64,000 nucleotides of DNA from Candidatus Aminicenantes bacterium (GCA_963717865.1 CAVQXL010000004.1:1064243-1128242); one strand, 5' to 3'. Shown: positions 1 to 64,000, counted from the stretch's first letter. The notes: generated by a model from the sequence alone, not told the origin. Numbers and translations: made by a program.

Positions 1-1981
1 GCTGCATCTCTTCAGCCCGACCATGTACAACGAGGTCCGCATCGGGTACCACCGCGATTACGCGGACTGGCCGCGCCTCGCGCCTGAGGTTCCGTCGATC
101 GGCGGCTACTCCTTTGCCGACGGCGTAACGGTCATCGGCGACTACCCGAACATGCCCCAGAAGTTCGCCAACAACACCTATCAGTTGGTGGACGTCCTGA
201 ACTTCCAGGTCGGCAACCACAGCATCAAGGTCGGCGGCGAAGCCAGGCTCTGGAACTCGGATTCGATGTTCGACGCCAACGTCGCGGGGAGCTACTATTT
301 CGTCGATTCGACGTGGTTCCTCTATGACCTCGGCGCCTATTACCTGGTCATCGGGGCCGACCCGCCCGACCCGCCCGAGGGCAATCCCTACGTCACGGGC
401 GCCGCCCAGGAAGAATGGAAACAGGGCGATTCCCGCAGGAAATGGAAAGGGTTCGAAGGCGGCCTGTTCGTCCAGGACGACTGGCGCGTGACGGACAAGC
501 TGACCGTTTCCCTCGGCCTGAGATGGGAATACTACGGAGTCCCCAAGGAAACGTCCGGAAAGGGCATCAACATGCCCGCCTTCGGGACCAAGGCAGGCTT
601 CGAATCGAAGCAGATCATCGAGGGGACGTTCGGCGAGGAAGGGATCAAGTACCTCATCTTCGACGGCCGCCAGAAGCTCGGCAAGGGGCTCTGGAATCCC
701 TATTACAAGGCGTTCGCTCCCAAGGTCAGCTTCGCTTACGACCTGACCGGCGACGGCAAGACGTCGCTGCGGGCCGGTGCCGGCATCTCCTATGACCGCA
801 CCTTCAACAACACGTACGAGAACGACCGGTTCAACTACCCCGACTTTACGTTCGCCTCGATCGCGAGCTGGGATATTCTGTATGGGTATGATGTAGGAAG
901 CCCCCCGATCAAGGTCACCTATCCCGGGACCGTCCCACAGGCGAACATCACCGGCTACAGGGCCGCCCTGCGGTGGATGCTCCCCGACCTTCAGCCTCAG
1001 AAGGCCTATAATTGGCTGGTCGGGGTCCAGAGAGAGCTCTCGACGAACGTCTCCATCGAGCTCAATTACACGGGCTCCAAGGGCGCAAACCTGGGCTCCA
1101 TCCAGCGGCCGAACCGCTTCACCGGGGACGGGGTCGACCGCCGTCCGGACGGGATCAACGCCTACACCGCCATCCGGGACCTCAACCTTCGCACGCAGAA
1201 CCTGAAATCCGATTACCACGCGTTCACCGCCACGATCAACAAGAGGTTCGCGAACGGCTGGTCCTGGTATACGGCTTATACTTATGGCATCGCCAAGGAC
1301 CAGAACTCCGACTACTTCGGTGAAGGCGATACCGGGAGCGGCACGGTCATGGAAGCCGTCTCCAACGAGCGGATCTCCGACGAGTACGGCTACGCCCAGT
1401 TCGACCGGCGGCATCGGGTCGTCGGCGGCATGATCTACGACATCCCCTTCTTCAAGAACTCCAAGAACTGGTTCCTGAAGAACGTCGTCGCCGGCTGGCA
1501 GATCTCCAGCAACTTCCACTTCACGTCCGGCGCTCCGTTCTCGATCCGGGCCGCTTCCTCGAGCCAGGATTGGAACAAGGACTACGATTACAACGACAGG
1601 CCGCTGTGGCTCGGCGGCAGCAACTACCAGGAGATCATCAACTGGACGAACGGCAAGCCCGGTTGGGACAAGAGCTCCTTTGCCGTCCCGACGCCTCCGT
1701 CGGGCGCCAACGACCTCAGCTACTACGATCAGACCTTCGCCCCGCGGAACGCGTTCAAGTGGTTCCCGACCCACAACATCAACATCTCTCTGCAGAAGTA
1801 CTGGACCGTCCCCATGGCCGGGAGGGAATTCACGGTTCAGGCGATCGTCGAGGTCTTCAACGTCCTCAAGTCCTACTTCTGGAATCTCCCCAACACGAGC
1901 TGGACCGATACGCGATTCGGCATATCGCAGCGGATGAGCGGCCAGAGGACGTCCCAGGTATCGCTCCGGATCATGTTCTAA
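1..1981 (+). CDS. TonB-dependent-receptor-like outer-membrane beta-barrel, C-terminal part (5' partial)
   Basis: The frame is open from the window edge, with no stop before the first ATG at 23. Barrel-type motifs are present (FDRRHRVVGGMIYDIPFF, GWQISSNFHFTSGAPFSI). The protein ends in a C-terminal Phe (SLRIMF), as in OM barrels. A strong terminator follows. Confidence 0.75.
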   Translation, partial: LHLFSPTMYNEVRIGYHRDYADWPRLAPEVPSIGGYSFADGVTVIGDYPNMPQKFANNTYQLVDVLNFQVGNHSIKVGGEARLWNSDSMFDANVAGSYYFVDSTWFLYDLGAYYLVIGADPPDPPEGNPYVTGAAQEEWKQGDSRRKWKGFEGGLFVQDDWRVTDKLTVSLGLRWEYYGVPKETSGKGINMPAFGTKAGFESKQIIEGTFGEEGIKYLIFDGRQKLGKGLWNPYYKAFAPKVSFAYDLTGDGKTSLRAGAGISYDRTFNNTYENDRFNYPDFTFASIASWDILYGYDVGSPPIKVTYPGTVPQANITGYRAALRWMLPDLQPQKAYNWLVGVQRELSTNVSIELNYTGSKGANLGSIQRPNRFTGDGVDRRPDGINAYTAIRDLNLRTQNLKSDYHAFTATINKRFANGWSWYTAYTYGIAKDQNSDYFGEGDTGSGTVMEAVSNERISDEYGYAQFDRRHRVVGGMIYDIPFFKNSKNWFLKNVVAGWQISSNFHFTSGAPFSIRAASSSQDWNKDYDYNDRPLWLGGSNYQEIINWTNGKPGWDKSSFAVPTPPSGANDLSYYDQTFAPRNAFKWFPTHNINISLQKYWTVPMAGREFTVQAIVEVFNVLKSYFWNLPNTSWTDTRFGISQRMSGQRTSQVSLRIMF

Positions 1982-2012
1982 GGTTCAAGTACTCGAGCAC
2001 ACGCACACGCTC

Positions 2013-2052
2013 AAAGCCCTGCCCCGGTTCGCCGGGGCAGGGCTTTTCTTTT
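2013..2052 (+). terminator. Rho-independent terminator
   Basis: Perfect inverted repeat aaagccctgccccgg / ccggggcagggcttt around a ttcg loop, running into a ttttctttt tract. It lies 30 nt after the stop of the barrel gene. Confidence 0.85.
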
Positions 2053-2094
2053 GGGCCGATTGATGCCGCGCATACATTCTGGTATATTTTTCGA

Positions 2095-4224
2095 ATGGCG
2101 CCCATGATCAGGATCGTCGGATTCGTCCTGCTCCTGCTCTTCCCGGGCCTGGACCTCTATGCCTTATCCGGCGCCGGGGCCAAGGTCGCCAGGGAGGGGA
2201 ACCTCAACGTCCTCCTCATCACCCTGGATACGATGAGAGCCGATCGCCTGGGCGCCTACGGGTGGGGCAAGGCCAGGACCCCGAACATCGACGCCCTGGC
2301 CGCGGGGGGCGTGAGGTTCGCCCATGCCTATTGCCCGGCGCCCCTGACCCTTCCTTCCCATTGTTCCATCCTGACGGGGACCTATCCTCTTTACCATAAG
2401 GTCCGTAACAACGGTTCCTACTACCTGGGCCCGGAGGCTGTGACCCTGGCCGAGAGGCTCCGGGATCGGGGCTTTGCGACGTCGGCTTTCGTCGCCTCGT
2501 TCAACGTCGATTCGCGGTTCGGGGTGGACCAGGGGTTCACGATATACGATGACCGCTCCGACGATGAGCAGATGCTGAAGACGTTCCGGTCCGAGCGCCG
2601 CGGCGACAAGGTCGCGGACGCGTTCATCAGCTGGCTGGAAGCCAACTCCGGGAGCCGGTTCCTTTCCTGGGTCCACTTCTACGATCCCCACATGCCCCAC
2701 GACCCGCCTTCGCCGTACAAAGAGGAGTTCGCCGCCGACCTTTACGACGGCGAGGTCGCGTTCATGGACCATGAGCTGGGTCGGGTCATCGACGCCCTGA
2801 GGGCCAAGGGCGTCCTGGACAGGACGCTCATCGTCATCGCCGGCGACCACGGCGAGGCGCTCGGCGAGAAGGAAGAGCTCGATCACGGCATCTTCCTCTA
2901 CGACGGAACGATGAAGGTCCCGCTGATCTTCTACGCGGACAAGCGTCTGCCCGGGGGCCTGGTCGTCGATTCGCGGGTCAGGCTCATCGACATCATGCCC
3001 TCGGTGCTGGATATGCTCGGGATCCCGGTGAATCGGGAGGTCCAGGGAACGAGCCTCCTGCCCTTCATCGAAGGCCGGGAGGAGGGAGACCTGCCCTGCT
3101 ACATCGAGACCTACTATCCTCCGGAGACCTTCGGCTGGGCGGAGCTTCGGGGCCTCGTCGACGGGGACTGGAAATTCATCCGGGCGCCGCGTTCGGAGCT
3201 TTACGACCTGAAGAAGGACCCCCGGGAAGAGAAGGACCTCGTCGGGCGCGAGGCCGGGACCGCCGCCCGTCTCAACAGGAAGCTCGACGACATCATCAAA
3301 ACCTATACGTCGAAGACGGAGCCCGGCCGGAGGACGCTCACGGGCGAAGAGGAAGCCCGCCTGCGGTCGCTGGGCTATATCGGGGCCGACGCCTCGGTCA
3401 AGGTCGGCAAGGGGCCCCTGCCGGACCCCAAGGACAAGATGGGGGAATTCAAGACCCTCTTCAAGGCGAAGCTCCTGGAATATCAGGGCAACTTCGAGGA
3501 GTCCGAAAAATATTATCGGGAGATCCTCCGGCTGGAGCCGGACGTCTCCTGGCATTACATCGGGCTGGCCATCCTTCTGGCGAAGGAGCGGAAGGTCGGC
3601 GACGGCATCGAGGTCCTTAAGAGCGGGCTCGCGCGGCTTCCGGATTCGGTCGTCCTCATGTCGCGGCTGGCCAGCTTCTACATGAGGGCCGGGAATTTCA
3701 AGGAGGCCTTCGCGATGAGCCAGGCTACCCTGAAACGGGACCCCAAGCATTTCGACGCGCTGGTCATCGCCGGGTGGTCCGAGGATATGCGCGGCCGCTG
3801 GAAGGAATCGGCGGGATATTTCGGAAAGGCCCTGAAGATCGAGCCGGAGAACAAGTACACCCGCCTGAAATACGCCTACGCCCTCGGGGCGCTCGGCCGG
3901 GGGGAGGAAGCGGCCCGGATGGACGAGGCTCTCAAGAAGGATCATCCCGGGGATTATCGGGTCCACGCCGACCTCGGGGTCATTTACGCCTCGATGAACA
4001 AGCTGGACCTGGCCGAGGAGAACCTCCGGAAGGCCGTCGAGCTGAAGCCCGGGCCCGACGCCTATCTGGCGTACTCGGCGATCCTCGAGCGCATGGGAAG
4101 GCTCGAGGACGCCGTCGCCAACCTGAAGCTGTTCCTCGAGACCGCGAAGGAAGGGGACACTCCCAGGACGCGGAAAGCCCGCGCGGCGCTTGCGGAATGG
4201 GAACGGAGGATCAGGGAGCGATGA
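2095..4224 (+). CDS. Alkaline-phosphatase-superfamily (sulfatase-like) hydrolase fused to C-terminal TPR repeats, paralogue 1
   Basis: The ATG at 2095 starts a signal/anchor peptide (MAPMIRIVGFVLLLLFPGL). Sulfatase-fold motifs are LLITLDTMRADRLG, TLPSHCSILTGTYP and IAGDHGE. The C-terminal ~250 aa are TPR-like. The stop overlaps the next start (ATGA at 4221-4224). Confidence 0.85.
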   Translation: MAPMIRIVGFVLLLLFPGLDLYALSGAGAKVAREGNLNVLLITLDTMRADRLGAYGWGKARTPNIDALAAGGVRFAHAYCPAPLTLPSHCSILTGTYPLYHKVRNNGSYYLGPEAVTLAERLRDRGFATSAFVASFNVDSRFGVDQGFTIYDDRSDDEQMLKTFRSERRGDKVADAFISWLEANSGSRFLSWVHFYDPHMPHDPPSPYKEEFAADLYDGEVAFMDHELGRVIDALRAKGVLDRTLIVIAGDHGEALGEKEELDHGIFLYDGTMKVPLIFYADKRLPGGLVVDSRVRLIDIMPSVLDMLGIPVNREVQGTSLLPFIEGREEGDLPCYIETYYPPETFGWAELRGLVDGDWKFIRAPRSELYDLKKDPREEKDLVGREAGTAARLNRKLDDIIKTYTSKTEPGRRTLTGEEEARLRSLGYIGADASVKVGKGPLPDPKDKMGEFKTLFKAKLLEYQGNFEESEKYYREILRLEPDVSWHYIGLAILLAKERKVGDGIEVLKSGLARLPDSVVLMSRLASFYMRAGNFKEAFAMSQATLKRDPKHFDALVIAGWSEDMRGRWKESAGYFGKALKIEPENKYTRLKYAYALGALGRGEEAARMDEALKKDHPGDYRVHADLGVIYASMNKLDLAEENLRKAVELKPGPDAYLAYSAILERMGRLEDAVANLKLFLETAKEGDTPRTRKARAALAEWERRIRER

Positions 4225-6341
4225 GGAACGCGGCGATCGCCCTCGCCATTCTCTTATCCGCCCCGGGCGTCGCCTCCCCGTCCGCGTCCGCGGACACCGT
4301 GACCAGGGACGGCCGGCTGAACGTCCTCCTCGTGACCCTGGATACGACGCGGGCGGACCACGTCGGCTGCTACGGGTACGCGAAGGCCGAAACGCCGGTC
4401 CTCGACTCCCTGGCCCGGAACGGCGTCCGATTCGTCAACGCCTATTGCCCGACGCCGCTGACCCTCCCTTCCCACTGCTCGATCCTTACGGGGACCTATC
4501 CTCTCCGCCACAAGGTCCGGAACAACGGCAGCTATTACCTGGCCGACGAGGCGGTGACGCTTGCCGAAAGGCTCAAGCAGAACGGATACCTGACGTCGGC
4601 GTTCGTCGCCTCCTTCAACACCGATTCGAGATTCGGGCTCGGACAGGGCTTTGACGTCTACGACGACCGGTTCGGCGGGGACGAGATGCTGAAGACGTTC
4701 CGTTCCGAAAGGCCGGCCGACAAGGTTGCGGACGCGTTCCTCTCCTGGCTGGACTCGGCGAATCCCCGGGCCCGGCTCTTTTCCTGGGTCCATTTCTTCG
4801 ATCCGCACGCCCCCTATGAGCCCCCGCCGCCGTATAGGGAGAAGTTCGCGGATGCCCCCTATGACGGCGAGATCGCTTTCATGGACCACGAGCTGGGGCG
4901 GATCATCGACGCCCTGCGGGCGAAGGGCATCCTGGACCGGACGCTCGTCGTCGTCGCCGGAGATCACGGCGAATCCCTGGGGGAACACGGGGAGAGCAAC
5001 CACGGCATCTTCATCTATGACTCCGCGATGAAGGTCCCGCTCGTCCTCTCCGCTCCGGGGAACCTCCCCAGGGGACTGGTCGTGAGCTCGAAGGTCAGGC
5101 TCATCGACCTCATGCCCACCGTCCTCGACGCGCTCGAGATGCCCGTGAACTCCGAGGTCCAGGGAGAGAGCCTCCTGCCGTTCGTCGAGGGAAAAAAGAA
5201 GGAGGGCCTGGCCTGCTATCTCGAAAGCTTCTATCCCACGGAGACCTTCGGCTGGTCGGAGCTCGTGGGGCTCGTCGAAGGGGACCGGAAGTTCATCCGG
5301 GCCCCGCGTTCGGAGCTCTACGACCTGACGAACGATCCTCGAGAGGAGAAGGACCTGGCGTCGCGGGAAGCCCGGACGGCCTCGCTCCTCAACAGGAGGC
5401 TCGACGAGGTCATCCGCGCCCACGTCTCGAACGCGGAACCGGGCCGCCGGACCCTGACGGGGGACGAAGAGGACCGTCTGCGCTCCCTGGGCTACGTCGG
5501 GGCGGGCGCCGCGCCGGCGGTCGGAAAGGGGCCCCGCCCGGACCCCAAGGACAGGATCGGGGAGAGCACGATCCTCTCGCGGGCGAAGCTTCTCGAATCC
5601 GAGGAAAAGTACGGGGAAGCCGAGAAATGTTACCGCGAGCTTCTCGGCCTGAGACCCGACGTCCCCTGGCACTATATCGGCCTGGGCGCGCTCCTTGTCA
5701 AGGCGCAGAGGGTCGCCGAGGGGATCGATGTCCTGAAGGAGGGGCTGGGTCGAATGCCGGATTCGGCGATCCTTCACGCGAGGCTGGCGAGTTTCTACAT
5801 GAAGATCGGACGCTTCCCCGAGGCCTTCGAATCGAGCCGGAACGCCCTGAAGCTGGACCCCCGGAATTTCGACGCGATGGTCATCGCGGGCTGGTCCGAG
5901 GACATGCGCGCCAACTGGACGGAAGCCGCCGGCTTCTACCGCAAGGCCCTGGATATCGAGCCGGAGAACAAGACGGTCCGGATGAAATACGCCTATGTTC
6001 TGGGGGCCATGGGGCGCGGCGACGAGGCCGCCCGGATGGATGAGGCCCTCAAGAAGGAATATCCCGAGGATCCCAAGATCTACACCGACCTTTCGGTCAT
6101 CTATACGGCCCAGGGCAAGCTTGACCAGGCCGAGGGGAATCTCAGGAAGGCCGTCGCGTTGAATCCCTCGGCCGAGAACCATCACCGGCTGGGGACGCTC
6201 CTCGGGCGGATGGGAAAGCTCGAGGACGCCGTCGCCCAGATGAAGCTTTTCCTCAGGAAGACCGGCGAGGGCGAGACCCCCAGGAAGGCCAAGGCCCGCG
6301 AGTCGGTCGCGGAATGGGAAAGACGGATCAAGGGGCAATGA
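4221..6341 (+). CDS. Alkaline-phosphatase-superfamily (sulfatase-like) hydrolase-TPR fusion, paralogue 2
   Basis: MRNAAIALAILLSAPG signal peptide. It is collinear with paralogue 1 along its whole length (LLVTLDTTRADHVG, TLPSHCSILTGTYP, VAGDHGE, TPR tail ending AEWERRIKGQ). ATGA overlaps occur at both ends. Confidence 0.85.
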   Translation: MRNAAIALAILLSAPGVASPSASADTVTRDGRLNVLLVTLDTTRADHVGCYGYAKAETPVLDSLARNGVRFVNAYCPTPLTLPSHCSILTGTYPLRHKVRNNGSYYLADEAVTLAERLKQNGYLTSAFVASFNTDSRFGLGQGFDVYDDRFGGDEMLKTFRSERPADKVADAFLSWLDSANPRARLFSWVHFFDPHAPYEPPPPYREKFADAPYDGEIAFMDHELGRIIDALRAKGILDRTLVVVAGDHGESLGEHGESNHGIFIYDSAMKVPLVLSAPGNLPRGLVVSSKVRLIDLMPTVLDALEMPVNSEVQGESLLPFVEGKKKEGLACYLESFYPTETFGWSELVGLVEGDRKFIRAPRSELYDLTNDPREEKDLASREARTASLLNRRLDEVIRAHVSNAEPGRRTLTGDEEDRLRSLGYVGAGAAPAVGKGPRPDPKDRIGESTILSRAKLLESEEKYGEAEKCYRELLGLRPDVPWHYIGLGALLVKAQRVAEGIDVLKEGLGRMPDSAILHARLASFYMKIGRFPEAFESSRNALKLDPRNFDAMVIAGWSEDMRANWTEAAGFYRKALDIEPENKTVRMKYAYVLGAMGRGDEAARMDEALKKEYPEDPKIYTDLSVIYTAQGKLDQAEGNLRKAVALNPSAENHHRLGTLLGRMGKLEDAVAQMKLFLRKTGEGETPRKAKARESVAEWERRIKGQ

Positions 6342-8462
6342 GAATCCCGGCCGTCCTCCTCATCCTGTTCCTTTCCGCGGGGCCCGGGCGCCCTCTTTTC
6401 TCAGCGACCGACGTCAAAAGGGACGCCGGACTCAACGTCCTTCTCGTGACGCTCGACACGACACGGGCGGACCGTATCGGCGCCTATGGGTACACCAAGG
6501 CCAGGACGCCCGCGCTCGACTCCCTTGCCGCCGGAGGCGTCCGGTTCGTGAACGCTTACTGCCCGGTTCCGATGACCCTCCCATCGCACTGTTCCATCCT
6601 CACGGGGACCGGCCCGCTCTATCACAAGGTCCACAATAACGGGACCTATTACCTCAACAAGGATATCGTCACCCTGACCGAGAGGCTCAAGGAGAAGGGT
6701 TACAGGACGGCGGCGTTCGTCAGCTCGTTCAACGTGGACTCCCGTTTCGGCGTCGCGAAGGGGTTCGACGTCTTCGACGACCGGTTCCACGACGACGAGA
6801 TGATAAAGACGTTCCGGTCGGAGCGGCGGGGAGGGGAGACCACGGCCGCCTTCCTCCGCTGGCTGGACGAACCGGGGCAAGGCCCGTTCTTCTCGTGGAT
6901 CCACTACTACGATCCCCATACGCCCTACCACCCCCCGTCGCCGTTCCGGGAGGAATTCGCCTCCGACCCGTACGACGGCGAGATCGCCTACATGGACTCC
7001 TGCTTCGGGAAGGTCCTGGCGCGGCTCCGGGAAAAGGGCCTCCTCGAGCGGACGCTCATCGTGGTCGCCGGGGACCACGGCGAGGCGTTCGGGGAGAAGG
7101 GGGAGCTGGGCCACGGCGTTTTCATCTATGACGTGACGATGAAGGTCCCGCTCATATTCCACGCCCCCGGGAATCTCCCCAAGGGCCAGGTCGTGGCTTC
7201 GCGGGTCAGGCTCATCGATGTCATGCCGACCGTCCTCGACGCGCTGAAGATGTCCATCAACAAGCCGGTCCAGGGGACGAGCCTCCTGCCCTACATGGAG
7301 GGCCGCAAGAAGGAGGACCTGCCGTGTTACCTGGAAAGCTACTATCCGCTCGAGACCTACGGATGGTCCGAGCTCGTCGGTCTCATCGACGAAGGATGGA
7401 AGTTCATCCGGGCGCCCCGGTCCGAGCTCTATGACATCAAGACCGACCCCGGAGAGACCCGGGACCTCGTGGGGAGGCAGGCGGGAAAGGCGTCGGCGAT
7501 GATGCGAAAGCTCAAGGACACGATCGCCGCGGATTCTTCCGGCCTCGCCCTGAGCCGGAGGAAACTCAGCCGGGAAGAAGAGGAGCGGCTGAGGTCGCTG
7601 GGCTATGTGGGGAACGACGCTTCGGTCCGCGTCGGGAGCGGGCCTCTGCCCGACCCTAAGGACCGGATGCCCGAGTTCCATATCCTCTACCGGGCCAAGA
7701 CGAACGAATGGGATGGAAAATGGGATGACGCGGAGAAGGATTATCGGGAGATCCTCCGCCTCCAGCCCGACGTCGCCTGGCGCTACGTGGACCTGGCGAT
7801 CTTCCTGACGATCCGCGACAGGCTTCCCGAGGCCATCGCGGTCCTCAGAGCAGGGGCTGACCCGGATGCCGGATTCCTTCGTCCTCCTCACGCGGCTCGC
7901 CCATTTAGAAATGGGGGCGGGCCATTACGACGAGGCCGGTGAGATGAGCCGGGCGGCCCTCCGGATCGATCCCGGGCATTTCGATTCCCTGGTCATCGCC
8001 GGCGGCGTCGAGGACGTCCGGGAGAACTGGGAGGAATCGGTATCCCTCTACCGGAAGGCCCTGGAGGTCGAACCCGAGAACAAGAAGATCCGGATGAAGT
8101 ACGCTTTTGCGCTGGGAGCCCTGGGCCGGGGAGACGAGGCCGCGAAGATCGACGAGGCGCTGAAGGCGGAATTCCCGGACGATACCCGGCTCCGCCAGGA
8201 CCTGGGCGTCATTTATGCCGGCCTGGGCCGGTGGAACCTGGCCGAAGAGAACCTGAGGAAGGCCGTCGAGCTGCAGCCGTCGCCGGAGACCTGGTTCAAT
8301 CTCGCCTCCGTCCTCGAGCAGTCGGGGAAGCTCGCCGAGGCCGTCCGCTATCTCCAGCTCTATATCGAAAAGACCACGGAAGGCGAGACGCCCCGCAAGG
8401 CGAACGCCCGGAAAGCCCTGGCCGATTGGCAGCGGCGCCTGAAAACGCCGCCGGGGCCATGA
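6338..8462 (+). pseudogene. Alkaline-phosphatase-superfamily hydrolase-TPR fusion, paralogue 3, split by one frame change near 7857
   Basis: ORF 6338-7942 carries the catalytic domain. ORF 7866-8462 carries the TPR tail (MPDSFVLLTRLAHLEM... aligns with RMPDSAILHARLASFYM of paralogue 2). Removing one g from the gggg run at ~7853-7857 restores LRAGLTRMPDSF. Span length is 3n+1. Confidence 0.8.
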
Positions 8463-9931
8463 AGAAAATAAAGATCACCATGGAGGCGAATATGAAAAGG
8501 ATCATCGTATTGACGACCCTTCTTGCCGTCGCGCTCGCGGGCCTGGTCCCGTCTGCCGCGGCCGCGAAGAAGGAACAGGACAAGTATGAGAAATGGATCA
8601 AGGAGGAGGTCGCGCTCCTCGTCCTCCCGGAGGAAAAGGCCGAGTTCGAAAAGCTCAAGACGAACGAGGACAAGGACCGGTTCATCGAGCTGTTCTGGGC
8701 CAAAAGGGACCCCTCGCCCGGCTCCAAGAACAACGAGTTCCGGGACGAGTGGCTGGCGAGGCTCGAATATGTCAATAAGACCTATGCCTCGGGCTTGGGG
8801 CCCAAAGGCTGGCGCTCGGACATGGGCAAGGTCTATCTCTTTTTCGGGCCCCCGGTCCAGGTCCAGGGAGGGGCGACCGGGGTGAGACCCGAGTCCGCGG
8901 GTGGAACCCAAATGGAGGCCCCGTCGGAGACGTGGCTCTATCAGCCGATGCCGGACCTCAGCCTGACCGACGCGTTCTCGGTCGTTTTCCGGAACTTTCA
9001 GTTCGGATACGAGATCGACCAGTCGACGCCGCAAAAGGTCCGGCGGGCCATGGAGGTCTTTCCCAAGATCGTCGTCTTCAACCCCGACCTCAAAGAGCTC
9101 CCGATGTACAAGTACGTCCTGGACGAGACCTCCCTCGAGGGGAAGATGATCCAGGATTTCATCGCGACCGGGAACGAGGTCAAGGGCCTTTCGCTCGAGT
9201 GGGCGCCCATTTACACCCGGGCCATGGGCGGCAGTACCTACGTTTCTCTGCTCGTCCAGATCGATCCGGGGACGATCGACCGGAAGAAGCTCAAGGAAAC
9301 GACCTTCTTCGGCCGGCTCAAGGGCGAAGGCGATGAGGTCCAGGACTTCTTGACGACGGTCCGGGTCGAAAAGGAGAAGGCCGACAAGCTGGTCGTGGTC
9401 TTCGGCTTCCCGGCCAAGCCCGGCAAATCGGTGCTCTACCTCGGGGCGGAAGACGCGGACAAGCAGAACCCGACCCTGATCAAGGCCGACCTGGACGTCA
9501 AGGATTTCTGGAAGGGCGAGCTCGACACGAGCTCCCTCATCCTCAGCTCCGAGGTCGTCTCCAGGCCCAAGGACGAGGCGCCCGGGGCATTCAGCCCCTA
9601 CGTCACGAGCGATTACAGGGCCACGCCGCGCTGGGGAAGCGTCTTCCGGGCGAACGAGGACCTGAGCGTTCTCTTCCATATCTACAACGCCGGGACGAAC
9701 AACGGCGAGGTCGATCTGACCGTCGATTACTTCATCATTTCGGCCGAAGTGGGCTACAGGCTGAACCCTCAGACGATCCGGGTGAGGGTGGAGGAGAACC
9801 AGACCGTTGCCGGGGGGACGCAGGTCCCTCTCTCGCCGCTCAAGCCCGGGAAATACACGTTCAAGCTGAAGGTCACGGACAAGGTCGCCAACAAGGCGAT
9901 CGAGCGGACCGCGGAGTTCGCGGTCGAATAG
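8459..9931 (+). CDS. GWxTD-domain protein (secreted)
   Basis: The ATG at 8459 overlaps the preceding stop (ATGA); an alternative start is at 8492. Signal peptide is MKRIIVLTTLLAVALAGLVPSAAA. The motif GWRSDMGKVYLFFGPP matches the GWxTD family signature as I remember it. Confidence 0.7.
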   Translation: MKKIKITMEANMKRIIVLTTLLAVALAGLVPSAAAAKKEQDKYEKWIKEEVALLVLPEEKAEFEKLKTNEDKDRFIELFWAKRDPSPGSKNNEFRDEWLARLEYVNKTYASGLGPKGWRSDMGKVYLFFGPPVQVQGGATGVRPESAGGTQMEAPSETWLYQPMPDLSLTDAFSVVFRNFQFGYEIDQSTPQKVRRAMEVFPKIVVFNPDLKELPMYKYVLDETSLEGKMIQDFIATGNEVKGLSLEWAPIYTRAMGGSTYVSLLVQIDPGTIDRKKLKETTFFGRLKGEGDEVQDFLTTVRVEKEKADKLVVVFGFPAKPGKSVLYLGAEDADKQNPTLIKADLDVKDFWKGELDTSSLILSSEVVSRPKDEAPGAFSPYVTSDYRATPRWGSVFRANEDLSVLFHIYNAGTNNGEVDLTVDYFIISAEVGYRLNPQTIRVRVEENQTVAGGTQVPLSPLKPGKYTFKLKVTDKVANKAIERTAEFAVE

Positions 9932-9934
9932 GGG

Positions 9935-10548
9935 GTGACTGTGAGACAAAAACTTTCGGTATCGATCCTTCTCGGCCTGGCGGTGCTGGCGTCGGGCTGC
10001 GCCACCGCCGGCCCGAAGGGGAAGCCCGGCGAGGCGTCCAAGTCGGCCACGTTCAACTACTCCTGGCAGGACAAGAATCTGGCGATCATCCTGGATGTCG
10101 AACTGGCCCGGAGGCGGACCGAAGAGCCCTTTTTCCCGCTGGGCATCAAGATCGCCAACAAGCGGCTCAACAGGATCATCGTCGACCGGGAGACGCTCTT
10201 CCTGGTCAACGAAGCGGGCACCGTTTACCCGATGCCTTCGGTCGAGGAGCTTTCCCTCCAGTACGATAAGCTGACGCCCGACAACAAGTTCATCAGCCAG
10301 ACGGGCGTATTGGGGGACCAGATCATGACCGGGTTCTCCTACTACCGCAAGGCCGTGGGCCGCCTCTTCCCTCAGACCCAGGGAGGGGGCGGACCGTCGA
10401 TGCCATCTACGTCCAAACGAACGGCTATATGGAGGACCTTGTCTATTTCCCGATGCCCGAGGGCGGTATCAAGGGGAAGACCCTCAGGCTCAGGCTGGAC
10501 GTCTATGAGCTCGGAAAGCCGCTCGATATCGCGTTTCGCGTCGATTAG
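9935..10548 (+). pseudogene. Lipoprotein of unknown function, one frame change near 10385
   Basis: GTG start with a lipobox (LAVLASGC). After the gggaggggg run (~10380-10390) a coherent continuation lies in the -1 frame (RTVDAIYVQTNGYMEDLVYFPMPEGGIKGKTLRLRLDVYELGKPLDIAFRVD, stop 10546-10548). Span length is 3n+2. Confidence 0.55.
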
Positions 10549-10549
10549 G

Positions 10550-11434
10550 GTGCCGGCCGTCCTCGTCCGGGTCCTCGCCGCCGCCGGCGCCGCCGTCCTG
10601 GTCCTCGGGGCCTCGGCGCCGCCGGCCGGGCAGGACCAGGCGACGGACCCGGCGGCCTGGAGCCGGGAGGAGAAGGAGGATTTCCTCCGGACGGCGGACA
10701 TCGTCCGCAGCGAGGTCATCCCGGGAGGGACGACGCGTTCGTCGCGGGCCACCCTGCGGAACGCGCGGGGGACGCACGATGCCCACATCCAGTCGATCGA
10801 CATCGCCGCGGCCAAGTTCGAGGGGGTCGCGGGGCAATGGGAGCTCAACTTCCGGGATACCTATAAATTCAACCTGGCCGCCTATGCCATGGACCGCCTC
10901 CTGGGGATGGACATGATCCCGCCGACGGTCGAACGGAAGGTCGGCAAGCGCACGGCCGCGGTGACGTGGTGGGTCGATGACGTGCTCATGGACGAGAAGG
11001 ACCGGCTCCTGAAGAAGGAGTTGCCGCCGATCCCGAAACGGTACAGGTGGAACTACCAGATCCACATCGTCCGCGTCTTCGACCAGCTCATCGCCAACAA
11101 GGACCGGAACCTCGGGAACATCCTGATCACCCGCGGCTGGAACATCTGGATCATCGATCACACGCGTGCCTTCCGCCCCTGGAAGGACCTCCTCGCCGCG
11201 GACGACCTCGCCCGGTGCGATCGCGCCCTTCTCGAGGGAATGCGCCGGCTGGACAGGAAGACGCTCGTGGAACGACTCGGAGCCTACCTCACGAACATGG
11301 AGATCGATGGGCTCCTGGCCCGCCGGGACCGCATCGTCAAGTTCTTCGACGACAAAGCCGCCCGCGACGGGGAGAACGTGGTCCTGTTCGATTACCTCGT
11401 CGAGCGCCGGACGGGGCCGCCGGGCGCGGACTGA
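10550..11434 (+). CDS. Signal-peptide protein with PI3/PI4-kinase-like catalytic motifs
   Basis: The GTG at 10550 comes directly after the lipoprotein stop. N-terminus is hydrophobic (VPAVLVRVLAAAGAAVLVLGASA). The motif DQLIANKDRNLGNILI...IWIIDHTRAF resembles the DRxxxN catalytic loop and the IDN/DFG-type metal loop of type II PI4-kinase-like folds. Confidence 0.6.
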   Translation: MPAVLVRVLAAAGAAVLVLGASAPPAGQDQATDPAAWSREEKEDFLRTADIVRSEVIPGGTTRSSRATLRNARGTHDAHIQSIDIAAAKFEGVAGQWELNFRDTYKFNLAAYAMDRLLGMDMIPPTVERKVGKRTAAVTWWVDDVLMDEKDRLLKKELPPIPKRYRWNYQIHIVRVFDQLIANKDRNLGNILITRGWNIWIIDHTRAFRPWKDLLAADDLARCDRALLEGMRRLDRKTLVERLGAYLTNMEIDGLLARRDRIVKFFDDKAARDGENVVLFDYLVERRTGPPGAD

Positions 11435-11437
11435 TCC

Positions 11438-11752
11438 TCAGCGCCCGCGGGGCAGGAACCGAAGCCCATAACGCGTGCTGGTCCGGGCGGGCGCGCACCA
11501 GACGACCTGGGCCCGGACGGGCAGGCTGACGGACGGCTCCGGACCGGGGATCAGGACCCTGACGACGTCCTTCTCGCGAAGGGGGAGCTGGGTGATCATC
11601 CCGATCCCTCCCGGGCTGATGTCCACGGCCTGGGCGAGGAAATGAACGCCCATGGGACTCCCGGCCCCCTCCTCGAGCGGCCCTTTATCGAAGTAAACGG
11701 GGCGGGCGTGGACCCAGCGCCGATAGGTCCGGTTTTCCAGACGGCCTTCCAT
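11438..11752 (-). CDS. PilZ-domain protein
   Basis: 104 aa with RxxxR (RTYRRWVHAR) and D/NxSxxG (DISPGGIG) c-di-GMP-binding motifs. Confidence 0.7.
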   Translation of the reverse strand: MEGRLENRTYRRWVHARPVYFDKGPLEEGAGSPMGVHFLAQAVDISPGGIGMITQLPLREKDVVRVLIPGPEPSVSLPVRAQVVWCAPARTSTRYGLRFLPRGR

Positions 11753-11771
11753 GTTCGCCCCCTTGCCGTTG

Positions 11772-12071
11772 TCAGGCCAGGAAACGGAGTCCGGACCGGA
11801 ACCTGGCCCCTTCGGGCTTCGACCAGACGATCGCCGCGGCGACGGGGAGGTTCACGGTCAGGTCCGCCATCGGGAACAGCAGGCGAACGGCCTCGTCCGG
11901 GATGAGAGGCTGGGGGGTGATCAGGCCGATGCCGCTCTGGCTGATATCGGTCCCATGGGCCATCAGCGAGGAATAGCCCGGCTTTTCCGGCGACGCGAAA
12001 AGGCGCTCGATATAGACGGCCTTCAGGTGAGGCCGGCGCGCATGGACCCTTTTGTCTTCATAGTGCTCCAT
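11772..12071 (-). CDS. PilZ-domain protein
   Basis: Start taken at MEHYEDKRVHARRP (ATG 12069-12071). Motifs are RVHARRP and DISQSGIG. The longer upstream extension in the track is low-complexity. Confidence 0.7.
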   Translation of the reverse strand: MEHYEDKRVHARRPHLKAVYIERLFASPEKPGYSSLMAHGTDISQSGIGLITPQPLIPDEAVRLLFPMADLTVNLPVAAAIVWSKPEGARFRSGLRFLA

Positions 12072-12294
12072 CACCCTTCTCCTTTGCCCTCTTAATATAT
12101 AGGTCCGCGCTCCCCGCCTGTCAACCGGTCCTATGCGAACGGCCCGGGGCGCCGTCTCACCCCCCTCACCCCTGGAGGGGAGGGGACGGCTCGGAAAATC
12201 ACCCCCGGAATTCATCCCCCGAAGCGATTCCCCCCTGGGCGCGGGTATAGGATTATCCAATCCTCGATGCTCAGGACCGACTAAATTGATAACG

Positions 12295-14145
12295 ATGCAA
12301 AAGCCTGGAAACAGAGCGAAGCAGGACCCTACCGCTTCGGCCGCGCGTCCCGGGAGCGCCCACCCGGCAGCCTCGGAGATCGATAAGCTGCGCCGCCGGG
12401 CGCTCCTGGCCGAGCGTGAGGCCTTTTCCGCCAAGGCCAGGCTGGAGCACCTATTAAGCGCGAGCTCGGGCGTCATCCTGAGCTGCCGCGCTTCGGCCGA
12501 TCACGGCGCCACCTTCGTCAGCCGGAGCCTGAAGACCCTCCTCGGCTACGAGCCCAAAGAATTCCTCAAGGAGCCCAAAGCCTGGCTCGAGGCCGTCCAC
12601 CCGGACGACCGCGAGGAGGTCGAAGCCATGCTCGCCTACGTGAGCGAGGTCGGGAACCTCGTCCACGAGTTCCGGATGCGGCACCGGGACGGGGGCTACA
12701 GATGGCTCCGCAACGAGCTCCGCCTCGCCGCCCCCCGGGGACGGCGGAAGTCCGGCGAGATCGCCGCCTATTGGATGGATATCACCGAATCCAAGACCCT
12801 CGAGGAACAGTTCGTTCACGACGCCTTTCACGATACCCTGACCAACCTCCCGAACCGGGCCCTCTTCGAGGACCGCCTCCGCGTTTCCTTCGCCCGGGGC
12901 CGCCGTCGGAAGGGCGCCACGTTCGCGGTCCTCTACGTCGACCTCGACCGCTTCAAGAACGTCAACGAGAGCCTGGGGCACGCCAAGGGCGACCGGCTCC
13001 TCCTGGGCGCCTCGAGAAGGCTCTTGAAGTGCGTGCGCTTCGGGGACACCGTCGCCCGCCTCGGCGGCGACGAGTTCCTCATCATCCTCGAGGACATCAA
13101 GGACCTGGCCGACGTCGAATCGACGGCCGAACGGATCCAGACGGAGATCGGACGGCCTTATGACCTCGGAGGGGAGGCGGAGGCGTTCGCCTCGGTCAGC
13201 ATCGGGATCGCCATCGCCTATCCGGGCCTCGAGAGGCCCGAGCATCTGGTCCGGGACGCCGAGACCGCGATGTTCCGGGCGAAGGCGTCCGGACGGGCCT
13301 GCCACGTCGTCTTCGACGGCGCCATGCGCGACAAGGCGGTGACGGCCCTTCAGCTGGAAACGGACCTCCGGCGGGCGGTCGAGAGGAACGAGTTCGTCCT
13401 CTATTACCAGCCGATCTGCCGGCTGAAGGACGGGACCGTGGCCGGATTCGAAGCCCTCATCCGCTGGCGTCATCCGAGCCGCGGCCTGATCCTCCCGAAC
13501 CACTTCATCCCCCAGGCCGAGGAGACGGGGCTGATCGTTCCGATGGGGGAATGGGTGCTCCGGGAGGCCTGCCGGCAGATGCGGGCCTGGCAGGACGCCT
13601 TTCCGGAGACCCCGCCGCTCGGCATCAGCGTCAACCTGTCCAGCAAACAGATCCTGCCGGGGTTCGCGGACCGCGTCCGCGACGTCCTCGCCGAAACTCG
13701 GATCGAACCATCGTCCCTGAGGCTCGAGATCACCGAAAGCTCGATCATCGACGACCCGGACCTGGCGGCCGGGCTCTTCGCCGAGCTCCGGAACATGAAG
13801 GTCCGCGTCCTCATCGACGACTTCGGGACGGGCTATTCGTCGATGAACTACCTCAGCAAGCTTTCGATCGACGGCCTCAAGATCGACCGGAGCTTCATCG
13901 GGGCCATGAGCCCGACGGGGGAGGGGCTGGAGATCGTCCGGATGATCCTGGCCCTCGCCCGGAACCTGGGCCTCAACGTCGTGGCCGAGGGCGTGGAGAC
14001 GGTCGAACAGATGGAATTCCTGAGGTGGCTGAACGGCGAATTCGCCCAGGGGTTCTTCTTCTCGGAGCCGTTGGACGCCTCGGCGGCGGAGAGGTACCTG
14101 GCTGCCAGGGCGGACGGGGGGCGTGCCCCCATGCCCGGGGCCTGA
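12295..14145 (+). CDS. PAS-GGDEF-EAL c-di-GMP turnover protein
   Basis: Start taken at MQKPGNRAK (12295). PAS-like region (GYRWLRNE, AYWMDITESK), intact GGDEF (RLGGDEFLIIL), and EAL motifs (EALIRW, DDFGTGYSS, QGFFFSEP). Confidence 0.85.
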   Translation: MQKPGNRAKQDPTASAARPGSAHPAASEIDKLRRRALLAEREAFSAKARLEHLLSASSGVILSCRASADHGATFVSRSLKTLLGYEPKEFLKEPKAWLEAVHPDDREEVEAMLAYVSEVGNLVHEFRMRHRDGGYRWLRNELRLAAPRGRRKSGEIAAYWMDITESKTLEEQFVHDAFHDTLTNLPNRALFEDRLRVSFARGRRRKGATFAVLYVDLDRFKNVNESLGHAKGDRLLLGASRRLLKCVRFGDTVARLGGDEFLIILEDIKDLADVESTAERIQTEIGRPYDLGGEAEAFASVSIGIAIAYPGLERPEHLVRDAETAMFRAKASGRACHVVFDGAMRDKAVTALQLETDLRRAVERNEFVLYYQPICRLKDGTVAGFEALIRWRHPSRGLILPNHFIPQAEETGLIVPMGEWVLREACRQMRAWQDAFPETPPLGISVNLSSKQILPGFADRVRDVLAETRIEPSSLRLEITESSIIDDPDLAAGLFAELRNMKVRVLIDDFGTGYSSMNYLSKLSIDGLKIDRSFIGAMSPTGEGLEIVRMILALARNLGLNVVAEGVETVEQMEFLRWLNGEFAQGFFFSEPLDASAAERYLAARADGGRAPMPGA

Positions 14146-14217
14146 CGTCCCCGCGTCCGGCTTGCCAAACACGGTCCCTCGCCCTATAATCTGCCTCTTT
14201 GCGCAAGGAGTGGACCC

Positions 14218-16301
14218 ATGAGCAAGCGCTCGACCGTTCTTCTCGTCCTGGCCGGACTCCTCGGCTCGGCCTTCGCGGCGGCCCAGGACCGCCTGAAGAC
14301 CATGCCGGGCTACGCCCGATACGAAAAGATGAGCCGGGAGATCCCGTCGGCCGCCAAGCTCGGCGCCCTGATCGTGACGTGGAGTGCGGACGGCAGGACG
14401 TTCGAATACCGGAAGGACGGCAAGCTCTATCGGTACGACGTCGCGGCCCGCAAGGCCGTCGAGGCCGGGGTCGCCCCGGCCGAACCCACACGCCCGGGCC
14501 GTCCCGGGGCCGGACCCGTCCGCGGGAGGCAGTGGGACAGCGCCGTCTCGCCGGACAAGAAGCTCAAGGCCTTTTATCGAGACCGGAATCTCTGGCTGAG
14601 CGATGCCGACGGGAGAAACGAGGTTGCCGTCACGACGGACGGCTCCGAAAAGACCCGCGTCAAGAACGGGACGGCCAGCTGGGTCTACGGAGAAGAGCTG
14701 GATCAGACCACGGCGATCTGGTGGTCGCCGGACTCGTCCAAGATCGCGTTCTACCGGTTCGACGAGAGCCGCGTCCCCGATTACTTCCTCCAGATGGACC
14801 AGACGAAGCTCTACAGCAAGCCCGATATCGAGGCCTATCCCAAGGCGGGTGAGCCGAATCCCGTCGTCGAGGTCCTCATCTATGACGTCGCGTCGAAGAC
14901 GACCGTCCGGGCGGACGTCAGGGACGGGAAGCCGTTCGATGATGCCGTCGTCGGCCACTACGTGTACAACGTCCAATGGTCGCCCGACGGTTCGCTCCTT
15001 CTGTTCAACCGCACGAACCGGCGTCAGAACGTTCTCGAGCTCGCCGCCTGCGACCCGGAGACGGGAAGATGCCGGGTCGATCGTCCGGGACGAATGGCCG
15101 ACGGGCTGGGTCGAGAACAACCCCGAGATGCGGTTCCTCAACGACGGCAAGAGGTTCATCTGCGCTCTCGGAGCGGAACGGCTGGAGGAATTATTATCTC
15201 TACGACCTGAACGGCACGCTCCTCAAGACGCTGACGAACCACGCCTTCGAGGTCGCCGGCATCGTCCGCGTCGACGAAAAAGCGGGCCTGCTCTATTACC
15301 TGGCCCGCAGCGGTGACAATCCCATGAAGCTCCAGCTCCACCGGGTCGGGCTGGACGGGAAGAAGGACAGGCGTCTGACCGATCCCGCCTTCCACCATAC
15401 GATCGACCATGGCCCCGAACGGGAAGATATTTCGTCGACGTCGCCCAGACCCACGACGTCCCCCCCGTGACCCGGCTCATGGACGCGTCGGGCAAGGCCG
15501 TCGCCGAGCTGGCCGCGAGCGACCTGACGAAATTCGATGCGCTTGGGGATGAAGAAAGCCGAGCTCTTCACGTTCAAGGCCGCCGACGGTGTGACGGACC
15601 TCTATGGGATGCTCAGCTTCCCGTCGAACTTCGATCCGACCAGGAAATACCCGCTTCTCGTCAGCGTCTATGCCGGTCCCGGGACCAACGGGGCGCGCGA
15701 GACGTTCATGACCCCAGACCCGATGGCGGAGTACGGTTTCCTCGTCGCCTCCTTCGATTCGCGGAGCGCGGGCGGGCGCGGCCGGAAGGCCCTCGACGCC
15801 GTTTACATGCATCTGGGCGTCGTCGAGATCGACGACCAGGCGGCGGGCGTCAAGGCTCTTTGGGAGCGCCCCTACGTCGACAAGGCCCGTGTCGGCATCT
15901 TCGGGACCTCGTATGGCGGCTACGCCTCGGCGATGTGCCTGCTCCGCCACCCCGACGTCTTTCGGGCGGCCAGCGCCTCGTCCCCGGTTACGGCCTGGAA
16001 CCACTACGACAGCATCTACACCGAGCGCTACATGTGGATCCCTCAGGAGAACAAGGAAGGGTACGAGGCGGGAAGCGCCATGACCTACGCCGGCAAGCTC
16101 GACGGCCGGCTGATGATCTACTACGGGACGGCGGACAACAACGTCCACCCGAACAACTCCATGCAGCTCATCCAGGCCCTGCAGCGGGCCGGCAAGAGCT
16201 TCGAGGTCCAGGTCGGGCCCGACGCCGGGCATTCCGGCCTCCGCCAGGACCGGATGATGGAATTCTTCATCGAGAACCTGGTGATGAACGCTCCCCGCTG
16301 A
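14218..16301 (+). pseudogene. Dipeptidyl-peptidase IV family (S9B) serine peptidase, at least 4 frame changes
   Basis: AAGGAG SD and signal peptide (MSKRSTVLLVLAGLLGSAFAAA). Homologous pieces are spread over frames: ...ACDPETG / IVRDEWPTGWVENNPEMRFLNDGKRFI / SERNGWRNYYLYDLNG...HHTID / VTRLMDASGKAVAEL / MKKAELFTFKA...GTSYGGY...GHSG. Frame switches lie near 15075, 15160, 15410 and 15540. Confidence 0.8.
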
Positions 16302-16355
16302 CTCTGGCCCGGCTCCGGGCGATTCGGGACCGGAATAAAGCTCTCGCCTGCCCCG

Positions 16356-16918
16356 TTATTTCCAGAAAAGGATCTCCGGGGCGTTCCGTTCCTTGGTCGA
16401 GAACCCTACGGCCGGATGGCCGACGACGATCGGCGCCACGATCGCGTGGTCTTCGGGAAACCGAACCGGGACTTTCCCTCGGGGGTCCCCAGGTACATCC
16501 CCGTGAATCCCATCCAGCAGGTCCCCAACCCGAGCCCCCGGGCCGCGAGCATCAGGTTCTCCGCGGCCAGGGTGCAATCGATCTCGGCCGTCGGGCTGAG
16601 GTTCGGCTTCGCGCAGATGACGACGAGCGAGGATGCGCCATAGAAGATGTTATATGCCGGGTCCGCGAATGTATCCTTATAGCGGGCGAGCGGCGGCATC
16701 CGGTCCAGCGAAGCGAGCAGATAAGCCTTGGTCCGGGCGTTGAGGTCGGCGAGGACGACGGGGTCCTGGATCACGGCGAATTCCCAGGGTTGAAAACCCA
16801 TCGCGCACGGCGCCTGAACGGCGGCGTCGATCAGCTGACGGATCAGGTCGCGGTCGACCGGCCTGGGCTCGTAGGCCCGGACGGACCGGCGGGTGTAAAT
16901 GGCTTCCTTGAGGTCCAT
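16356..16918 (-). pseudogene. Nitroreductase-family protein, one 1-nt deletion near 16457
   Basis: N-terminus is MDLKEAIYTRRSVRAYEP. The C-terminal part continues in the ORF 16356-16577 frame ([20 protein letters not shown]...). Adding one g in ttcccgaagac restores [10 protein letters not shown]. Span length is 3n+2. Confidence 0.75.
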
Positions 16919-17024
16919 GGCGATTGCTCTCCTATCGCATGAGATCTTAAAGGATGCATCTTAAGCGATGGCCGGTCCGGGAGTCAAGCGAGGGTCGTCC
17001 GGTTCGCCGCGCTTGAAATACCCC

Positions 17025-17052
17025 TTGACAAACGCCCGCGGGGGCTTATCTT
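17025..17052 (+). promoter_or_regulatory. Candidate sigma70-type promoter upstream of lexA
   Basis: TTGACA at 17025-17030, a 16-nt spacer, then TATCTT at 17047-17052. It sits in a locally AT-richer stretch just before the lexA start. Confidence 0.3.
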
Positions 17053-17059
17053 ATAAAAG

Positions 17060-17692
17060 GTGAACAAAATGGTAAACAGAATAAGAAAAGAACTGACGCA
17101 AAGGCAGGGCGGGGTCCTCAAGGCCATCGAGGGCTTCGTCCTGGAGCACGGGTACGCGCCGACGGTCCGGGAGCTGGCCAAGCTCCTCGGCATCCCCAAC
17201 CCCTCGGCCGTCTTCAAGCACATGCCGAGCCTGGAGAGGAAGGGCTACCTCAGGCGCGAGGGCGGGGAGCTCCGCCTCGCCGGCCTGCCGACGCTGGGGG
17301 AGAACCAGGTCCGGGTGCCGGTGGCCGGCCTCGTCCCCGCCGGCCTGCCGCGCGAGTCGTTCGACGTCTCGGCGGGCGAGGCCATGGACATCCCGGCCTG
17401 GATGGTCGGCCGAAGCGCGGCAACGTCTTCTGCATCCGGGTCGCCGGCAAGAGCATGATCGACGCCTACATCGACGACGGCGACCACGTCCTGCTCGAGC
17501 GGACCGACGCCGTGCCAACTCGGGCGAGATGGTCGTCGCCCTCCTCGATGACGGCTCGGTGACGCTCAAGCGGCTGCGGAAGGACGACGGGAAGGTCTTC
17601 CTCGTGCCCGAGAACCCGGCCTTCCGCCGATCGAGGTCACCGTCGGCGGCAAGGTCCTCGGCCGGGTCATCGGCGTCATGAGGAAGTATTGA
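17060..17692 (+). pseudogene. lexA: LexA repressor, three 1-nt deletions
   Basis: Winged-helix N-terminus (LTQRQGGVLKAIEGFVLEHGYAPTVRELAKLLG). The peptidase part is readable only across three frame steps near 17413, 17514 and 17628: RGNVFCIRVAGKSMIDAYIDDGD / NSGEMVVALLDDGSVTLKRL / IEVTVGGKVLGRVIGVMRKY. An alternative start is the ATG at 17069. Confidence 0.8.
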
Positions 17693-17776
17693 ACTGGTGA
17701 GTCGCAGCCCCTTCGAGGCTGCGTTACGCAGGCTAGAAGCACATGCGGCTACGATCGTAAAAGGACAGGTCGCTCA

Positions 17777-19015
17777 GTGACGCTCGGACCGCCGCTACAT
17801 CGTCCACGTCGACATCGACGCCTTCTTCGCCGCCGTCGAGGTCCTCCTCGACCCGTCGCTCAAGGGCAAGCCGGTCATCGTCGGCGGCCTGCCCCACGAG
17901 CGCGGCGTGGCCTCGACCTGCTCCTACGAGGCCCGCAAGTACGGCGTCCACTCCGGCATGCCCCTGCGCAAGTGCTACCAGCTCTGCCCGCAGGGCGTCT
18001 TCGTCCGCGGCAACTACCAGGTCTACGAGGCCTTCTCCGAGAACTTCTTCCGCGTCCTCCACACCTACACGCCCGACGTCGAGGAGGCCTCGCTCGACGA
18101 GGCCTACCTCGACCTGACCCGCTGCCGGCCGCTCTATCCCTCGTTCACCGACGGCGGCCCGGGAGATGAAGCGGCGGGTCGAGCGGGAGACTGGGCATCA
18201 CGGTCTCGGTCGGGCGCCGCGCCGAACAAGATCCTGGCCAAGCTGGCGACGCGGATGGCCAAGCCGGCCGGCTTCTTCGAGGTCCCCGAGGGCGGGGAGG
18301 AGGACTTCCTCCGCGACCTGGACATCTCGGACCTGCCCGGCATCGGCCCCAAGGCCCAGGTCGTCCTGCGGATGCTCAACATCCAGAAGATCGGCGACCT
18401 GTGGGGCCTGCCGCGGCCGACCCTGCGCTCGCTCTTCGGCGCTGGGCGGCGAGGAGATCTACCTCCAGTCGCGCGGCATCGACAGCCCGGCCCGTCGTCG
18501 GCCGCGGACGAGCCCAAGTCCGTCTCGCGCGAGACGACCTTCCTCGAGGACCTCTGGGACGAGCGCCTGCTCCTGGCCCACCTGGCCTACCTCTGCGACC
18601 GGCTGACCCTGGCCCTGCGCGCAGGACCGGCTCTACGCCCACGTCATCGAGGTCAAGGCCCGCTACTCGGACTTCAAGACCGAGATCAAGCGCCGCCTCG
18701 TCGTCATGCCGCTCCAGGAGATGGGCAAGATCTACAAGATCGCCGAGGAGCTCTTCCTCGAGCTCGTCGCCGCGTCGCGGCTGGCCCTGCGGCTGGTCGG
18801 GGTCAAGGCCTCGGAGCTCGTCCGGTCGCGGCCCCTGGCCCTCTTCGAGCCGTACTCGGAGCGCCCGGAGCGGCTGGGGCAGGCCATCGACCGCGGTCCG
18901 CGACAAGTACGGCTTCGGCTCCGTCCTGACCGTCCGGGAGAGGATGCTCGACGCCGTCTACGACTTCGAACCGCGGCGGGGCTTCGTCCTCAAGACGGCC
19001 TCGCTGACGAAGTGA
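17777..19015 (+). pseudogene. dinB: Y-family DNA polymerase (Pol IV/DinB-like, catalytic residues present), multiple frame changes
   Basis: Motifs are RRYIVHVDIDAFFAAVE, SCSYEARKYGVHSGM, ASLDEAYLDLT, APNKILAKLATRMAKP, DLPGIGPK, and a C-terminus RDKYGFGSVLTVRERM. Pieces lie in all three forward frames. The first shift comes directly after the GTG at 17777. Confidence 0.8.
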
Positions 19016-19027
19016 GGGCGACCGCCG

Positions 19028-21984
19028 ATGTTCGTCCCGCTCCGCATCCATTCCGTTTTCAGCAAGGGCCGGGGCGGGCGTCACGCGTCGAGGAGGCCGC
19101 GTCCTGGGCGGCGGAGCAGAGGCTTCCGGCCGCGGCGCTCGCCGACATCGGCAACGTCTACGGCTGGGGCAAGTGGAAGCGGGCCGCGCCGGCGGCCGGG
19201 TTCAAGCCCCTCTTCGGCTGCGAGCTCGAGGTCGGCGGGCGACCGGTTCGTCTTCCTGGTCAAGGACGCCGGAGGGCTACTCGGAACCTGATGGAGATCT
19301 TCAACCGGAAGGAGGTCCGGAGCGCCGGCGGCCTGGTCGCGATCCACGTCCCGGCCGGCAAGGGAGACGTCGAGGCCGACGGCGAGGGTGCGGCGCCGGG
19401 CTGCGGGGCGAAGAGGGACGACAGGGAGGCGCTGAAAGCGGCCGGGGCCGGCCGGCCGGGCGCCCGGGAAGCCGGCATCCTGGCCGACCTGCGGGAAAAG
19501 ATGCCCGCCGGCGATCTCTACCTCGGCGGCGGAGTTCTCCAACTTCCGGCGGGCGGCGGAGATCAGGCCGGGAGGGCCCCGCCTCCGGCCTGCCCCTCGT
19601 CTGGGCCAACCCCCTCAAGTTCGTCGGCGAGCCCGGAGCGCCTCGTCCTCCTCCACGCCATCGAGAAGAAGATCCCCTATCCCGCCGGAGCGGGAGAAGC
19701 TCGCTGGCCACGATCGGCGTCTTCGGCCCGGACCAGGAGGCGCTGGCCCTGCGCAGGTTCGGCGACGGCGCCGAAGGAGGCCCTCGGGCCGGACGTTCGA
19801 GGTCGCCGAAAAGTGCGCGTTCGTCTTCGAGGACATCGTGCCGCCAGCCTCCCGGCCGACCTCTTCCCCAGGACCCTCCGCGAGTCGGTCATGGCGCGGC
19901 TGACGGCGGCGAAGGACCTCTCCTGGAAGGAGCGCCAGCGGGCCCGCCGCGAGCTCGCCGTCGTCGAGCAGCTCGGGCTTCGGCCCGTACTTCCTCATCG
20001 TCCACGACGTCGTCGAGTTCGCCCGCCGCCGCGGCATCCTCCACAACCTGCGCGGGTCCGGGGCCTCGTCCTTCCTGGCCTGGCTCCTCGGCATCTCCCA
20101 CGTCAACCCCATCGAGTTCGACCTCTACTTCGAGCGCTTCCTCAACCGCGGCCGGCCCGACCCGCCCGACATCGACATCGATTTCGACTCGCGGCGCCGC
20201 GACGAGGTCCTGACCTACGTCCTCGAGCGGTACGGCGCGCGGCAGGACGGGCGCGGCCTTCGTCTGCAGCCTGAAGAACTTCGGGGCCCGCTCCGCCCTC
20301 TACGAGACCGCCCGGGCCTTCGGCGTCCCGCCCGAGGAGGCGCGCGGCCATGGCGAAGCGCGCGCCGTTTTTCGCCGAGCCGGAGTCCCTCAGCGACCGG
20401 CCGCGCCCGCCCCGGGCTACCTCGACGTCTGGAAGCTCGCCGCCGAGCTGGACGGACGTCTACGCCGAGATCTCGCTCCACGTCGGCGGGGTCATCCTGA
20501 CGCCCGCGCCGGTCGAGCGCTACCTGCCGCTCGAGGACTCGGCCAAGGGCCTCCTGCATGTGCCCACTTCGACAAGGACGTCGTCGAGGACCTCCGGCTC
20601 ATCAAGCTCGACCTCCTCTCGGTGCGGGGGCTGGCCGCCATCTCGGAGACGAAGGAGACGCTCGGCCTCCGGACGCGTCCCGCCGGGCGACGCCGCCGAC
20701 CTACGCGGATGCTCGGGCGAGCCCGGACGATCGGCTGTTTCCAGGTCGAGAGCCCGGCCATGATGAACCTCCTGCGCCGGATGAAGCCGACGGACGTCTT
20801 CGAGCTCACCCAGGCCCTGGCCCTCGTCCGGCCCGGGCCGACCGAGAGCGGCATGAAGGAGGCCCTGCTCCGCGGCCCGCGAGGGGAGGCCCGCGGCGCG
20901 CGACCCCTTCCTCGCGAAGGTCCTGCCCGAGACCGGCGGCATCCTTCTCTACGAGGAGCAGGTCATGCAGATCGCCGAGCGGGTGGCCGGCATGCCGCCC
21001 GAGGAGGGCGACCTCCTGCGGCGGAGCCTCAGGAAGGAAGGGCGGCGACCCGGCCCTCCGCGAGCGAGTTCTTCCGCGAGGCCGGCGAGCGCGGCTACGC
21101 GGCGGCCGAGGTCGAGCAAGCTCTGGAAGACCATGGAGAAGTTCTCCTCCTACTCCTTCAACAAGGCCCACAGCGCCTCCTACGCCGCCATGGCCTACCA
21201 GGCCGTCTACCTCAAGGTCCACCACCCCGTGCCGTACCTCGCGGCCGTGCTCAACGCCGGCGGCGGCTACTACGACCTCGCGGAATACGTCGAGGAGGCC
21301 AAGCGGCAGGGGATCCGCATCCTCGGGCCGGACGCCAACCGGAGCGGCCACGGCTTCGAGGTCGAGGGCGGGGCCATCCGCGTCGGCTTCGACGTCGATC
21401 AAGGGGCTGGGGCTCAAGACCGATCGAAGATCCTCGACGAGCGGGCGGCGGGCGGCGAGTTCCCGTCGGTCGAGGACTTCCTGGCCCGGACGCGAGCCCG
21501 TCGCAAGAGCCGAGCTCCTGGCGCTCATCCGGGCCGGCGTCTTCGACGCGCTCGAGCCGCGCCGGACGCGCCAGGTCCTCCGCTATTTCCAGGGGCTCGA
21601 GGACATGGAGCGAGGTGGCGGACATCGACGCCGGCGGAGAAGGCAGCGGATGCTCTTCGAGTCGCTCGGCTTCCTCGCCGGCGGGCGACCCGCTCGACCT
21701 CTACGAGGGCAAGCGGCCGCCGCTCCGGATCCGGGACCTCAAGGCCTGCGCCGGGACGGTCGGTCGAGCTCGTGGTCCGGGTCGTGGACGCCCGGCAGAT
21801 CCCGCTCAAGGGCGGGAGCCGGTATTTCTTCCTGTTCGAGGACGAGACGGGCCTCGTCGAGGGCATCGGGGAGACGAGGGGCCTGGTCTTCGGCACGCCC
21901 CCCGCCTGCTGTCTGAGAGGCGAGGTCCGCAACGGCGGCGGCGGCGTCAAGATCCAGAACTGCAGTTTTCTCAGGTCGTTCTGA
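19028..21984 (+). pseudogene. dnaE2: DnaE2-type error-prone DNA polymerase III alpha subunit, at least ~15 frame changes
   Basis: PHP start MFVPLRIHSVFS. Further motifs are GFGPYFLIVHDVVEFARRRGI, PDIDIDFDS, HVGGVILTP, IGCFQVESPAMMNLL, FNKAHSASYAAMAYQAVYLKVHHP and an OB-like tail. Total length is about 985 codons, as for DnaE2. Fragments alternate between frames every ~100-300 nt. Confidence 0.8.
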
Positions 21985-22112
21985 TGAAGAGCGAGACGCG
22001 CGAGACAAGCGAGACAGGAGCTCGATAAAGAATATGTCAAGAGAGGCGAGGCATGCAGCCGCAGGCTTCAGCCTGCGTGCTCGACGGAACTAAAAAACGC
22101 GGAGGTAAGCCG

Positions 22113-22337
22113 ATGAGAAGATACAAGTTCTCGGTGGTCGTGGAGAAAGAGCAGGGGGGATTTTACGCGTCGTGCCCGGCTCTTCCCGGGTGCTACGCGA
22201 CGGGACGGAGCCGGGGCGAGGTCATGCGGGCCATCCGGGCGGCCATCCGGGTCCATATCGAGGACCGAATGGGCGACAACGAGGGCGTCCCCCAGCCCGA
22301 GCCTGTCAGCTTCACCCGCCTCGAGGTCGTCTTCTGA
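22113..22337 (+). CDS. HicB-like (UPF0150) antitoxin-fold protein
   Basis: GGAGG SD 7 nt before the ATG at 22113. MRRYKFSVVVEKEQGGFYASCPALPGCYATGRSRGEVMRAIRAAIRVHIE is the typical HicB N-terminal fold signature. No HicA-sized ORF is adjacent. Confidence 0.6.
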   Translation: MRRYKFSVVVEKEQGGFYASCPALPGCYATGRSRGEVMRAIRAAIRVHIEDRMGDNEGVPQPEPVSFTRLEVVF

Positions 22338-22352
22338 AGAAAAGGCGTCCGG

Positions 22353-23597
22353 TCAGATCAGGATCTCCTTCGGGATGTCCCTGAGGTTGAAGTTCGAGGC
22401 CATGCTCCGGCAGTAGCCGCCCGCGCCCAGGACGGCCAGGAGGCCGCCGCGCTCCGGCCGGGGCATGAGTCTTTCCTTGCCGAAGACGTCGCCGGTCTCG
22501 CAGAGGTGGCCGGCCACGGTGATCCGGGCCTTCTTCGTCCCGTCGACCTCCAGGCAGTTGACGATCTCATGATGGGCCTGCATATAGATGGCGGGGCGCG
22601 GCACCGTATTGAACGTCCCGCCGTCGACGCAGGCGAAGAGGTTGCCGTAGCTTTCCTTGATGTAGGACACTCCCAGGAGAAGCGCTGCGGCGTCTCCGAC
22701 GAGGTATTTTCCGGGCTCGAAGGCCATCGCCTTGATATCCAGGCCCGACTTCCGGACCTTCCCGCAGACGTATCGAAGGTAATCGGCGACGGGAAACAGA
22801 TGCTGGCCCTGGGAGTACCTGGGGCCGAACCCTCCGCCGAAGTCGAGGAACTCCAGCCGGAATCCCAGCCCCCGGAGATCGGCGGCCCTGCGGACCATCC
22901 GGTCGACGGCCCGCCGGACCGTGGGGTAATCCTCCCGGACCCAGCCGGAGCCCAGGTGCTGATGGAGCCCGACGGGCAGGAATCCGAGCTTTTTCGCTCG
23001 CTGGAAGACGGACACCACCTTGCTCTCCTCGACTCCGAACTTGATGGGCGTCCCGTCGGCGGACCGTTCGCCCGCCGTGACGGCCTTGGGATTGAAGCCT
23101 CGGCCGATCCCCGGATTCCAGCGCACGGAAACCCTGATCTTCCGGCCGCGGAACGCGGCGTCCCGGACCTCGCGCATGAGCTCGAGTTGTTCCGCCGCGT
23201 CGATGTTGACCGTGAGGCCGGGGATGCTGAAGGCTGCGCGAAGGTCGGCGATGCTCACGCTGGTTCCGGTGAAGAGGATGCGGGTCGCGGGGAACCCCGC
23301 GGCCATGGCCGTCCGGACCTCGTTGGGCGAGACCGCGTCGATCCAGGCCCCCGCCCCCCGGAGGGCTTTCAGGATCCCCGTATGGGGATTGGCCTTCATC
23401 GCGAAACAGACGCGCGTTTCGAGCGGCGTGAGGTCCGCCAGAAGGTCTTTGAGCTCCTCGAACCGGGCCAGGATCCGCCGCTTTCCATAAACATAGAGCG
23501 GAGTGCCGTGACGTTTGGCCAGGTCCATGGCGTCCGCGCCGGCGAGCTCGAGCCTGTTCCCCCGTACCTTAGTGAATTCGTTCTCCCACCAGTGCAT
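22353..23597 (-). CDS. Diaminopimelate-decarboxylase-like PLP enzyme (Orn/DAP/Arg decarboxylase fold)
   Basis: 414 aa with HGTPLYVYGKRRI and CFAMKANP (PLP lysine motif), and CETGD near the C-terminus. Confidence 0.65.
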   Translation of the reverse strand: MHWWENEFTKVRGNRLELAGADAMDLAKRHGTPLYVYGKRRILARFEELKDLLADLTPLETRVCFAMKANPHTGILKALRGAGAWIDAVSPNEVRTAMAAGFPATRILFTGTSVSIADLRAAFSIPGLTVNIDAAEQLELMREVRDAAFRGRKIRVSVRWNPGIGRGFNPKAVTAGERSADGTPIKFGVEESKVVSVFQRAKKLGFLPVGLHQHLGSGWVREDYPTVRRAVDRMVRRAADLRGLGFRLEFLDFGGGFGPRYSQGQHLFPVADYLRYVCGKVRKSGLDIKAMAFEPGKYLVGDAAALLLGVSYIKESYGNLFACVDGGTFNTVPRPAIYMQAHHEIVNCLEVDGTKKARITVAGHLCETGDVFGKERLMPRPERGGLLAVLGAGGYCRSMASNFNLRDIPKEILI

Positions 23598-23598
23598 G

Positions 23599-24501
23599 TC
23601 ACTCTTCCTTGTCGTCGAATAGGTCTCTCTGGCCTTTTCGGATCTTCTGGATGATCTCCCCGAGGGCGGGGTACCGCTCGACGAGGAGTCTCGGGATCTC
23701 GAGCTTTTCGCCCGAGAGCATGTTCTTGATCTGGAGGGCGTTGGCCATGGCCTGCCCCCGGTAGTGGTTGTTCGTGATGACGTAGACCTTGCCGCTCTTT
23801 TTCCCCAATTGCTTGATGCGGTCGATCCACTCCTGGAGCTCGTCGGTCTCGTAGAGATAGTCGTACCGGTCGTCGCGTCCGGCCCCGGCCCGGAACCAGT
23901 CCTTATAGTTTCGTCCGTGGAGGCGGACGTAGGCGAAATCGGGGTTCGTGCTCACGGCCGAGGGCTTGATGGAATCCTTGAAGACGGGCTGGTCGATATT
24001 GCAGAAGGCGACCCTGTTCTCTTCGAGGAATCGGTGGAACTCCGGCGTATCCCATGAGGAGTGGCGGACCTCGAGGGCGAGCGGATATTCCGCGAACAGG
24101 GCGAAGATCCTCGCCAAATGGTCCCGGTTTTGCGGCGTATTGAGATACGACCAGGGGAATTGGACCAGGACGGCCGCCAGGCGCTTTCGGAGCCTCAAGG
24201 GGTCGATGCCGGCCCGGAAGTCGTCGACGTCCTTCTGGCCGAACGAGTCCCGCTGGTGCGTGAAGACCTGATGGAGCTTGACAGCGAAAAGAAAGGCGGG
24301 GAAGGCCTCGACCCTTCTCAGCCAGGATTGGGCCAGGGCCGCCGATGCGGGACGATAGAACGTGCTGTTGACCTCGACGATGTCGAGGAGCCGGGCCAGG
24401 AACGGGAGAGGGTGGAAGCCCCGGGGCTTATCGGGGGGATAGACGATCCCCTCCCAGTCTTCGTAACTCCAGCCGGCCGTGCCCACGTGGTAGGTTGCCA
24501 T
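23599..24501 (-). CDS. DUF72-family protein
   Basis: YHVGTAGWSYEDWEGIVYP and FYR motifs. The stop lies 1 nt from the start of the downstream decarboxylase gene. A start at the M at 24501 is preferred over 24549. Confidence 0.7.
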   Translation of the reverse strand: MATYHVGTAGWSYEDWEGIVYPPDKPRGFHPLPFLARLLDIVEVNSTFYRPASAALAQSWLRRVEAFPAFLFAVKLHQVFTHQRDSFGQKDVDDFRAGIDPLRLRKRLAAVLVQFPWSYLNTPQNRDHLARIFALFAEYPLALEVRHSSWDTPEFHRFLEENRVAFCNIDQPVFKDSIKPSAVSTNPDFAYVRLHGRNYKDWFRAGAGRDDRYDYLYETDELQEWIDRIKQLGKKSGKVYVITNNHYRGQAMANALQIKNMLSGEKLEIPRLLVERYPALGEIIQKIRKGQRDLFDDKEE

Positions 24502-24629
24502 GAAGGGGCATTTTAAGGCAATTGCCCTGCCGAGTACAAGGCCCGCCATTCGGTACGACTGCTGTCCGGGATTGCTTTTCGGGCCGCCCCCGCATAGACT
24601 GGTAAACCGAATGGGAGGAAGACAAAACC

Positions 24630-25602
24630 ATGAACATCGAATTCCCCAAAGACGTCCTTGAAGCGTATGCCCGGATCCGCGGGGACATCCGCCGCACGCC
24701 GCTCGAATTCGCCGGGGACCTCGGCCGGGCGGCGGGTGCCCGTGTCCTGGTCAAGTGGGAAAGCGACCAGATCACCGGATCGTTCAAGCTGCGGGGCGCG
24801 CTCAACAAGCTTCGAGCGCTCTCGCCCGGGGAGAGGTCCCTGGGGGTCGTCTCGGCGTCCACGGGGAACCACGGCTTGGCCATCAGCCACGCCGCGCGTC
24901 TCGAAGGGGTCGGGCTGACGCTTGTTCCTGCCGCGGACCGCGGCGGCCGTCAAGCGGGCGAAGATCGAGGCCCTCGGCGTCGATATCAGGACGTTCGGGG
25001 ACGACTGCGGCGCCACCGAGGTCCATGCCCGGGAATATGCCGCGGGCGCCGGGAAGATCTATGTCTCCCCATATAACGATCCCGACATCATCGCGGGGCA
25101 GGGCACCGTCGGCGTCGAGGTTCTCGAGGACGAACCGGCCGTCGAGGACGTGATCGTCGCCGTCGGAGGCGGGGGGCTCATCGCCGGGATCGCCGGCTAT
25201 CTCAAGGCCATGAAGCCCGGGACGAGGATCGTCGGTGTCGAACCGGAGACGTCGGCGTTCATGAAAGCCTCCGTGGAGGCCGGGCGCCTCATCGACGTCG
25301 ACGAACAGCCGACCGTCGCGGACGCCTTGGCCGGGGGGATAGAGCCGGGGGCCATCACCTTCCCGCTCTGCCGGGACCTGGTCGATGTGTTCATGACGGT
25401 CCCGGAGTCCGCCATCGTCGCGGCGATGGCGACGGTCCAGAGGTCGTTCGGGAAGCGCATCGAGGGCGCCGCCGCCGTGCCGATCGCCGGCCTCCTCGGC
25501 GAGCCGGAGCGCTTTCGGGGCCGCACGGTCGTCTGCATCGCGAGCGGCGGCAATATCGATCCGGCCAGATTCGACGCGCTCATCGGCGCGGCGCGGCCGT
25601 AG
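24630..25602 (+). pseudogene. Threonine/serine dehydratase-like PLP-dependent enzyme, one frame change near 24918
   Basis: GSFKLRGA lysine motif, SASTGNHG and GGGGLIAG glycine loop. The N-terminal ORF (24630-) and C-terminal ORF (-25602) join at ...GVGLTLV / FLPRTAAAVKRAKIEALG. Span length is 3n+1. Confidence 0.75.
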
Positions 25603-25621
25603 CGCCGGGGCTTACGCCAGG

Positions 25622-26398
25622 CTATCCGGGGAAGAGCCGGAATATGCGGCGTCCTTTTCCGGCCCTGACCGAATCGAGGATGGCCGCATGGACCATGTCG
25701 GCCGCGAGGCCGCAGGCTTTTTCCAGCGAGCGCCCCTTGGCGAGGTGCCCGAGGATCGCCGAGGAGAGGAAACACCCCGTCCCGTGGACGTTCCGGGCGA
25801 GTTTTTCGTGCCCGAAGACGGCCGTCCGGCGGCCGTCGAACAGGATGTTGAGCGCGCTCTTTTCCAGGTGGCCCCCCTTGACCAGGCAGGGGACCGCCGT
25901 CAGCCCGAAGAGGACCCTCGCCGCTTCCCGCATATCCCCGGGTGTCCGGACCGGCATCCCGGAGAGGACGGCGGCCTCGTCCATATTCGGCGTGAGGAGG
26001 GACGCCTGGCCCCGAACGGCCCGGAGAAGGGGAGCGATCCCCGTTTTTTCGAGGAGCCGGGCGCCCGAGCTCGCCCTCAGGACGGGATCGACCACCCTGG
26101 GGATCTCCGGGTGGCCGGCGAGGATGCGCCCGAGGGCGGGGACGACCGCGGCCGAGCCGAGCATGCCGACCTTGATACCGGCGAACACCATGTCCCGATC
26201 GAGCGCCGCGTACTGATCGATCACCGTTCGGGCCGGAAGCGGGATCACGCGCCGGACCTCCAGGGTGTTCTGGATCGTCAGGGCGGTGAGGACGGAGGCG
26301 CCGTGAAAGCCGAAAGCCCCGAAGACGCGGACGTCCATGAGGGCTCCCGCGCCCCCCGACGGGTCGTAGCCGGCGATGGAGAGCAGGGTTCGTTTCAT
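25622..26398 (-). CDS. thiD: Hydroxymethylpyrimidine/phosphomethylpyrimidine kinase
   Basis: MKRTLLSIAGYDPSGGAGALMDV, LLTPNMDEA, VKGGH and GTGCFLSSAI. GGAGG SD before the ATG at 26396-26398. A candidate promoter has TTGACT (26441-26446, minus strand), an 18-nt spacer and TACAAT (26417-26422). Confidence 0.8.
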   Translation of the reverse strand: MKRTLLSIAGYDPSGGAGALMDVRVFGAFGFHGASVLTALTIQNTLEVRRVIPLPARTVIDQYAALDRDMVFAGIKVGMLGSAAVVPALGRILAGHPEIPRVVDPVLRASSGARLLEKTGIAPLLRAVRGQASLLTPNMDEAAVLSGMPVRTPGDMREAARVLFGLTAVPCLVKGGHLEKSALNILFDGRRTAVFGHEKLARNVHGTGCFLSSAILGHLAKGRSLEKACGLAADMVHAAILDSVRAGKGRRIFRLFPG

Positions 26399-26528
26399 TT
26401 CTTTCGCCTCCTCGGGATTGTAGGGCCTGGGACGGGCCCGAGTCAACACGCGGCCCGATGGGCCGCTCCGCCGGGACGCGATTGAAGCCGGGGCCGGAGT
26501 TGGGCTAGAATCGGATCGGCAGGATGTC

Positions 26529-26804
26529 ATGCGCAGGCGATTCCATGGCTTCGTTTCCGGCCGGGTCCAGGGCGTCGCTTATCGATATTTCGCCCAGAAA
26601 TGGGCCGGAGCGCTGTCTCTCTCGGGGTGGGTCCGAAACCTCGCGGACGGACGGGTCGAGGTCATGGCCGAGGGGGAGGAAGCGGCGCTCGGGAGCTTCG
26701 CGGAGCGGCTCCGCGAAGGCCCCCGCATGGCCGTCGTGGAAGGGTTCGATCTGCGCTGGGAGGAGCCGGCGGGGGAGGCCGGCGCTTTCCGGATCGAATT
26801 CTAG
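26529..26804 (+). CDS. acyP: Acylphosphatase
   Basis: 91 aa with VSGRVQGVAYRYF and GWVRNLADGRVEV motifs. Confidence 0.8.
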   Translation: MRRRFHGFVSGRVQGVAYRYFAQKWAGALSLSGWVRNLADGRVEVMAEGEEAALGSFAERLREGPRMAVVEGFDLRWEEPAGEAGAFRIEF

Positions 26805-27116
26805 GCCTCGGGCGGCCCGGGCGTCTCCTCGGTCTTCTTCATGAACCCGTCCCGGCACTCCCGGGAGCAGAAATAAGTATTCTTTTCCGCCGCGGACCTC
26901 CCGGATGGATTCCTCCCTGGGGAGATACATATTGCAGTATTCGTCCTTGACCATGGTCCCCCCGAGGGCCGGCGGGCGCGGCCGCGCTCCGGGCGGTCTC
27001 CCGATGGCCTGGATGAACCTGACGACGGCAAAGATGACGTAAAGGATAAAGAGGATGAAGAGGAACCTGATGAGGAACACATAGGAATATTTATCGGAAT
27101 CCGGGGCATCTGTCAA
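26801..27116 (-). pseudogene. Small membrane protein with C-terminal Cys motif (PP0621/TRASH-like), one frame change near 26875
   Basis: N-terminal TM segment (FLIRFLFILFILYVIFAVV), then MVKDEYCNMYLPREESI...GGKEY. The tail YFCSRECRDGFMKK lies in another frame. Removing one t gives EYYFCSREC. The unshifted frame would run antisense through acyP. Confidence 0.45.
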
Positions 27117-27151
27117 ATCGCCCCTTGATTCGGGTCGGCTCGCGTTCTAAC

Positions 27152-27797
27152 ATGAGCGCGATGAGATACGCGTTGTCGGCGTCCGAGAGGGCGTTCAAGG
27201 ATTCCTTCCGGGAAATCGCGGAGCGGGCGATCCCCTCCGCGGGCGCAGGGCCGCGCCCCCGAGGGCCTTTCCCGCGAGCTGGGACATTGGCTGGCGGCCC
27301 TGAGACCGGCCGGCCTTTCCCGGGTCGAGGAGGTCGTCGTCATGGAGGAATTAGGCCGCCGATGCCCCGCCGCGGCTCCCGGGCTCGTCGCGGCCGGTCC
27401 ATTCGGGTCGTTGAGCCCGGGCCTGCGCCGTGCTGCGGCCAACCTGGGCGCGGCCCAGGGTATCCTGGCTCCCGGACTCGCCGGGGTTCCGGCGATCGGG
27501 GGGCCGCGCGGGACGGTCCTCCAATCCCTGGCCGACGCTCTGGCCGGGATCGAGGCGGCCCGGCTCAAGCTCTATCGGGCGGCTATTCTGGAGGACGCGG
27601 GGCGGGGGGATGCCGGGGAAAACGCCGGGGCCGAGAGTCTGGCCGGTGCCCTCGCCCGGACGGCCGGAATCCTGATGGAACGGATCACGACAGGAGGGAA
27701 GGATGAGACTGGAAGCGCTGTACAGGAAGGCGATCGCAACGGGGATCGACAACGACCTGAGGGGCCGGGAGGAGGTCCACAGGGTCCTCGCGGATGA
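27152..27797 (+). pseudogene. Hypothetical protein, weak acyl-CoA-dehydrogenase-like pieces, frame-disrupted
   Basis: MSAMRYALSASERAFKDSFREIAERAI in one frame, then ELGHWLAALRPAGLSRVEEVVVMEELGRR...LKLYRAAILEDAGRGDAGENAGAESLA in another. The end is uncertain and overlaps the Nif3 gene start. Confidence 0.25.
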
Positions 27798-28668
27798 AAA
27801 AGAGAGGTTCGAGAAGCTTCCCGAGCGGGAGAAAGACGATTTCGACCCCGACAGGCTCTTCAACCCGTTCGCCGATACGCGCGTCCTCAACGGCGGCCCG
27901 GACATCGAGGTCCGTAAGGCGATCGTCGGCATCGACATGGAGATCGGGGAGATACTCCTCGCCCACACCCTGAACAGGGACTTCGGGGCGAAGATCGACC
28001 TCGTCGTCGCCCATCACCCCGAAGGCTACGCCCAGGCGCGGCTCCACGACGTCATGCGGCTTCAGTCCGATCTCCTGGCCGCCTGCGGCGTCCCCGTGGC
28101 CGTCGCGGAACAGCTCATGGAGAAGCGGATCGGCGAGGTCGAGCGCCGGCTGCTGCCGGTCAATCACGAGCGGGCCGTCGACGCCGCCCGGGCCCTGGGC
28201 CTTCCGATGATGTGCATCCACACGCCCGCCGACAACTGCGTCACCGGCTACCTCACGCGCCTGTTCGGGGAAAAGGGGCCGCGGACCGTCGGCGACCTCG
28301 TCGGGCTCCTGAAGGAGATCCCGGAATACCAGAGGGCCGCCCGGCGCAACGTCTCCCCCAGGATCGTCAACGGCTCCGAGGGCGGGAAGTGCGGCCGCAT
28401 CTTCGTGGACATGACGGGCGGGACGGAAGGGTCCAAGGACATCTACGACAGGCTCGCGACGGCCGGGGTCAGCACCCTCGTCGGGATGCATCTCGGGGAG
28501 GAAGCCCTCGAAAAGGCCCGGAAGGCCAACCTGAACGTCGTCATCGCCGGCCACGTCTCGAGCGACACGCTGGGGCTGAATCTCCTGTTCGACGAGATCG
28601 AAAAGGACGGGGCCCTGGACTGCGTGCCGGCCTCGGGGTTCGAAAGGATCCGCCGGACCGCCGGCTGA
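27703..28668 (+). CDS. Nif3-family (DUF34) dinuclear-metal protein
   Basis: GGAGGG SD. Motifs are VVAHHPEG, CIHTPADN and IAGHVSSD. Confidence 0.75.
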   Translation: MRLEALYRKAIATGIDNDLRGREEVHRVLADEKERFEKLPEREKDDFDPDRLFNPFADTRVLNGGPDIEVRKAIVGIDMEIGEILLAHTLNRDFGAKIDLVVAHHPEGYAQARLHDVMRLQSDLLAACGVPVAVAEQLMEKRIGEVERRLLPVNHERAVDAARALGLPMMCIHTPADNCVTGYLTRLFGEKGPRTVGDLVGLLKEIPEYQRAARRNVSPRIVNGSEGGKCGRIFVDMTGGTEGSKDIYDRLATAGVSTLVGMHLGEEALEKARKANLNVVIAGHVSSDTLGLNLLFDEIEKDGALDCVPASGFERIRRTAG

Positions 28669-28677
28669 CGGGCCGCT

Positions 28678-29184
28678 TCAGAAGTGCTCGTGGGCGCTTC
28701 GGGTCGCGATCCACGTCGCAAAGGCCCGGGCGTCGGCGACGTCGTGTTCGTCGGGATGCGTGCTCGCCGTCGCCGCCATGTCCGTCCAGGCCTCGTGCTC
28801 CGGGGATTTGCTCAGGACCTCTCGGGCCTGCAACGAGACCTTGCCGCGGCAGGAGAACGTCCCCAACAGCTTGGCCTTGGATACGAGGATGGACGCGTAT
28901 TCGAGGGCTTCCCGGGACAGGCTCATCCCCGGGAGAGAGCCGTGGGTGGAGAAGAGGGCGACTTTCTTGCCGGCCGGGACGCTTTTCAGGAATTCCTCGA
29001 CCTTGTACGGGACGCTGTGGGACTGGACGGGGAAGCCGATGAAAACAAGCCCGTAGAGGGCGAGGTCCGTGACCTTGTCCATCGGCAGGAGGTCGGGCCG
29101 TCCGTCGAGCGCCCCGTGGATGGCTTCCGCGATCATCCGCGTGTTCCCGGTCCGGCTGAAGTAGGTGACGAGCACTTTGGCCAT
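28678..29184 (-). CDS. Flavodoxin-family protein
   Basis: MAKVLVTYFSRTGNTRMIAEAI FMN-binding N-terminus; 168 aa. Confidence 0.75.
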   Translation of the reverse strand: MAKVLVTYFSRTGNTRMIAEAIHGALDGRPDLLPMDKVTDLALYGLVFIGFPVQSHSVPYKVEEFLKSVPAGKKVALFSTHGSLPGMSLSREALEYASILVSKAKLLGTFSCRGKVSLQAREVLSKSPEHEAWTDMAATASTHPDEHDVADARAFATWIATRSAHEHF

Positions 29185-29236
29185 GTCGTGCGTCCTTTCT
29201 CGGAAGGCCTATTGTTCCATAAAACCGCCCCGATTT

Positions 29237-32200
29237 CTAGGGACCCGCGGGGAGATCGACGGTGACCGTCGTTCCTTTCCCGGGTTCGCTCTCCACCCGG
29301 ACGGTGCCGCCGTGGTCCTCGACGATCTTACGGGTGATGGGGAGGCCGAGGCCGGTCCCCGCGTCCTTGGTCGAGAAGTAGGGCTCGAAGATCTTGTCGA
29401 GGACGGCGCCCGGGATGCCGCTCCCCGTATCGCGGACGGTGATCCTCCACGACGTCCCCGACCGTCGGACGGCGACGGCGATCTCTCCCTTGTCGCGGAT
29501 GGCCTCGATGGCGTTGGCCACGATGTTCCGGAACGCGGTCCGAAGCTTGGCTTCGTCGCCGAGGCAGGCCGCCGCTCCCCCCTCGTAGGATTCCTTGAAC
29601 CGGATCCTCGCGGAGAGGAGCTTGCGGTAGGGGTCGACGGTCTCCTCCACGATCTTCCGGAGGTCGCAGGCGTCCCTGCGGATGGACGTGTCCCGGGCGA
29701 TCTCCATGAACTCCTGCGCCACGCGCCGGAGATGCTCCACCTCGCCGATGATGTAGGACATGGATTCCCGGAGCGCCTTCTCGAAATCGCCGTCGCGATC
29801 CTCGTAGACCCTGAGGATGTGCTCGGCCGACAGCTGGATCGGCGTCAGCGGGTTCTTGATCTCGTGGGCGACCTTGCGGGCCATCTCCGCCCAGGCGACC
29901 TTCTTGCCCATCTCGGCGAGCTCCTGCCGATGGGCCCGGAGGCTCCCCACCATGGCGTTGAACCCTTCGACCAGGGTCCTCATCTCGTCCCGGGAAGGGT
30001 GCTCGATGGCGACGTCGAGGTTGCCGAGACTGACCTCGCGCGTGCCGGCCAGGAGCTTCCGGACCGGGACGACGATCATGGCCCGGATGCCGCGGGCGAA
30101 GACGAAGACGAGCCCGGCGAAGAAGAGCGACAGGAAGAACAGGAATTCCACCAGCTCTCCGGTGGCGCGGGCCGCCTCCTCTTTCTCGAAGGGGAAGGGC
30201 ATGGAGACGAGGAACGTGCTGCCCCGGAACTCGTAGGGAACGGTGAGCGTCTGGAAGGAATACCCCCCGATCCTCTTCCTCTGGGTCGTGAACGGGGCCT
30301 TTTCGACCGCCAGACGGTGGTAGATCGCGCCGTCCGCCAGGTCCGGCAGAAGGCCCGCGTCGAAGAACTCGCGCCGGCTCGACGACAGGAGCTTGGCGTT
30401 CCGGTAGAGGTTGACGTCGTTGGACAGGGTCGCCGCGACCCAGAGGACCAGGTCCTCGGGCGGGGACGGCAGGCCCGGCCGGCTCCCGTCCTGGAGGTAG
30501 ATGAAGTCCTCCATGATGCTTCGGGCGAAGCCGGCGTGGAGGGCCGCTTCCTCGACGAAACGTCCGGTGAAGATGCGGTCGAAAAGGCCCCGGGTGAAGA
30601 TCGTGAACAGGAGCAGGGGCACCAGGGCGATCGCGAAGAACGACGCATAGACCCGGTTCGAGAACGAACGGGAGAAGTTGCGGAACGACAGTCGCCGGGA
30701 AGCGAGGGCGGCCGGCAGGACGAGGACCAGGACGAGAAGGACCTCGAAGGCCAGGAGCTTGAGGAACTCGACGGCCCGGGCGCGAAGCCCCTTTTCGCGG
30801 GTGTACAGGGAATAGAGCTTGCCCTCGTGGCGGAAATAGAAGGAACGGTACGACCGGTTTCCGTCCCTGAACGAGTCCCAGAACGCGGCTCCGGGAGCGG
30901 CAAGGCGGGTCAGGACGTCGGGGGGAAGCCCCGAGGAGACCTTTCCCGGATTCGTCAGAAGGCGGCCGTCGGGGCCGTATATGGCCAGCCCGAAGTCCAC
31001 GGCCTTCAAGGAAGGGATGGAGCCGGACCTGAGGAGCTCGAAATAGGGATTAGCCGAATAGAGGAAGGGGAGCATTTCGGGGTCGAGGGACAGGAAGAGA
31101 AGGGTCCGGCCGAGCGGCGTCTCCCCCTCGAACCAGTCCTTGTAAGCGACAAGGACGTCCTTTGGCCTGCCGAGCGAGACCGCGCTCCGCCGCGTCACCG
31201 ACCACGACCGGCTCGGCGGCAGGGAGAGCTCGCGGCCGTAGATTCTGGGGATGTTCAGGGAGAACCGCGAAAGGGCGTTGCCCTCGGCGTCGAGGATCTC
31301 CAGCCCCGAATACCAATTGAAGCGGGCCGCCAGAGTCCTGTCCCAGATCCCGTGGGCGAAATCGGGCGATCCGGGCTCCTTGAGGAATGAGGAGATGGCG
31401 GCGCCCCGCTTTTCGATCTCCGGGATGGATTCCCGGACGAGGAGATTCCCCCATTCTTCCTGCGAGGTCACGACGTTCCTGAGAAAGTCCTGGATCAGAG
31501 AGCGGGTCCTCAGGGCCGAAGCGCTGTCGGCCGCCTGGACGAGGAACAGGGTCCCGAGAAGGAGGCCGGCGGCGACGGACTCCCTCCGTCGGACCCTTTC
31601 CGGGGAATGCGCCAGGACCAGGCCGAAGGCCAGGAGCCCCGCCTGGACGGCGGCGAGAAAAAGGGCGGGGCTCTCGCCCTTGAGGTAGGGATACGCGAGG
31701 ATGGCCGGGCCCGCCAGCGCAAGCGAAATTCCAGGCCCCGGCGAACGAAGGGCGGCGGTCCTCAAGACGAGATAGACGGCGACAAGGACGGCGGCCAGGA
31801 AGAAGAGGAGGCTCAGGTGGAGGAGGAGGAAATCCGGACGCGCCGAGAACTTGAGGAGGGGGACGTTGGCGTTGAAGACGAGCTTTCTCACGGTGCCCTG
31901 GAACAGGTCGAGAAGGAGAAGGGAGATGCCCAGGGCGGCCGCTTCCGAGAGGAGGCGGATGACGGGAGAGACGGGCCGGCGCTTCGCCGCGAGCATGGGC
32001 CGGGTCAGGATCGTGAGGCACCCGACGACGAGGGCGATCGCCGCGGATGTCAGGAAGATGTCGGCGGGGGAGCGGGTCAGCCCTCCGACGGAAAAGAATC
32101 CGGCCCCGGCCGGCGAGAATACGGACAAAGATTGCACGCGCTCGAGCCGGCTCAGGGGAAAGAACAGGGCCCGGAGGCCGGCCGCGAGGAGGATCACGGA

Positions 32201-33073
32201 CAGGACCGCGCCGGAATTTCGTTTGCCGTAGAAGCCGCGCGAGGCGAGCCGGCTGAAGAGCAGGATGAGTAGAGAGATAATCAGCAGGGCATAGAGCCCG
32301 AGGAGCATGTCCTCGCGGAAGGTCGTCAGCCTTTCGGTCAGGGACGGCGAACTCAGGGTAACCGTGGCCAGGATCCTCGTGTCGGGTCCCCGGAGGGGAA
32401 AATAAAGTGTCTGTATCTCGTTCGCCCGGCGAGGCTCGCCCGCGAACTCGTCCTCGTGCTTGGAAAATATCCGTTCGAATCCCGAGACGTCCTCGCGGAA
32501 GCTCCAATAGTCGACCGCGCACCGGCGCATGAGGGCGGGCTTCAGGAAGTGGGATTGCCGGACATAAGACGACTGGAATTGGGGAATGAACGCCAGAAGC
32601 CTGAAGAGGGCGATGTGTCCCCCTCCGGGCGCGATTTCGACCGAGGCGAGATAGACGGATGCCTTATCGCGGACGAGGAAAGGGGCTCCCGCGGCGGAGA
32701 ACATCGTCAGGTCTCCCGAACGGGCATGGTCGCCGAGGTCGATGGCGTTCCCGAGCCAGACGGCGAGCTGCCCGTCCGGGCCGAAGACGGCCGCTCCCTC
32801 GTTGTCATCATCGAGCCTCAGGGCCGACAGGCGCTCGAAGAGAAGCGAAGGGTCTCCGGGAACGGCTTCCCGGAGACGCCCGAGGAGCCTGGCGTGGGCG
32901 TCGAGGACCGCGGCGAACTCCGTCCGGACGTCCCGGGCGCGGTGCTTCAGTCCGTCGAGGCTTTTTCGGTCGTAATCCTTTTGGATGAGCGAGGGTCCGA
33001 CGAGCGACGAGAGGAGACAGAGCAAGGCCAGGCCGACCGCCGCGATAAAGGCCGTCCGGACTCCCTTTCTCAC
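29237..33073 (-). CDS. Large multi-pass sensor histidine kinase (NtrY-like HAMP-HisKA-HATPase C-terminus)
   Basis: Uninterrupted 1278 codons. Several hydrophobic segments flank large extracytoplasmic regions. H-box is AWAEMARKVAHEIKNPLTPIQLSAE. N/G boxes are NIVANAIEA, DTGSGIP and GTGLGLPI. The GTG start overlaps the upstream stop (GTGA). Confidence 0.85.
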   Translation of the reverse strand: MRKGVRTAFIAAVGLALLCLLSSLVGPSLIQKDYDRKSLDGLKHRARDVRTEFAAVLDAHARLLGRLREAVPGDPSLLFERLSALRLDDDNEGAAVFGPDGQLAVWLGNAIDLGDHARSGDLTMFSAAGAPFLVRDKASVYLASVEIAPGGGHIALFRLLAFIPQFQSSYVRQSHFLKPALMRRCAVDYWSFREDVSGFERIFSKHEDEFAGEPRRANEIQTLYFPLRGPDTRILATVTLSSPSLTERLTTFREDMLLGLYALLIISLLILLFSRLASRGFYGKRNSGAVLSVILLAAGLRALFFPLSRLERVQSLSVFSPAGAGFFSVGGLTRSPADIFLTSAAIALVVGCLTILTRPMLAAKRRPVSPVIRLLSEAAALGISLLLLDLFQGTVRKLVFNANVPLLKFSARPDFLLLHLSLLFFLAAVLVAVYLVLRTAALRSPGPGISLALAGPAILAYPYLKGESPALFLAAVQAGLLAFGLVLAHSPERVRRRESVAAGLLLGTLFLVQAADSASALRTRSLIQDFLRNVVTSQEEWGNLLVRESIPEIEKRGAAISSFLKEPGSPDFAHGIWDRTLAARFNWYSGLEILDAEGNALSRFSLNIPRIYGRELSLPPSRSWSVTRRSAVSLGRPKDVLVAYKDWFEGETPLGRTLLFLSLDPEMLPFLYSANPYFELLRSGSIPSLKAVDFGLAIYGPDGRLLTNPGKVSSGLPPDVLTRLAAPGAAFWDSFRDGNRSYRSFYFRHEGKLYSLYTREKGLRARAVEFLKLLAFEVLLVLVLVLPAALASRRLSFRNFSRSFSNRVYASFFAIALVPLLLFTIFTRGLFDRIFTGRFVEEAALHAGFARSIMEDFIYLQDGSRPGLPSPPEDLVLWVAATLSNDVNLYRNAKLLSSSRREFFDAGLLPDLADGAIYHRLAVEKAPFTTQRKRIGGYSFQTLTVPYEFRGSTFLVSMPFPFEKEEAARATGELVEFLFFLSLFFAGLVFVFARGIRAMIVVPVRKLLAGTREVSLGNLDVAIEHPSRDEMRTLVEGFNAMVGSLRAHRQELAEMGKKVAWAEMARKVAHEIKNPLTPIQLSAEHILRVYEDRDGDFEKALRESMSYIIGEVEHLRRVAQEFMEIARDTSIRRDACDLRKIVEETVDPYRKLLSARIRFKESYEGGAAACLGDEAKLRTAFRNIVANAIEAIRDKGEIAVAVRRSGTSWRITVRDTGSGIPGAVLDKIFEPYFSTKDAGTGLGLPITRKIVEDHGGTVRVESEPGKGTTVTVDLPAGP

Positions 33074-33519
33074 AGGCGCTCCGCCTTGATCTCGACGATC
33101 TCCCAGCCGGTCCCGGGCGAAGGGCCCCCGGACGCCGGGGCGTCCGGACTCGGCAGGACCTGGAAAAAGATCCTGAAAAGATAGGGATTGTCGTTCCGGA
33201 CGTCCCTGAAGGACCAGCGGGCCTTGAAAATGAAGCCCGGCTTTCCGGGGACGAGCGCGAGCTCCGTCTCCGGGACGAATTCGTACGTCCGGTGGGCGCC
33301 GAAAATGCGCTCGAACAGGAAATAGGCCTGTTCGCGCGACAGCCGGTCGGAAAATGAGATGGGGTCGGGGAGGGAGACGTGAAGCCCGGCCGTGGGAGAA
33401 AAGAGAGCGGCGAGGGCCCGGGCGTCGTTCGCGGCGCAGGCCTCCGCGATATCGGAGGTCACGGACGGGACGAACGCCAGCAGGGACGAGATCAGGAGAG
33501 CGCTGAAGGAATACACCAA
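33070..33519 (-). CDS. Secreted DUF4783-like (NTF2-like) protein
   Basis: Signal peptide MVYSFSALLISSLLAFVPS. The pattern SREQAYFLFERIF...YLFRIFFQV...GWEIVEIKAE resembles DUF4783 as I recall it. It appears translationally coupled to the kinase gene. Confidence 0.5.
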   Translation of the reverse strand: MVYSFSALLISSLLAFVPSVTSDIAEACAANDARALAALFSPTAGLHVSLPDPISFSDRLSREQAYFLFERIFGAHRTYEFVPETELALVPGKPGFIFKARWSFRDVRNDNPYLFRIFFQVLPSPDAPASGGPSPGTGWEIVEIKAERL

Positions 33520-33645
33520 GAAAATAGTATCACAGGCATTTCAAAGCAGGCAAGCGGCGCGCTATCCGGAGGAGGGGAAGCCGCGGCACTTCCGTCCCGG
33601 GGAAGAGGCGTCGACGGGGCGAACCGGATCGGGGGACGCTTATTC

Positions 33646-33876
33646 TCAGCCCTTCTTTTCGGTCGTCTCTTCCTCGAGCTTCCGGGTCCTCTGGGCGTCC
33701 TTGATGCTGGAGATCCCGGCGATCAGCGCGATCAGCCCGCCGAAGAACAGGATGGGGGGGATGAAACCGAACACGAGCTGGTAGAATTCACGCCACCAGA
33801 CGAAGCTGACGAGGATGATGCCGGCGGCCATGGCGACGAGCCCGCCCAGGACGGCGATAAACTTACCCATGGGCAA
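33646..33876 (-). CDS. Small two-TM membrane protein, unknown function
   Basis: GGGAGG SD 7 nt upstream. 76 aa with two hydrophobic helices and a charged tail (KLEEETTEKKG). Confidence 0.45.
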   Translation of the reverse strand: MPMGKFIAVLGGLVAMAAGIILVSFVWWREFYQLVFGFIPPILFFGGLIALIAGISSIKDAQRTRKLEEETTEKKG

Positions 33877-34003
33877 ACCTCCCTGACGTTCGTGATGCGG
33901 CCGGGATTATAACAAATCGAAAAACCCGACGCAAGCCGGGATGGACCGCGCGCCCGAAGTTGGGATAGAATGGCCCGCGAGGATCTTGCGAGAGGAGGCC
34001 CCA

Positions 34004-35077
34004 ATGTCCGTCAGGTCAGGGATCGGGGCAGGGCTCGCCCTGCTGATTTGCGCCGGCGCGCCGGGGTTCACGGCCGCGAGGGAAGACGCCGGGACGTTCG
34101 TCCTGGGAGGATTGACGGTCCGGCCGGGAGAGATCGTGTCGGGATATCTCGAGGTCCCGGATACCGACGGACAGGGGACCCGTATCCCCGTGACGGTGAT
34201 CCGCGGGACGGAGAAGGGCAGGGTCGCGGCGTTCGTCGCGGGCATCCACGGTTATGAATACCCGCCCATTCTCGCCCTCTACCGGGTGAAGGGGCTGATC
34301 GATCCTTCGACCCTTAAAGGGACGGTCATCCTTGTCCACATCGCCAATCCCCCCAGCTTCCGGAAGAGGACGATCTATTACAGCCCCGTCGACGGGAAGA
34401 ACCTCAACAGGGTCTTTCCCGGGGACCCGAAAGGGTCACTCAGCCAGCGGATCGCCCACGTGCTCACGAACGAGGTCATAGGACCGAGCGACGCCGTCAT
34501 CGACATGCATTGCGGCGACGGGAACGAGGCGCTCATCCCGTACACGTACTGGATGATCGGACCCGACAAGGCGCTCAACGAAGCGTCCCGGGCCCTGGCC
34601 CTGGCTTTCGGCATTCCCGTCATCATCATCGACGAGGCGCGGACCCAGGACCCGGCGGACTCCAGGTACTTCGGGAACACGGCCATGCTCAGGGGCAAGA
34701 TCGCCATCACGACGGAAGCCGGCGCCCTGGGCGGCACCGACGAGGCGGCCGTCCTGATGAACGTCGGCGGGGTCCTGAACGCGCTCAAGCACTTCGGGAT
34801 GATCCCCGGGCCCCCCGAGCCCGACCCGGTCCCGGTCTGGATCGACCGGTACGAGGTCGTCGAATCTCCTCTGGACGGCCTCTTCTTCCCTTGCGTCGAA
34901 AAAGGCCACTATGTGGCCGAGGGCCAGAGGATCGGACGCGTCACCGACGACCTGGGGAACGTCCGGGCGGAGATGAAGGCCCCGTTCGGAGGCGTCGTCC
35001 TCTATATCGTCGGGACGCCGCCGGCCGCCAAGGGAGAGCCGCTGTTCGAGATCGGAAGGATCCGGGGAGGCCGATAG
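34004..35077 (+). CDS. Succinylglutamate desuccinylase/aspartoacylase (AstE/AspA, M14-like) family protein
   Basis: GAGGAGG SD and signal peptide. Motifs are AGIHGYEYP, NLNRVFPG and DMHCGD. Confidence 0.75.
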   Translation: MSVRSGIGAGLALLICAGAPGFTAAREDAGTFVLGGLTVRPGEIVSGYLEVPDTDGQGTRIPVTVIRGTEKGRVAAFVAGIHGYEYPPILALYRVKGLIDPSTLKGTVILVHIANPPSFRKRTIYYSPVDGKNLNRVFPGDPKGSLSQRIAHVLTNEVIGPSDAVIDMHCGDGNEALIPYTYWMIGPDKALNEASRALALAFGIPVIIIDEARTQDPADSRYFGNTAMLRGKIAITTEAGALGGTDEAAVLMNVGGVLNALKHFGMIPGPPEPDPVPVWIDRYEVVESPLDGLFFPCVEKGHYVAEGQRIGRVTDDLGNVRAEMKAPFGGVVLYIVGTPPAAKGEPLFEIGRIRGGR

Positions 35078-36745
35078 TCATCTCTGGAAGACGACCCGTC
35101 CGCCGAGGATGGTGATCAGGGCCTCGGTGGTCAGGATCTCCCGCGGAGCGATCGTGAACAGGTCCTTGGAAAGGACCACCATGTCGGCGAGCTTCCCCGG
35201 CTCCAGCGTTCCTTTGACGGTCTCCTCGAACGAGGCGTAGGCCGCGCCCTTCGTGAAGAGCCCGATCGCCTCGTCCATGGTCAGCTTCTGCCCGGGAAAC
35301 CAACCGCCTTCGGGAAACTCGCCCTCGATGTTCATCCGGGTGACGGCCGAATACAGTCCCCGCATCGGATCGAGCGGCTCGACCGGCCAATCGGAACCGA
35401 AGGCCAGCCGGGCCCCTTTGTCGAGGAGGGCCCGCCAGGCGTAGGCGCCGCGGGACCGCCCGGCGCCGATGCGCGTCTCGCAGAAGCGCATGTCCGTCGT
35501 GCAATGCGTCGGCTGCATGGAGGCGATGACGCCCAGGGCCGCGAAGCGCGCGAGGTCGCCGGGAGCCACGACCTGGGCGTGCTCGATCCTGTGCCGCAGG
35601 TCCTTTTTCCCATATTTCCGCTGGGCCCGTTCGACGGCATCGAGGACCCAGGCGACGCCCTTGTCCCCGATGGCGTGCGTGCCGGTTTGAAAGCCGTTCG
35701 CGTGGGCCTCGGCGATGAGGGCGTCGAAATCGGCCTCGGGCATTTGGGGGAGGCCTATCTTGCCGGGCTCATCGTCGAACGGCGCGAACATCATCGCCGT
35801 CCCCGAACCCAGCGTCCCGTCGATGAACGCCTTCAGGAAGCCGACGCGGACCATGTCGTCGCCCTGCCCCTGGCGGACGCCGTCGCGGAGACAATCCTTC
35901 ATCGACTCCACGGGCAGCCAGGCATAGACGCGCAGGGTCAGCAGGCCCTCGGCGGCGAGCTTCCTGTAGAGGGCCGTTTCGGCGAAGCTCGAATCGGTAT
36001 GGACGCCCGTGAGCCCGAGCCCGGCGGCGTGCTCGAGGGCCCGGACGATATCCTGCTCGGGAGTGGACGCGATCTCCGGGCCCGGGATCCGGACCAAACC
36101 GGTCGCGGCCTCGGTGAGGATCCCGGTCGGCTCGCCCGTCATCGGGTCCTTGAGGATCTCGCCGCCGAACGGGTCCCCGGTCTCCTTCGTGATGCCCGCC
36201 CGTTCGAGGGCCAGGCTGTTCACCCAAATGCTATGGCCGTCGACGCGCTCGATGACGACCGGGTTCGACGGAGAGACCTTGTCCAGGTCTTCCCTGGTCG
36301 GCCAGGCTCCCCCGGGGAAGAGCGTGTGATCGTAGGCGCTGCCCGAGACGAGCGCCCCGGCCGGGAGCTCATGGATCTTCGCCGCGATCATCTCCTGGAC
36401 CTTGGCGATCGAAGAGACGCCGCGGAAGCTCAGGCCGATGAGCGACCTCCCGCCGGACGCGAAGTGGGTATGGGCGTCGATGAGCCCGGGAATGACGAGC
36501 TTCCCCCCGACGTCGATGACCTTGGTGCCGCCGCCGATGAAGCGTTCGATCTCCCTGTCCGTGCCGACGGCGACGATCCTGCCGCCTTTCACGGCGACGG
36601 CTTCGGCCCAGGGCGCGGCGCCGTTCGCCGTGAATATCTTGCCGTGGGTGACGGCGAGGTCGGCCTTCCGGACGGGCGCGGCGGAAGCTCGGAGGCCTCC
36701 GAGGAACAGCAGGGTCGCCAGGGTCATGGTCGTGCTTTTGCTCAT
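35078..36745 (-). CDS. Secreted metal-dependent amidohydrolase (Amidohydro_3/YtcJ-like)
   Basis: Signal peptide. Motifs are PGLIDAHTHF, GTHAIGD and HAQV; 555 aa uninterrupted. Confidence 0.8.
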   Translation of the reverse strand: MSKSTTMTLATLLFLGGLRASAAPVRKADLAVTHGKIFTANGAAPWAEAVAVKGGRIVAVGTDREIERFIGGGTKVIDVGGKLVIPGLIDAHTHFASGGRSLIGLSFRGVSSIAKVQEMIAAKIHELPAGALVSGSAYDHTLFPGGAWPTREDLDKVSPSNPVVIERVDGHSIWVNSLALERAGITKETGDPFGGEILKDPMTGEPTGILTEAATGLVRIPGPEIASTPEQDIVRALEHAAGLGLTGVHTDSSFAETALYRKLAAEGLLTLRVYAWLPVESMKDCLRDGVRQGQGDDMVRVGFLKAFIDGTLGSGTAMMFAPFDDEPGKIGLPQMPEADFDALIAEAHANGFQTGTHAIGDKGVAWVLDAVERAQRKYGKKDLRHRIEHAQVVAPGDLARFAALGVIASMQPTHCTTDMRFCETRIGAGRSRGAYAWRALLDKGARLAFGSDWPVEPLDPMRGLYSAVTRMNIEGEFPEGGWFPGQKLTMDEAIGLFTKGAAYASFEETVKGTLEPGKLADMVVLSKDLFTIAPREILTTEALITILGGRVVFQR

Positions 36746-36861
36746 GATGCCCCTTATCTTAGCAAAAGGCCCCGGACAAACAAAGCCGGGCTTTCGGCGG
36801 CCCTTGATAAAATCGCGATAATCGGCAAGAATGGGTTGGATTTTCGGGGAGGAACAGGGAC

Positions 36862-38028
36862 ATGCCGAAAGAGAAGCTTCTTTTGATCCCGGGGCCGACC
36901 CCTGTCCGCAAGCGCATCCTCGACGCGCTGGCCGCGCCGACCGTCGCCCACACGGGCCCTGAGATGCAGGCGGACCTCAGTGAGGCTTGTGCGGACCTCA
37001 AGCGGATCGTCTTTTGCGAGAAAGGAGAGGCCTTCATCGTCGCGGGCGCGGGCACTCTCTCCATGGAGATGGCCGTCCTGAACACGCTCGCCCCGGACGG
37101 GAGGGCGCTCGTACTCTCCCAGGGGTATTTCGGCGCCCGGATGGCCGAGATCCTGCGGGCCTTCGGACTGCCCCACGATGTCGTGGAAGCCGAATGGGGG
37201 AGGGCGGTTCTCCCGAACGAGCTCGAAGGGCGGCTCGCGGCTGATCCGTACGATACGGTCATTTGCACTCACGTGGATACGGCCACGGGCGCCTGCGCTC
37301 CCGTCGAGGAATACGCCCGGGCGGCGAAGGCCCACGGGGCGCTCTTCATCGTCGACGGGGTCTGCGCCACGGGCGGCATCGCCGAGCGGATGGACGACTG
37401 GACGATCGACGTCGTCCTCACGGCGGCCCAGAAGTGCATCGGCGTCCCTCCGGGCCTGGCCCTTTGCGTCTTTTCACAGCGGGCCATGGCCAGGCGCCGG
37501 GCCCTATCCTCGATCCCGGCTTATTATTCGGACGTCCTGCGCTGGCTTCCCGTAATGAGGGACCCGGCGAAGTATTTTTCAACGCCCTGCGTCAACGAGA
37601 TCCGCGCCTTTCGCGAGGGGACCCGCATCATTCTCGAGGAGGGCCTCGAGGCGAGGTTCCGCCGCCATGAGCTCCAGGCCCGGGCCATCCGAGCCGGTCT
37701 CAAGCCTCTCGGATTCACGTTCTTCACCGCCCCGGCGTTCATGGCCTCGACTCTTTCGGTGGTCGCCTATCCGGAAGGGGTGGACGACAAGGCCTTCCGG
37801 GCGGCCCTCGACGGGCGAGGCGTCGTCGTGGCGGGCGGGTTGGCGGCGACCGCCGGGAAGGTTTTCCGCATGGGCCACATGGGGAATCTGACCGGGGACG
37901 ATGTCCTCTTCGCCGTCGAAGCGGCCGAAGGGGCCCTGGGGTCCCTGGGCGCGCCCGTCGACAGGGGAGCGGCCGTCCGCGCCGCGGCCGCCGTCCTCGA
38001 TGGCGGAACCGGGGGAGCGCGGGCATGA
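36862..38028 (+). CDS. Class V aminotransferase (serine-pyruvate/alanine-glyoxylate type)
   Basis: LLIPGPTPV N-terminus and the AAQKCIGVPPGLA PLP-lysine region; 388 aa. Confidence 0.8.
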   Translation: MPKEKLLLIPGPTPVRKRILDALAAPTVAHTGPEMQADLSEACADLKRIVFCEKGEAFIVAGAGTLSMEMAVLNTLAPDGRALVLSQGYFGARMAEILRAFGLPHDVVEAEWGRAVLPNELEGRLAADPYDTVICTHVDTATGACAPVEEYARAAKAHGALFIVDGVCATGGIAERMDDWTIDVVLTAAQKCIGVPPGLALCVFSQRAMARRRALSSIPAYYSDVLRWLPVMRDPAKYFSTPCVNEIRAFREGTRIILEEGLEARFRRHELQARAIRAGLKPLGFTFFTAPAFMASTLSVVAYPEGVDDKAFRAALDGRGVVVAGGLAATAGKVFRMGHMGNLTGDDVLFAVEAAEGALGSLGAPVDRGAAVRAAAAVLDGGTGGARA

Positions 38029-39102
38029 AGGGGACAAGCCGAGTTTATTTCGTTCCGGCCGACGGGAAGGAGGCCGCGGAAGCGCTGTCGGCCAAGATCC
38101 GGAAGGCCTATCTCGCCATCGGTTTCAACGACATGATCGCCGAGGACGATTATCGTGGCCCTGAAGATCCACTTCGGCGAAAAACACAATACGGGATACA
38201 TCAAGCCGCACTGGCTCCGCGGGCTCGTCGCCGAGGTCCGGAAACGGACGTCGAGGGCGTTCCTCACGGACTCGAATACGCTGTACGTCGGCGAGCGCTC
38301 GAACTCCGTCGACCACATCCGGCTGGCCTGGAGTCACGGGTTCACGCCCGACGTCGTCGAGGTCCCGGTGATCATCGCCGACGGGCTCATCGGGCGCGAC
38401 GACCGGGAAATCGAAGCCGGCCGGTCCCGCGTCCGGGCGGCGAAGATCGCCGGGGCCATCTTCGACGCGGACGCCCTCCTTTGCCTGACCCATGTCACGG
38501 GGCACGTCCAGACGGGGATCGGCGCGTCCGTCAAGAACATGGGCATGGGCTGCGCCTCGCGGGCGGGGAAGCTCGACCAGCACTCCGTGGTCCATCCGAG
38601 GGTCTCGGTCAAGGCCTGCCGCAACTGCGGCATCTGTTTCGACCATTGCCCGGAAGCCGCCATCGTCCAGGCCGAGGGGCACGTCGTCATCGACGGGGTG
38701 AAGTGCATCGGCTGCGGGGAATGCCTGGTCGCCTGCAAGCCGGGGGCGATCCGATGGAAGTGGGACGAGGATTCCCCCCGCATCCAGGAGAAGCTCGCCG
38801 AATACGCCCTAACCGTCCAGGACCGGTTCAAGGGCAAGGTCGGCTTCGTCAACGTCCTCATCCAGGTGACCAAGGATTGCGACTGCATGTCGAGGAGCCA
38901 GCGGCCCATCGTCGGGGACATCGGGATCGTCGCCTCCGCGGACGCCGTGGCGGCGGACAAGGCCGCGGCCGATCTCATCCTGGCCCGGGCGGGGGAGGAC
39001 ATCTTCCGCAAGGGCTACGACCTCGACTGGGGGGTTCAGTTCCGTCATGGCGAGAAGATCGGCCTCGGGTCCACGGAATACGTGCTGACGAACCTCGATT
39101 GA
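38025..39102 (+). pseudogene. DUF362-domain protein with 2x[4Fe-4S] ferredoxin insert, one frame change near 38150
   Basis: The ATG at 38025 overlaps the preceding stop (ATGA). MKGTSRVYFVPA...MIAEDD joins IVALKIHFGEKHNTGYIKP after one extra nt. Cys motifs are CRNCGICFDHCP and CIGCGECLVACKP. Span length is 3n+1. Confidence 0.75.
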
Positions 39103-39139
39103 CCCTTCGCCCCGGCCTGCCTGCCGGGGGATCGAAGGT

Positions 39140-39168
39140 TTGACTTTTATGGACTTCCCGCCTATAGT
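39140..39168 (+). promoter_or_regulatory. Candidate sigma70-type promoter for ychF
   Basis: TTGACT (39140-39145), a 17-nt spacer, then TATAGT (39163-39168). It is preceded by the hairpin ccccggc-ctgcct-gccgggg (39113-39132), which may terminate the DUF362 gene. Confidence 0.4.
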
Positions 39169-39230
39169 GGCTTCTTTGTCCTGACGGGTCTCCGACCCGC
39201 GCGGAACGTTCTCAATACCGGGTGATCCAG

Positions 39231-40326
<1,096 letters not shown>

Positions 40327-40330
40327 CGGC

Positions 40331-41347
40331 TCAGTCGCCCCCGCCGGTAAATAGAAAATAGTCGTAGACCGTTTTGGAGATCAGGGCGATGGCCTCCTCC
40401 GCGTGATCGGGGTCGGTATCCCGGCTGAGAATGCTCAGCGCCACGTGGCCCGCGCCTCCGGGCAGGACGATGATCCCGCAATCATTGATGGTCCCTCCGA
40501 TGGTTCCCGTCTTATGGGCGACGACCGTATGCCGGGGAAGGAGTCCGCGGATGCGGTTCTCGCCCGTCTGACAGCCGGCCATGACCTTGAAGATATGGTC
40601 GCAGGACGCCGGGTCGAGGATCTCTTTCCGAAAGATCTTTTCGAGAAGGGCGTTGATGGCCATGGGGGTGGCGTGGTCCGCCGGGTTGTCCGCGAAATCG
40701 GCCCGGGCCTCGGCGAGCGCGCCGGAATTCTCGAGGGCCATACGGTCATAGAGGCGAGCGAACTCGTCCTTCGGCATCGACGAGTATTTCCGGGAGTCCC
40801 CGACATAATAATCGAGGAGCAGCTCGCGTATGGTCCTGCCGACCAGGATGTCGTCGATCCCCAGGGAGCGCATGCGGGCGTTGACACGATCGATGCCGAC
40901 CCGGTTCAGGAGGAGGTCGGTGGCCGTGTTGTCGCTCAGCCACATCATCAGGTTGATGAGGTTCTCCACGGAGACGCTGAGGCCGGGGGCCTTGAGGTCG
41001 GAGAGCAGGCTCCCGTCGTAGAACTGGTCGGAGGGCTCGAGGCTCCACATGTCGGACAGGCCGAAGCGGCCGTCCTTGATCTCGGCCATGACCTCGGTCA
41101 GGATGGGGAGCTTGACCACGCTGGCCAACGGGAGGGAAGTATCGCCGTTGACCGAGAATCCCTCGCCGGATTCCAGGTGTTTGACCGCCACGCCGATCGT
41201 GCCTTTTGAGCTTGCGACGATCGATTCGACGACGCCTTGGACGCGGTCGAACGCGGCAGGCTTTTCGGCCGCGAGAAGAACGATGGCGAGCGTTCCGAAC
41301 AGGACAGTGAACATCGCGGCAGCTGTCAGCCGTTTCCGTGGGCTCAT
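40331..41347 (-). CDS. Class A beta-lactamase-fold serine hydrolase (secreted)
   Basis: GGAGG SD and TM/signal sequence. Motifs are SVVK (SxxK), SDN and KTG. Confidence 0.75.
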   Translation of the reverse strand: MSPRKRLTAAAMFTVLFGTLAIVLLAAEKPAAFDRVQGVVESIVASSKGTIGVAVKHLESGEGFSVNGDTSLPLASVVKLPILTEVMAEIKDGRFGLSDMWSLEPSDQFYDGSLLSDLKAPGLSVSVENLINLMMWLSDNTATDLLLNRVGIDRVNARMRSLGIDDILVGRTIRELLLDYYVGDSRKYSSMPKDEFARLYDRMALENSGALAEARADFADNPADHATPMAINALLEKIFRKEILDPASCDHIFKVMAGCQTGENRIRGLLPRHTVVAHKTGTIGGTINDCGIIVLPGGAGHVALSILSRDTDPDHAEEAIALISKTVYDYFLFTGGGD

Positions 41348-41477
41348 GAATACCTCCTCGACGCGGGATCGCTCCTCAGTGTAAGGCCTGGGCGCGCGAT
41401 TGGCAACCGGATTCCTGGGGGGTGAGGCGACGGACCCGGAGGCTGCCCGGCGTCGCGCCGTCCCCGGGAGGCTCCGC

Positions 41478-42053
41478 TCAGCTCCCGGCGAGCTCTTCGG
41501 CGAGGGCGTGGTACTTTTCGTGGACGCCCGCGCCCGTCTCCTCGGCCTCGACACGGGCAAACGCCGCGGCCAGGGCCTTCTGGTCTTCGGCGGTGAGGAG
41601 TTTATCGGCCATCGGGTAGAGGATGTTGTCCTCTTTGCCGATATGGGCCCGGAGCAGGTCGACATAGCCCGCCAGGCCGTCCTTGAGAGCCTGAAGCGCG
41701 CGCCGGTCGCCCTGGGCGGCCAGGGGGAGGGCGTCGGCCGCGGTCCTCACCAGGCGGCGTCCCTCCTCGTGCTCACGGAGCATGACGGCCAGCGGTCCTC
41801 CGCTCAGGGGCATGCCGCGCTCGCTCATCTTGACGAAGAGGCGTTTCTCCTCTTTGGCATGGTGGCAGGCGTCCGCGAAGTTCCGGACGAAGTCGAGGAT
41901 CTTCAGAATGACGTCCTCGCGCACCGAGCCCGTGCGGGCGATGGTGTCGATCTCCCGTTTCGCGGCGTCCAAAACCTTCAGGATGATCCGATGCTCGTTC
42001 ACCAGTTCTTCGGTCGGGGTCATAGGACCCTCCTCGATCGGAATCGCTGACAT
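41478..42053 (-). CDS. Hemerythrin (HHE cation-binding) domain protein
   Basis: LVNEHRII, CHHAKEE, MLREHEEG and HIGKEDNILYP motifs; 191 aa. Confidence 0.75.
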   Translation of the reverse strand: MSAIPIEEGPMTPTEELVNEHRIILKVLDAAKREIDTIARTGSVREDVILKILDFVRNFADACHHAKEEKRLFVKMSERGMPLSGGPLAVMLREHEEGRRLVRTAADALPLAAQGDRRALQALKDGLAGYVDLLRAHIGKEDNILYPMADKLLTAEDQKALAAAFARVEAEETGAGVHEKYHALAEELAGS

Positions 42054-42215
42054 ATTGATTATAGCGATTTCACCGGTTCTTGTAACGGTTTCCGTGCGGG
42101 ACCGGCGGACTCTTCGATGAAGGCTCGTAATACGGCTTTCCGGCCGGCACGGCTGTTCGCCCGCCTTGTTTGTCTTTTGCCCCCCGCGTCCTCAAGAAAT
42201 CCCGGATCTCCCAGC

Positions 42216-43487
42216 CTATTTGAGCCGGCGGACAGCGGGAATGAAAAGCCAGACGAGCAGGGCATAGCCGAGGGTGATGGAGGAGCCTATGAAGACGGCC
42301 GTCGCCTCGCTGGTCCGCTCCGCGACCGTACCGACCCATAGGGCACCGAGGGGCAAGATCCCGAAGAAGACGAGGCTGTAGATGCCCATGACGCGGCCGC
42401 GGAGCGCTTCGGGGACCTGGGTCTGGACGAGGGAATTGCAGAGATTGAAGATGAAGATCTGGGCGATGCCGACCCCGAAAAGGGTCAGCAGGGAGAGAGG
42501 AAGCCAATGGATGAGCGAGAAGACGATGAGCAGGCCGGGAAAGGCGAAGGTCCCGAGCGTCAGGAGCCGTCCCCGGAACTCGAACCGGCCGAGAGAGGCA
42601 ATGAGGAGGGAGCCGAGAAGGGCGCCGGCGCCCCGGGCCGACTGGAGGAGGCCGTTGGTCGTGGCGTCTCCTCCGAGGACCTTGACGGCCCAGGCCGGCA
42701 CGAGCGTCGCGAATGCCAGGCCGAATCCGCTGACGACGCCGATCGTCGCGATGAGAGCACGGATCGTCTTGTGCCGGAGCACGAAACGGACCCCTTCGCG
42801 GAGCTCTCCGGCGACGGTCGCGACGCGGGCCCTGGGGACGAACGGCTTGAGGCGCATCGAGGCCAGGGCGACGATCACGGCGATGAACGACAGGCCGTTG
42901 ATGACGAAACACCAGGCCGGCCCGAACAGGGCGTAGGTCACGCCGGCGACGGCGGGGCCGACCGCCGTGGCGGTGTTGAACATGGCGCCGTTCAAGGCGA
43001 TGGCGTTGGTCAGGTCCACGGGCTCGACCATCTCCAGGACGAAAGCCTGGCGGGCCGGGGCGTCGAACGCGTTGGCGATGCCCATCCCGAAGGACAGGAG
43101 GAGGACGTGCCACGGCCGGACGACGTGGAGGAAGGCCAGCAAGGCCAGGGCGAAGGCCAGGACCATCATACAGGTCTGGGTGACGATGAGCAGCTTGCGG
43201 CGCGGGACGCGGTCCGCCACGACGCCGGCGTAGAGCATAAAAAGCCAGGTCGGAACGCCGTTGGCGAAGCCGAGGAGGCCGAGATAGGCCGGGGACTTCG
43301 TCAGCTGATAGATGAGGAACCCCTGGGCCGTGATCTGCATCCAGGAGCCGAACAGGGAGGTCATCTGTCCCCAGAACCAGAGCTTGTAGTTCCTGTAACG
43401 CAGGGCCGCGAACGTCTGCTTCCAGCTCATCCGGCGGCTCAGGCCGATCAGCTTTTCGGCTATGAAGAGCTTTGGCTTGGGGGACAT
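42216..43487 (-). CDS. MFS transporter (EntS/MFS_3-like)
   Basis: FAALRYRNYKLWFWGQMTSLFGSWMQ N-terminal signature and about 12 hydrophobic segments. Confidence 0.8.
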   Translation of the reverse strand: MSPKPKLFIAEKLIGLSRRMSWKQTFAALRYRNYKLWFWGQMTSLFGSWMQITAQGFLIYQLTKSPAYLGLLGFANGVPTWLFMLYAGVVADRVPRRKLLIVTQTCMMVLAFALALLAFLHVVRPWHVLLLSFGMGIANAFDAPARQAFVLEMVEPVDLTNAIALNGAMFNTATAVGPAVAGVTYALFGPAWCFVINGLSFIAVIVALASMRLKPFVPRARVATVAGELREGVRFVLRHKTIRALIATIGVVSGFGLAFATLVPAWAVKVLGGDATTNGLLQSARGAGALLGSLLIASLGRFEFRGRLLTLGTFAFPGLLIVFSLIHWLPLSLLTLFGVGIAQIFIFNLCNSLVQTQVPEALRGRVMGIYSLVFFGILPLGALWVGTVAERTSEATAVFIGSSITLGYALLVWLFIPAVRRLK

Positions 43488-43523
43488 CCTCCGTTTTCCT
43501 CCGGGCGGCGGCCGCCGGGTGCG

Positions 43524-43958
43524 CTACAGCGCGTGCCCCGTACCGCGGTGGCACGAGGTGCACCTGAGGCTTTTCCGGTCATGGTTCCTCAAGATCGGAT
43601 CCACCATCGCGGCATGACAGGCCACGCAGTTCTCCTGAAGGTTGCGCAGATCGCCCGGCGTGATCCGGAGATGTTGGACGTTCTCGAAGGTGAAGGCCCA
43701 GGAATGGCGGAATCCGTTCTCTCCCTTGGCCATGTATTTCCGGAGGAAGTCGTGCGGGATGTGACAGTCGTTGCACGGGACCGAGCGGTGGCTGGAGACG
43801 CGCCAGCTTTCATAATTGTCCCGCATGATGTGGCAATTGACGCAGGCCTCGGGTTTGTTGGAGAGATAGGAAAAGCCCCGGGCGTACCAGAACGTGTAGG
43901 CGCCCGCTCCGGCGGCGATCCCGAGTCCCAGGGCGATCGCGGCGAGGGGAGCCTTCAG
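43524..43958 (-). CDS. nrfH: Tetraheme NrfH-type cytochrome c quinol dehydrogenase subunit
   Basis: Four CxxCH motifs (CVNCH, CNDCH, CVACH, CTSCH), preceded by the TM helix LKAPLAAIALGLGIAAGAGAY. The frame opens only 4 codons upstream. There is no ATG/GTG/TTG before heme 1. The likely start is the CTG at 43956-43958, overlapping the nrfA stop. Confidence 0.7.
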   Translation of the reverse strand: MKAPLAAIALGLGIAAGAGAYTFWYARGFSYLSNKPEACVNCHIMRDNYESWRVSSHRSVPCNDCHIPHDFLRKYMAKGENGFRHSWAFTFENVQHLRITPGDLRNLQENCVACHAAMVDPILRNHDRKSLRCTSCHRGTGHAL

Positions 43959-45283
43959 CGTCGCCCTCCTTCAGGCGGCGTTTCGGGCCGGACGAGGGCC
44001 CGGACGGCCGAGATCTCGCATTGCCGGGCATAGTCGATGGCGTCGCCTAGGACCCGCGCGGCTTCCTGGGGGCTATGAAATCCCATGCTGTTCTCGGCGC
44101 TCAGGAAATCCCAGCGGATGAACGCCTTGCGGTGCAGGGCCCGGGCCTCGGCCAGGCCCGCGTCGGGGACCCCGGCGGCTATGGCCGCCATGATCGCGTC
44201 CTGGGCTTCGACGAGAGCCTTCTCGGCCCGGGTCAGGAGCTCGAAGGTCCGGTCCTGGATCTCGAGGACCCTCGCCCTGAGCTCGGATTCGGGCAGGCGA
44301 TGACAACCGCCGCAGGCGTTGACGGGGTTCGACAACGGCGTCCGTATCCAGTGGTCGGTGATCTTGACGGCCCCCTCCTTCTTGTAGGGCATATGGCAGT
44401 CGGCGCAGGAGACCCCCGACCGGGCGTGGATCCCGCTCGACCAGAGCTCGAACTCCGAGTGCTGCATCTTGACGAGAGGCGCCCTCGTCTCGGCGTGTTC
44501 CCAGTCCTTGAATCCGATCTCGTCGTAATAGCTTTCGATGTCCTCGATGCGCAGGCCCTTGGCCCAGGGGAACGTCAGGTATTTTCCGGGGCCCTTGAAA
44601 TAGTATTCGACGTGGCACTGGGCGCAGACGTAGGTCCGCATGTCCATGTGGCTCGCTTTGGCGATATCGACGCCGCGCGCCGCCATGGCCTCCTTGAAGG
44701 CGGGCCGGGTGGTTTGCAGGGCCTGCGTGCCGGCGTCGTGACAGTCGGCGCAGGAGATGGAGAACCGGATGCCGTAGGCGGACAGGAGCTCCTTGACCGG
44801 CGTGGCGTAGAACTTTTCCGGGCCGAGGGACTTCATGAGGCCCGGGACCTGACTGCTCTTGCAGGTCATGCAGGTCCCCGGCTTGGCGTCGCCGAGCCGC
44901 TTGGTGGCCAGCATGTCCTCGATGCCGCGCAGGTGGCCGCGCTCCTCCCGGTATTCCACCGCGAACGGGTAGCCGGCGAACAGGCGCTTGAGGTCGGGAT
45001 ATCGGTCGAGCCTGGAGAAAGCCTCCGAGCCTCCGTATCTTCCGTATTCACTGTATTTCGTGAGCTCGGAGGTGTTCATCGTCCTCTTGTAGGCGTCGTA
45101 CTCGGCCGGAAAGTTCCGGCCCCAGACCGCCGGGTCGGGCTCGTCGACGGCGATCTCCACGACCTTGACGAAGGTCGTGCGGGCTTCCTGCTTGTGCTCG
45201 AAGATCGAGACGAGAAGGGCCAGGATGGAAAAGACGATCGCCGCCGCGCCGACACCGAGGAACAGGAACCCGCGCTTGGACAT
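43955..45283 (-). CDS. nrfA: Pentaheme cytochrome c nitrite reductase (ammonia-forming)
   Basis: Active-site CxxCK (CMTCK) plus four CxxCH (CADCH, CAQCH, CADCH, CGGCH). N-terminal anchor and AAGGAGG SD. Confidence 0.85.
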   Translation of the reverse strand: MSKRGFLFLGVGAAAIVFSILALLVSIFEHKQEARTTFVKVVEIAVDEPDPAVWGRNFPAEYDAYKRTMNTSELTKYSEYGRYGGSEAFSRLDRYPDLKRLFAGYPFAVEYREERGHLRGIEDMLATKRLGDAKPGTCMTCKSSQVPGLMKSLGPEKFYATPVKELLSAYGIRFSISCADCHDAGTQALQTTRPAFKEAMAARGVDIAKASHMDMRTYVCAQCHVEYYFKGPGKYLTFPWAKGLRIEDIESYYDEIGFKDWEHAETRAPLVKMQHSEFELWSSGIHARSGVSCADCHMPYKKEGAVKITDHWIRTPLSNPVNACGGCHRLPESELRARVLEIQDRTFELLTRAEKALVEAQDAIMAAIAAGVPDAGLAEARALHRKAFIRWDFLSAENSMGFHSPQEAARVLGDAIDYARQCEISAVRALVRPETPPEGGRR

Positions 45284-45350
45284 CTTGCCTCCTTGAACCG
45301 CCGTTTCAATATACCGAAAAGCCGTGTCGAAATCCAGGGGGAGGAGCCGG

Positions 45351-45719
45351 TCAGGAGCCCGGAAGGATCTCTTCGTCCTCCGACCGCCAGGCCGGGTCCA
45401 CGATGCAGAGGAACGCGAGGTCGGACCGCCCCGGGTTTTCGATGAACTGGACGGAGCCGGGGGGGATATAAACGGCCTGGCCCGGGCGGACCTTTTCGGA
45501 TTCGTCGCCGACGTGCATGATGCCGTGCCCGGCCAGGATATAATAGACTTCCGCGGTCGCGAGACGGTGGGGGAGGGTCGCCTTTCGGGGTTTGACGACG
45601 GCGTGGGCCAGACTGTAACGGACGGCGGCCCGGTCCTTGTCCGGATGGAGGAGCTCGCGCAGGACGGCCTTGTCCCCGGAGATGAAGCGGCGGCTTTTCC
45701 CGAGATCCCGGATCAACAT
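45351..45719 (-). CDS. Cupin-domain protein
   Basis: Start at MLIRDLGK (45717-45719). The longer ORF would run through the tRNA gene. Cupin core is HRLATAEVYYILAGHG...GQAVYIPPG. Confidence 0.65.
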   Translation of the reverse strand: MLIRDLGKSRRFISGDKAVLRELLHPDKDRAAVRYSLAHAVVKPRKATLPHRLATAEVYYILAGHGIMHVGDESEKVRPGQAVYIPPGSVQFIENPGRSDLAFLCIVDPAWRSEDEEILPGS

Positions 45720-45732
45720 GGGAATGTTCGAA

Positions 45733-45809
<77 letters not shown>

Positions 45810-45933
45810 GAAGGCCGTATTATAAACGAGTCCGCCGCTTCTGTCCAGCAAAACGATTCGCGGGGCTTTCCTTTCCTTCCGGCCCCTCCTGAGCTATCAT
45901 AGAGGGCCGAATGCCAAAGACCATGGAGGAACA

Positions 45934-48102
45934 ATGAGATACAGAAGGAGCGGGACGATAGGGCTCGTCCTCGGCCTGGTCCTCATCGTCGTCGGTGCTG
46001 CCGCCCATGGCAGCCATGGCGACGATGAGGGCATGTGGATGCCTCACCAGATGAAAGATCTCGAGCTCAAGGCCAAAGGGCTCAGGATGGACCCGGCCGA
46101 TCTCTATAAGACGGACGGCACCGGCCTGATGAGCGCCGTCGTCAACCTCGGCGGCGGGACGGGCGAATTCGTCAGCGCCGACGGCCTTATCCTGACCAAT
46201 CACCACGTGGCGTTCGGCGCCATCCAAAGGGCCTCGAGCAAGGATAAGGACTACATCACGAACGGCTTCACGGCCATGACCCGGGAACAGGAGATCCCCG
46301 CCCAGGGATACACGGCCGACGTCCTGCTCGGCTACGAGGACGTCACCGGGAAGGTGCTGGCAAGGATCAAGCCGGGGCTCACGCCGCGCCAGCGGTACGA
46401 TGCCCTGGAGAAGATCGCCAAGGAGCTCGTCGCCGGGGCCGAGAAGGGCGCCCGCGACCTTCGATGCGCCGTCGCCGCGATGTACAGCGGGAACCGCTAT
46501 TACCTTTTCACTTACAAGCGCATCCGGGACGTCCGGCTGGTCCTGGCCCCGCCCCAGGCCCTCGGGAATTTCGGAGGCGAGGTGGACAATTGGATGTGGC
46601 CGCGTCACACCTGCGATTTCTCGTTCCTCCGGGCCTACGTCGGGACGGACGGGACAGGCGCCGAGTTCAGCCCCGGGAACATCCCCTACAGGCCGCGCTC
46701 CATCCTGAAGATCTCGCTCGAAGGCTTCAAGCCGGGCGACTTCACGTTCGTCATGGGATATCCCGGACGGACGGCGCGGAACTCGGCCATCGCCGAGCTC
46801 AGGTCCGAGATGGCGTCCATGGCCAAGCGGATCAAGGATATGCAGGATACGGCATCCTTCTTCGAGGACGCCGGAAGAGCCGACAAGGAAGTCGAGATCC
46901 GTTATGCGAGCCGGGTCAAGGGAACCTACAACGGCCTCAAGAACTTCCAGGGCAAGCTGGAAGGGATGGAAAAGATCGACCTCATCGGCCGTAAGGCCGC
47001 CCAGGAAAAAGAGTTCCTCTCCTGGGTCGGCGCGGACCCCGAACGGCAAAAGAAATACGGCAGGATCCTGGACGACATCGCCGCCTTCATGGCGCGGGCC
47101 GACGCTTTTTCGTCCAGGAACGAGGCCCTGACCGGCGCCGCCGCGGCCTCGACGCTTCTCTCCCAGGCCACGACGATCGTCCGGGCCGTCCGGGAATTCC
47201 AGAAGCCGGACAAGGACCGGGAGCCCCAGTTCCAGGAGCGGAACAAGCCTTACATACGGATGGGCATCCAGCTGGCCGAGAGAGGCTATGTGCTCGCAAC
47301 CGACCGCGCGTTCCTGAAGCATAATCTCAGGAAGATGCTGTCCCTTCCGGCCGACCAGGTGCCCGTCGCCCTGCGCGGCGTCGTCAAGCCGGGCAACGAG
47401 TCGGGCATCGACGCCTACGTGGACGGGCTCTATGAGAAGACGGTCCTCGCGAGCCCGGAAAAAAGGCTCGAGCTCCTGGCCCTGAAGCCCGCCGCCCTGG
47501 CCGCTGTCGGAGACCCGCTCATCGGGCTCGCCACGGAGCTCGAACAGGAGGCCAAGATCGTCCGCGAGGAGGGCAAGGCCGTCTCCCAGGAGCGCCTGGA
47601 CCTCCGGAAGGTCTATGAAGAAGCCCTCCTCGAAAGGGCCCAGGGCCGGCATGCCCCCGACGCCAACGGGACGATCCGCTTTACCTGCGGCCCCGTCGAG
47701 GGGTACTCCCCGAAAGACGCTGTGTATTACGAACCCCAGACGACGCTGACGGGCGTCATCGAAAAAGAGACCGGAACATTTCCGTTCGCGGTTCCGGACG
47801 GGATCAAGAAGCTTCGGGCCGCGAGGGACTTCGGGCCCTATATGGACGCGCGGCTCAAGGATGTCCCCGCCTGCTTCCTCAACACCACGAACGTCACGGG
47901 AGGCAATTCGGGCTCGCCGACCTTCAACGCGAAAGGAGAGCAGATCGGCATCATCTTCGACATGACCTACGAAAGCGTCATCGGCGATTATTTCGTCATC
48001 CCGGAGCTCCAGCGCTCGATCAGCGTCGACATCCGCTGGGTCCTGTTCGTCGCGGACAAGTTCGCCGGCGCCTCGCCGGTCATCCGGGAGCTCGGGCTCT
48101 GA
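45934..48102 (+). CDS. S46-family dipeptidyl-peptidase (DPP7/DPP11-like)
   Basis: Signal peptide. Motifs are LILTNHHVAFG (catalytic His) and GGNSGSPTFN (catalytic Ser). 722 codons uninterrupted. Confidence 0.85.
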   Translation: MRYRRSGTIGLVLGLVLIVVGAAAHGSHGDDEGMWMPHQMKDLELKAKGLRMDPADLYKTDGTGLMSAVVNLGGGTGEFVSADGLILTNHHVAFGAIQRASSKDKDYITNGFTAMTREQEIPAQGYTADVLLGYEDVTGKVLARIKPGLTPRQRYDALEKIAKELVAGAEKGARDLRCAVAAMYSGNRYYLFTYKRIRDVRLVLAPPQALGNFGGEVDNWMWPRHTCDFSFLRAYVGTDGTGAEFSPGNIPYRPRSILKISLEGFKPGDFTFVMGYPGRTARNSAIAELRSEMASMAKRIKDMQDTASFFEDAGRADKEVEIRYASRVKGTYNGLKNFQGKLEGMEKIDLIGRKAAQEKEFLSWVGADPERQKKYGRILDDIAAFMARADAFSSRNEALTGAAAASTLLSQATTIVRAVREFQKPDKDREPQFQERNKPYIRMGIQLAERGYVLATDRAFLKHNLRKMLSLPADQVPVALRGVVKPGNESGIDAYVDGLYEKTVLASPEKRLELLALKPAALAAVGDPLIGLATELEQEAKIVREEGKAVSQERLDLRKVYEEALLERAQGRHAPDANGTIRFTCGPVEGYSPKDAVYYEPQTTLTGVIEKETGTFPFAVPDGIKKLRAARDFGPYMDARLKDVPACFLNTTNVTGGNSGSPTFNAKGEQIGIIFDMTYESVIGDYFVIPELQRSISVDIRWVLFVADKFAGASPVIRELGL

Positions 48103-48221
48103 GCGCCGGTCGGCCGGGGCTCCCGCTCCGGGCGGGGGCGATTTGCTATAATGGAAGCCCCCGGCCGCGGGCCGGGAACCGATGAATAGAGACCGAAGAC
48201 AGAGATAGAAGACCTTTTCCC

Positions 48222-50142
48222 ATGATCGTCGTCGACAACCTGTCCAAGAGCTACGCGAAGCAGACCCTCTTCGAGAGCATTTCGCTTCAAGGTCAACAGG
48301 AAGGAGCGCGTCGGGGTCGTCGGCCGCAACGGACATGGGAAGACGACGCTCTTTCGCCTGATCACCGGCGAGGAGGAAGCCGATTCGGGCACGATCACGA
48401 TGCCCAGGAACTACCGGATCGGCTACGTCGACCAGAGGCTGGACTTCCGGGCCGACACCGTCCGGGACGAAGCGTCGCGCGGCCTGGGCGCCGAAGCTTC
48501 GGGCGAAATGTGGCGGGTGGAGAAGGTGCTCGCCGGCCTGGGCTTCGACCCCGAGACGCTCGACCGTCCCCCGGCCGAGCTTTCCGGCGGCTTCCAGGTC
48601 CGGCTCAACCTGGCCCAGGTCCTGCTCTCCGACAACCAGCTGCTCCTCCTCGACGAGCCCAACAATTATCTCGACATCACCTCCATCCGCTGGCTCGAAC
48701 GGTTCCTCATCGACTGGCCCGGCGAGCTCATGCTGATCACCCACGACCGCAGCTTCATGGACAAGGTCGTGACCCACGTCCTGGGCATCCATCGGAGGAA
48801 GGCCCGCAAGATCGCCGGGGACACGGCGAAGTACTATTCCCAGATCGCCCAGGAAGAGGAGATCTACGAGAAGACCCGCCAGTCAACGACGAGCGGAAGC
48901 GGAAGGAGATGGACCTCTTCATCACCCGGTTCCGGGCCAAGGCCAGGCTCGCCGGGACTCGTCCAGTCGCGGGTCAAGAGCCTGGAGAAGATGGAGAAGA
49001 AGGACAAGCTCACAGGCCATCAAGGACCTCGAGTTCACCTTCACCGAGAAGCCGTTCCACCACAAGTACGCCATGAGCCCTGGACGGCGTGACCTTCGGC
49101 TACGAGCCGGGGAAAGCCCCTCATCCAGGACTTCACCCTGACCATCGGGGCCCGCGACCGGGTCTTCGTCATCGGGCAGGAACGGCAAGGGAAAGACGAC
49201 CCTGCTCAAGCTCCTGGCGGGGGTCCTCGAGCCCGGGGCGGGGGAGGTCACGTCGCCCGCAATCCGTGGCCATAGGCTATTTCGAGCAGACGAACGTCTC
49301 GAGCCTCGTCGACACGAACACGGTCCTCGACGAGGTCGCTTCCGCCAACGTCGCCGAGGACCCGAAGCTTCCGAGGCTCATCGCCGGGGCCATGATGTTC
49401 GAGGGCGACGACGCCCTCAAGCCCGTCCGCGTCCTCTCCGGCGGGGAGAAGAGCCGGGTGATGCTCGGAAAGCTCATCGCCACTCCGGTCAACCTGCTTC
49501 TCCTCGACGAGCCGACGAACCACCTCGACCTCGAATCGAGCGACGCCCTGCTCGAGGCCCTCGACGATTTCGACGGGGCGGTGATCATGGTCACCCACAA
49601 CGAGATGTTCCTCCACGCCCTGGCCGAGCGGCTGGTCGTCTTCCAGAACGGCGGGATGCACGGTCTACGAGGGCGGCTACCAGCGGTTCCTGGACAAGGT
49701 CGGCTGGAAGGAGGAGGAGGAGCGGCCTCGGGAAAGGACGCCAGTCCGAGCCACGGAAGTCCCCGGCCGACCAGGAGGAACCCCAGGGAGATCCGGAAGC
49801 TCCGGTCCGGGATCATCGCCGAGCGCTCCCGGGTCCTGAGGCCCCTGGAAAAGAGGATGTCCGAGAGTCGAAGGCCGAGATCGAGCGAAACGACACCGAG
49901 CTCCGGAGGATGAACGAGGCCATCGTCGAGGCCTCCCGGGCGAAGGACGGGATCCGGGTCGTCGAGCTGTCCGAAGTCCATGCACCAGACCAAGTCCTCG
50001 ACTCGACAGGCTCTTCAAGGAGCTGGAATGGCTGACCAGGGAGCACGATGAGAAGGAAGCGGCGTTCGTGGAGAAGCTCAAGGCCCTCGGCGAGGACGCG
50101 GATCCCGAGGCCGGCCCCGGCGGGCCGTCCGGCCGCGTTTGA
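48222..50142 (+). pseudogene. ABC-F family ATPase (two ABC domains), about 10 frame changes
   Basis: Walker A GRNGHGKTTLF and GRNGKGKTTLL. Signatures LSGGFQVRLNLAQ and LSGGEKSRVMLGK. Walker B LLLLDEPNNYLD and LLLLDEPTNHLD. Pieces switch frame near 48290, 48882, 48955, 49015, 49080 and further on. Confidence 0.8.
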
Positions 50143-50191
50143 CTTGGATGAAACCCGTCTGGTATAAGCAGAAAGGGATATCGGAACGCCC

Positions 50192-51007
50192 ATGACCGCG
50201 AACGGTCGGAGAATCCTGTCGGCCCTTGCTCTCGTCGCGGCTGGCGGCCTGTTTCCCGGCCTGCTCCCGGGCGAACACGGAGACCGAGATCATCGTCGCC
50301 GGATCGACGAGCGTCCAGCCGTTCGCCGACCGCTGGGCCGAGGCCTTCCTGCGATCCAGGCCGGGCTGTTTCGTCAACGTCCAGGGCGGGGGTTCGAGCG
50401 CCGGGATCCAGGCCGCCATCTCCGGGGCCGCCGACATCGGGACATCCTCCCGGGAGCTCAAGGCCGACGAGAAGGACCTGAACGAGATCGTCGTCGCCCG
50501 GGACGGCTTGGCCGTCATCGTCCATCCCGTCCAATCCGGTCCGCGGGCTCAGCCTGACGGAGGTCAGCCAGGTGTTCACCGGCGAGATCCCCAGCTGGAA
50601 GTACCTCGGCTGGGAGGACCGGCCGATCACGGTCGTGACCCGGGAGGAGGGTTCCGGGACCCGCGGGGCGTTCCAGGAGCTCGTCATGGGGAAGGAGAGG
50701 ATCGCCCGGGGCGCCATCGTCGAGGATTCGAACGGGACCGTCCGGGAGATCGTCGCCGGAGACCCCAATGCCGATCGGGTACATCTCTCTCGGCCTCGTG
50801 AGCGACCGGGTCCGGGCGCTCCCGCTCGACGGCGTCGTCCCCGGCGAAGCGACCATCCGGGACGGGACGTACAAGCTCGTCCGGCCCGTTCCTTTTCGTG
50901 ACCCGGGGCGACCCGGCCGGGATGTGCCGGGGACTTCATCGATTTCGTCCTGTCGCCCGAAGGCCAGGAGCTCGATCCGCAAGGAGGGCCTGTTGCCGGT
51001 CCGGTGA
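50192..51007 (+). pseudogene. pstS: Phosphate ABC transporter substrate-binding protein, multiple frame changes
   Basis: IIVAGSTSVQPFADRWAEAF, QGGGSSAGI, VARDGLAVIVHP, TREEGSGTRGAF and FIDFVLSPEGQ are spread over all three frames. Confidence 0.8.
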
Positions 51008-51024
51008 CGCACGGGGACCGCGGC

Positions 51025-51887
51025 ATGAACAGGCTCGAACGGAACGAGACGTCTGGTCCGGCTGGCCCTGCTGGCGATCGCCTTTTCCGCAGTCTCCGTC
51101 CTGGCCGTCATCACCGCCTTCATCTTCATGGAAGGCACGCCCATCATGTTCAAGTACGGCTTCAAGAGCTTCCTGGCGGGCATGGACTGGTATCCCACCG
51201 AAAAGAGCTTCGGCCTCCTGCCCATGATCGTCGGTTCTCTGATGGTCACCCTGGGCGCCCTCGTCATCGGCGTGCCGCTCGGCCTGGCCTGCGCGGTCTT
51301 CCTGACGGAGTTCTCCTCGAAGAGGACGCGGCGGATCGTCAAGCCGGTGATCGAGCTCCTGGCGGGGATCCCGTCGGTCGTCTACGGGTTCATGGGCGTC
51401 GTCATCCTGGTCCCGTTCATCCGCGGATCCCTGGGCGGCCCCGGCCTCTCGGTCCTGGCGGCCTCGATCATCCTGGGGATCATGATCCTGCCCGACGGTC
51501 ATCAGCATCTCGGTGGATGCCCTCCTGGCCGTGCCCGCGCACCTACCGGGAAGGCTCCATCGCCCTGGGGGCCACGCGCTGGCAGACGACGCAAGATGGT
51601 CCTCTTCCCGGCCGCCCGCTCGGGCATCGTCGCCAGCATCATCCTGGGCATGGGGCGCGCCATCGGCGAGACCATGGCCGTCATCATGGTCGCCGGGAAC
51701 GCCGCGACCGTGCCCGGGTCCGCTCCTCGCGCCCGTCCGGACCCTGACGTCCAACATCGCCCTGGAGATGGGCTACGCGAGCGGCGAGCACCGCCAGGCC
51801 CTCTTCGCCACCGGCGTCATGCTCTTCGTCATCATCATGATCCTGAACACGATCGCCAACGCGACGTCGTCGCGGCGGAAGGGCTGA
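51025..51887 (+). pseudogene. pstC: Phosphate ABC transporter permease PstC, multiple frame changes
   Basis: LLAGIPSVVYGFMG, YREGSIALGATRWQT, GRAIGETMAVIMVAGN and a C-terminus TIANATSSRRKG. At least 3 frame switches. Confidence 0.8.
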
Positions 51888-51891
51888 TCCC

Positions 51892-52732
51892 GTGCGCATC
51901 GGACCCGAAGCTCGAGCAGAACGCTGGTCAGGGCGGTCCTCCTGCTGCATGACCGCGGTCACCGTCTTCATCCTGCTCTTCATCATCGTCTTCATCCTCC
52001 GGAAGGGCCTGCCCGTCCTGGACCTTTCCTTCCTGACCCGGAATCCGGTGGACATGGGCCGGGGAGGGGGCATCTTCTCCACGATCGTCGGGACGCTCGT
52101 GCTGACCGCCGTCGCGGTCCTGATCGCCGCCCCCCTCGGCGTCGGGACGGCCATCTTCCTGACGGAGTACACTGGGAGAACCGGGTGACCCGGATCATCC
52201 GCTTCGGCGCCGATTGCCTGGCCGGGATCCCTTCGATCATCTTCGGCCTCTTCGGCTTCATCTTCTTCGTCACCAAGCTCGGGTTCGGCTGGTCCATCCT
52301 GACCGGCGGGCTGACCCTGGCGTTCATGATCCTGCCGACGATCATCCGGACGAGCGAGGAGGCCATCCGTGCGGTCCCGGCCGCCTACCGCGAGGTGAGC
52401 TTCTCCCTGGGCAGCACCCGCTGGCAGATGGTCACCCGGGTCGTCCTGCCGGCGGCCCTGCCGGGCATCGTCACCGGGCATCATCCTGAGCATCGGCCGG
52501 AGCATCGGCGAGACGGCGGCCGTCATCTTCACGGCCGGCAGCGCCCTTCACATCCCCACGTCCGTCTTCTCCTCCTCGCGGACCATGGCGGTCCATTTCT
52601 ACATCCTGGCCCGGGAAGGGATCTCGATGGCCAACGCCTACGGGACGGCCGCCGTGCTGTCATCTCCATCCTCGATCATCAACGTCGTCACCTACTACCT
52701 CATGGAACGCTTCATACAGGAAATACTCGTGA
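51892..52732 (+). pseudogene. pstA: Phosphate ABC transporter permease PstA, multiple frame changes
   Basis: GTG start. GIFSTIVGTLVLT, CLAGIPSIIFGLFG, EVSFSLGSTRWQMV and GRSIGETAAVIFTAG. The proposed stop TGA at 52730-52732 overlaps the GTG of pstB. Confidence 0.7.
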
Positions 52733-53491
52733 TCGACCGCCGTCCGGGTCAGGGATTTCGGCCACTGGTTCGTGGCAGCCCGCGACCCTGAGGGGGATCA
52801 CCCTCGACATCGATCCGGAACGAGATCCTGGGGATCATCGGGCCGGCCGGGAGCGGGAAATCGACGTTCCTCGGCGCCCTCAACCGGATGAACGACCTCG
52901 TCCGGGGCTCCCGGACCGAGGGCCGCATCGAGATCGACGGAAAGGACATCTACGGTCCCGAGGCCAACGTCGCCGAGCTCCGGCGGAAGCTCGGCATGGT
53001 CTTCGCGACGCCGGTCGCCCTGCCGCGCTCGATCTTCGAGAACGTCGTCTTCGGGCCGCGGCTCAAGCGGGCGCCCGGCGAAAGCCGAGCTCTAGCGGAC
53101 CTCGTCCGGGACTGCCTGGAAAAGGCGGCGCTCTGGGACGAGGTCAAGGACCGGCTCGATACCTCGGCCCTCAACCTCTCCGGCGGGCAGCAGCAGCGGC
53201 TCTGCATCGCCCGGGTCCTGGCCCTGAAGCCGGAGGTCATCCTCCTCGACGAGCCGTGCTCGGGCCTCGACCCGATCTCGACCGCGAAGATCGAGGATGC
53301 CCTCCGGCGGCTGAAGTCCGAGTACACGATCATCCTCGTGACCAACAACACCAAGCAGGCGGCCCGGGTCGCCGACCGGACGGCCTTCTTCCTCATCGGC
53401 GAGCTGGTCGAGATCGGGGCCGACGGAGCAGATCTTCACCGCTCCGTCCGACCCGCGGACCGACGACTACCTCCGCGGGAGGTTCGGATAG
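52729..53491 (+). pseudogene. pstB: Phosphate ABC transporter ATP-binding protein, copy 1, multiple frame changes
   Basis: LRGITLDID / [46 protein letters not shown] and a tail DPRTDDYLRGRFG. The exact start is uncertain. Confidence 0.7.
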
Positions 53492-53499
53492 GACGCGCC

Positions 53500-54254
53500 A
53501 TGAGCATCATCGAAGTCCGCGACCTGTCCCTCTTCTACGGAGCGTTCCAGGCCCTCAGGGACGTCAACCTGAGCATCGAGGAACGGCGGATCACGGCCCT
53601 CATCGGCCCGTCGGGCTGCGGGAAGTCGACGTTCCTCCGGACCCTCAACCGGATGAACGACCTCATCGACGGCGTCCGCATCAAAGGGCGAGGTCGCCAT
53701 CGACGGCGTCGACATCTACCGGCCGGGGACCGACCTCCTCGCTCTGCGCAAGAAGGTCGGCATGGTCTTCCAGCGGCCGAACCCGTTCCCCCTGAGCATC
53801 TTCGACAACGTCACCTACGGCCTGCGGGTCCACGGGATCACGGACCGCTCGACGGTCCAGGCGCGGCTCGAACGGAGCCTCGAATCGGTCCACCTCTGGG
53901 ACGAGCTCAAGGACCGGCTCGGACGGCAACGCCCTCGCGCTGTCCGGTGAACAGCAGCAACGGCTGTGCATCGCCCGGGTCGTCGCCGTCGAGCCCGAGA
54001 TCCTCCTCATGGACGAGCCCTGTTCGGCCCTCGACCCGATCGCCACGGCCCGGATCGAGGAACTGATGTACGAGCTGGAGAAGCGATACACGATCGTCAT
54101 CGTGACCCACAACATGCAGCAGGCGGCCCGGGTTTCCGGGTTCACGGGCTACTTCCTCCTGGGGGAGCTCGTCGAATTCGGGGAAACCGACAAGATCTTC
54201 ACCAATCCGTCGGACTCGAGGACGGAGGACTATATCACCGGGCGGTTCGGCTGA
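53500..54254 (+). pseudogene. pstB: Phosphate ABC transporter ATP-binding protein, copy 2, at least 2 frame changes
   Basis: [64 protein letters not shown] and a tail [10 protein letters not shown]. Confidence 0.8.
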
Positions 54255-54304
54255 CCCCTTTCCGCGTTTCCGCGCGGAATGGTGCCACCGAAGCGGAGGG
54301 AGCC

Positions 54305-55129
54305 ATGGACGATACGAAAAAGGTCATCGGGATCGGTGCCGGGATCATCCTGGCCATCGCGGCGGTCGTCGGGATCTATCTCTTCGTTGTCAGGAGGCCC
54401 GCGGTCGGGCCGGCCGCGGAGAAGGTCCCAGCGGTCCCGGGGCCGGCCGCGACGGAAGTCCCCGGGGCGGGCGCGCTCGCGCCGCTCGACCTGCCGGGCC
54501 TCGAGCTCGACAAGAGCGACGACCTCCTGAGAAGCCTCGCCCGGGACATCTCGTCGCACCCCGGGCTCGCCGGGTGGATGCGGACTCGTGAGCTGGTCCG
54601 GAAGTTCGTCGCGGCCGTCGACAACATTGCCAACGGTCTCAGCCCGCGGGCCCAGGTCGATTTCTTTGCGCCGCGCGGGGCGTTCAAGGCCGCCCGGAGG
54701 GATGGGACGTTCGTCATCGACCCTGCAAGCTATTACCGGTACGACCAGGTGGCCGACGTCTTCATCTCGCTGGACGCCAGGGCCTCGGCCAGGCTGTACG
54801 TCTCCCTGAAGCCGCTCTTCCAGGAGGCCTACCGGGAGCTCGGCTATCCGGACGAGGACTTCCATGTCACCCTGACCCGGGCGGTCGCGGAGCTCCTGGC
54901 AACGCCCGTCGTCGAGAGCCGCGTCGTCCTGGAAAAGAAGGTCGCGAGCTACTCGATGGCCGACCCGGAGCTGGAAGGATTGAGCCAGGCCCAGAAGCAT
55001 CTCTTCCGCATGGGGCCGGAGAACGTCCAGGTCATCCAGACGAAGCTGAGGGCCCTGGCGATCGCCTGCGGGATCCCGGAATATCGACTGCCCAAGTCCC
55101 GGATCTACACGCCGTCGAATTTGCCCTGA
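54305..55129 (+). CDS. Membrane-anchored DUF3014-like protein
   Basis: N-terminal TM (VIGIGAGIILAIAAVVGIYLFVV), then a ~230-aa domain (LELDKSDDLLRSL..., FFAPRGAFKA..., YRYDQVADVFISLD). The family assignment is from memory of the architecture. Confidence 0.45.
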   Translation: MDDTKKVIGIGAGIILAIAAVVGIYLFVVRRPAVGPAAEKVPAVPGPAATEVPGAGALAPLDLPGLELDKSDDLLRSLARDISSHPGLAGWMRTRELVRKFVAAVDNIANGLSPRAQVDFFAPRGAFKAARRDGTFVIDPASYYRYDQVADVFISLDARASARLYVSLKPLFQEAYRELGYPDEDFHVTLTRAVAELLATPVVESRVVLEKKVASYSMADPELEGLSQAQKHLFRMGPENVQVIQTKLRALAIACGIPEYRLPKSRIYTPSNLP

Positions 55130-55186
55130 GCCTCGGGGACCGCTTTCAAATTCGCCGGAAGGCGATCCGAGACCTGAAACCGGAGC

Positions 55187-56185
55187 TCATCTCCAGTCGA
55201 AGGGGTCTTTCCTGTCGAAATCGGGGACCCGGTGTTCCCCGGGGGCGAAAGGCTCCGGCTGGAGGAAAAGGTTCTCGAATCCGAGTTCGAGGGCCGCGTC
55301 GGCCACCCGCCGATATTCCTCGGGCGACACGGGCCTTGCAGCTCTTCGGGCGCCTTGAAGCAGGGACGGTACTGGCTCATGAGGCTCAATCCGATATGGG
55401 GAGAGAGGTTTCCCCGGATCCAGCGCAGGACCTCAACGGAGTCGTCCGCGTGCCCGGGGAGGACCAGGTGGCGCAGGATGAGCCCCTTCCGGGCGATGCC
55501 GCCCGCGTCGAGCTCCAGGACCGGCTGTTGGACGGACATTTCGCGGACCGCGGCCGAAGCTTTCTCGAAATAGTCCGCGGCGCCCGAATATCTCAGGGAC
55601 AGGGCGGAGGAAGCATATTTCAGGTCGGGAAGATAGATGTCGACGATCCCTTCCAGGCGGGAGACGACCTCCGGGCTGTCGTATCCGTTGGAATTGTAAA
55701 CGAGCGGGATCGAGATCCCTCCCCGGCCCCAGGCGATCCGGAGAGCCCGGAGGATGGGGAGGATGACATGGGTGGGGGAGACGAAGTTGATGTTCAGGGC
55801 GCCGCGCCCCTGGAGGTCGAGCATCATGCGCCGCCAGGGCTTCGTCGTCGACCGGGGCCCCTTCGTCGAGCCAGCTCAGCTGGTAGTTCTGACAATACAG
55901 GCATTTCAGGTTGCAGCCGCCGAAGAAGATCGTGCCCGACCCTCCGGCCCCCCGGCCGTCCCCGGTCACGGTCCTGGCGCAATCCTCGTGGCCGCTGAGG
56001 ACCGGTTCCTCCCCGAAATGGAGCAGGGCATGGGAGACGCGGGCGGAAGATCCGGTCCGGCATATTCCCGCCGCCCCGGCCGTCCGGTCGACGCGGCAGA
56101 CCCTCGGGCACAGCGTGCATTCGGTCTCGAGCGGGGAAAGCCGCGCGAGCGCCGCGTCGATCAGCCCGGTCTTGTCGATGCCCAT
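55187..56185 (-). pseudogene. Radical SAM enzyme (PflX/pyruvate-formate-lyase-activase-like), two frame changes
   Basis: CNLKCLYCQN (CxxxCxxC) preceded by a Cys-rich N-terminus (CTLCPRVCRV). The middle part is INFVSPTHVILPIL...DIYLPDLKY. The C-terminal piece PVSPEEYRRVADAALELGFENLFLQ lies in another frame, with its stop at 55187-55189. Confidence 0.75.
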
Positions 56186-56296
56186 GGGTACAGCCTCCGG
56201 GCCATTCTACCAGAATCGTCCGGGCGCGGGAACCGGCGCCGCGCCCCTTGAATATCGGCCCGGAGGCATGTATAGTACCGCTCCTGAGGAAAACCG

Positions 56297-56950
56297 ATGC
56301 CCCTGATCCTGAAGCTCGTCGATATCGTCATTCACCTGGACAAGCACCTGAGCATGCTCATCGGCCGGTACGAGATCTGGACGTACGTCATCCTGTTCGC
56401 CGTCATCTTCTGCGAGACGGGCCTCGTGGTCACGCCGTTCCTGCCGGGGGATTCCCTCCTTTTCGCCTGCGGGTCCTTCGCGTCCCTGGGGACATTCCGG
56501 TTCTTCAAGGTCGGCTGGGTCTTCCTCGCCCTGGCCGTCGCGGCGGTCCTCGGGGACACGGTCAACTACTGGATCGGGAAGAAGCTCGGGCCGCAGGTCT
56601 TCCGCAAGGAGGGGGGCCGGTTCTTCAAGAAGGAATACCTCGACCGGACCCACGCCTTTTACGAGAAGCACGGCGGCAAGACGATCGTCATCGCCCGGTT
56701 CGTCCCGATCATCCGGACGTTCGCCCCGTTCGTCGCCGGCATCGGGAAGATGAGCTACGGCAAGTTCCTCTCGTACAACGTCGTCGGGGGAGTGGCCTGG
56801 GTGGCCCTGTTCGTCTTCGGAGGCTATTTCTTCGGCAACATCCCGTTCGTCAAGGAGAACTTCTCCCTGGTCATCATCGCGATCATCATCATTTCGATGA
56901 TGCCCGGGGCCGTCGAGGTCCTCCGCCACCGCCGTCGGCCGCGGGGCTGA
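56297..56950 (+). CDS. DedA-family (VTT domain) membrane protein
   Basis: ETGLVVTPFLPGDSLLFACG signature; 217 aa with several TM segments. Confidence 0.8.
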   Translation: MPLILKLVDIVIHLDKHLSMLIGRYEIWTYVILFAVIFCETGLVVTPFLPGDSLLFACGSFASLGTFRFFKVGWVFLALAVAAVLGDTVNYWIGKKLGPQVFRKEGGRFFKKEYLDRTHAFYEKHGGKTIVIARFVPIIRTFAPFVAGIGKMSYGKFLSYNVVGGVAWVALFVFGGYFFGNIPFVKENFSLVIIAIIIISMMPGAVEVLRHRRRPRG

Positions 56951-57736
56951 AGCACGACCTCAGCCCGGCCAGGCCGGGATGGCGCATCATCCGATAGTCC
57001 GTCAGGTCGGTGTGGAGGGGCGTGACGGAGATGAACCCTCCGGCCACGGCGCGGACGTCGCTCCTCGCGCCTCCGGAGCCCCGCGGGTCGCTCGTCCCGA
57101 TCCAGTAGTAGAGCCGCCCGCGCGGGTCTTTCTTCTCGATGATCTCGGGCTCGTATCTTTTTTGACCGAGACCTGGTGATCCGGACGCCCCTGACGGGCG
57201 GCGGCGGGATGTTGATGTTGAGGGTGATCCCCGCGGGGAGCCGCTTGGCGAGGAGGCGCCGGGAGACCTCGGCGACGAAGGCGGCCGAGGCTCCGAGGTC
57301 GAAGTTCCCGGCGGCGTCGGGAAGGAGGGAGACCGCGACGCTCGGGATCCCCAGGAACGTCCCCTGGATCGCGGCCGCCACGGTCCCCGAATAGGAAATA
57401 TCCTGCTCGCCGAGGTTGGGGCCGAGGTTCATCCCCGATAGGATGAGGTCCGGCCGGCGCGGCAGGAGGCTCTTGAGGGCCAGGTAGATGCAGTCGGCGG
57501 GGGTGCCGTCCACGGCGAAGACGCCCGGCCGGACCCTGAAGAGCGCGCAGGGGGCGGCGCAGGGTCAGGGAGAGCGAATTGGCGCTCCGTTCCCGGTCCG
57601 GCGCCACGACCCGGACGTCGGCGATCTTCCGGAGGCTCTTCGCCAGCGCGGCGAGGGCGGGGGAGAAGTATCCGTCGTCGTTCGTGAGGAGGACGAGGGG
57701 CTTCGGGCCGCGGGCGGAGCCGGGCCGGCCGCTCAT
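56893..57736 (-). pseudogene. surE: 5'/3'-nucleotidase SurE, at least 3 frame changes
   Basis: [63 protein letters not shown] and [11 protein letters not shown] lie in different frames. The 3' end is uncertain. Confidence 0.7.
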
Positions 57737-58075
57737 TTCTTGATCATGACGAGGAGCATCTTGAACTTCCCGGCCGGCCTTCACGGCGTGGGGGATCCCG
57801 GCCGGCATGATGATCATGTCGCCCGCCGCGACACGGTTCGGCTCGCCGGCGATGAAGACCTCGGCCTCGCCGTCGAGCCCGACGACCATCGCGTCGAACG
57901 GGGCCGTGTGCTCGCTGAGCCCCTGGCCTTCAGCGAAGGCGAAGACCGTCACCGTCCCCGTCTTCTGGCTGATGATCTCCCGGCTGACGATGGACCCGGC
58001 CTGATAGTCGACCATGCCCTTGAGCTCGAAGACCCTGCCGCGAACGTCTTCGGCTTCCTTGGCCACTTTGCTCAT
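57733..58075 (-). pseudogene. Cupin-domain protein, one frame change near 57775
   Basis: [17 protein letters not shown]...[30 protein letters not shown]...[11 protein letters not shown], then the tail [11 protein letters not shown] in another frame. Its stop overlaps the surE start (ATGA). Span length is 3n+1. Confidence 0.55.
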
Positions 58076-58231
58076 GTTGCCTCCATGCGGGCTGTAGCCC
58101 GGTCGCGGGGTTATCCGATCATGATAGGTGTCGACGAGCTTCCCGGATCGGATCATCCCCCGATCGTGAACCGTGGGCCCGAAACGATGTCTTCCCCATT
58201 CGCGCAAAGGGCGTCGGCGGGGATTTGATGA

Positions 58232-58308
58232 TGGTCGGGACGGGCGGATTTGAACCGCCGACCCCATGCACCCCAAGCATGTGCGCTACCAGGCTGCGCC
58301 ACGTCCCG
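58232..58308 (-). tRNA. tRNA-Pro (anticodon GGG), CCA encoded
   Basis: Reverse complement: acceptor CGGGACG/CGTCCCG, D-stem GCGC/GCGC, anticodon stem CATGC/GCATG with loop TTGGGGT, T-arm GGCGG-TTCAAAT-CCGCC, then ACCA. Confidence 0.85.
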
Positions 58309-58342
58309 AACACAGGTAGAGATTATAGCAGAATCGGGGAGT

Positions 58343-58753
58343 TTATCCAGCCCCTTTTTTGGGCTTCCTGTCGAGGGCGACGACGATGTCCTGGAGCTCG
58401 TCCCGGACGTCGTACAGGGCCCTTTTGAGCTTTTCGGGGTGGAGCGGGCCCGTCGGCCGGAGGCTCGAACTCCTCCTCGACCCGGCGCCTGATCCCGGCC
58501 ATGGTCAGGGACTTTTCCTCGACGAGCTCGCGGATCCTCCGGATGATCTCGATGTCCTTCGGACGGAAGTAGCGTTGCGCCGGCTCCCGGTCTTTCCCGC
58601 GCGGAGGAACGGAAATTCCTGCTCCCAAGCCTCGATGACGGCCGCATCGACCTTGGCCAGGCGGCTGACCTCCTCGACCTTGTAGACGAGCTTGCCCGGA
58701 GCGGCGGCATCCTTGAAGAGCCGGGGTTGGGCGGTTTCTTTCTTGGCGGTCAT
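58343..58753 (-). pseudogene. MerR-family transcriptional regulator, two frame changes
   Basis: HTH region YKVEEVSRLAKVDAAVIEAWEQEFPFL, then RYFRPKDIEIIRRIRELVEEKSLTMAGIRRRV, then the tail PEKLKRALYDVRDELQDIVVAL. These three parts lie in three frames. Confidence 0.6.
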
Positions 58754-58887
58754 CGGTCGAATCCTAACCCTAACATGGTCGGCGCCGGCCGTCAAGCCGG
58801 AGCGGGTCGCGGGCCCGGCCCCCCTTTCTGTTATAATCGCGGGGTGACTATCCGGGAAAAGACGCCCTGGTTCCGCTGGCCGAGCGG

Positions 58888-60165
58888 ATGAGGCCGCGGA
58901 CGCTCGACCGCTTCTACGGCCAGGAACACCTTCTCGGCAAGGGCAAGATCCTCTCCGAGCTCATCGAGTCCGGGCATATCGTGTCGATCATCTTCTGGGG
59001 GCCTCCCGGTTCGGGAAAGACGACCCTCGCCTACATGCTGGCCGGACATTTCGGCCTTCCCTGGGTCTTTTTCAGCGCGGTCCTCTCCGGCATCAAGGAC
59101 GTCAAGGAGGTCATGGCCAAGGCCGAGAACCAGCGCCGGATGTCCGGGAGGCCGGTCGTCCTGTTCATCGACGAGATCCACCGGTTCAACAAGGCCCAGC
59201 AGGCGGCCTTCCTGCCGTACGTCGAGCGGGGCGACGTCGTCCTCTTCGGCTCGACCACGGAGAACCCCTCCTTCGAGGTCATCGCGCCTCTCCTCTCAAG
59301 GACGAAAGTCCTCGTGCTGAATCCCCTGAGCGGCGAGACCCTGGGCCGGATCGTCACGGACGCCCTGGCCGATGAGACCCTCGGCCTCGGCAAGCTCAAG
59401 CTCCGGATCGACGACGACGCCCTTCAGACCCTCGTCGATCAGGCGAACGGCGACGCGCGGAGGGCTCTGAACAGCCTCGAGATCGCCGCGAGCCTGGCCC
59501 GGGACGGGGTCATCACCGCGGCCAATGTCCAGGAAGCCCTGCAGAAGCGCGTCCTCCTGTACGACAAGAAGGGCGAGGAGCACTTCAACCTCATCTCGGC
59601 CCTCCACAAGAGCCTCCGCAACAGCGACGTCGACGCGGCGCTCTACTGGCTCGCGCGCATGCTGGCCTCCGGCGAGGACCCCCTCTACCTCGCCCGGCGG
59701 ATGGTCCGCTTCGCTTCCGAGGACATCGGCCTCGCCGACCCCCAGGCGTTGGCCGTGGCCCTCCACGCCAAGGAAGCTTACGACTTCCTGGGGACACCCG
59801 AGGGCGAGCTCGCGCTCGCCGAGGCCGTCATCTATATGGCATCGGCCCCCAAGAGCAACCGGGTCTATTCCGCCTTCACGGCCGTGACGAAGGAGGTCGA
59901 GCGGAGCCCCCACGAGCCCGTGCCGCTCCAGATCCGGAACGCCGTCACGCCGCTGATGAAGGAGATCGGCTACGGGAAGGACTACGAGTACGCCCACGAC
60001 AATGCCTTTGCCACGACCGAGATGGAAACGCTCCCCGAACGGCTTCGCGGCCGGAAGTATTACGAGCCCGGCAACCTGGGATTCGAGAAGGAGGTCCGCA
60101 AGCGGATCGATTGGTGGGAGGCCCTGAAGGCCAGGCTGAGGGAAAAAAAGACGGGCGACCGATAG
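58888..60165 (+). CDS. rarA: Replication-associated recombination protein A (AAA+ ATPase)
   Basis: FWGPPGSGKTTLA, LFIDEIHRFNKAQQ, TTENPSFEV, GDARRALN and DPLYLARR. The first ATG is at 58888, but the conserved PLAERMRP motif begins upstream of it in the same frame (see finding). Confidence 0.85.
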   Translation: MRPRTLDRFYGQEHLLGKGKILSELIESGHIVSIIFWGPPGSGKTTLAYMLAGHFGLPWVFFSAVLSGIKDVKEVMAKAENQRRMSGRPVVLFIDEIHRFNKAQQAAFLPYVERGDVVLFGSTTENPSFEVIAPLLSRTKVLVLNPLSGETLGRIVTDALADETLGLGKLKLRIDDDALQTLVDQANGDARRALNSLEIAASLARDGVITAANVQEALQKRVLLYDKKGEEHFNLISALHKSLRNSDVDAALYWLARMLASGEDPLYLARRMVRFASEDIGLADPQALAVALHAKEAYDFLGTPEGELALAEAVIYMASAPKSNRVYSAFTAVTKEVERSPHEPVPLQIRNAVTPLMKEIGYGKDYEYAHDNAFATTEMETLPERLRGRKYYEPGNLGFEKEVRKRIDWWEALKARLREKKTGDR

Positions 60166-60177
60166 CCCGTCGCGACG

Positions 60178-60375
60178 CTAATCCGCCTGGTCGCCCCCCT
60201 TTTCCTTGACCAGGTAATAGACCTCCCAGCTGATCTCGTCGGCCAGGCAGCCGAGGCAGGATTTCGGCGTCGTCGCCAGCTCGTCGTCCTCGATCTTGTC
60301 CTTGAGGAGCTTCTTGACGATCTTGCGTATCTTGTAGAGCAGTATGTAATTGACCATCTCGGGACCGCTCCCCAT
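60178..60375 (-). CDS. Hypothetical small protein
   Basis: 65-codon ORF in a locally AT-richer stretch, convergent with rarA. No recognisable motif. Confidence 0.3.
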   Translation of the reverse strand: MGSGPEMVNYILLYKIRKIVKKLLKDKIEDDELATTPKSCLGCLADEISWEVYYLVKEKGGDQAD

Positions 60376-60598
60376 ATTATCAGCTTGGCAAGCCCAAGTA
60401 AAGGAAGTAAAATGCCGGAAGGTCGCGCTGTGGACGCCATAAAGGTCGAAGCGCTGACGAAGGTCTTTGACGGGTTCACAGCCGGTAACGCGGTCACCTT
60501 TTGGCCGTCTGCTCGGCTATCGCCGCAACCATGGTGGCCCTGGGAGCGTATTTCTTCGAGAAGAGCGAAACCGTATGATACGGCCCAAGGAGGCATCA

Positions 60599-62575
60599 AT
60601 GACCAAGGGATCTTCCGCCGCCGTCGTCCTCGCCGCGTTCTGTCTCGCGGGGAGCCCTCTGGCCGGAAAGACCTATACGCTCGTTTCCCCCGGCCGGAAG
60701 GTCCAGGTGAACATCGAAGTGGGCGCGCGGGTCTCGTACTCCGTCATGTACGGGGCGCAGACGGTCCTGGCCCCGTCCTTCATCTCCATGACCATCAACG
60801 ACAACGTCGTCCTGGGTCGGACCACGGTCGTCGAGAGGACCGAGCCGAAGGCGGTCGACGAGACGATCCAGCCTCCCGTCCGCGTGAAAAGGGCCCTCGT
60901 GCCAGACAGGTATTCCGAGCTCACGTTCCGCCTCCGTGGAAATTACGGACTGCGCTTTCGGGCCTATGATGACGGCGTTGCCTACCGCTTCTTCACCGGA
61001 TACCGGCGGGAGATCAAGGTCAACGCCGAAGAAGCGACCTTCGCCTTCCCCGATAGGGCGGCCGTGTGGATCCCGTTCACGGAGAGCCTCCACACCTCCT
61101 TCGAGAGCCGTTACGTCCGCCTTCCCCTAGCTGAGGTCGGCCCCGTACGGTTCGGATACGCCCCCGTCGTCGTCGAGCTCGACGGGGGGCCGAGGGTCGC
61201 CGTCGGCGAAGCCGACCTCGAGGACTACCCCGGCATGTTCCTCACGGGGAACGATCGGGGGGCCCCCGAGCTCAAGGGGTTGTTCGCGCCGTTCCCTCTC
61301 GAGGAAAAGCTGAGGGAGAAGAGCGTCCGCGAGCTCGAGGTCGTCAAGGCCGCGGACTATCTCGCGATGACCCGGGGGAGCCGGGACTACCCCTGGAGGG
61401 CGATCGCCATCGCCGAGTCGGACGCCGGTCTCGTCGGCCACGACCTTTTTTATCGGCTCGGTGGTGAGCCGCGGATCAAGGACGTTTCGTGGATCCGACC
61501 GGGCAAGGTCGCTTGGGATCGGTGGAACGCCAACAATATCTATGGCGTCGATTTCAAGTCCGGCATCAATACGGCGACGTACAGGAAATACATAGACTTC
61601 GCCGCGCAAAACGGCCTCGAGTACGTCATCCTGGACGAGGGCTGGTCCGATCCCGCCGACCTCTTCAAGCTCGATCCCGGGATCGATATGGCCGGGCTCG
61701 CCGCCTATGCCGTGGAGAAAAAGGTCGGACTCATCCTCTGGTGCGTCTGGCTGACCCTTGACCGGCAGATGGACAGGGCCCTTGACCAGTTCGCGAAATG
61801 GGGGATCCGGGGGATCAAGGTCGATTTCATGGACCGGGACGACCAGAAGATGGTCGGATTCTACTGGAGGTGCGCCGAAGCCGCCGCCCGGCGCCGCCTG
61901 GTCGTCGATTTCCACGGCGCCCATCTTCCCGCCGGCCTCCTTCGGGCCTACCCCAACGTCCTGACGAGCGAAGGGGTCATGGGCCTCGAGCACGTCAAGT
62001 GGAGCGATTCCGTGGGCCCCGATCACGATCTCGCCATTCCGTTCACCCGGATGCTCGCCGGGCCCATGGACTACACTCCCGGGGCCATGCGCAACGCGAT
62101 GAAAGACCGATTCCGCCCCGATTTCGAGCTTCCCATGAGCCAGGGCACGCGGTGTCACCAGCTGGCCATGTTCGTCCTCTACGAGAGTCCTCTCCAGATG
62201 TTGTGCGACAGCCCTTCCGCATATGAGGCGGAGCCGGAAGTCATAGGCTTCCTCTCCGGCGTGCCGACGGTCTGGGACGAGACGAGGCCCTTGGACGGGA
62301 AGATCGAGGATTACCTTGTCCTGGCCCGGAAGTCCGGCGCGGACTGGTATGCGGCCGCTATGACCGATTGGACGCCGAGAACGCTGGAGCTCCCCCTGGA
62401 TTTCCTCGATGAAGGGACCTACGAGGCCGTCATCTTTGCCGACGGCCTCAACGTCGACAGGTATGCTTCCGACTTCAGCAGGGAGGTCCTGACGGTGAAC
62501 CGGGGCGATCGCCTAAAGATAGACCTCGCTTCCGGAGGGGGATGGGTGGCGCGGTTCCGCAGGAAGGCCGGGTGA
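60599..62575 (+). CDS. Glycoside hydrolase family 97 (alpha-glucosidase/alpha-galactosidase type)
   Basis: GGAGG SD before the ATG at 60599 and a signal peptide. Motifs are LRFRAYDDGVAYRF, WRAIAIAE, YVILDEGWS and GIRGIKVDFMDRDDQ. The ORF is uninterrupted. Confidence 0.85.
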   Translation: MTKGSSAAVVLAAFCLAGSPLAGKTYTLVSPGRKVQVNIEVGARVSYSVMYGAQTVLAPSFISMTINDNVVLGRTTVVERTEPKAVDETIQPPVRVKRALVPDRYSELTFRLRGNYGLRFRAYDDGVAYRFFTGYRREIKVNAEEATFAFPDRAAVWIPFTESLHTSFESRYVRLPLAEVGPVRFGYAPVVVELDGGPRVAVGEADLEDYPGMFLTGNDRGAPELKGLFAPFPLEEKLREKSVRELEVVKAADYLAMTRGSRDYPWRAIAIAESDAGLVGHDLFYRLGGEPRIKDVSWIRPGKVAWDRWNANNIYGVDFKSGINTATYRKYIDFAAQNGLEYVILDEGWSDPADLFKLDPGIDMAGLAAYAVEKKVGLILWCVWLTLDRQMDRALDQFAKWGIRGIKVDFMDRDDQKMVGFYWRCAEAAARRRLVVDFHGAHLPAGLLRAYPNVLTSEGVMGLEHVKWSDSVGPDHDLAIPFTRMLAGPMDYTPGAMRNAMKDRFRPDFELPMSQGTRCHQLAMFVLYESPLQMLCDSPSAYEAEPEVIGFLSGVPTVWDETRPLDGKIEDYLVLARKSGADWYAAAMTDWTPRTLELPLDFLDEGTYEAVIFADGLNVDRYASDFSREVLTVNRGDRLKIDLASGGGWVARFRRKAG

Positions 62576-62792
62576 TCGCGTAAACTTCCTGGACACTCAG
62601 GCCCCGGCCCTTCAACGGGCAGGGGCGTCGCGGGATTGACCCGTTCGCCGATGCTAACCCCATAAAAGCCCGAGCTTTTATGGTGTTGACAGACGAGGGG
62701 TGTTCCGCTAAGGTAGTGAACTCTCGGCGGGAACCAAAACCACAACTCCTAGTATCCTCGGTCAAACGTGTAGCACATATTGAATATATTTC

Positions 62793-62822
62793 TTGACAAA
62801 AGGCACACCCTGACTGTATAAT
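62793..62822 (+). promoter_or_regulatory. Consensus sigma70-type promoter for the SpoIID/LytB gene
   Basis: TTGACA (62793-62798), an 18-nt spacer, then TATAAT (62817-62822). It lies 34 nt upstream of the ATG at 62856. Confidence 0.5.
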
Positions 62823-62855
62823 ATGACCAGTTCCGAAGTCAGCAGAGCCATTTCC

Positions 62856-64000
62856 ATGCGAATAAGACATATCAAGTACTTTATCATCGTTTTCGCCGGG
62901 CTCTTCTTTTTCGGGGGGAGGCCTATCGAGTTCGGAAATGAGAACTCCTTTTTCCACGGGTTCGTGATCCCGAATCCCGTCATCAGGATCGGCCTGGGGA
63001 CGGGGCTCGGCGACATCAAGGTCCATTCCTCCTCGGGGATGAAGGTCTACGAGGTCAGCGCCGGGTACGAGCTCCTGGGGGACGACGTCGAGGAGGCCCG
63101 GATCAAGGGGGATAGGGAACAGCTCACCGAGAAGTTCGTCCTCCTCATGGCCCAGACCAAGGACCGGAAGGAAGCCGAGCAGATCGCGGCCGGGCTCAGG
63201 GAAAAGACCGGTCTCAACGTCTCCGTCGAAGAGGCCCGGGAATCGGGGCTCGGAGGGGTCTTCCAGGTCAAGATCGGCGATTATCTGACCCGGGGAGACG
63301 CCCTGTCCGCGATATCCGGCCTGAACGCCAAGGGCTTGAAGGACATCTGGGTCCTCAGGGAGGTCATCTCCCTGGAGGAAGTCGGCTCCCGCTGGATCCT
63401 CATCGGGAACGGTCTGCGCCCCCTGGTCCGGGACTCCGTCCTCTATTTCATCCCGAGCCACCCCGAAAGCCTACTTTCCTACGGCGGCCGCAGGTACAGG
63501 GGGCTCTTCATCCTCAGGAGCGGTCCCCGAGGGGCCGTCCTTATCAATGTCCTCAATCTCGAGGATTACCTCAAAGGGGTCGTCCCGGGCGAGCTTTCGC
63601 CCGACCAGTTCGGCGAGATCGAGGCCCTCAAGGCCCAGGCGGTGGCCGCCCGGACCTATGCGATCAAGAATACGGGCCAGTACCGGGCCCTCGGCTATGA
63701 TCTCAGCGACACACCCGCCTCCCAGGTCTATGGCGGCCTCGACGCCGAACGGCCACTGAGCACCCGGGCGGTGGATGAGACCCGGGGGGAGGTCATCCGC
63801 TATAAGGGCGAGCTCATCAACGCCCTCTATATGAGCACCTGCGGCGGGATGACGGAGGACGTCGAGAACGTCTTTTCCGGCAGGCCCGTGGCCTATCTGA
63901 AGAGCACGGAATGCGGGGTCGAAAAGCGGCCCGAATGGACCGTCGAGAGCGGAGCGGTCATCGCCCCAGTCGTTGCGGCCGGCAGGGATATCACGCCGGA
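62856..64000 (+). CDS. SpoIID/LytB-domain protein with SPOR-like insert (3' partial)
   Basis: Absent from the ORF track because no stop is reached. Own translation gives MRIRHIKYFIIVFAGLFFF..., a SPOR-like segment FQVKIGDYLTRGDALSAI, then LEDYLKGVVPGELSPDQFGEIEALKAQAVAARTYAIKN and DTPASQVYGG. Confidence 0.75.
   Translation, partial: MRIRHIKYFIIVFAGLFFFGGRPIEFGNENSFFHGFVIPNPVIRIGLGTGLGDIKVHSSSGMKVYEVSAGYELLGDDVEEARIKGDREQLTEKFVLLMAQTKDRKEAEQIAAGLREKTGLNVSVEEARESGLGGVFQVKIGDYLTRGDALSAISGLNAKGLKDIWVLREVISLEEVGSRWILIGNGLRPLVRDSVLYFIPSHPESLLSYGGRRYRGLFILRSGPRGAVLINVLNLEDYLKGVVPGELSPDQFGEIEALKAQAVAARTYAIKNTGQYRALGYDLSDTPASQVYGGLDAERPLSTRAVDETRGEVIRYKGELINALYMSTCGGMTEDVENVFSGRPVAYLKSTECGVEKRPEWTVESGAVIAPVVAAGRDITP

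Follow-up and report, generated by a model that had tools for sequence, protein, structure and literature searches.

A conserved envelope gene cluster in Aminicenantes, possibly resembling a utilisation locus, with three sulfatase-fold enzymes

What might a bacterium do with a tight run of genes for an outer-membrane barrel, three sulfatase-like enzymes, a GWxTD protein, a lipoprotein and a kinase-like protein, and do these genes belong together at all? Such a run opens a 64,000-nucleotide stretch of Candidatus Aminicenantes DNA, the whole of which we call the window. A preliminary description of this DNA proposed that the genes downstream of the barrel form one functional unit acting on a phosphorylated substrate. 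Drawing on profile searches, structure prediction and a survey of gene context in about 90 related loci, all from the class Aminicenantes and largely from MAGs, we find that the cluster is real, conserved and uncharacterised in Aminicenantes; its substrate and function we infer.

Results

Gene content and layout

The first gene (2..1981, plus strand) is truncated by the window start. The ~660 aa that remain are the C-terminal part of a TonB-dependent-transporter-like outer-membrane barrel and, in a Pfam profile search, match PF25183 (E 8.8e-92, 309 bits) and PF00593 (E 4e-9, 37 bits). Its N-terminus lies outside the window, and full-length orthologues in loci L081, L087, L088 and L090 consist of CarboxypepD_reg, Plug and barrel domains. 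The locus runs past the window edge: the transporter is cut, and in relatives another GWxTD gene lies upstream of the transporter gene. The barrel gene was said to be closed off by a strong terminator, and it is indeed followed by an intrinsic-terminator-like hairpin of 15 pairs, 11 of them GC, with a T-rich tail (2013..2046, plus strand). L090, an 87% relative, shares this hairpin; L081, a ~60% relative, has another. Beyond it lies a sigma70-like promoter match, TTGATG-17-TATATT with a TG (2060..2088, plus strand), which is a match to the consensus only; it ends 7 nt 5' of the ATG of the next gene, is the sole such match in 12.6 kb, and is kept in L090.

Six further genes, g1 to g6, follow on the same strand. 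The window sequence contains the ATGA overlaps reported at 4221, 6338 and 8459, the last of which is probably unused (see below), and the short gaps at 9931/9935 and 10548/10550 agree with the description. All products carry a hydrophobic, signal-like segment at the N-terminus, in agreement with the earlier assertion that all of them carry export signals. We counted these segments in favour of the explanation that we prefer, and likewise the conserved terminator and promoter that separate the barrel gene from the genes after it. The window contains neither a SusD-like protein nor a dedicated regulator. The SusD/RagB family has 0 matches among the products (Pfam, NCBIfam) and is listed for none of the related loci, Saccharicenans included.

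Downstream of g6 lie two genes for PilZ-domain proteins on the minus strand, the first convergent with g6 (11438..11752; PF07238 E 6.8e-12) and kept in L001, L003, L004 and L090, the second at 11772..12074 (PF07238 E 1.1e-8). They are followed on the plus strand by a gene for a PAS-GGDEF-EAL protein of c-di-GMP turnover (12133..14145), whose start is probably downstream of 12133, and whose orthologue alignment begins at 12286. The c-di-GMP module that had been noticed here is thus present, but it adjoins the cluster in close relatives only and is missing from more distant cluster versions.

Two of the reading frames are broken in the window. Rather than one ORF, g3 forms two (6314..7942 and 7866..8462), with a 1-nt insertion at about 7849 by alignment against three relatives; its orthologue is unbroken in L001, L002 and L004. 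Nor does the g5 ORF stop at 10548, as had been stated: because of a 1-nt deletion at a G-run near 10386-10390, seen against four relatives, it reads as fused to g6 in a single 499-aa ORF (9935..11434). Assembly error is the likeliest cause of both breaks, since the repaired g5 lipoprotein has an unbroken, 100% identical counterpart in another assembly (P0121), the adjoining peptidase gene is likewise broken at least twice, and related assemblies carry breaks at other sites.

Three enzymes with an altered sulfatase-fold active site

On the plus strand, g1 (2095..4224), g2 (4221..6341, overlapping g1 at an ATGA) and g3 (6338..8462, overlapping g2 in the same way) each encode an exported sulfatase-fold domain of the alkaline phosphatase superfamily joined to ~250 aa of TPR. 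They had been described as three tandem paralogues, and apart from the broken frame of g3 this holds: they match Sulfatase PF00884 with E 1e-42 to 1e-45 (144-155 bits against a cutoff of 25), and their mutual identity is 59-65%, with g2 at 64-65% to its paralogue g1. Each has a single hydrophobic stretch, at its N-terminus, before a catalytic domain that begins at about residue 35. The best sequence matches to this domain are solved S1 sulfatases and phosphonate monoester hydrolases (E 1e-25 to 1e-30); weak NCBIfam matches, including EptA, MCR and YejM, score 20-36 bits against cutoffs of ~500-1250. For the TPR region the best NCBIfam matches are PrsT, PilW, GltE, Tgl, PgaA and BcsC, which are TPR proteins of secretion and assembly.

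In place of the sulfatase motif C/S-x-P-x-R, all three window copies have T-L-P-S-H, and T-L-P-S/T-H is found in 14 of the 14 sulfatase-TPR copies examined in relatives. When aligned to solved sulfatases, the Thr falls opposite the formylglycine residue and the His opposite the motif Arg; HMMER alignments further place ASFN opposite GKWH with its sulfate-binding Lys/His (7stt), DHG opposite DKG, so that the Lys after the GDxG motif is replaced (6pt6), and DT opposite DD. The putative nucleophile T85 and the putative metal ligands D45, D251 and H252, set by alignment to solved sulfatases, are invariant in seven diverse sequences, as are the candidate second-metal residues H194, D197, H199 and H264 in the same seven. 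True formylglycine sulfatases are ruled out, given that Thr replaces Cys/Ser and that the sulfate-binding Lys/Arg are replaced. The putative Thr nucleophile and the replaced sulfate-binding residues lead us to suspect phosphoester chemistry: judged from sequence, g1-g3 most likely hydrolyse phosphoester, not sulfate ester, bonds. The earlier idea that they act on a phosphorylated substrate is plausible in view of the same substitutions.

The GWxTD protein and the lipoprotein

The assignment of g4 (8492..9931, plus strand), which is probably exported, as a GWxTD-domain protein is borne out by TIGR04514 (86.3 bits against a cutoff of 28) and by PF20094 (35.7 against 26.9). An alternative ATG lies upstream at 8459, but g4 most likely starts at the ATG at 8492, to judge from a GGAGG 6 nt upstream, the 477-481 aa of its orthologues and a 29-nt gap in the closest relative; with that start, the third ATGA overlap is probably unused. 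In the predicted structure (pLDDT 84), the N-terminal GWxTD domain is helical, and tandem beta-sandwich domains come after it. Its best Foldseek match is the Vibrio biofilm scaffold RbmA, at a low TM-score (0.19 for the query) that is explained by generic tandem beta-sandwiches. A structure search including Foldseek found no match for the N-terminal domain, and its role is therefore a guess. The family has no conserved Cys or His. GWxTD also occurs fused to TPR, and in another context it forms the extracytoplasmic portion of a BlaR1-like M56 sensor beside a BlaI-like repressor. Because of the TPR fusion, the use in an M56 sensor, the lack of conserved Cys or His and the beta-sandwich C-terminus of g4, we regard GWxTD as a putative binding module. 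We found no literature on GWxTD.

The neighbouring g5 (9935..10548, plus strand, as repaired) encodes a lipoprotein of 202-204 aa with the lipobox LASGC, as the preliminary description had recognised; its start may be GTG 9941. Neither Pfam nor NCBIfam has a family for it. In size the families of g4 and g5 are similarly small, at about 70 and 68 clusters, and they occur on contigs of matching lengths; both points we counted as evidence of co-localisation.

The kinase-like protein

The last gene of the run, g6 (10550..11434, plus strand; start uncertain, 10505 or 10550), encodes an exported PI3/PI4-kinase-like (PI4K-II/FAM20-like) protein. The kinase-like motifs noted earlier agree with the predicted fold, but PI3/PI4-kinase PF00454 scores below threshold (17.6 bits against a gathering score of 27.1). 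The AF2 model is kinase-like (pLDDT 90.5), and its top Foldseek matches are PI4K-II beta/alpha, Vps34 and PI3K delta (E 1e-6, probability 1.00, TMq 0.45-0.50); on the strength of this model, we are confident of a predicted PI4K-II/PI3K-like fold. Across 90 sequences there is no variation at the catalytic-loop residues D185 and N190 or at the DFG-like D203. No Lys is invariant in the N-lobe strands, K106 being only nearly so, and no ATP-binding Lys is identifiable. The score against the SCO1664 family TIGR03843 (42.1 bits) lies below the equivalog cutoff of 172.4, and g6 has no Pfam match to Fam20C PF06702; relative P0276 scores 29.4 against 26.8 with that profile, and the L085 paralogue reaches E 0.0018. 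Against solved structures, the g6-family profile finds FAM20A chains at E 9e-5, via short motifs.

The family to which g6 belongs is an exported one of Acidobacteriota, with about 4,400 clusters at 50% identity, and in many cases a member is joined to an exported PPP-type phosphatase or encoded beside one. An N-terminal PPP-type metallophosphoesterase with a signal peptide is fused in 6 of the 9 tested representatives longer than 600 aa, and a PPP-type phosphoesterase gene adjoins the kinase-like gene in 19 of 80 genome loci. Elsewhere the family has many different neighbours.

Conservation across related loci

The transporter, the sulfatase-TPR gene (1-3 copies), the GWxTD gene or genes and the lipoprotein gene remain clustered in Aminicenantes even where protein identity has fallen to 34-50%, despite differences in gene order, in copy number and in the enzymes that accompany them. 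Wherever both are present, g4 and g5 are adjacent, and the transporter barrel lies near them in L081/82, L085, L087, L088 and L090; the g5 orthologue in L087 is 34% identical. Sulfatase-TPR copies number three in the window and two in L081. One copy is found in L085, together with an acidobact_VWFA protein, and one in L088, upstream of the barrel and accompanied by two amidohydrolases and a CarboxypepD_reg-TPR protein. Saccharicenans has a paralogous set of GWxTD-TPR, CarboxypepD_reg-TPR, sulfatase-TPR and barrel genes. In L091 the g4 orthologue has an unrelated, MacB-type neighbourhood that includes neither g5 nor a barrel; L083 has the lipoprotein and sulfatase-TPR genes, one of the latter followed by two unrelated PilZ genes, without GWxTD or barrel; and some GWxTD homologues occur in unrelated contexts.

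Among 80 genome loci with a kinase-like homologue, by contrast, the other genes of the cluster are found in the closest 4 only (at least 72% identity). L081, L087 and L088 have the cluster without a kinase-like gene, and L085 has a 32%-identical g6 relative two genes downstream of it. The supposed co-conservation of the sulfatase-TPR, GWxTD and kinase-like trio therefore fails by the very neighbourhood comparison that the preliminary description had put forward. Its single functional unit survives for the transporter, sulfatase-TPR, GWxTD and lipoprotein genes, but not for the kinase-like gene, which accompanies them in close relatives only.

Discussion

Our preference, which we hold tentatively, is for an Aminicenantes-specific envelope cluster that resembles a utilisation locus and that would capture, dephosphorylate and import a substrate. 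What we observed or computed is which genes are present, that they stay together across rearrangements, which active-site residues are substituted and which folds are predicted; from these we infer localisation, the binding roles of the GWxTD protein and the lipoprotein, chemistry and transport direction. The CarboxypepD_reg-Plug-barrel TonB-dependent transporter would be the import channel, with one or two GWxTD proteins and the small lipoprotein as partners that bind or dock but do not catalyse. The exported enzymes would be interchangeable cargo, here three paralogues with a rebuilt sulfatase-fold active site (a putative Thr nucleophile, candidate Asp/Asp-His metal ligands, and no sulfate-binding Lys/Arg any longer). 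Tethered to other components by their TPR halves, they would cut phosphoester bonds in a polymeric or surface-bound substrate, and the products would enter through the barrel. The PI4K-like g6 would be a late, lineage-specific addition. We counted against this explanation the lack of a SusD-like protein or regulator in the window, the TPR-fused enzymes, which are atypical of known utilisation loci, the GWxTD N-terminal domain without a structural match, the incomplete versions in L091 and L083, and the confinement of all context evidence to a single class, largely represented by MAGs.

Alternatively, the cluster might remodel the envelope or matrix, a possibility that we consider doubtful. Thr-type enzymes would then attach phospho-substituents to, or trim them from, an envelope polymer such as LPS, exopolysaccharide or a surface protein (compare BcsG, EptA, LtaS and OpgB), with the TPR docking to an outer-membrane complex, GWxTD serving as matrix or scaffold, and c-di-GMP exerting control via the adjacent PilZ and GGDEF-EAL proteins. 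Thr/Ser nucleophiles are typical of envelope-modifying members of the alkaline phosphatase superfamily. The putative Thr nucleophile, the weak EptA, MCR and YejM matches, the secretion and assembly proteins matched by the TPR, the two PilZ and GGDEF-EAL genes that adjoin here and in close relatives, the unrelated PilZ pair in L083, and RbmA as the best match to g4 are all consistent with such a role. However, known phosphoethanolamine/phosphoglycerol transferases use multi-span membrane domains to reach lipid donors, whereas g1-g3 have a signal-like segment alone, and the nearest sequence relatives of their catalytic domain are hydrolases. Moreover, the large ORFs of the window include neither a polysaccharide synthase nor a glycosyltransferase, the PilZ and GGDEF-EAL genes do not follow the cluster into its more distant versions, and the RbmA match has the low score and generic basis given above.

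Might the tight same-strand spacing instead simply have been inherited within a narrow lineage, as synteny of exported proteins that are unrelated to one another and have no single function? Full seven-gene synteny is indeed restricted to four close relatives (at least 72% identity), and both the varying neighbours of the kinase-like family and the GWxTD homologues in unrelated contexts fit this reading. We nevertheless judge it improbable: at 34-60% identity the core genes still lie together, although they have been rearranged, have changed in copy number and have had enzymes replaced, the paralogous set recurs independently, and the overlapping or near-abutting coding regions are conserved.

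We give very little credence to an extracytoplasmic phosphorylation and dephosphorylation pair, in which g6 would phosphorylate a surface, periplasmic or captured substrate and g1-g3 would reverse this, by analogy with the Acidobacteriota kinase-like/PPP-phosphatase fusions: the kinase-like model with its PI4K-II/PI3K and FAM20A matches, the invariant residues and export of the g6 family, its PPP fusions and phosphoesterase neighbours, and the distant g6 relative retained in L085 all point that way, but most cluster versions are without g6, no ATP-binding Lys can be identified, the Pfam and NCBIfam scores of g6 fall below family cutoffs, the periplasm is not expected to contain ATP, and the pairing of a kinase-like with an alkaline-phosphatase-type protein is confined to one narrow clade. 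Highly unlikely, too, is an Acidobacteriota extracytoplasmic phosphorylation system in which every exported PI4K-II/FAM20-like kinase has an exported phosphoesterase as its partner (mostly PPP-type, Thr-type sulfatase-fold in this Aminicenantes clade), here coupled to a GWxTD/lipoprotein/TonB-dependent-transporter outer-membrane machine.

Comparison with known systems

The utilisation-locus-like system that we prefer shares with the SusC-like polysaccharide-utilisation-type loci of Bacteroidota a transporter barrel that in full-length orthologues comes with a CarboxypepD_reg N-terminal domain and a Plug, a lipoprotein and exported accessory proteins beside that transporter, and hydrolases that vary by locus. 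It differs in its phylum, Acidobacteriota (Aminicenantes), in having GWxTD proteins and a family-less 203-aa lipoprotein as partners rather than a SusD-like protein, in the TPR halves of its enzymes, and in lacking, within the window, a hybrid two-component or ECF/anti-sigma regulator.

With the S1 sulfatases and phosphonate monoester hydrolases (PF00884; PDB 6pt6, 7stt, 4upk), g1-g3 have the fold in common, along with the first metal-binding Asp and the GDxG Asp. They depart from these enzymes at the substituted active-site positions listed above, cannot mature to formylglycine, and are fused to TPR. A Thr nucleophile, an Asp/Asp-His metal site and an extracytoplasmic location would be common to g1-g3 and to NPP, PafA, EptA/MCR, LtaS and BcsG, but the similarity to these is far weaker than to sulfatases, and g1-g3 have no membrane domain, unlike EptA, MCR, LtaS, OpgB and BcsG with their N-terminal multi-span one.

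Finally, g6 is a bacterial exported protein of ~260 aa without a known phosphate donor; it is free of the accessory domains of the lipid kinases PI4K-II and PI3K, and it scores below their Pfam cutoffs. Its predicted fold nonetheless agrees with type II PI 4-kinases and PI3K, and possibly with FAM20, and it has matching motifs in an alpha-C-like AAY.LDR.L....IP.TV, a catalytic loop FDQLI.N.DRN.GN and a DFG-like IDH.RAF, together with a putative signal peptide as in FAM20.

Gene content and signals

The gene cluster at positions 1-11434 is real and conserved, and it consists mostly of orphan families. Its plus-strand genes are those that a preliminary description had reported. A gene for a TonB-dependent-receptor-like barrel, cut by the window start, runs from 2 to 1981 (PF25183, E 8.8e-92), followed by three genes whose products combine a Pfam Sulfatase match (PF00884) with TPR repeats, namely g1 (2095-4224), g2 (4221-6341) and g3 (6338-8462, its frame broken in the window). 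These three paralogues are 59-65% identical to one another. Next come g4, which encodes a GWxTD protein (TIGR04514, 86 bits against a cutoff of 28) and has its likely start at ATG 8492; g5, which begins at 9935 and encodes a lipoprotein (lipobox LASGC) that matches no family in Pfam or NCBIfam; and g6 (10550-11434), which encodes a kinase-like protein. The N-terminus of each of the six products, g1 to g6, is a basic stretch followed by a hydrophobic segment, in agreement with the export signals described earlier. The c-di-GMP module said to lie downstream is also present, as two PilZ genes on the minus strand 3' of g6 and, beyond them, a PAS-GGDEF-EAL gene.

The strong terminator claimed after the barrel gene corresponds to a hairpin at 2013-2046 (15 pairs, 11 of them GC, with a T tail); no other terminator-like site in the 12.6 kb scanned comes near it in strength. 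A sigma70-like promoter match follows at 2060-2088, the only such match in those 12.6 kb. The pair of hairpin and promoter-like site recurs in an 87% relative, and a more distant relative has another hairpin. Within 2060-2097, the -10 element of the promoter-like site ends 7 nt 5' of the g1 ATG with no Shine-Dalgarno sequence between them, so that the mRNA from which g1 is translated may be leaderless or near-leaderless; the arrangement is kept in the close relative L090.

An exact-sequence look-up of g1 returned no record, and no cluster gene has an extra copy elsewhere in the 64-kb window. The remainder of the window encodes ordinary functions, among them a histidine kinase, an S46 peptidase, GH97, an amidohydrolase and an NrfA-type cytochrome. 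The NrfA-type cytochrome c552 (PF02335, E 3e-134) and the GH97 glycoside hydrolase, at 43955-45283 (minus strand) and 60467-62575, belong to ordinary metabolism unrelated to the cluster.

Frame breaks and start sites

As it stands in the window, g3 is not one open frame: it is divided between ORFs 6314..7942 and 7866..8462, which lie in different frames, and alignment with three related genomes places one extra A near 7849. Similarly, 9935..11434 forms a single read-through ORF of 499 aa that runs from g5 into g6, because one base is missing beside a run of five G at about 10386-10390. Repairing g5 restores the invariant family motif FPQTQGGxR and yields a protein 100% identical to P0121, the intact g5-type protein of another assembly. 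The two short intergenic gaps reported ahead of g5 and of g6 are as described, except that the g5 frame does not in fact stop at 10548 in the window.

The next gene downstream, the homologue of a DPPIV/S9-peptidase-beta-lactamase gene (14218-16300), changes frame near 15079 and 15165 and lacks its last ~470 residues; its counterpart in L090 is intact, at 1163 aa. With g3 and g5 included, 16 kb thus contain four frame breaks or more, which suggests an error-prone assembly. Breaks occur elsewhere in related assemblies as well: many in L003, and in L090 within the barrel gene. Since the adjacent peptidase gene and these related assemblies are also affected, assembly error most likely accounts for the breaks in g3 and g5. 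We reject programmed frameshifting and phase variation at both sites, given that g3 is broken by one inserted A outside any repeat tract and g5 by a missing base beside the G run, that relatives are intact, that an identical intact protein exists, that the peptidase gene is broken and that sister assemblies are broken at other places.

For g4, a GGAGG lies 6 nt 5' of the ATG at 8492, most orthologues are 477-481 aa long, and there is a gap of 29 nt at this junction in the closest relative, all of which make 8492 the most likely start. Therefore, although the ATGA overlaps reported at 4221, 6338 and 8459 all exist in the sequence, the third is probably not functional.

Conservation of the gene neighbourhood

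The preliminary description had proposed the sulfatase-TPR, GWxTD and kinase-like genes as a unit, to be judged by whether these neighbours are conserved together in related genomes. Using g6 as the anchor and one genome per species (185,579 species genomes), we obtained 80 loci with 10-kb flanks. Only 4 of the 80 carry the barrel, three sulfatase-TPR genes, the GWxTD gene and the lipoprotein gene in the same order; in these g6 is at least 72% identical, and all four are Aminicenantes-like MAGs. The remaining 76, from Bryobacterales, Vicinamibacterales, Terriglobia and others, have a g6 homologue of 44-58% identity and none of the barrel, sulfatase-TPR, GWxTD or lipoprotein genes, and a GWxTD-domain HMM likewise found no match in these 76 non-Aminicenantes loci. 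The clusters of flanking ORFs recurring among the 80 loci are a calcineurin-like phosphoesterase (19 loci), an MFS/TLC-HEAT transporter (16), an FHA-GAF-HisKA protein (15) and a Ser/Thr kinase-PD40 protein (14). We therefore reject a unit that includes the kinase-like gene, whose cluster neighbours are shared by just four close relatives.

A different core emerges when g4 and the lipoprotein gene g5 serve as anchors. In L081 and L082 (g5 59% identical), a GWxTD gene (586 aa), a full-length barrel (CarboxypepD_reg-Plug-barrel), two sulfatase-TPR genes, a further GWxTD gene and the lipoprotein gene occur without a kinase-like gene. The order in L085 (g5 50% identical) is GWxTD, barrel, sulfatase-TPR, an acidobact_VWFA protein (TIGR03436), GWxTD and lipoprotein, and a 32%-identical relative of g6 lies two genes beyond. 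L088 and L087 (g4 50% and 46%, g5 38% and 34% identical) have a barrel, two amidohydrolases, a CarboxypepD_reg-TPR protein, a GWxTD protein of 560 aa, the g4 orthologue and the lipoprotein; in L088 a sulfatase-TPR gene lies 5' of the barrel. The TPR of the separate CarboxypepD_reg-TPR protein has only generic TPR likeness to that of g1 (30% over 120 aa). In L083 the lipoprotein gene and a sulfatase-TPR gene are divergent, two PilZ genes come after the latter, and neither GWxTD gene nor barrel is present. Finally, a Candidatus Saccharicenans locus (L092, 10001-19079) holds a paralogous set consisting of a GWxTD-TPR fusion, a CarboxypepD_reg-TPR protein, a sulfatase-TPR protein (motif TLPSHTTILTG) and a convergent CarboxypepD_reg barrel.

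That is, barrel, GWxTD protein, lipoprotein and sulfatase-TPR enzymes stay together despite rearrangement, changes in copy number and replacement of the enzymes, and this persistence is better evidence of functional linkage than a gene order shared among close relatives. The family sizes are small and alike, with 68 clusters for g5 and about 70 for the g4 orthologues, and many members of the two come from contigs of equal length. There are exceptions. In L091 (10001-12310), an alpha/beta-hydrolase domain is fused to the N-terminus of a g4 orthologue (65% identical), which lies 3' of a MacB-type ABC exporter that includes three membrane-fusion-protein genes; the lipoprotein is absent there. Distant GWxTD proteins occur in unrelated contexts.

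Several further features of these loci deserve mention. The two small PilZ genes of L083 (6768-9836, minus strand) lie directly 3' of the sulfatase-TPR gene, echoing the pair in the window; no similarity beyond the domain itself was detectable between the two pairs. Members of another GWxTD subfamily (L089, 9153-11641; L093, 9349-11779; 546-592 aa, 24-25% identical to g4) are encoded divergently to a phosphoribosyltransferase-family gene on two unrelated contigs, with no barrel or sulfatase-TPR gene nearby. One MAG, MFD00905.bin.2.121, carries the whole locus twice, on contigs 2 and 11 (L003 and L004), including the PilZ pair and the GGDEF-EAL gene and with g6 72-75% identical to that of the window; either a genuine duplication or the binning of two strains into one MAG could explain this.

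The sulfatase-fold enzymes

The closest solved structures to g1-g3 are S1 sulfatases and phosphonate monoester hydrolases, with E down to 1e-30. In the alignment to solved sulfatases, however, the position of the formylglycine-precursor Cys or Ser is occupied by Thr (LTLPSHCSILTG as compared with SSPSRAAMFTG and ASPTRASIMTG), the Arg of the motif is replaced by His, the DD metal pair by DT, GKWH by ASFN and DKG by DHG. The motif T-L-P-S/T-H is shared by the three window copies and by every one of the 14 found in relatives, among them a Saccharicenans protein 42-44% identical, and D45, T85, D251 and H252 are invariant. Formylglycine sulfatases cannot do without the C/S-x-P-x-R motif, which g1-g3 have lost; these proteins therefore fall outside the functional sulfatase class. 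In the alkaline phosphatase superfamily, a set of Asp, Thr and Asp-His makes up the metal site on the nucleophile side in NPP-type phosphodiesterases and in phosphoethanolamine transferases, and g1-g3 most likely transfer phosphoryl groups. Since they are without the membrane domain of the known transferases, hydrolysis would be a simpler guess than transfer. Our literature search found no relevant paper on Thr-nucleophile sulfatase-like enzymes, and the abstracts retrieved for Aminicenantes and sulfatase do not mention the cluster.

The GWxTD protein and the lipoprotein

In the AF2 model of g4 (pLDDT 84), the N-terminal GWxTD domain is helical and includes a small sheet; beta-sandwich domains come after it. 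A Foldseek search with the full model returned only generic tandem beta-sandwiches at low TM-scores (RbmA, arrestin/Vps26, transglutaminase C-domains) and no structural match for the GWxTD domain proper, and a profile search of solved structures matched only the C-terminal PKD/Ig-like stretch. The conserved residues of the domain are Trp, Arg, Asp, Asn, Gly and Pro; the lack of a conserved Cys or His argues for binding rather than catalysis, a reading that we take to be backed by the fusions of the domain to TPR repeats and to a BlaR1-like M56 membrane sensor. The latter occurs on a Bryobacteraceae contig (L094, 9609-11518), where a BlaR1-like membrane protein of the Peptidase_M56 type has GWxTD as its C-terminal, extracytoplasmic part and its gene overlaps that of a BlaI/Penicillinase_R repressor, GWxTD being the sensor module of this signalling pair. 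Searching the literature for GWxTD, PF20094 and TIGR04514 yielded no relevant paper.

The g5 family is marked by the conserved motifs DVELARRR..E.YFPLGIKIANK, FPQTQGG.R and YMEDLIYFPMP.GGI.GK. A profile search of solved structures with the lipoprotein found nothing, and no relatives of the family are detectable in Pfam, NCBIfam or solved structures.

The kinase-like protein

By sequence, g6 falls below the curated cutoffs (17.6 against 27.1 for PF00454; 42 against 172 for TIGR03843). Its AF2 model is confident (pLDDT 90.5, pTM 0.85), and Foldseek matched it best to type II PI 4-kinases, Vps34 and class I PI3Ks (E ~1e-6, probability 1.00, TMq 0.45-0.50), so that the predicted structure is stronger evidence of kinase likeness than the sequence scores. 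Through the alpha-C-like and catalytic-loop motifs, the family profile reaches FAM20A/C as well (E 9e-5). D185 and N190 (in DRNxGN) and D203 (in IDHxRAF) are invariant in 90 family sequences; no ATP-binding Lys could be assigned.

An exhaustive profile search gave 4,398 representatives (clusters at 50% identity) at E up to 1e-3, 998 of them at E up to 1e-30. Members of the family (P0276-P0425; L005-L080) are exported and often present in several copies per genome. Thirteen of the best 150 exceed 600 aa; of the nine scanned, six have at the N-terminus a PPP-type metallophosphoesterase, complete with signal peptide, two have a Hanks-type kinase domain, and one is a tandem duplication. The PPP fusions mirror the g6 neighbourhoods, where an exported PPP-type metallophosphoesterase adjoins in 19 of 80 loci, and the two proteins may form an extracytoplasmic kinase/phosphatase pair.

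Discussion

The cluster is limited to one uncultured class, and what we say of its function draws on genomic context and sequence only. We tentatively favour a machine resembling a utilisation locus. Import of a substrate, or of what is made from it, would be the task of the barrel; binding or docking would fall to the lipoprotein and the GWxTD proteins; and TPR-tethered enzymes would act on a phosphorylated substrate, their place being taken in other versions by amidohydrolases or a VWFA protein.

It is rather unlikely that the cluster is instead a c-di-GMP-controlled module for remodelling the envelope or matrix. The PilZ pair and the GGDEF-EAL gene directly downstream invite this reading; like g6, they go with the cluster in the near clade only, and the window ORFs scanned include no genes for polysaccharide synthesis. 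An Rfam scan of 1-14500, c-di-GMP riboswitches included, gave no genuine match. That the genes form no functional unit at all seems improbable: the GWxTD proteins in unrelated contexts would fit such a view, and the persistence of the core through rearrangement speaks for linkage. A kinase/phosphoesterase cycle outside the cytoplasm, which would pair g6 with g1-g3, is highly doubtful, as g6 is absent from L081 and L082.

The cluster offers a first genomic context, with testable partners, for three orphan families: the GWxTD domain, the g5 lipoprotein and the formylglycine-less sulfatase-fold subfamily. Automated annotation would label g1-g3 sulfatases; if they are phosphoesterases, counts of 'sulfatases' in Acidobacteriota MAGs overstate the use of sulfated glycans and understate the scavenging of organic phosphorus. 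A second, independent lead is the exported kinase-like family with its fusions to phosphatases, which may point to phosphorylation of proteins or glycans beyond the bacterial cytoplasm.

The Aminicenantes, an uncultured group, abound in sediments, soils and digesters, and little is known of how they obtain their substrates. In its way of working, the cluster comes nearest to a SusC-centred utilisation locus. Because it has no SusD and its partners differ, however, it is not a member of that class of loci.
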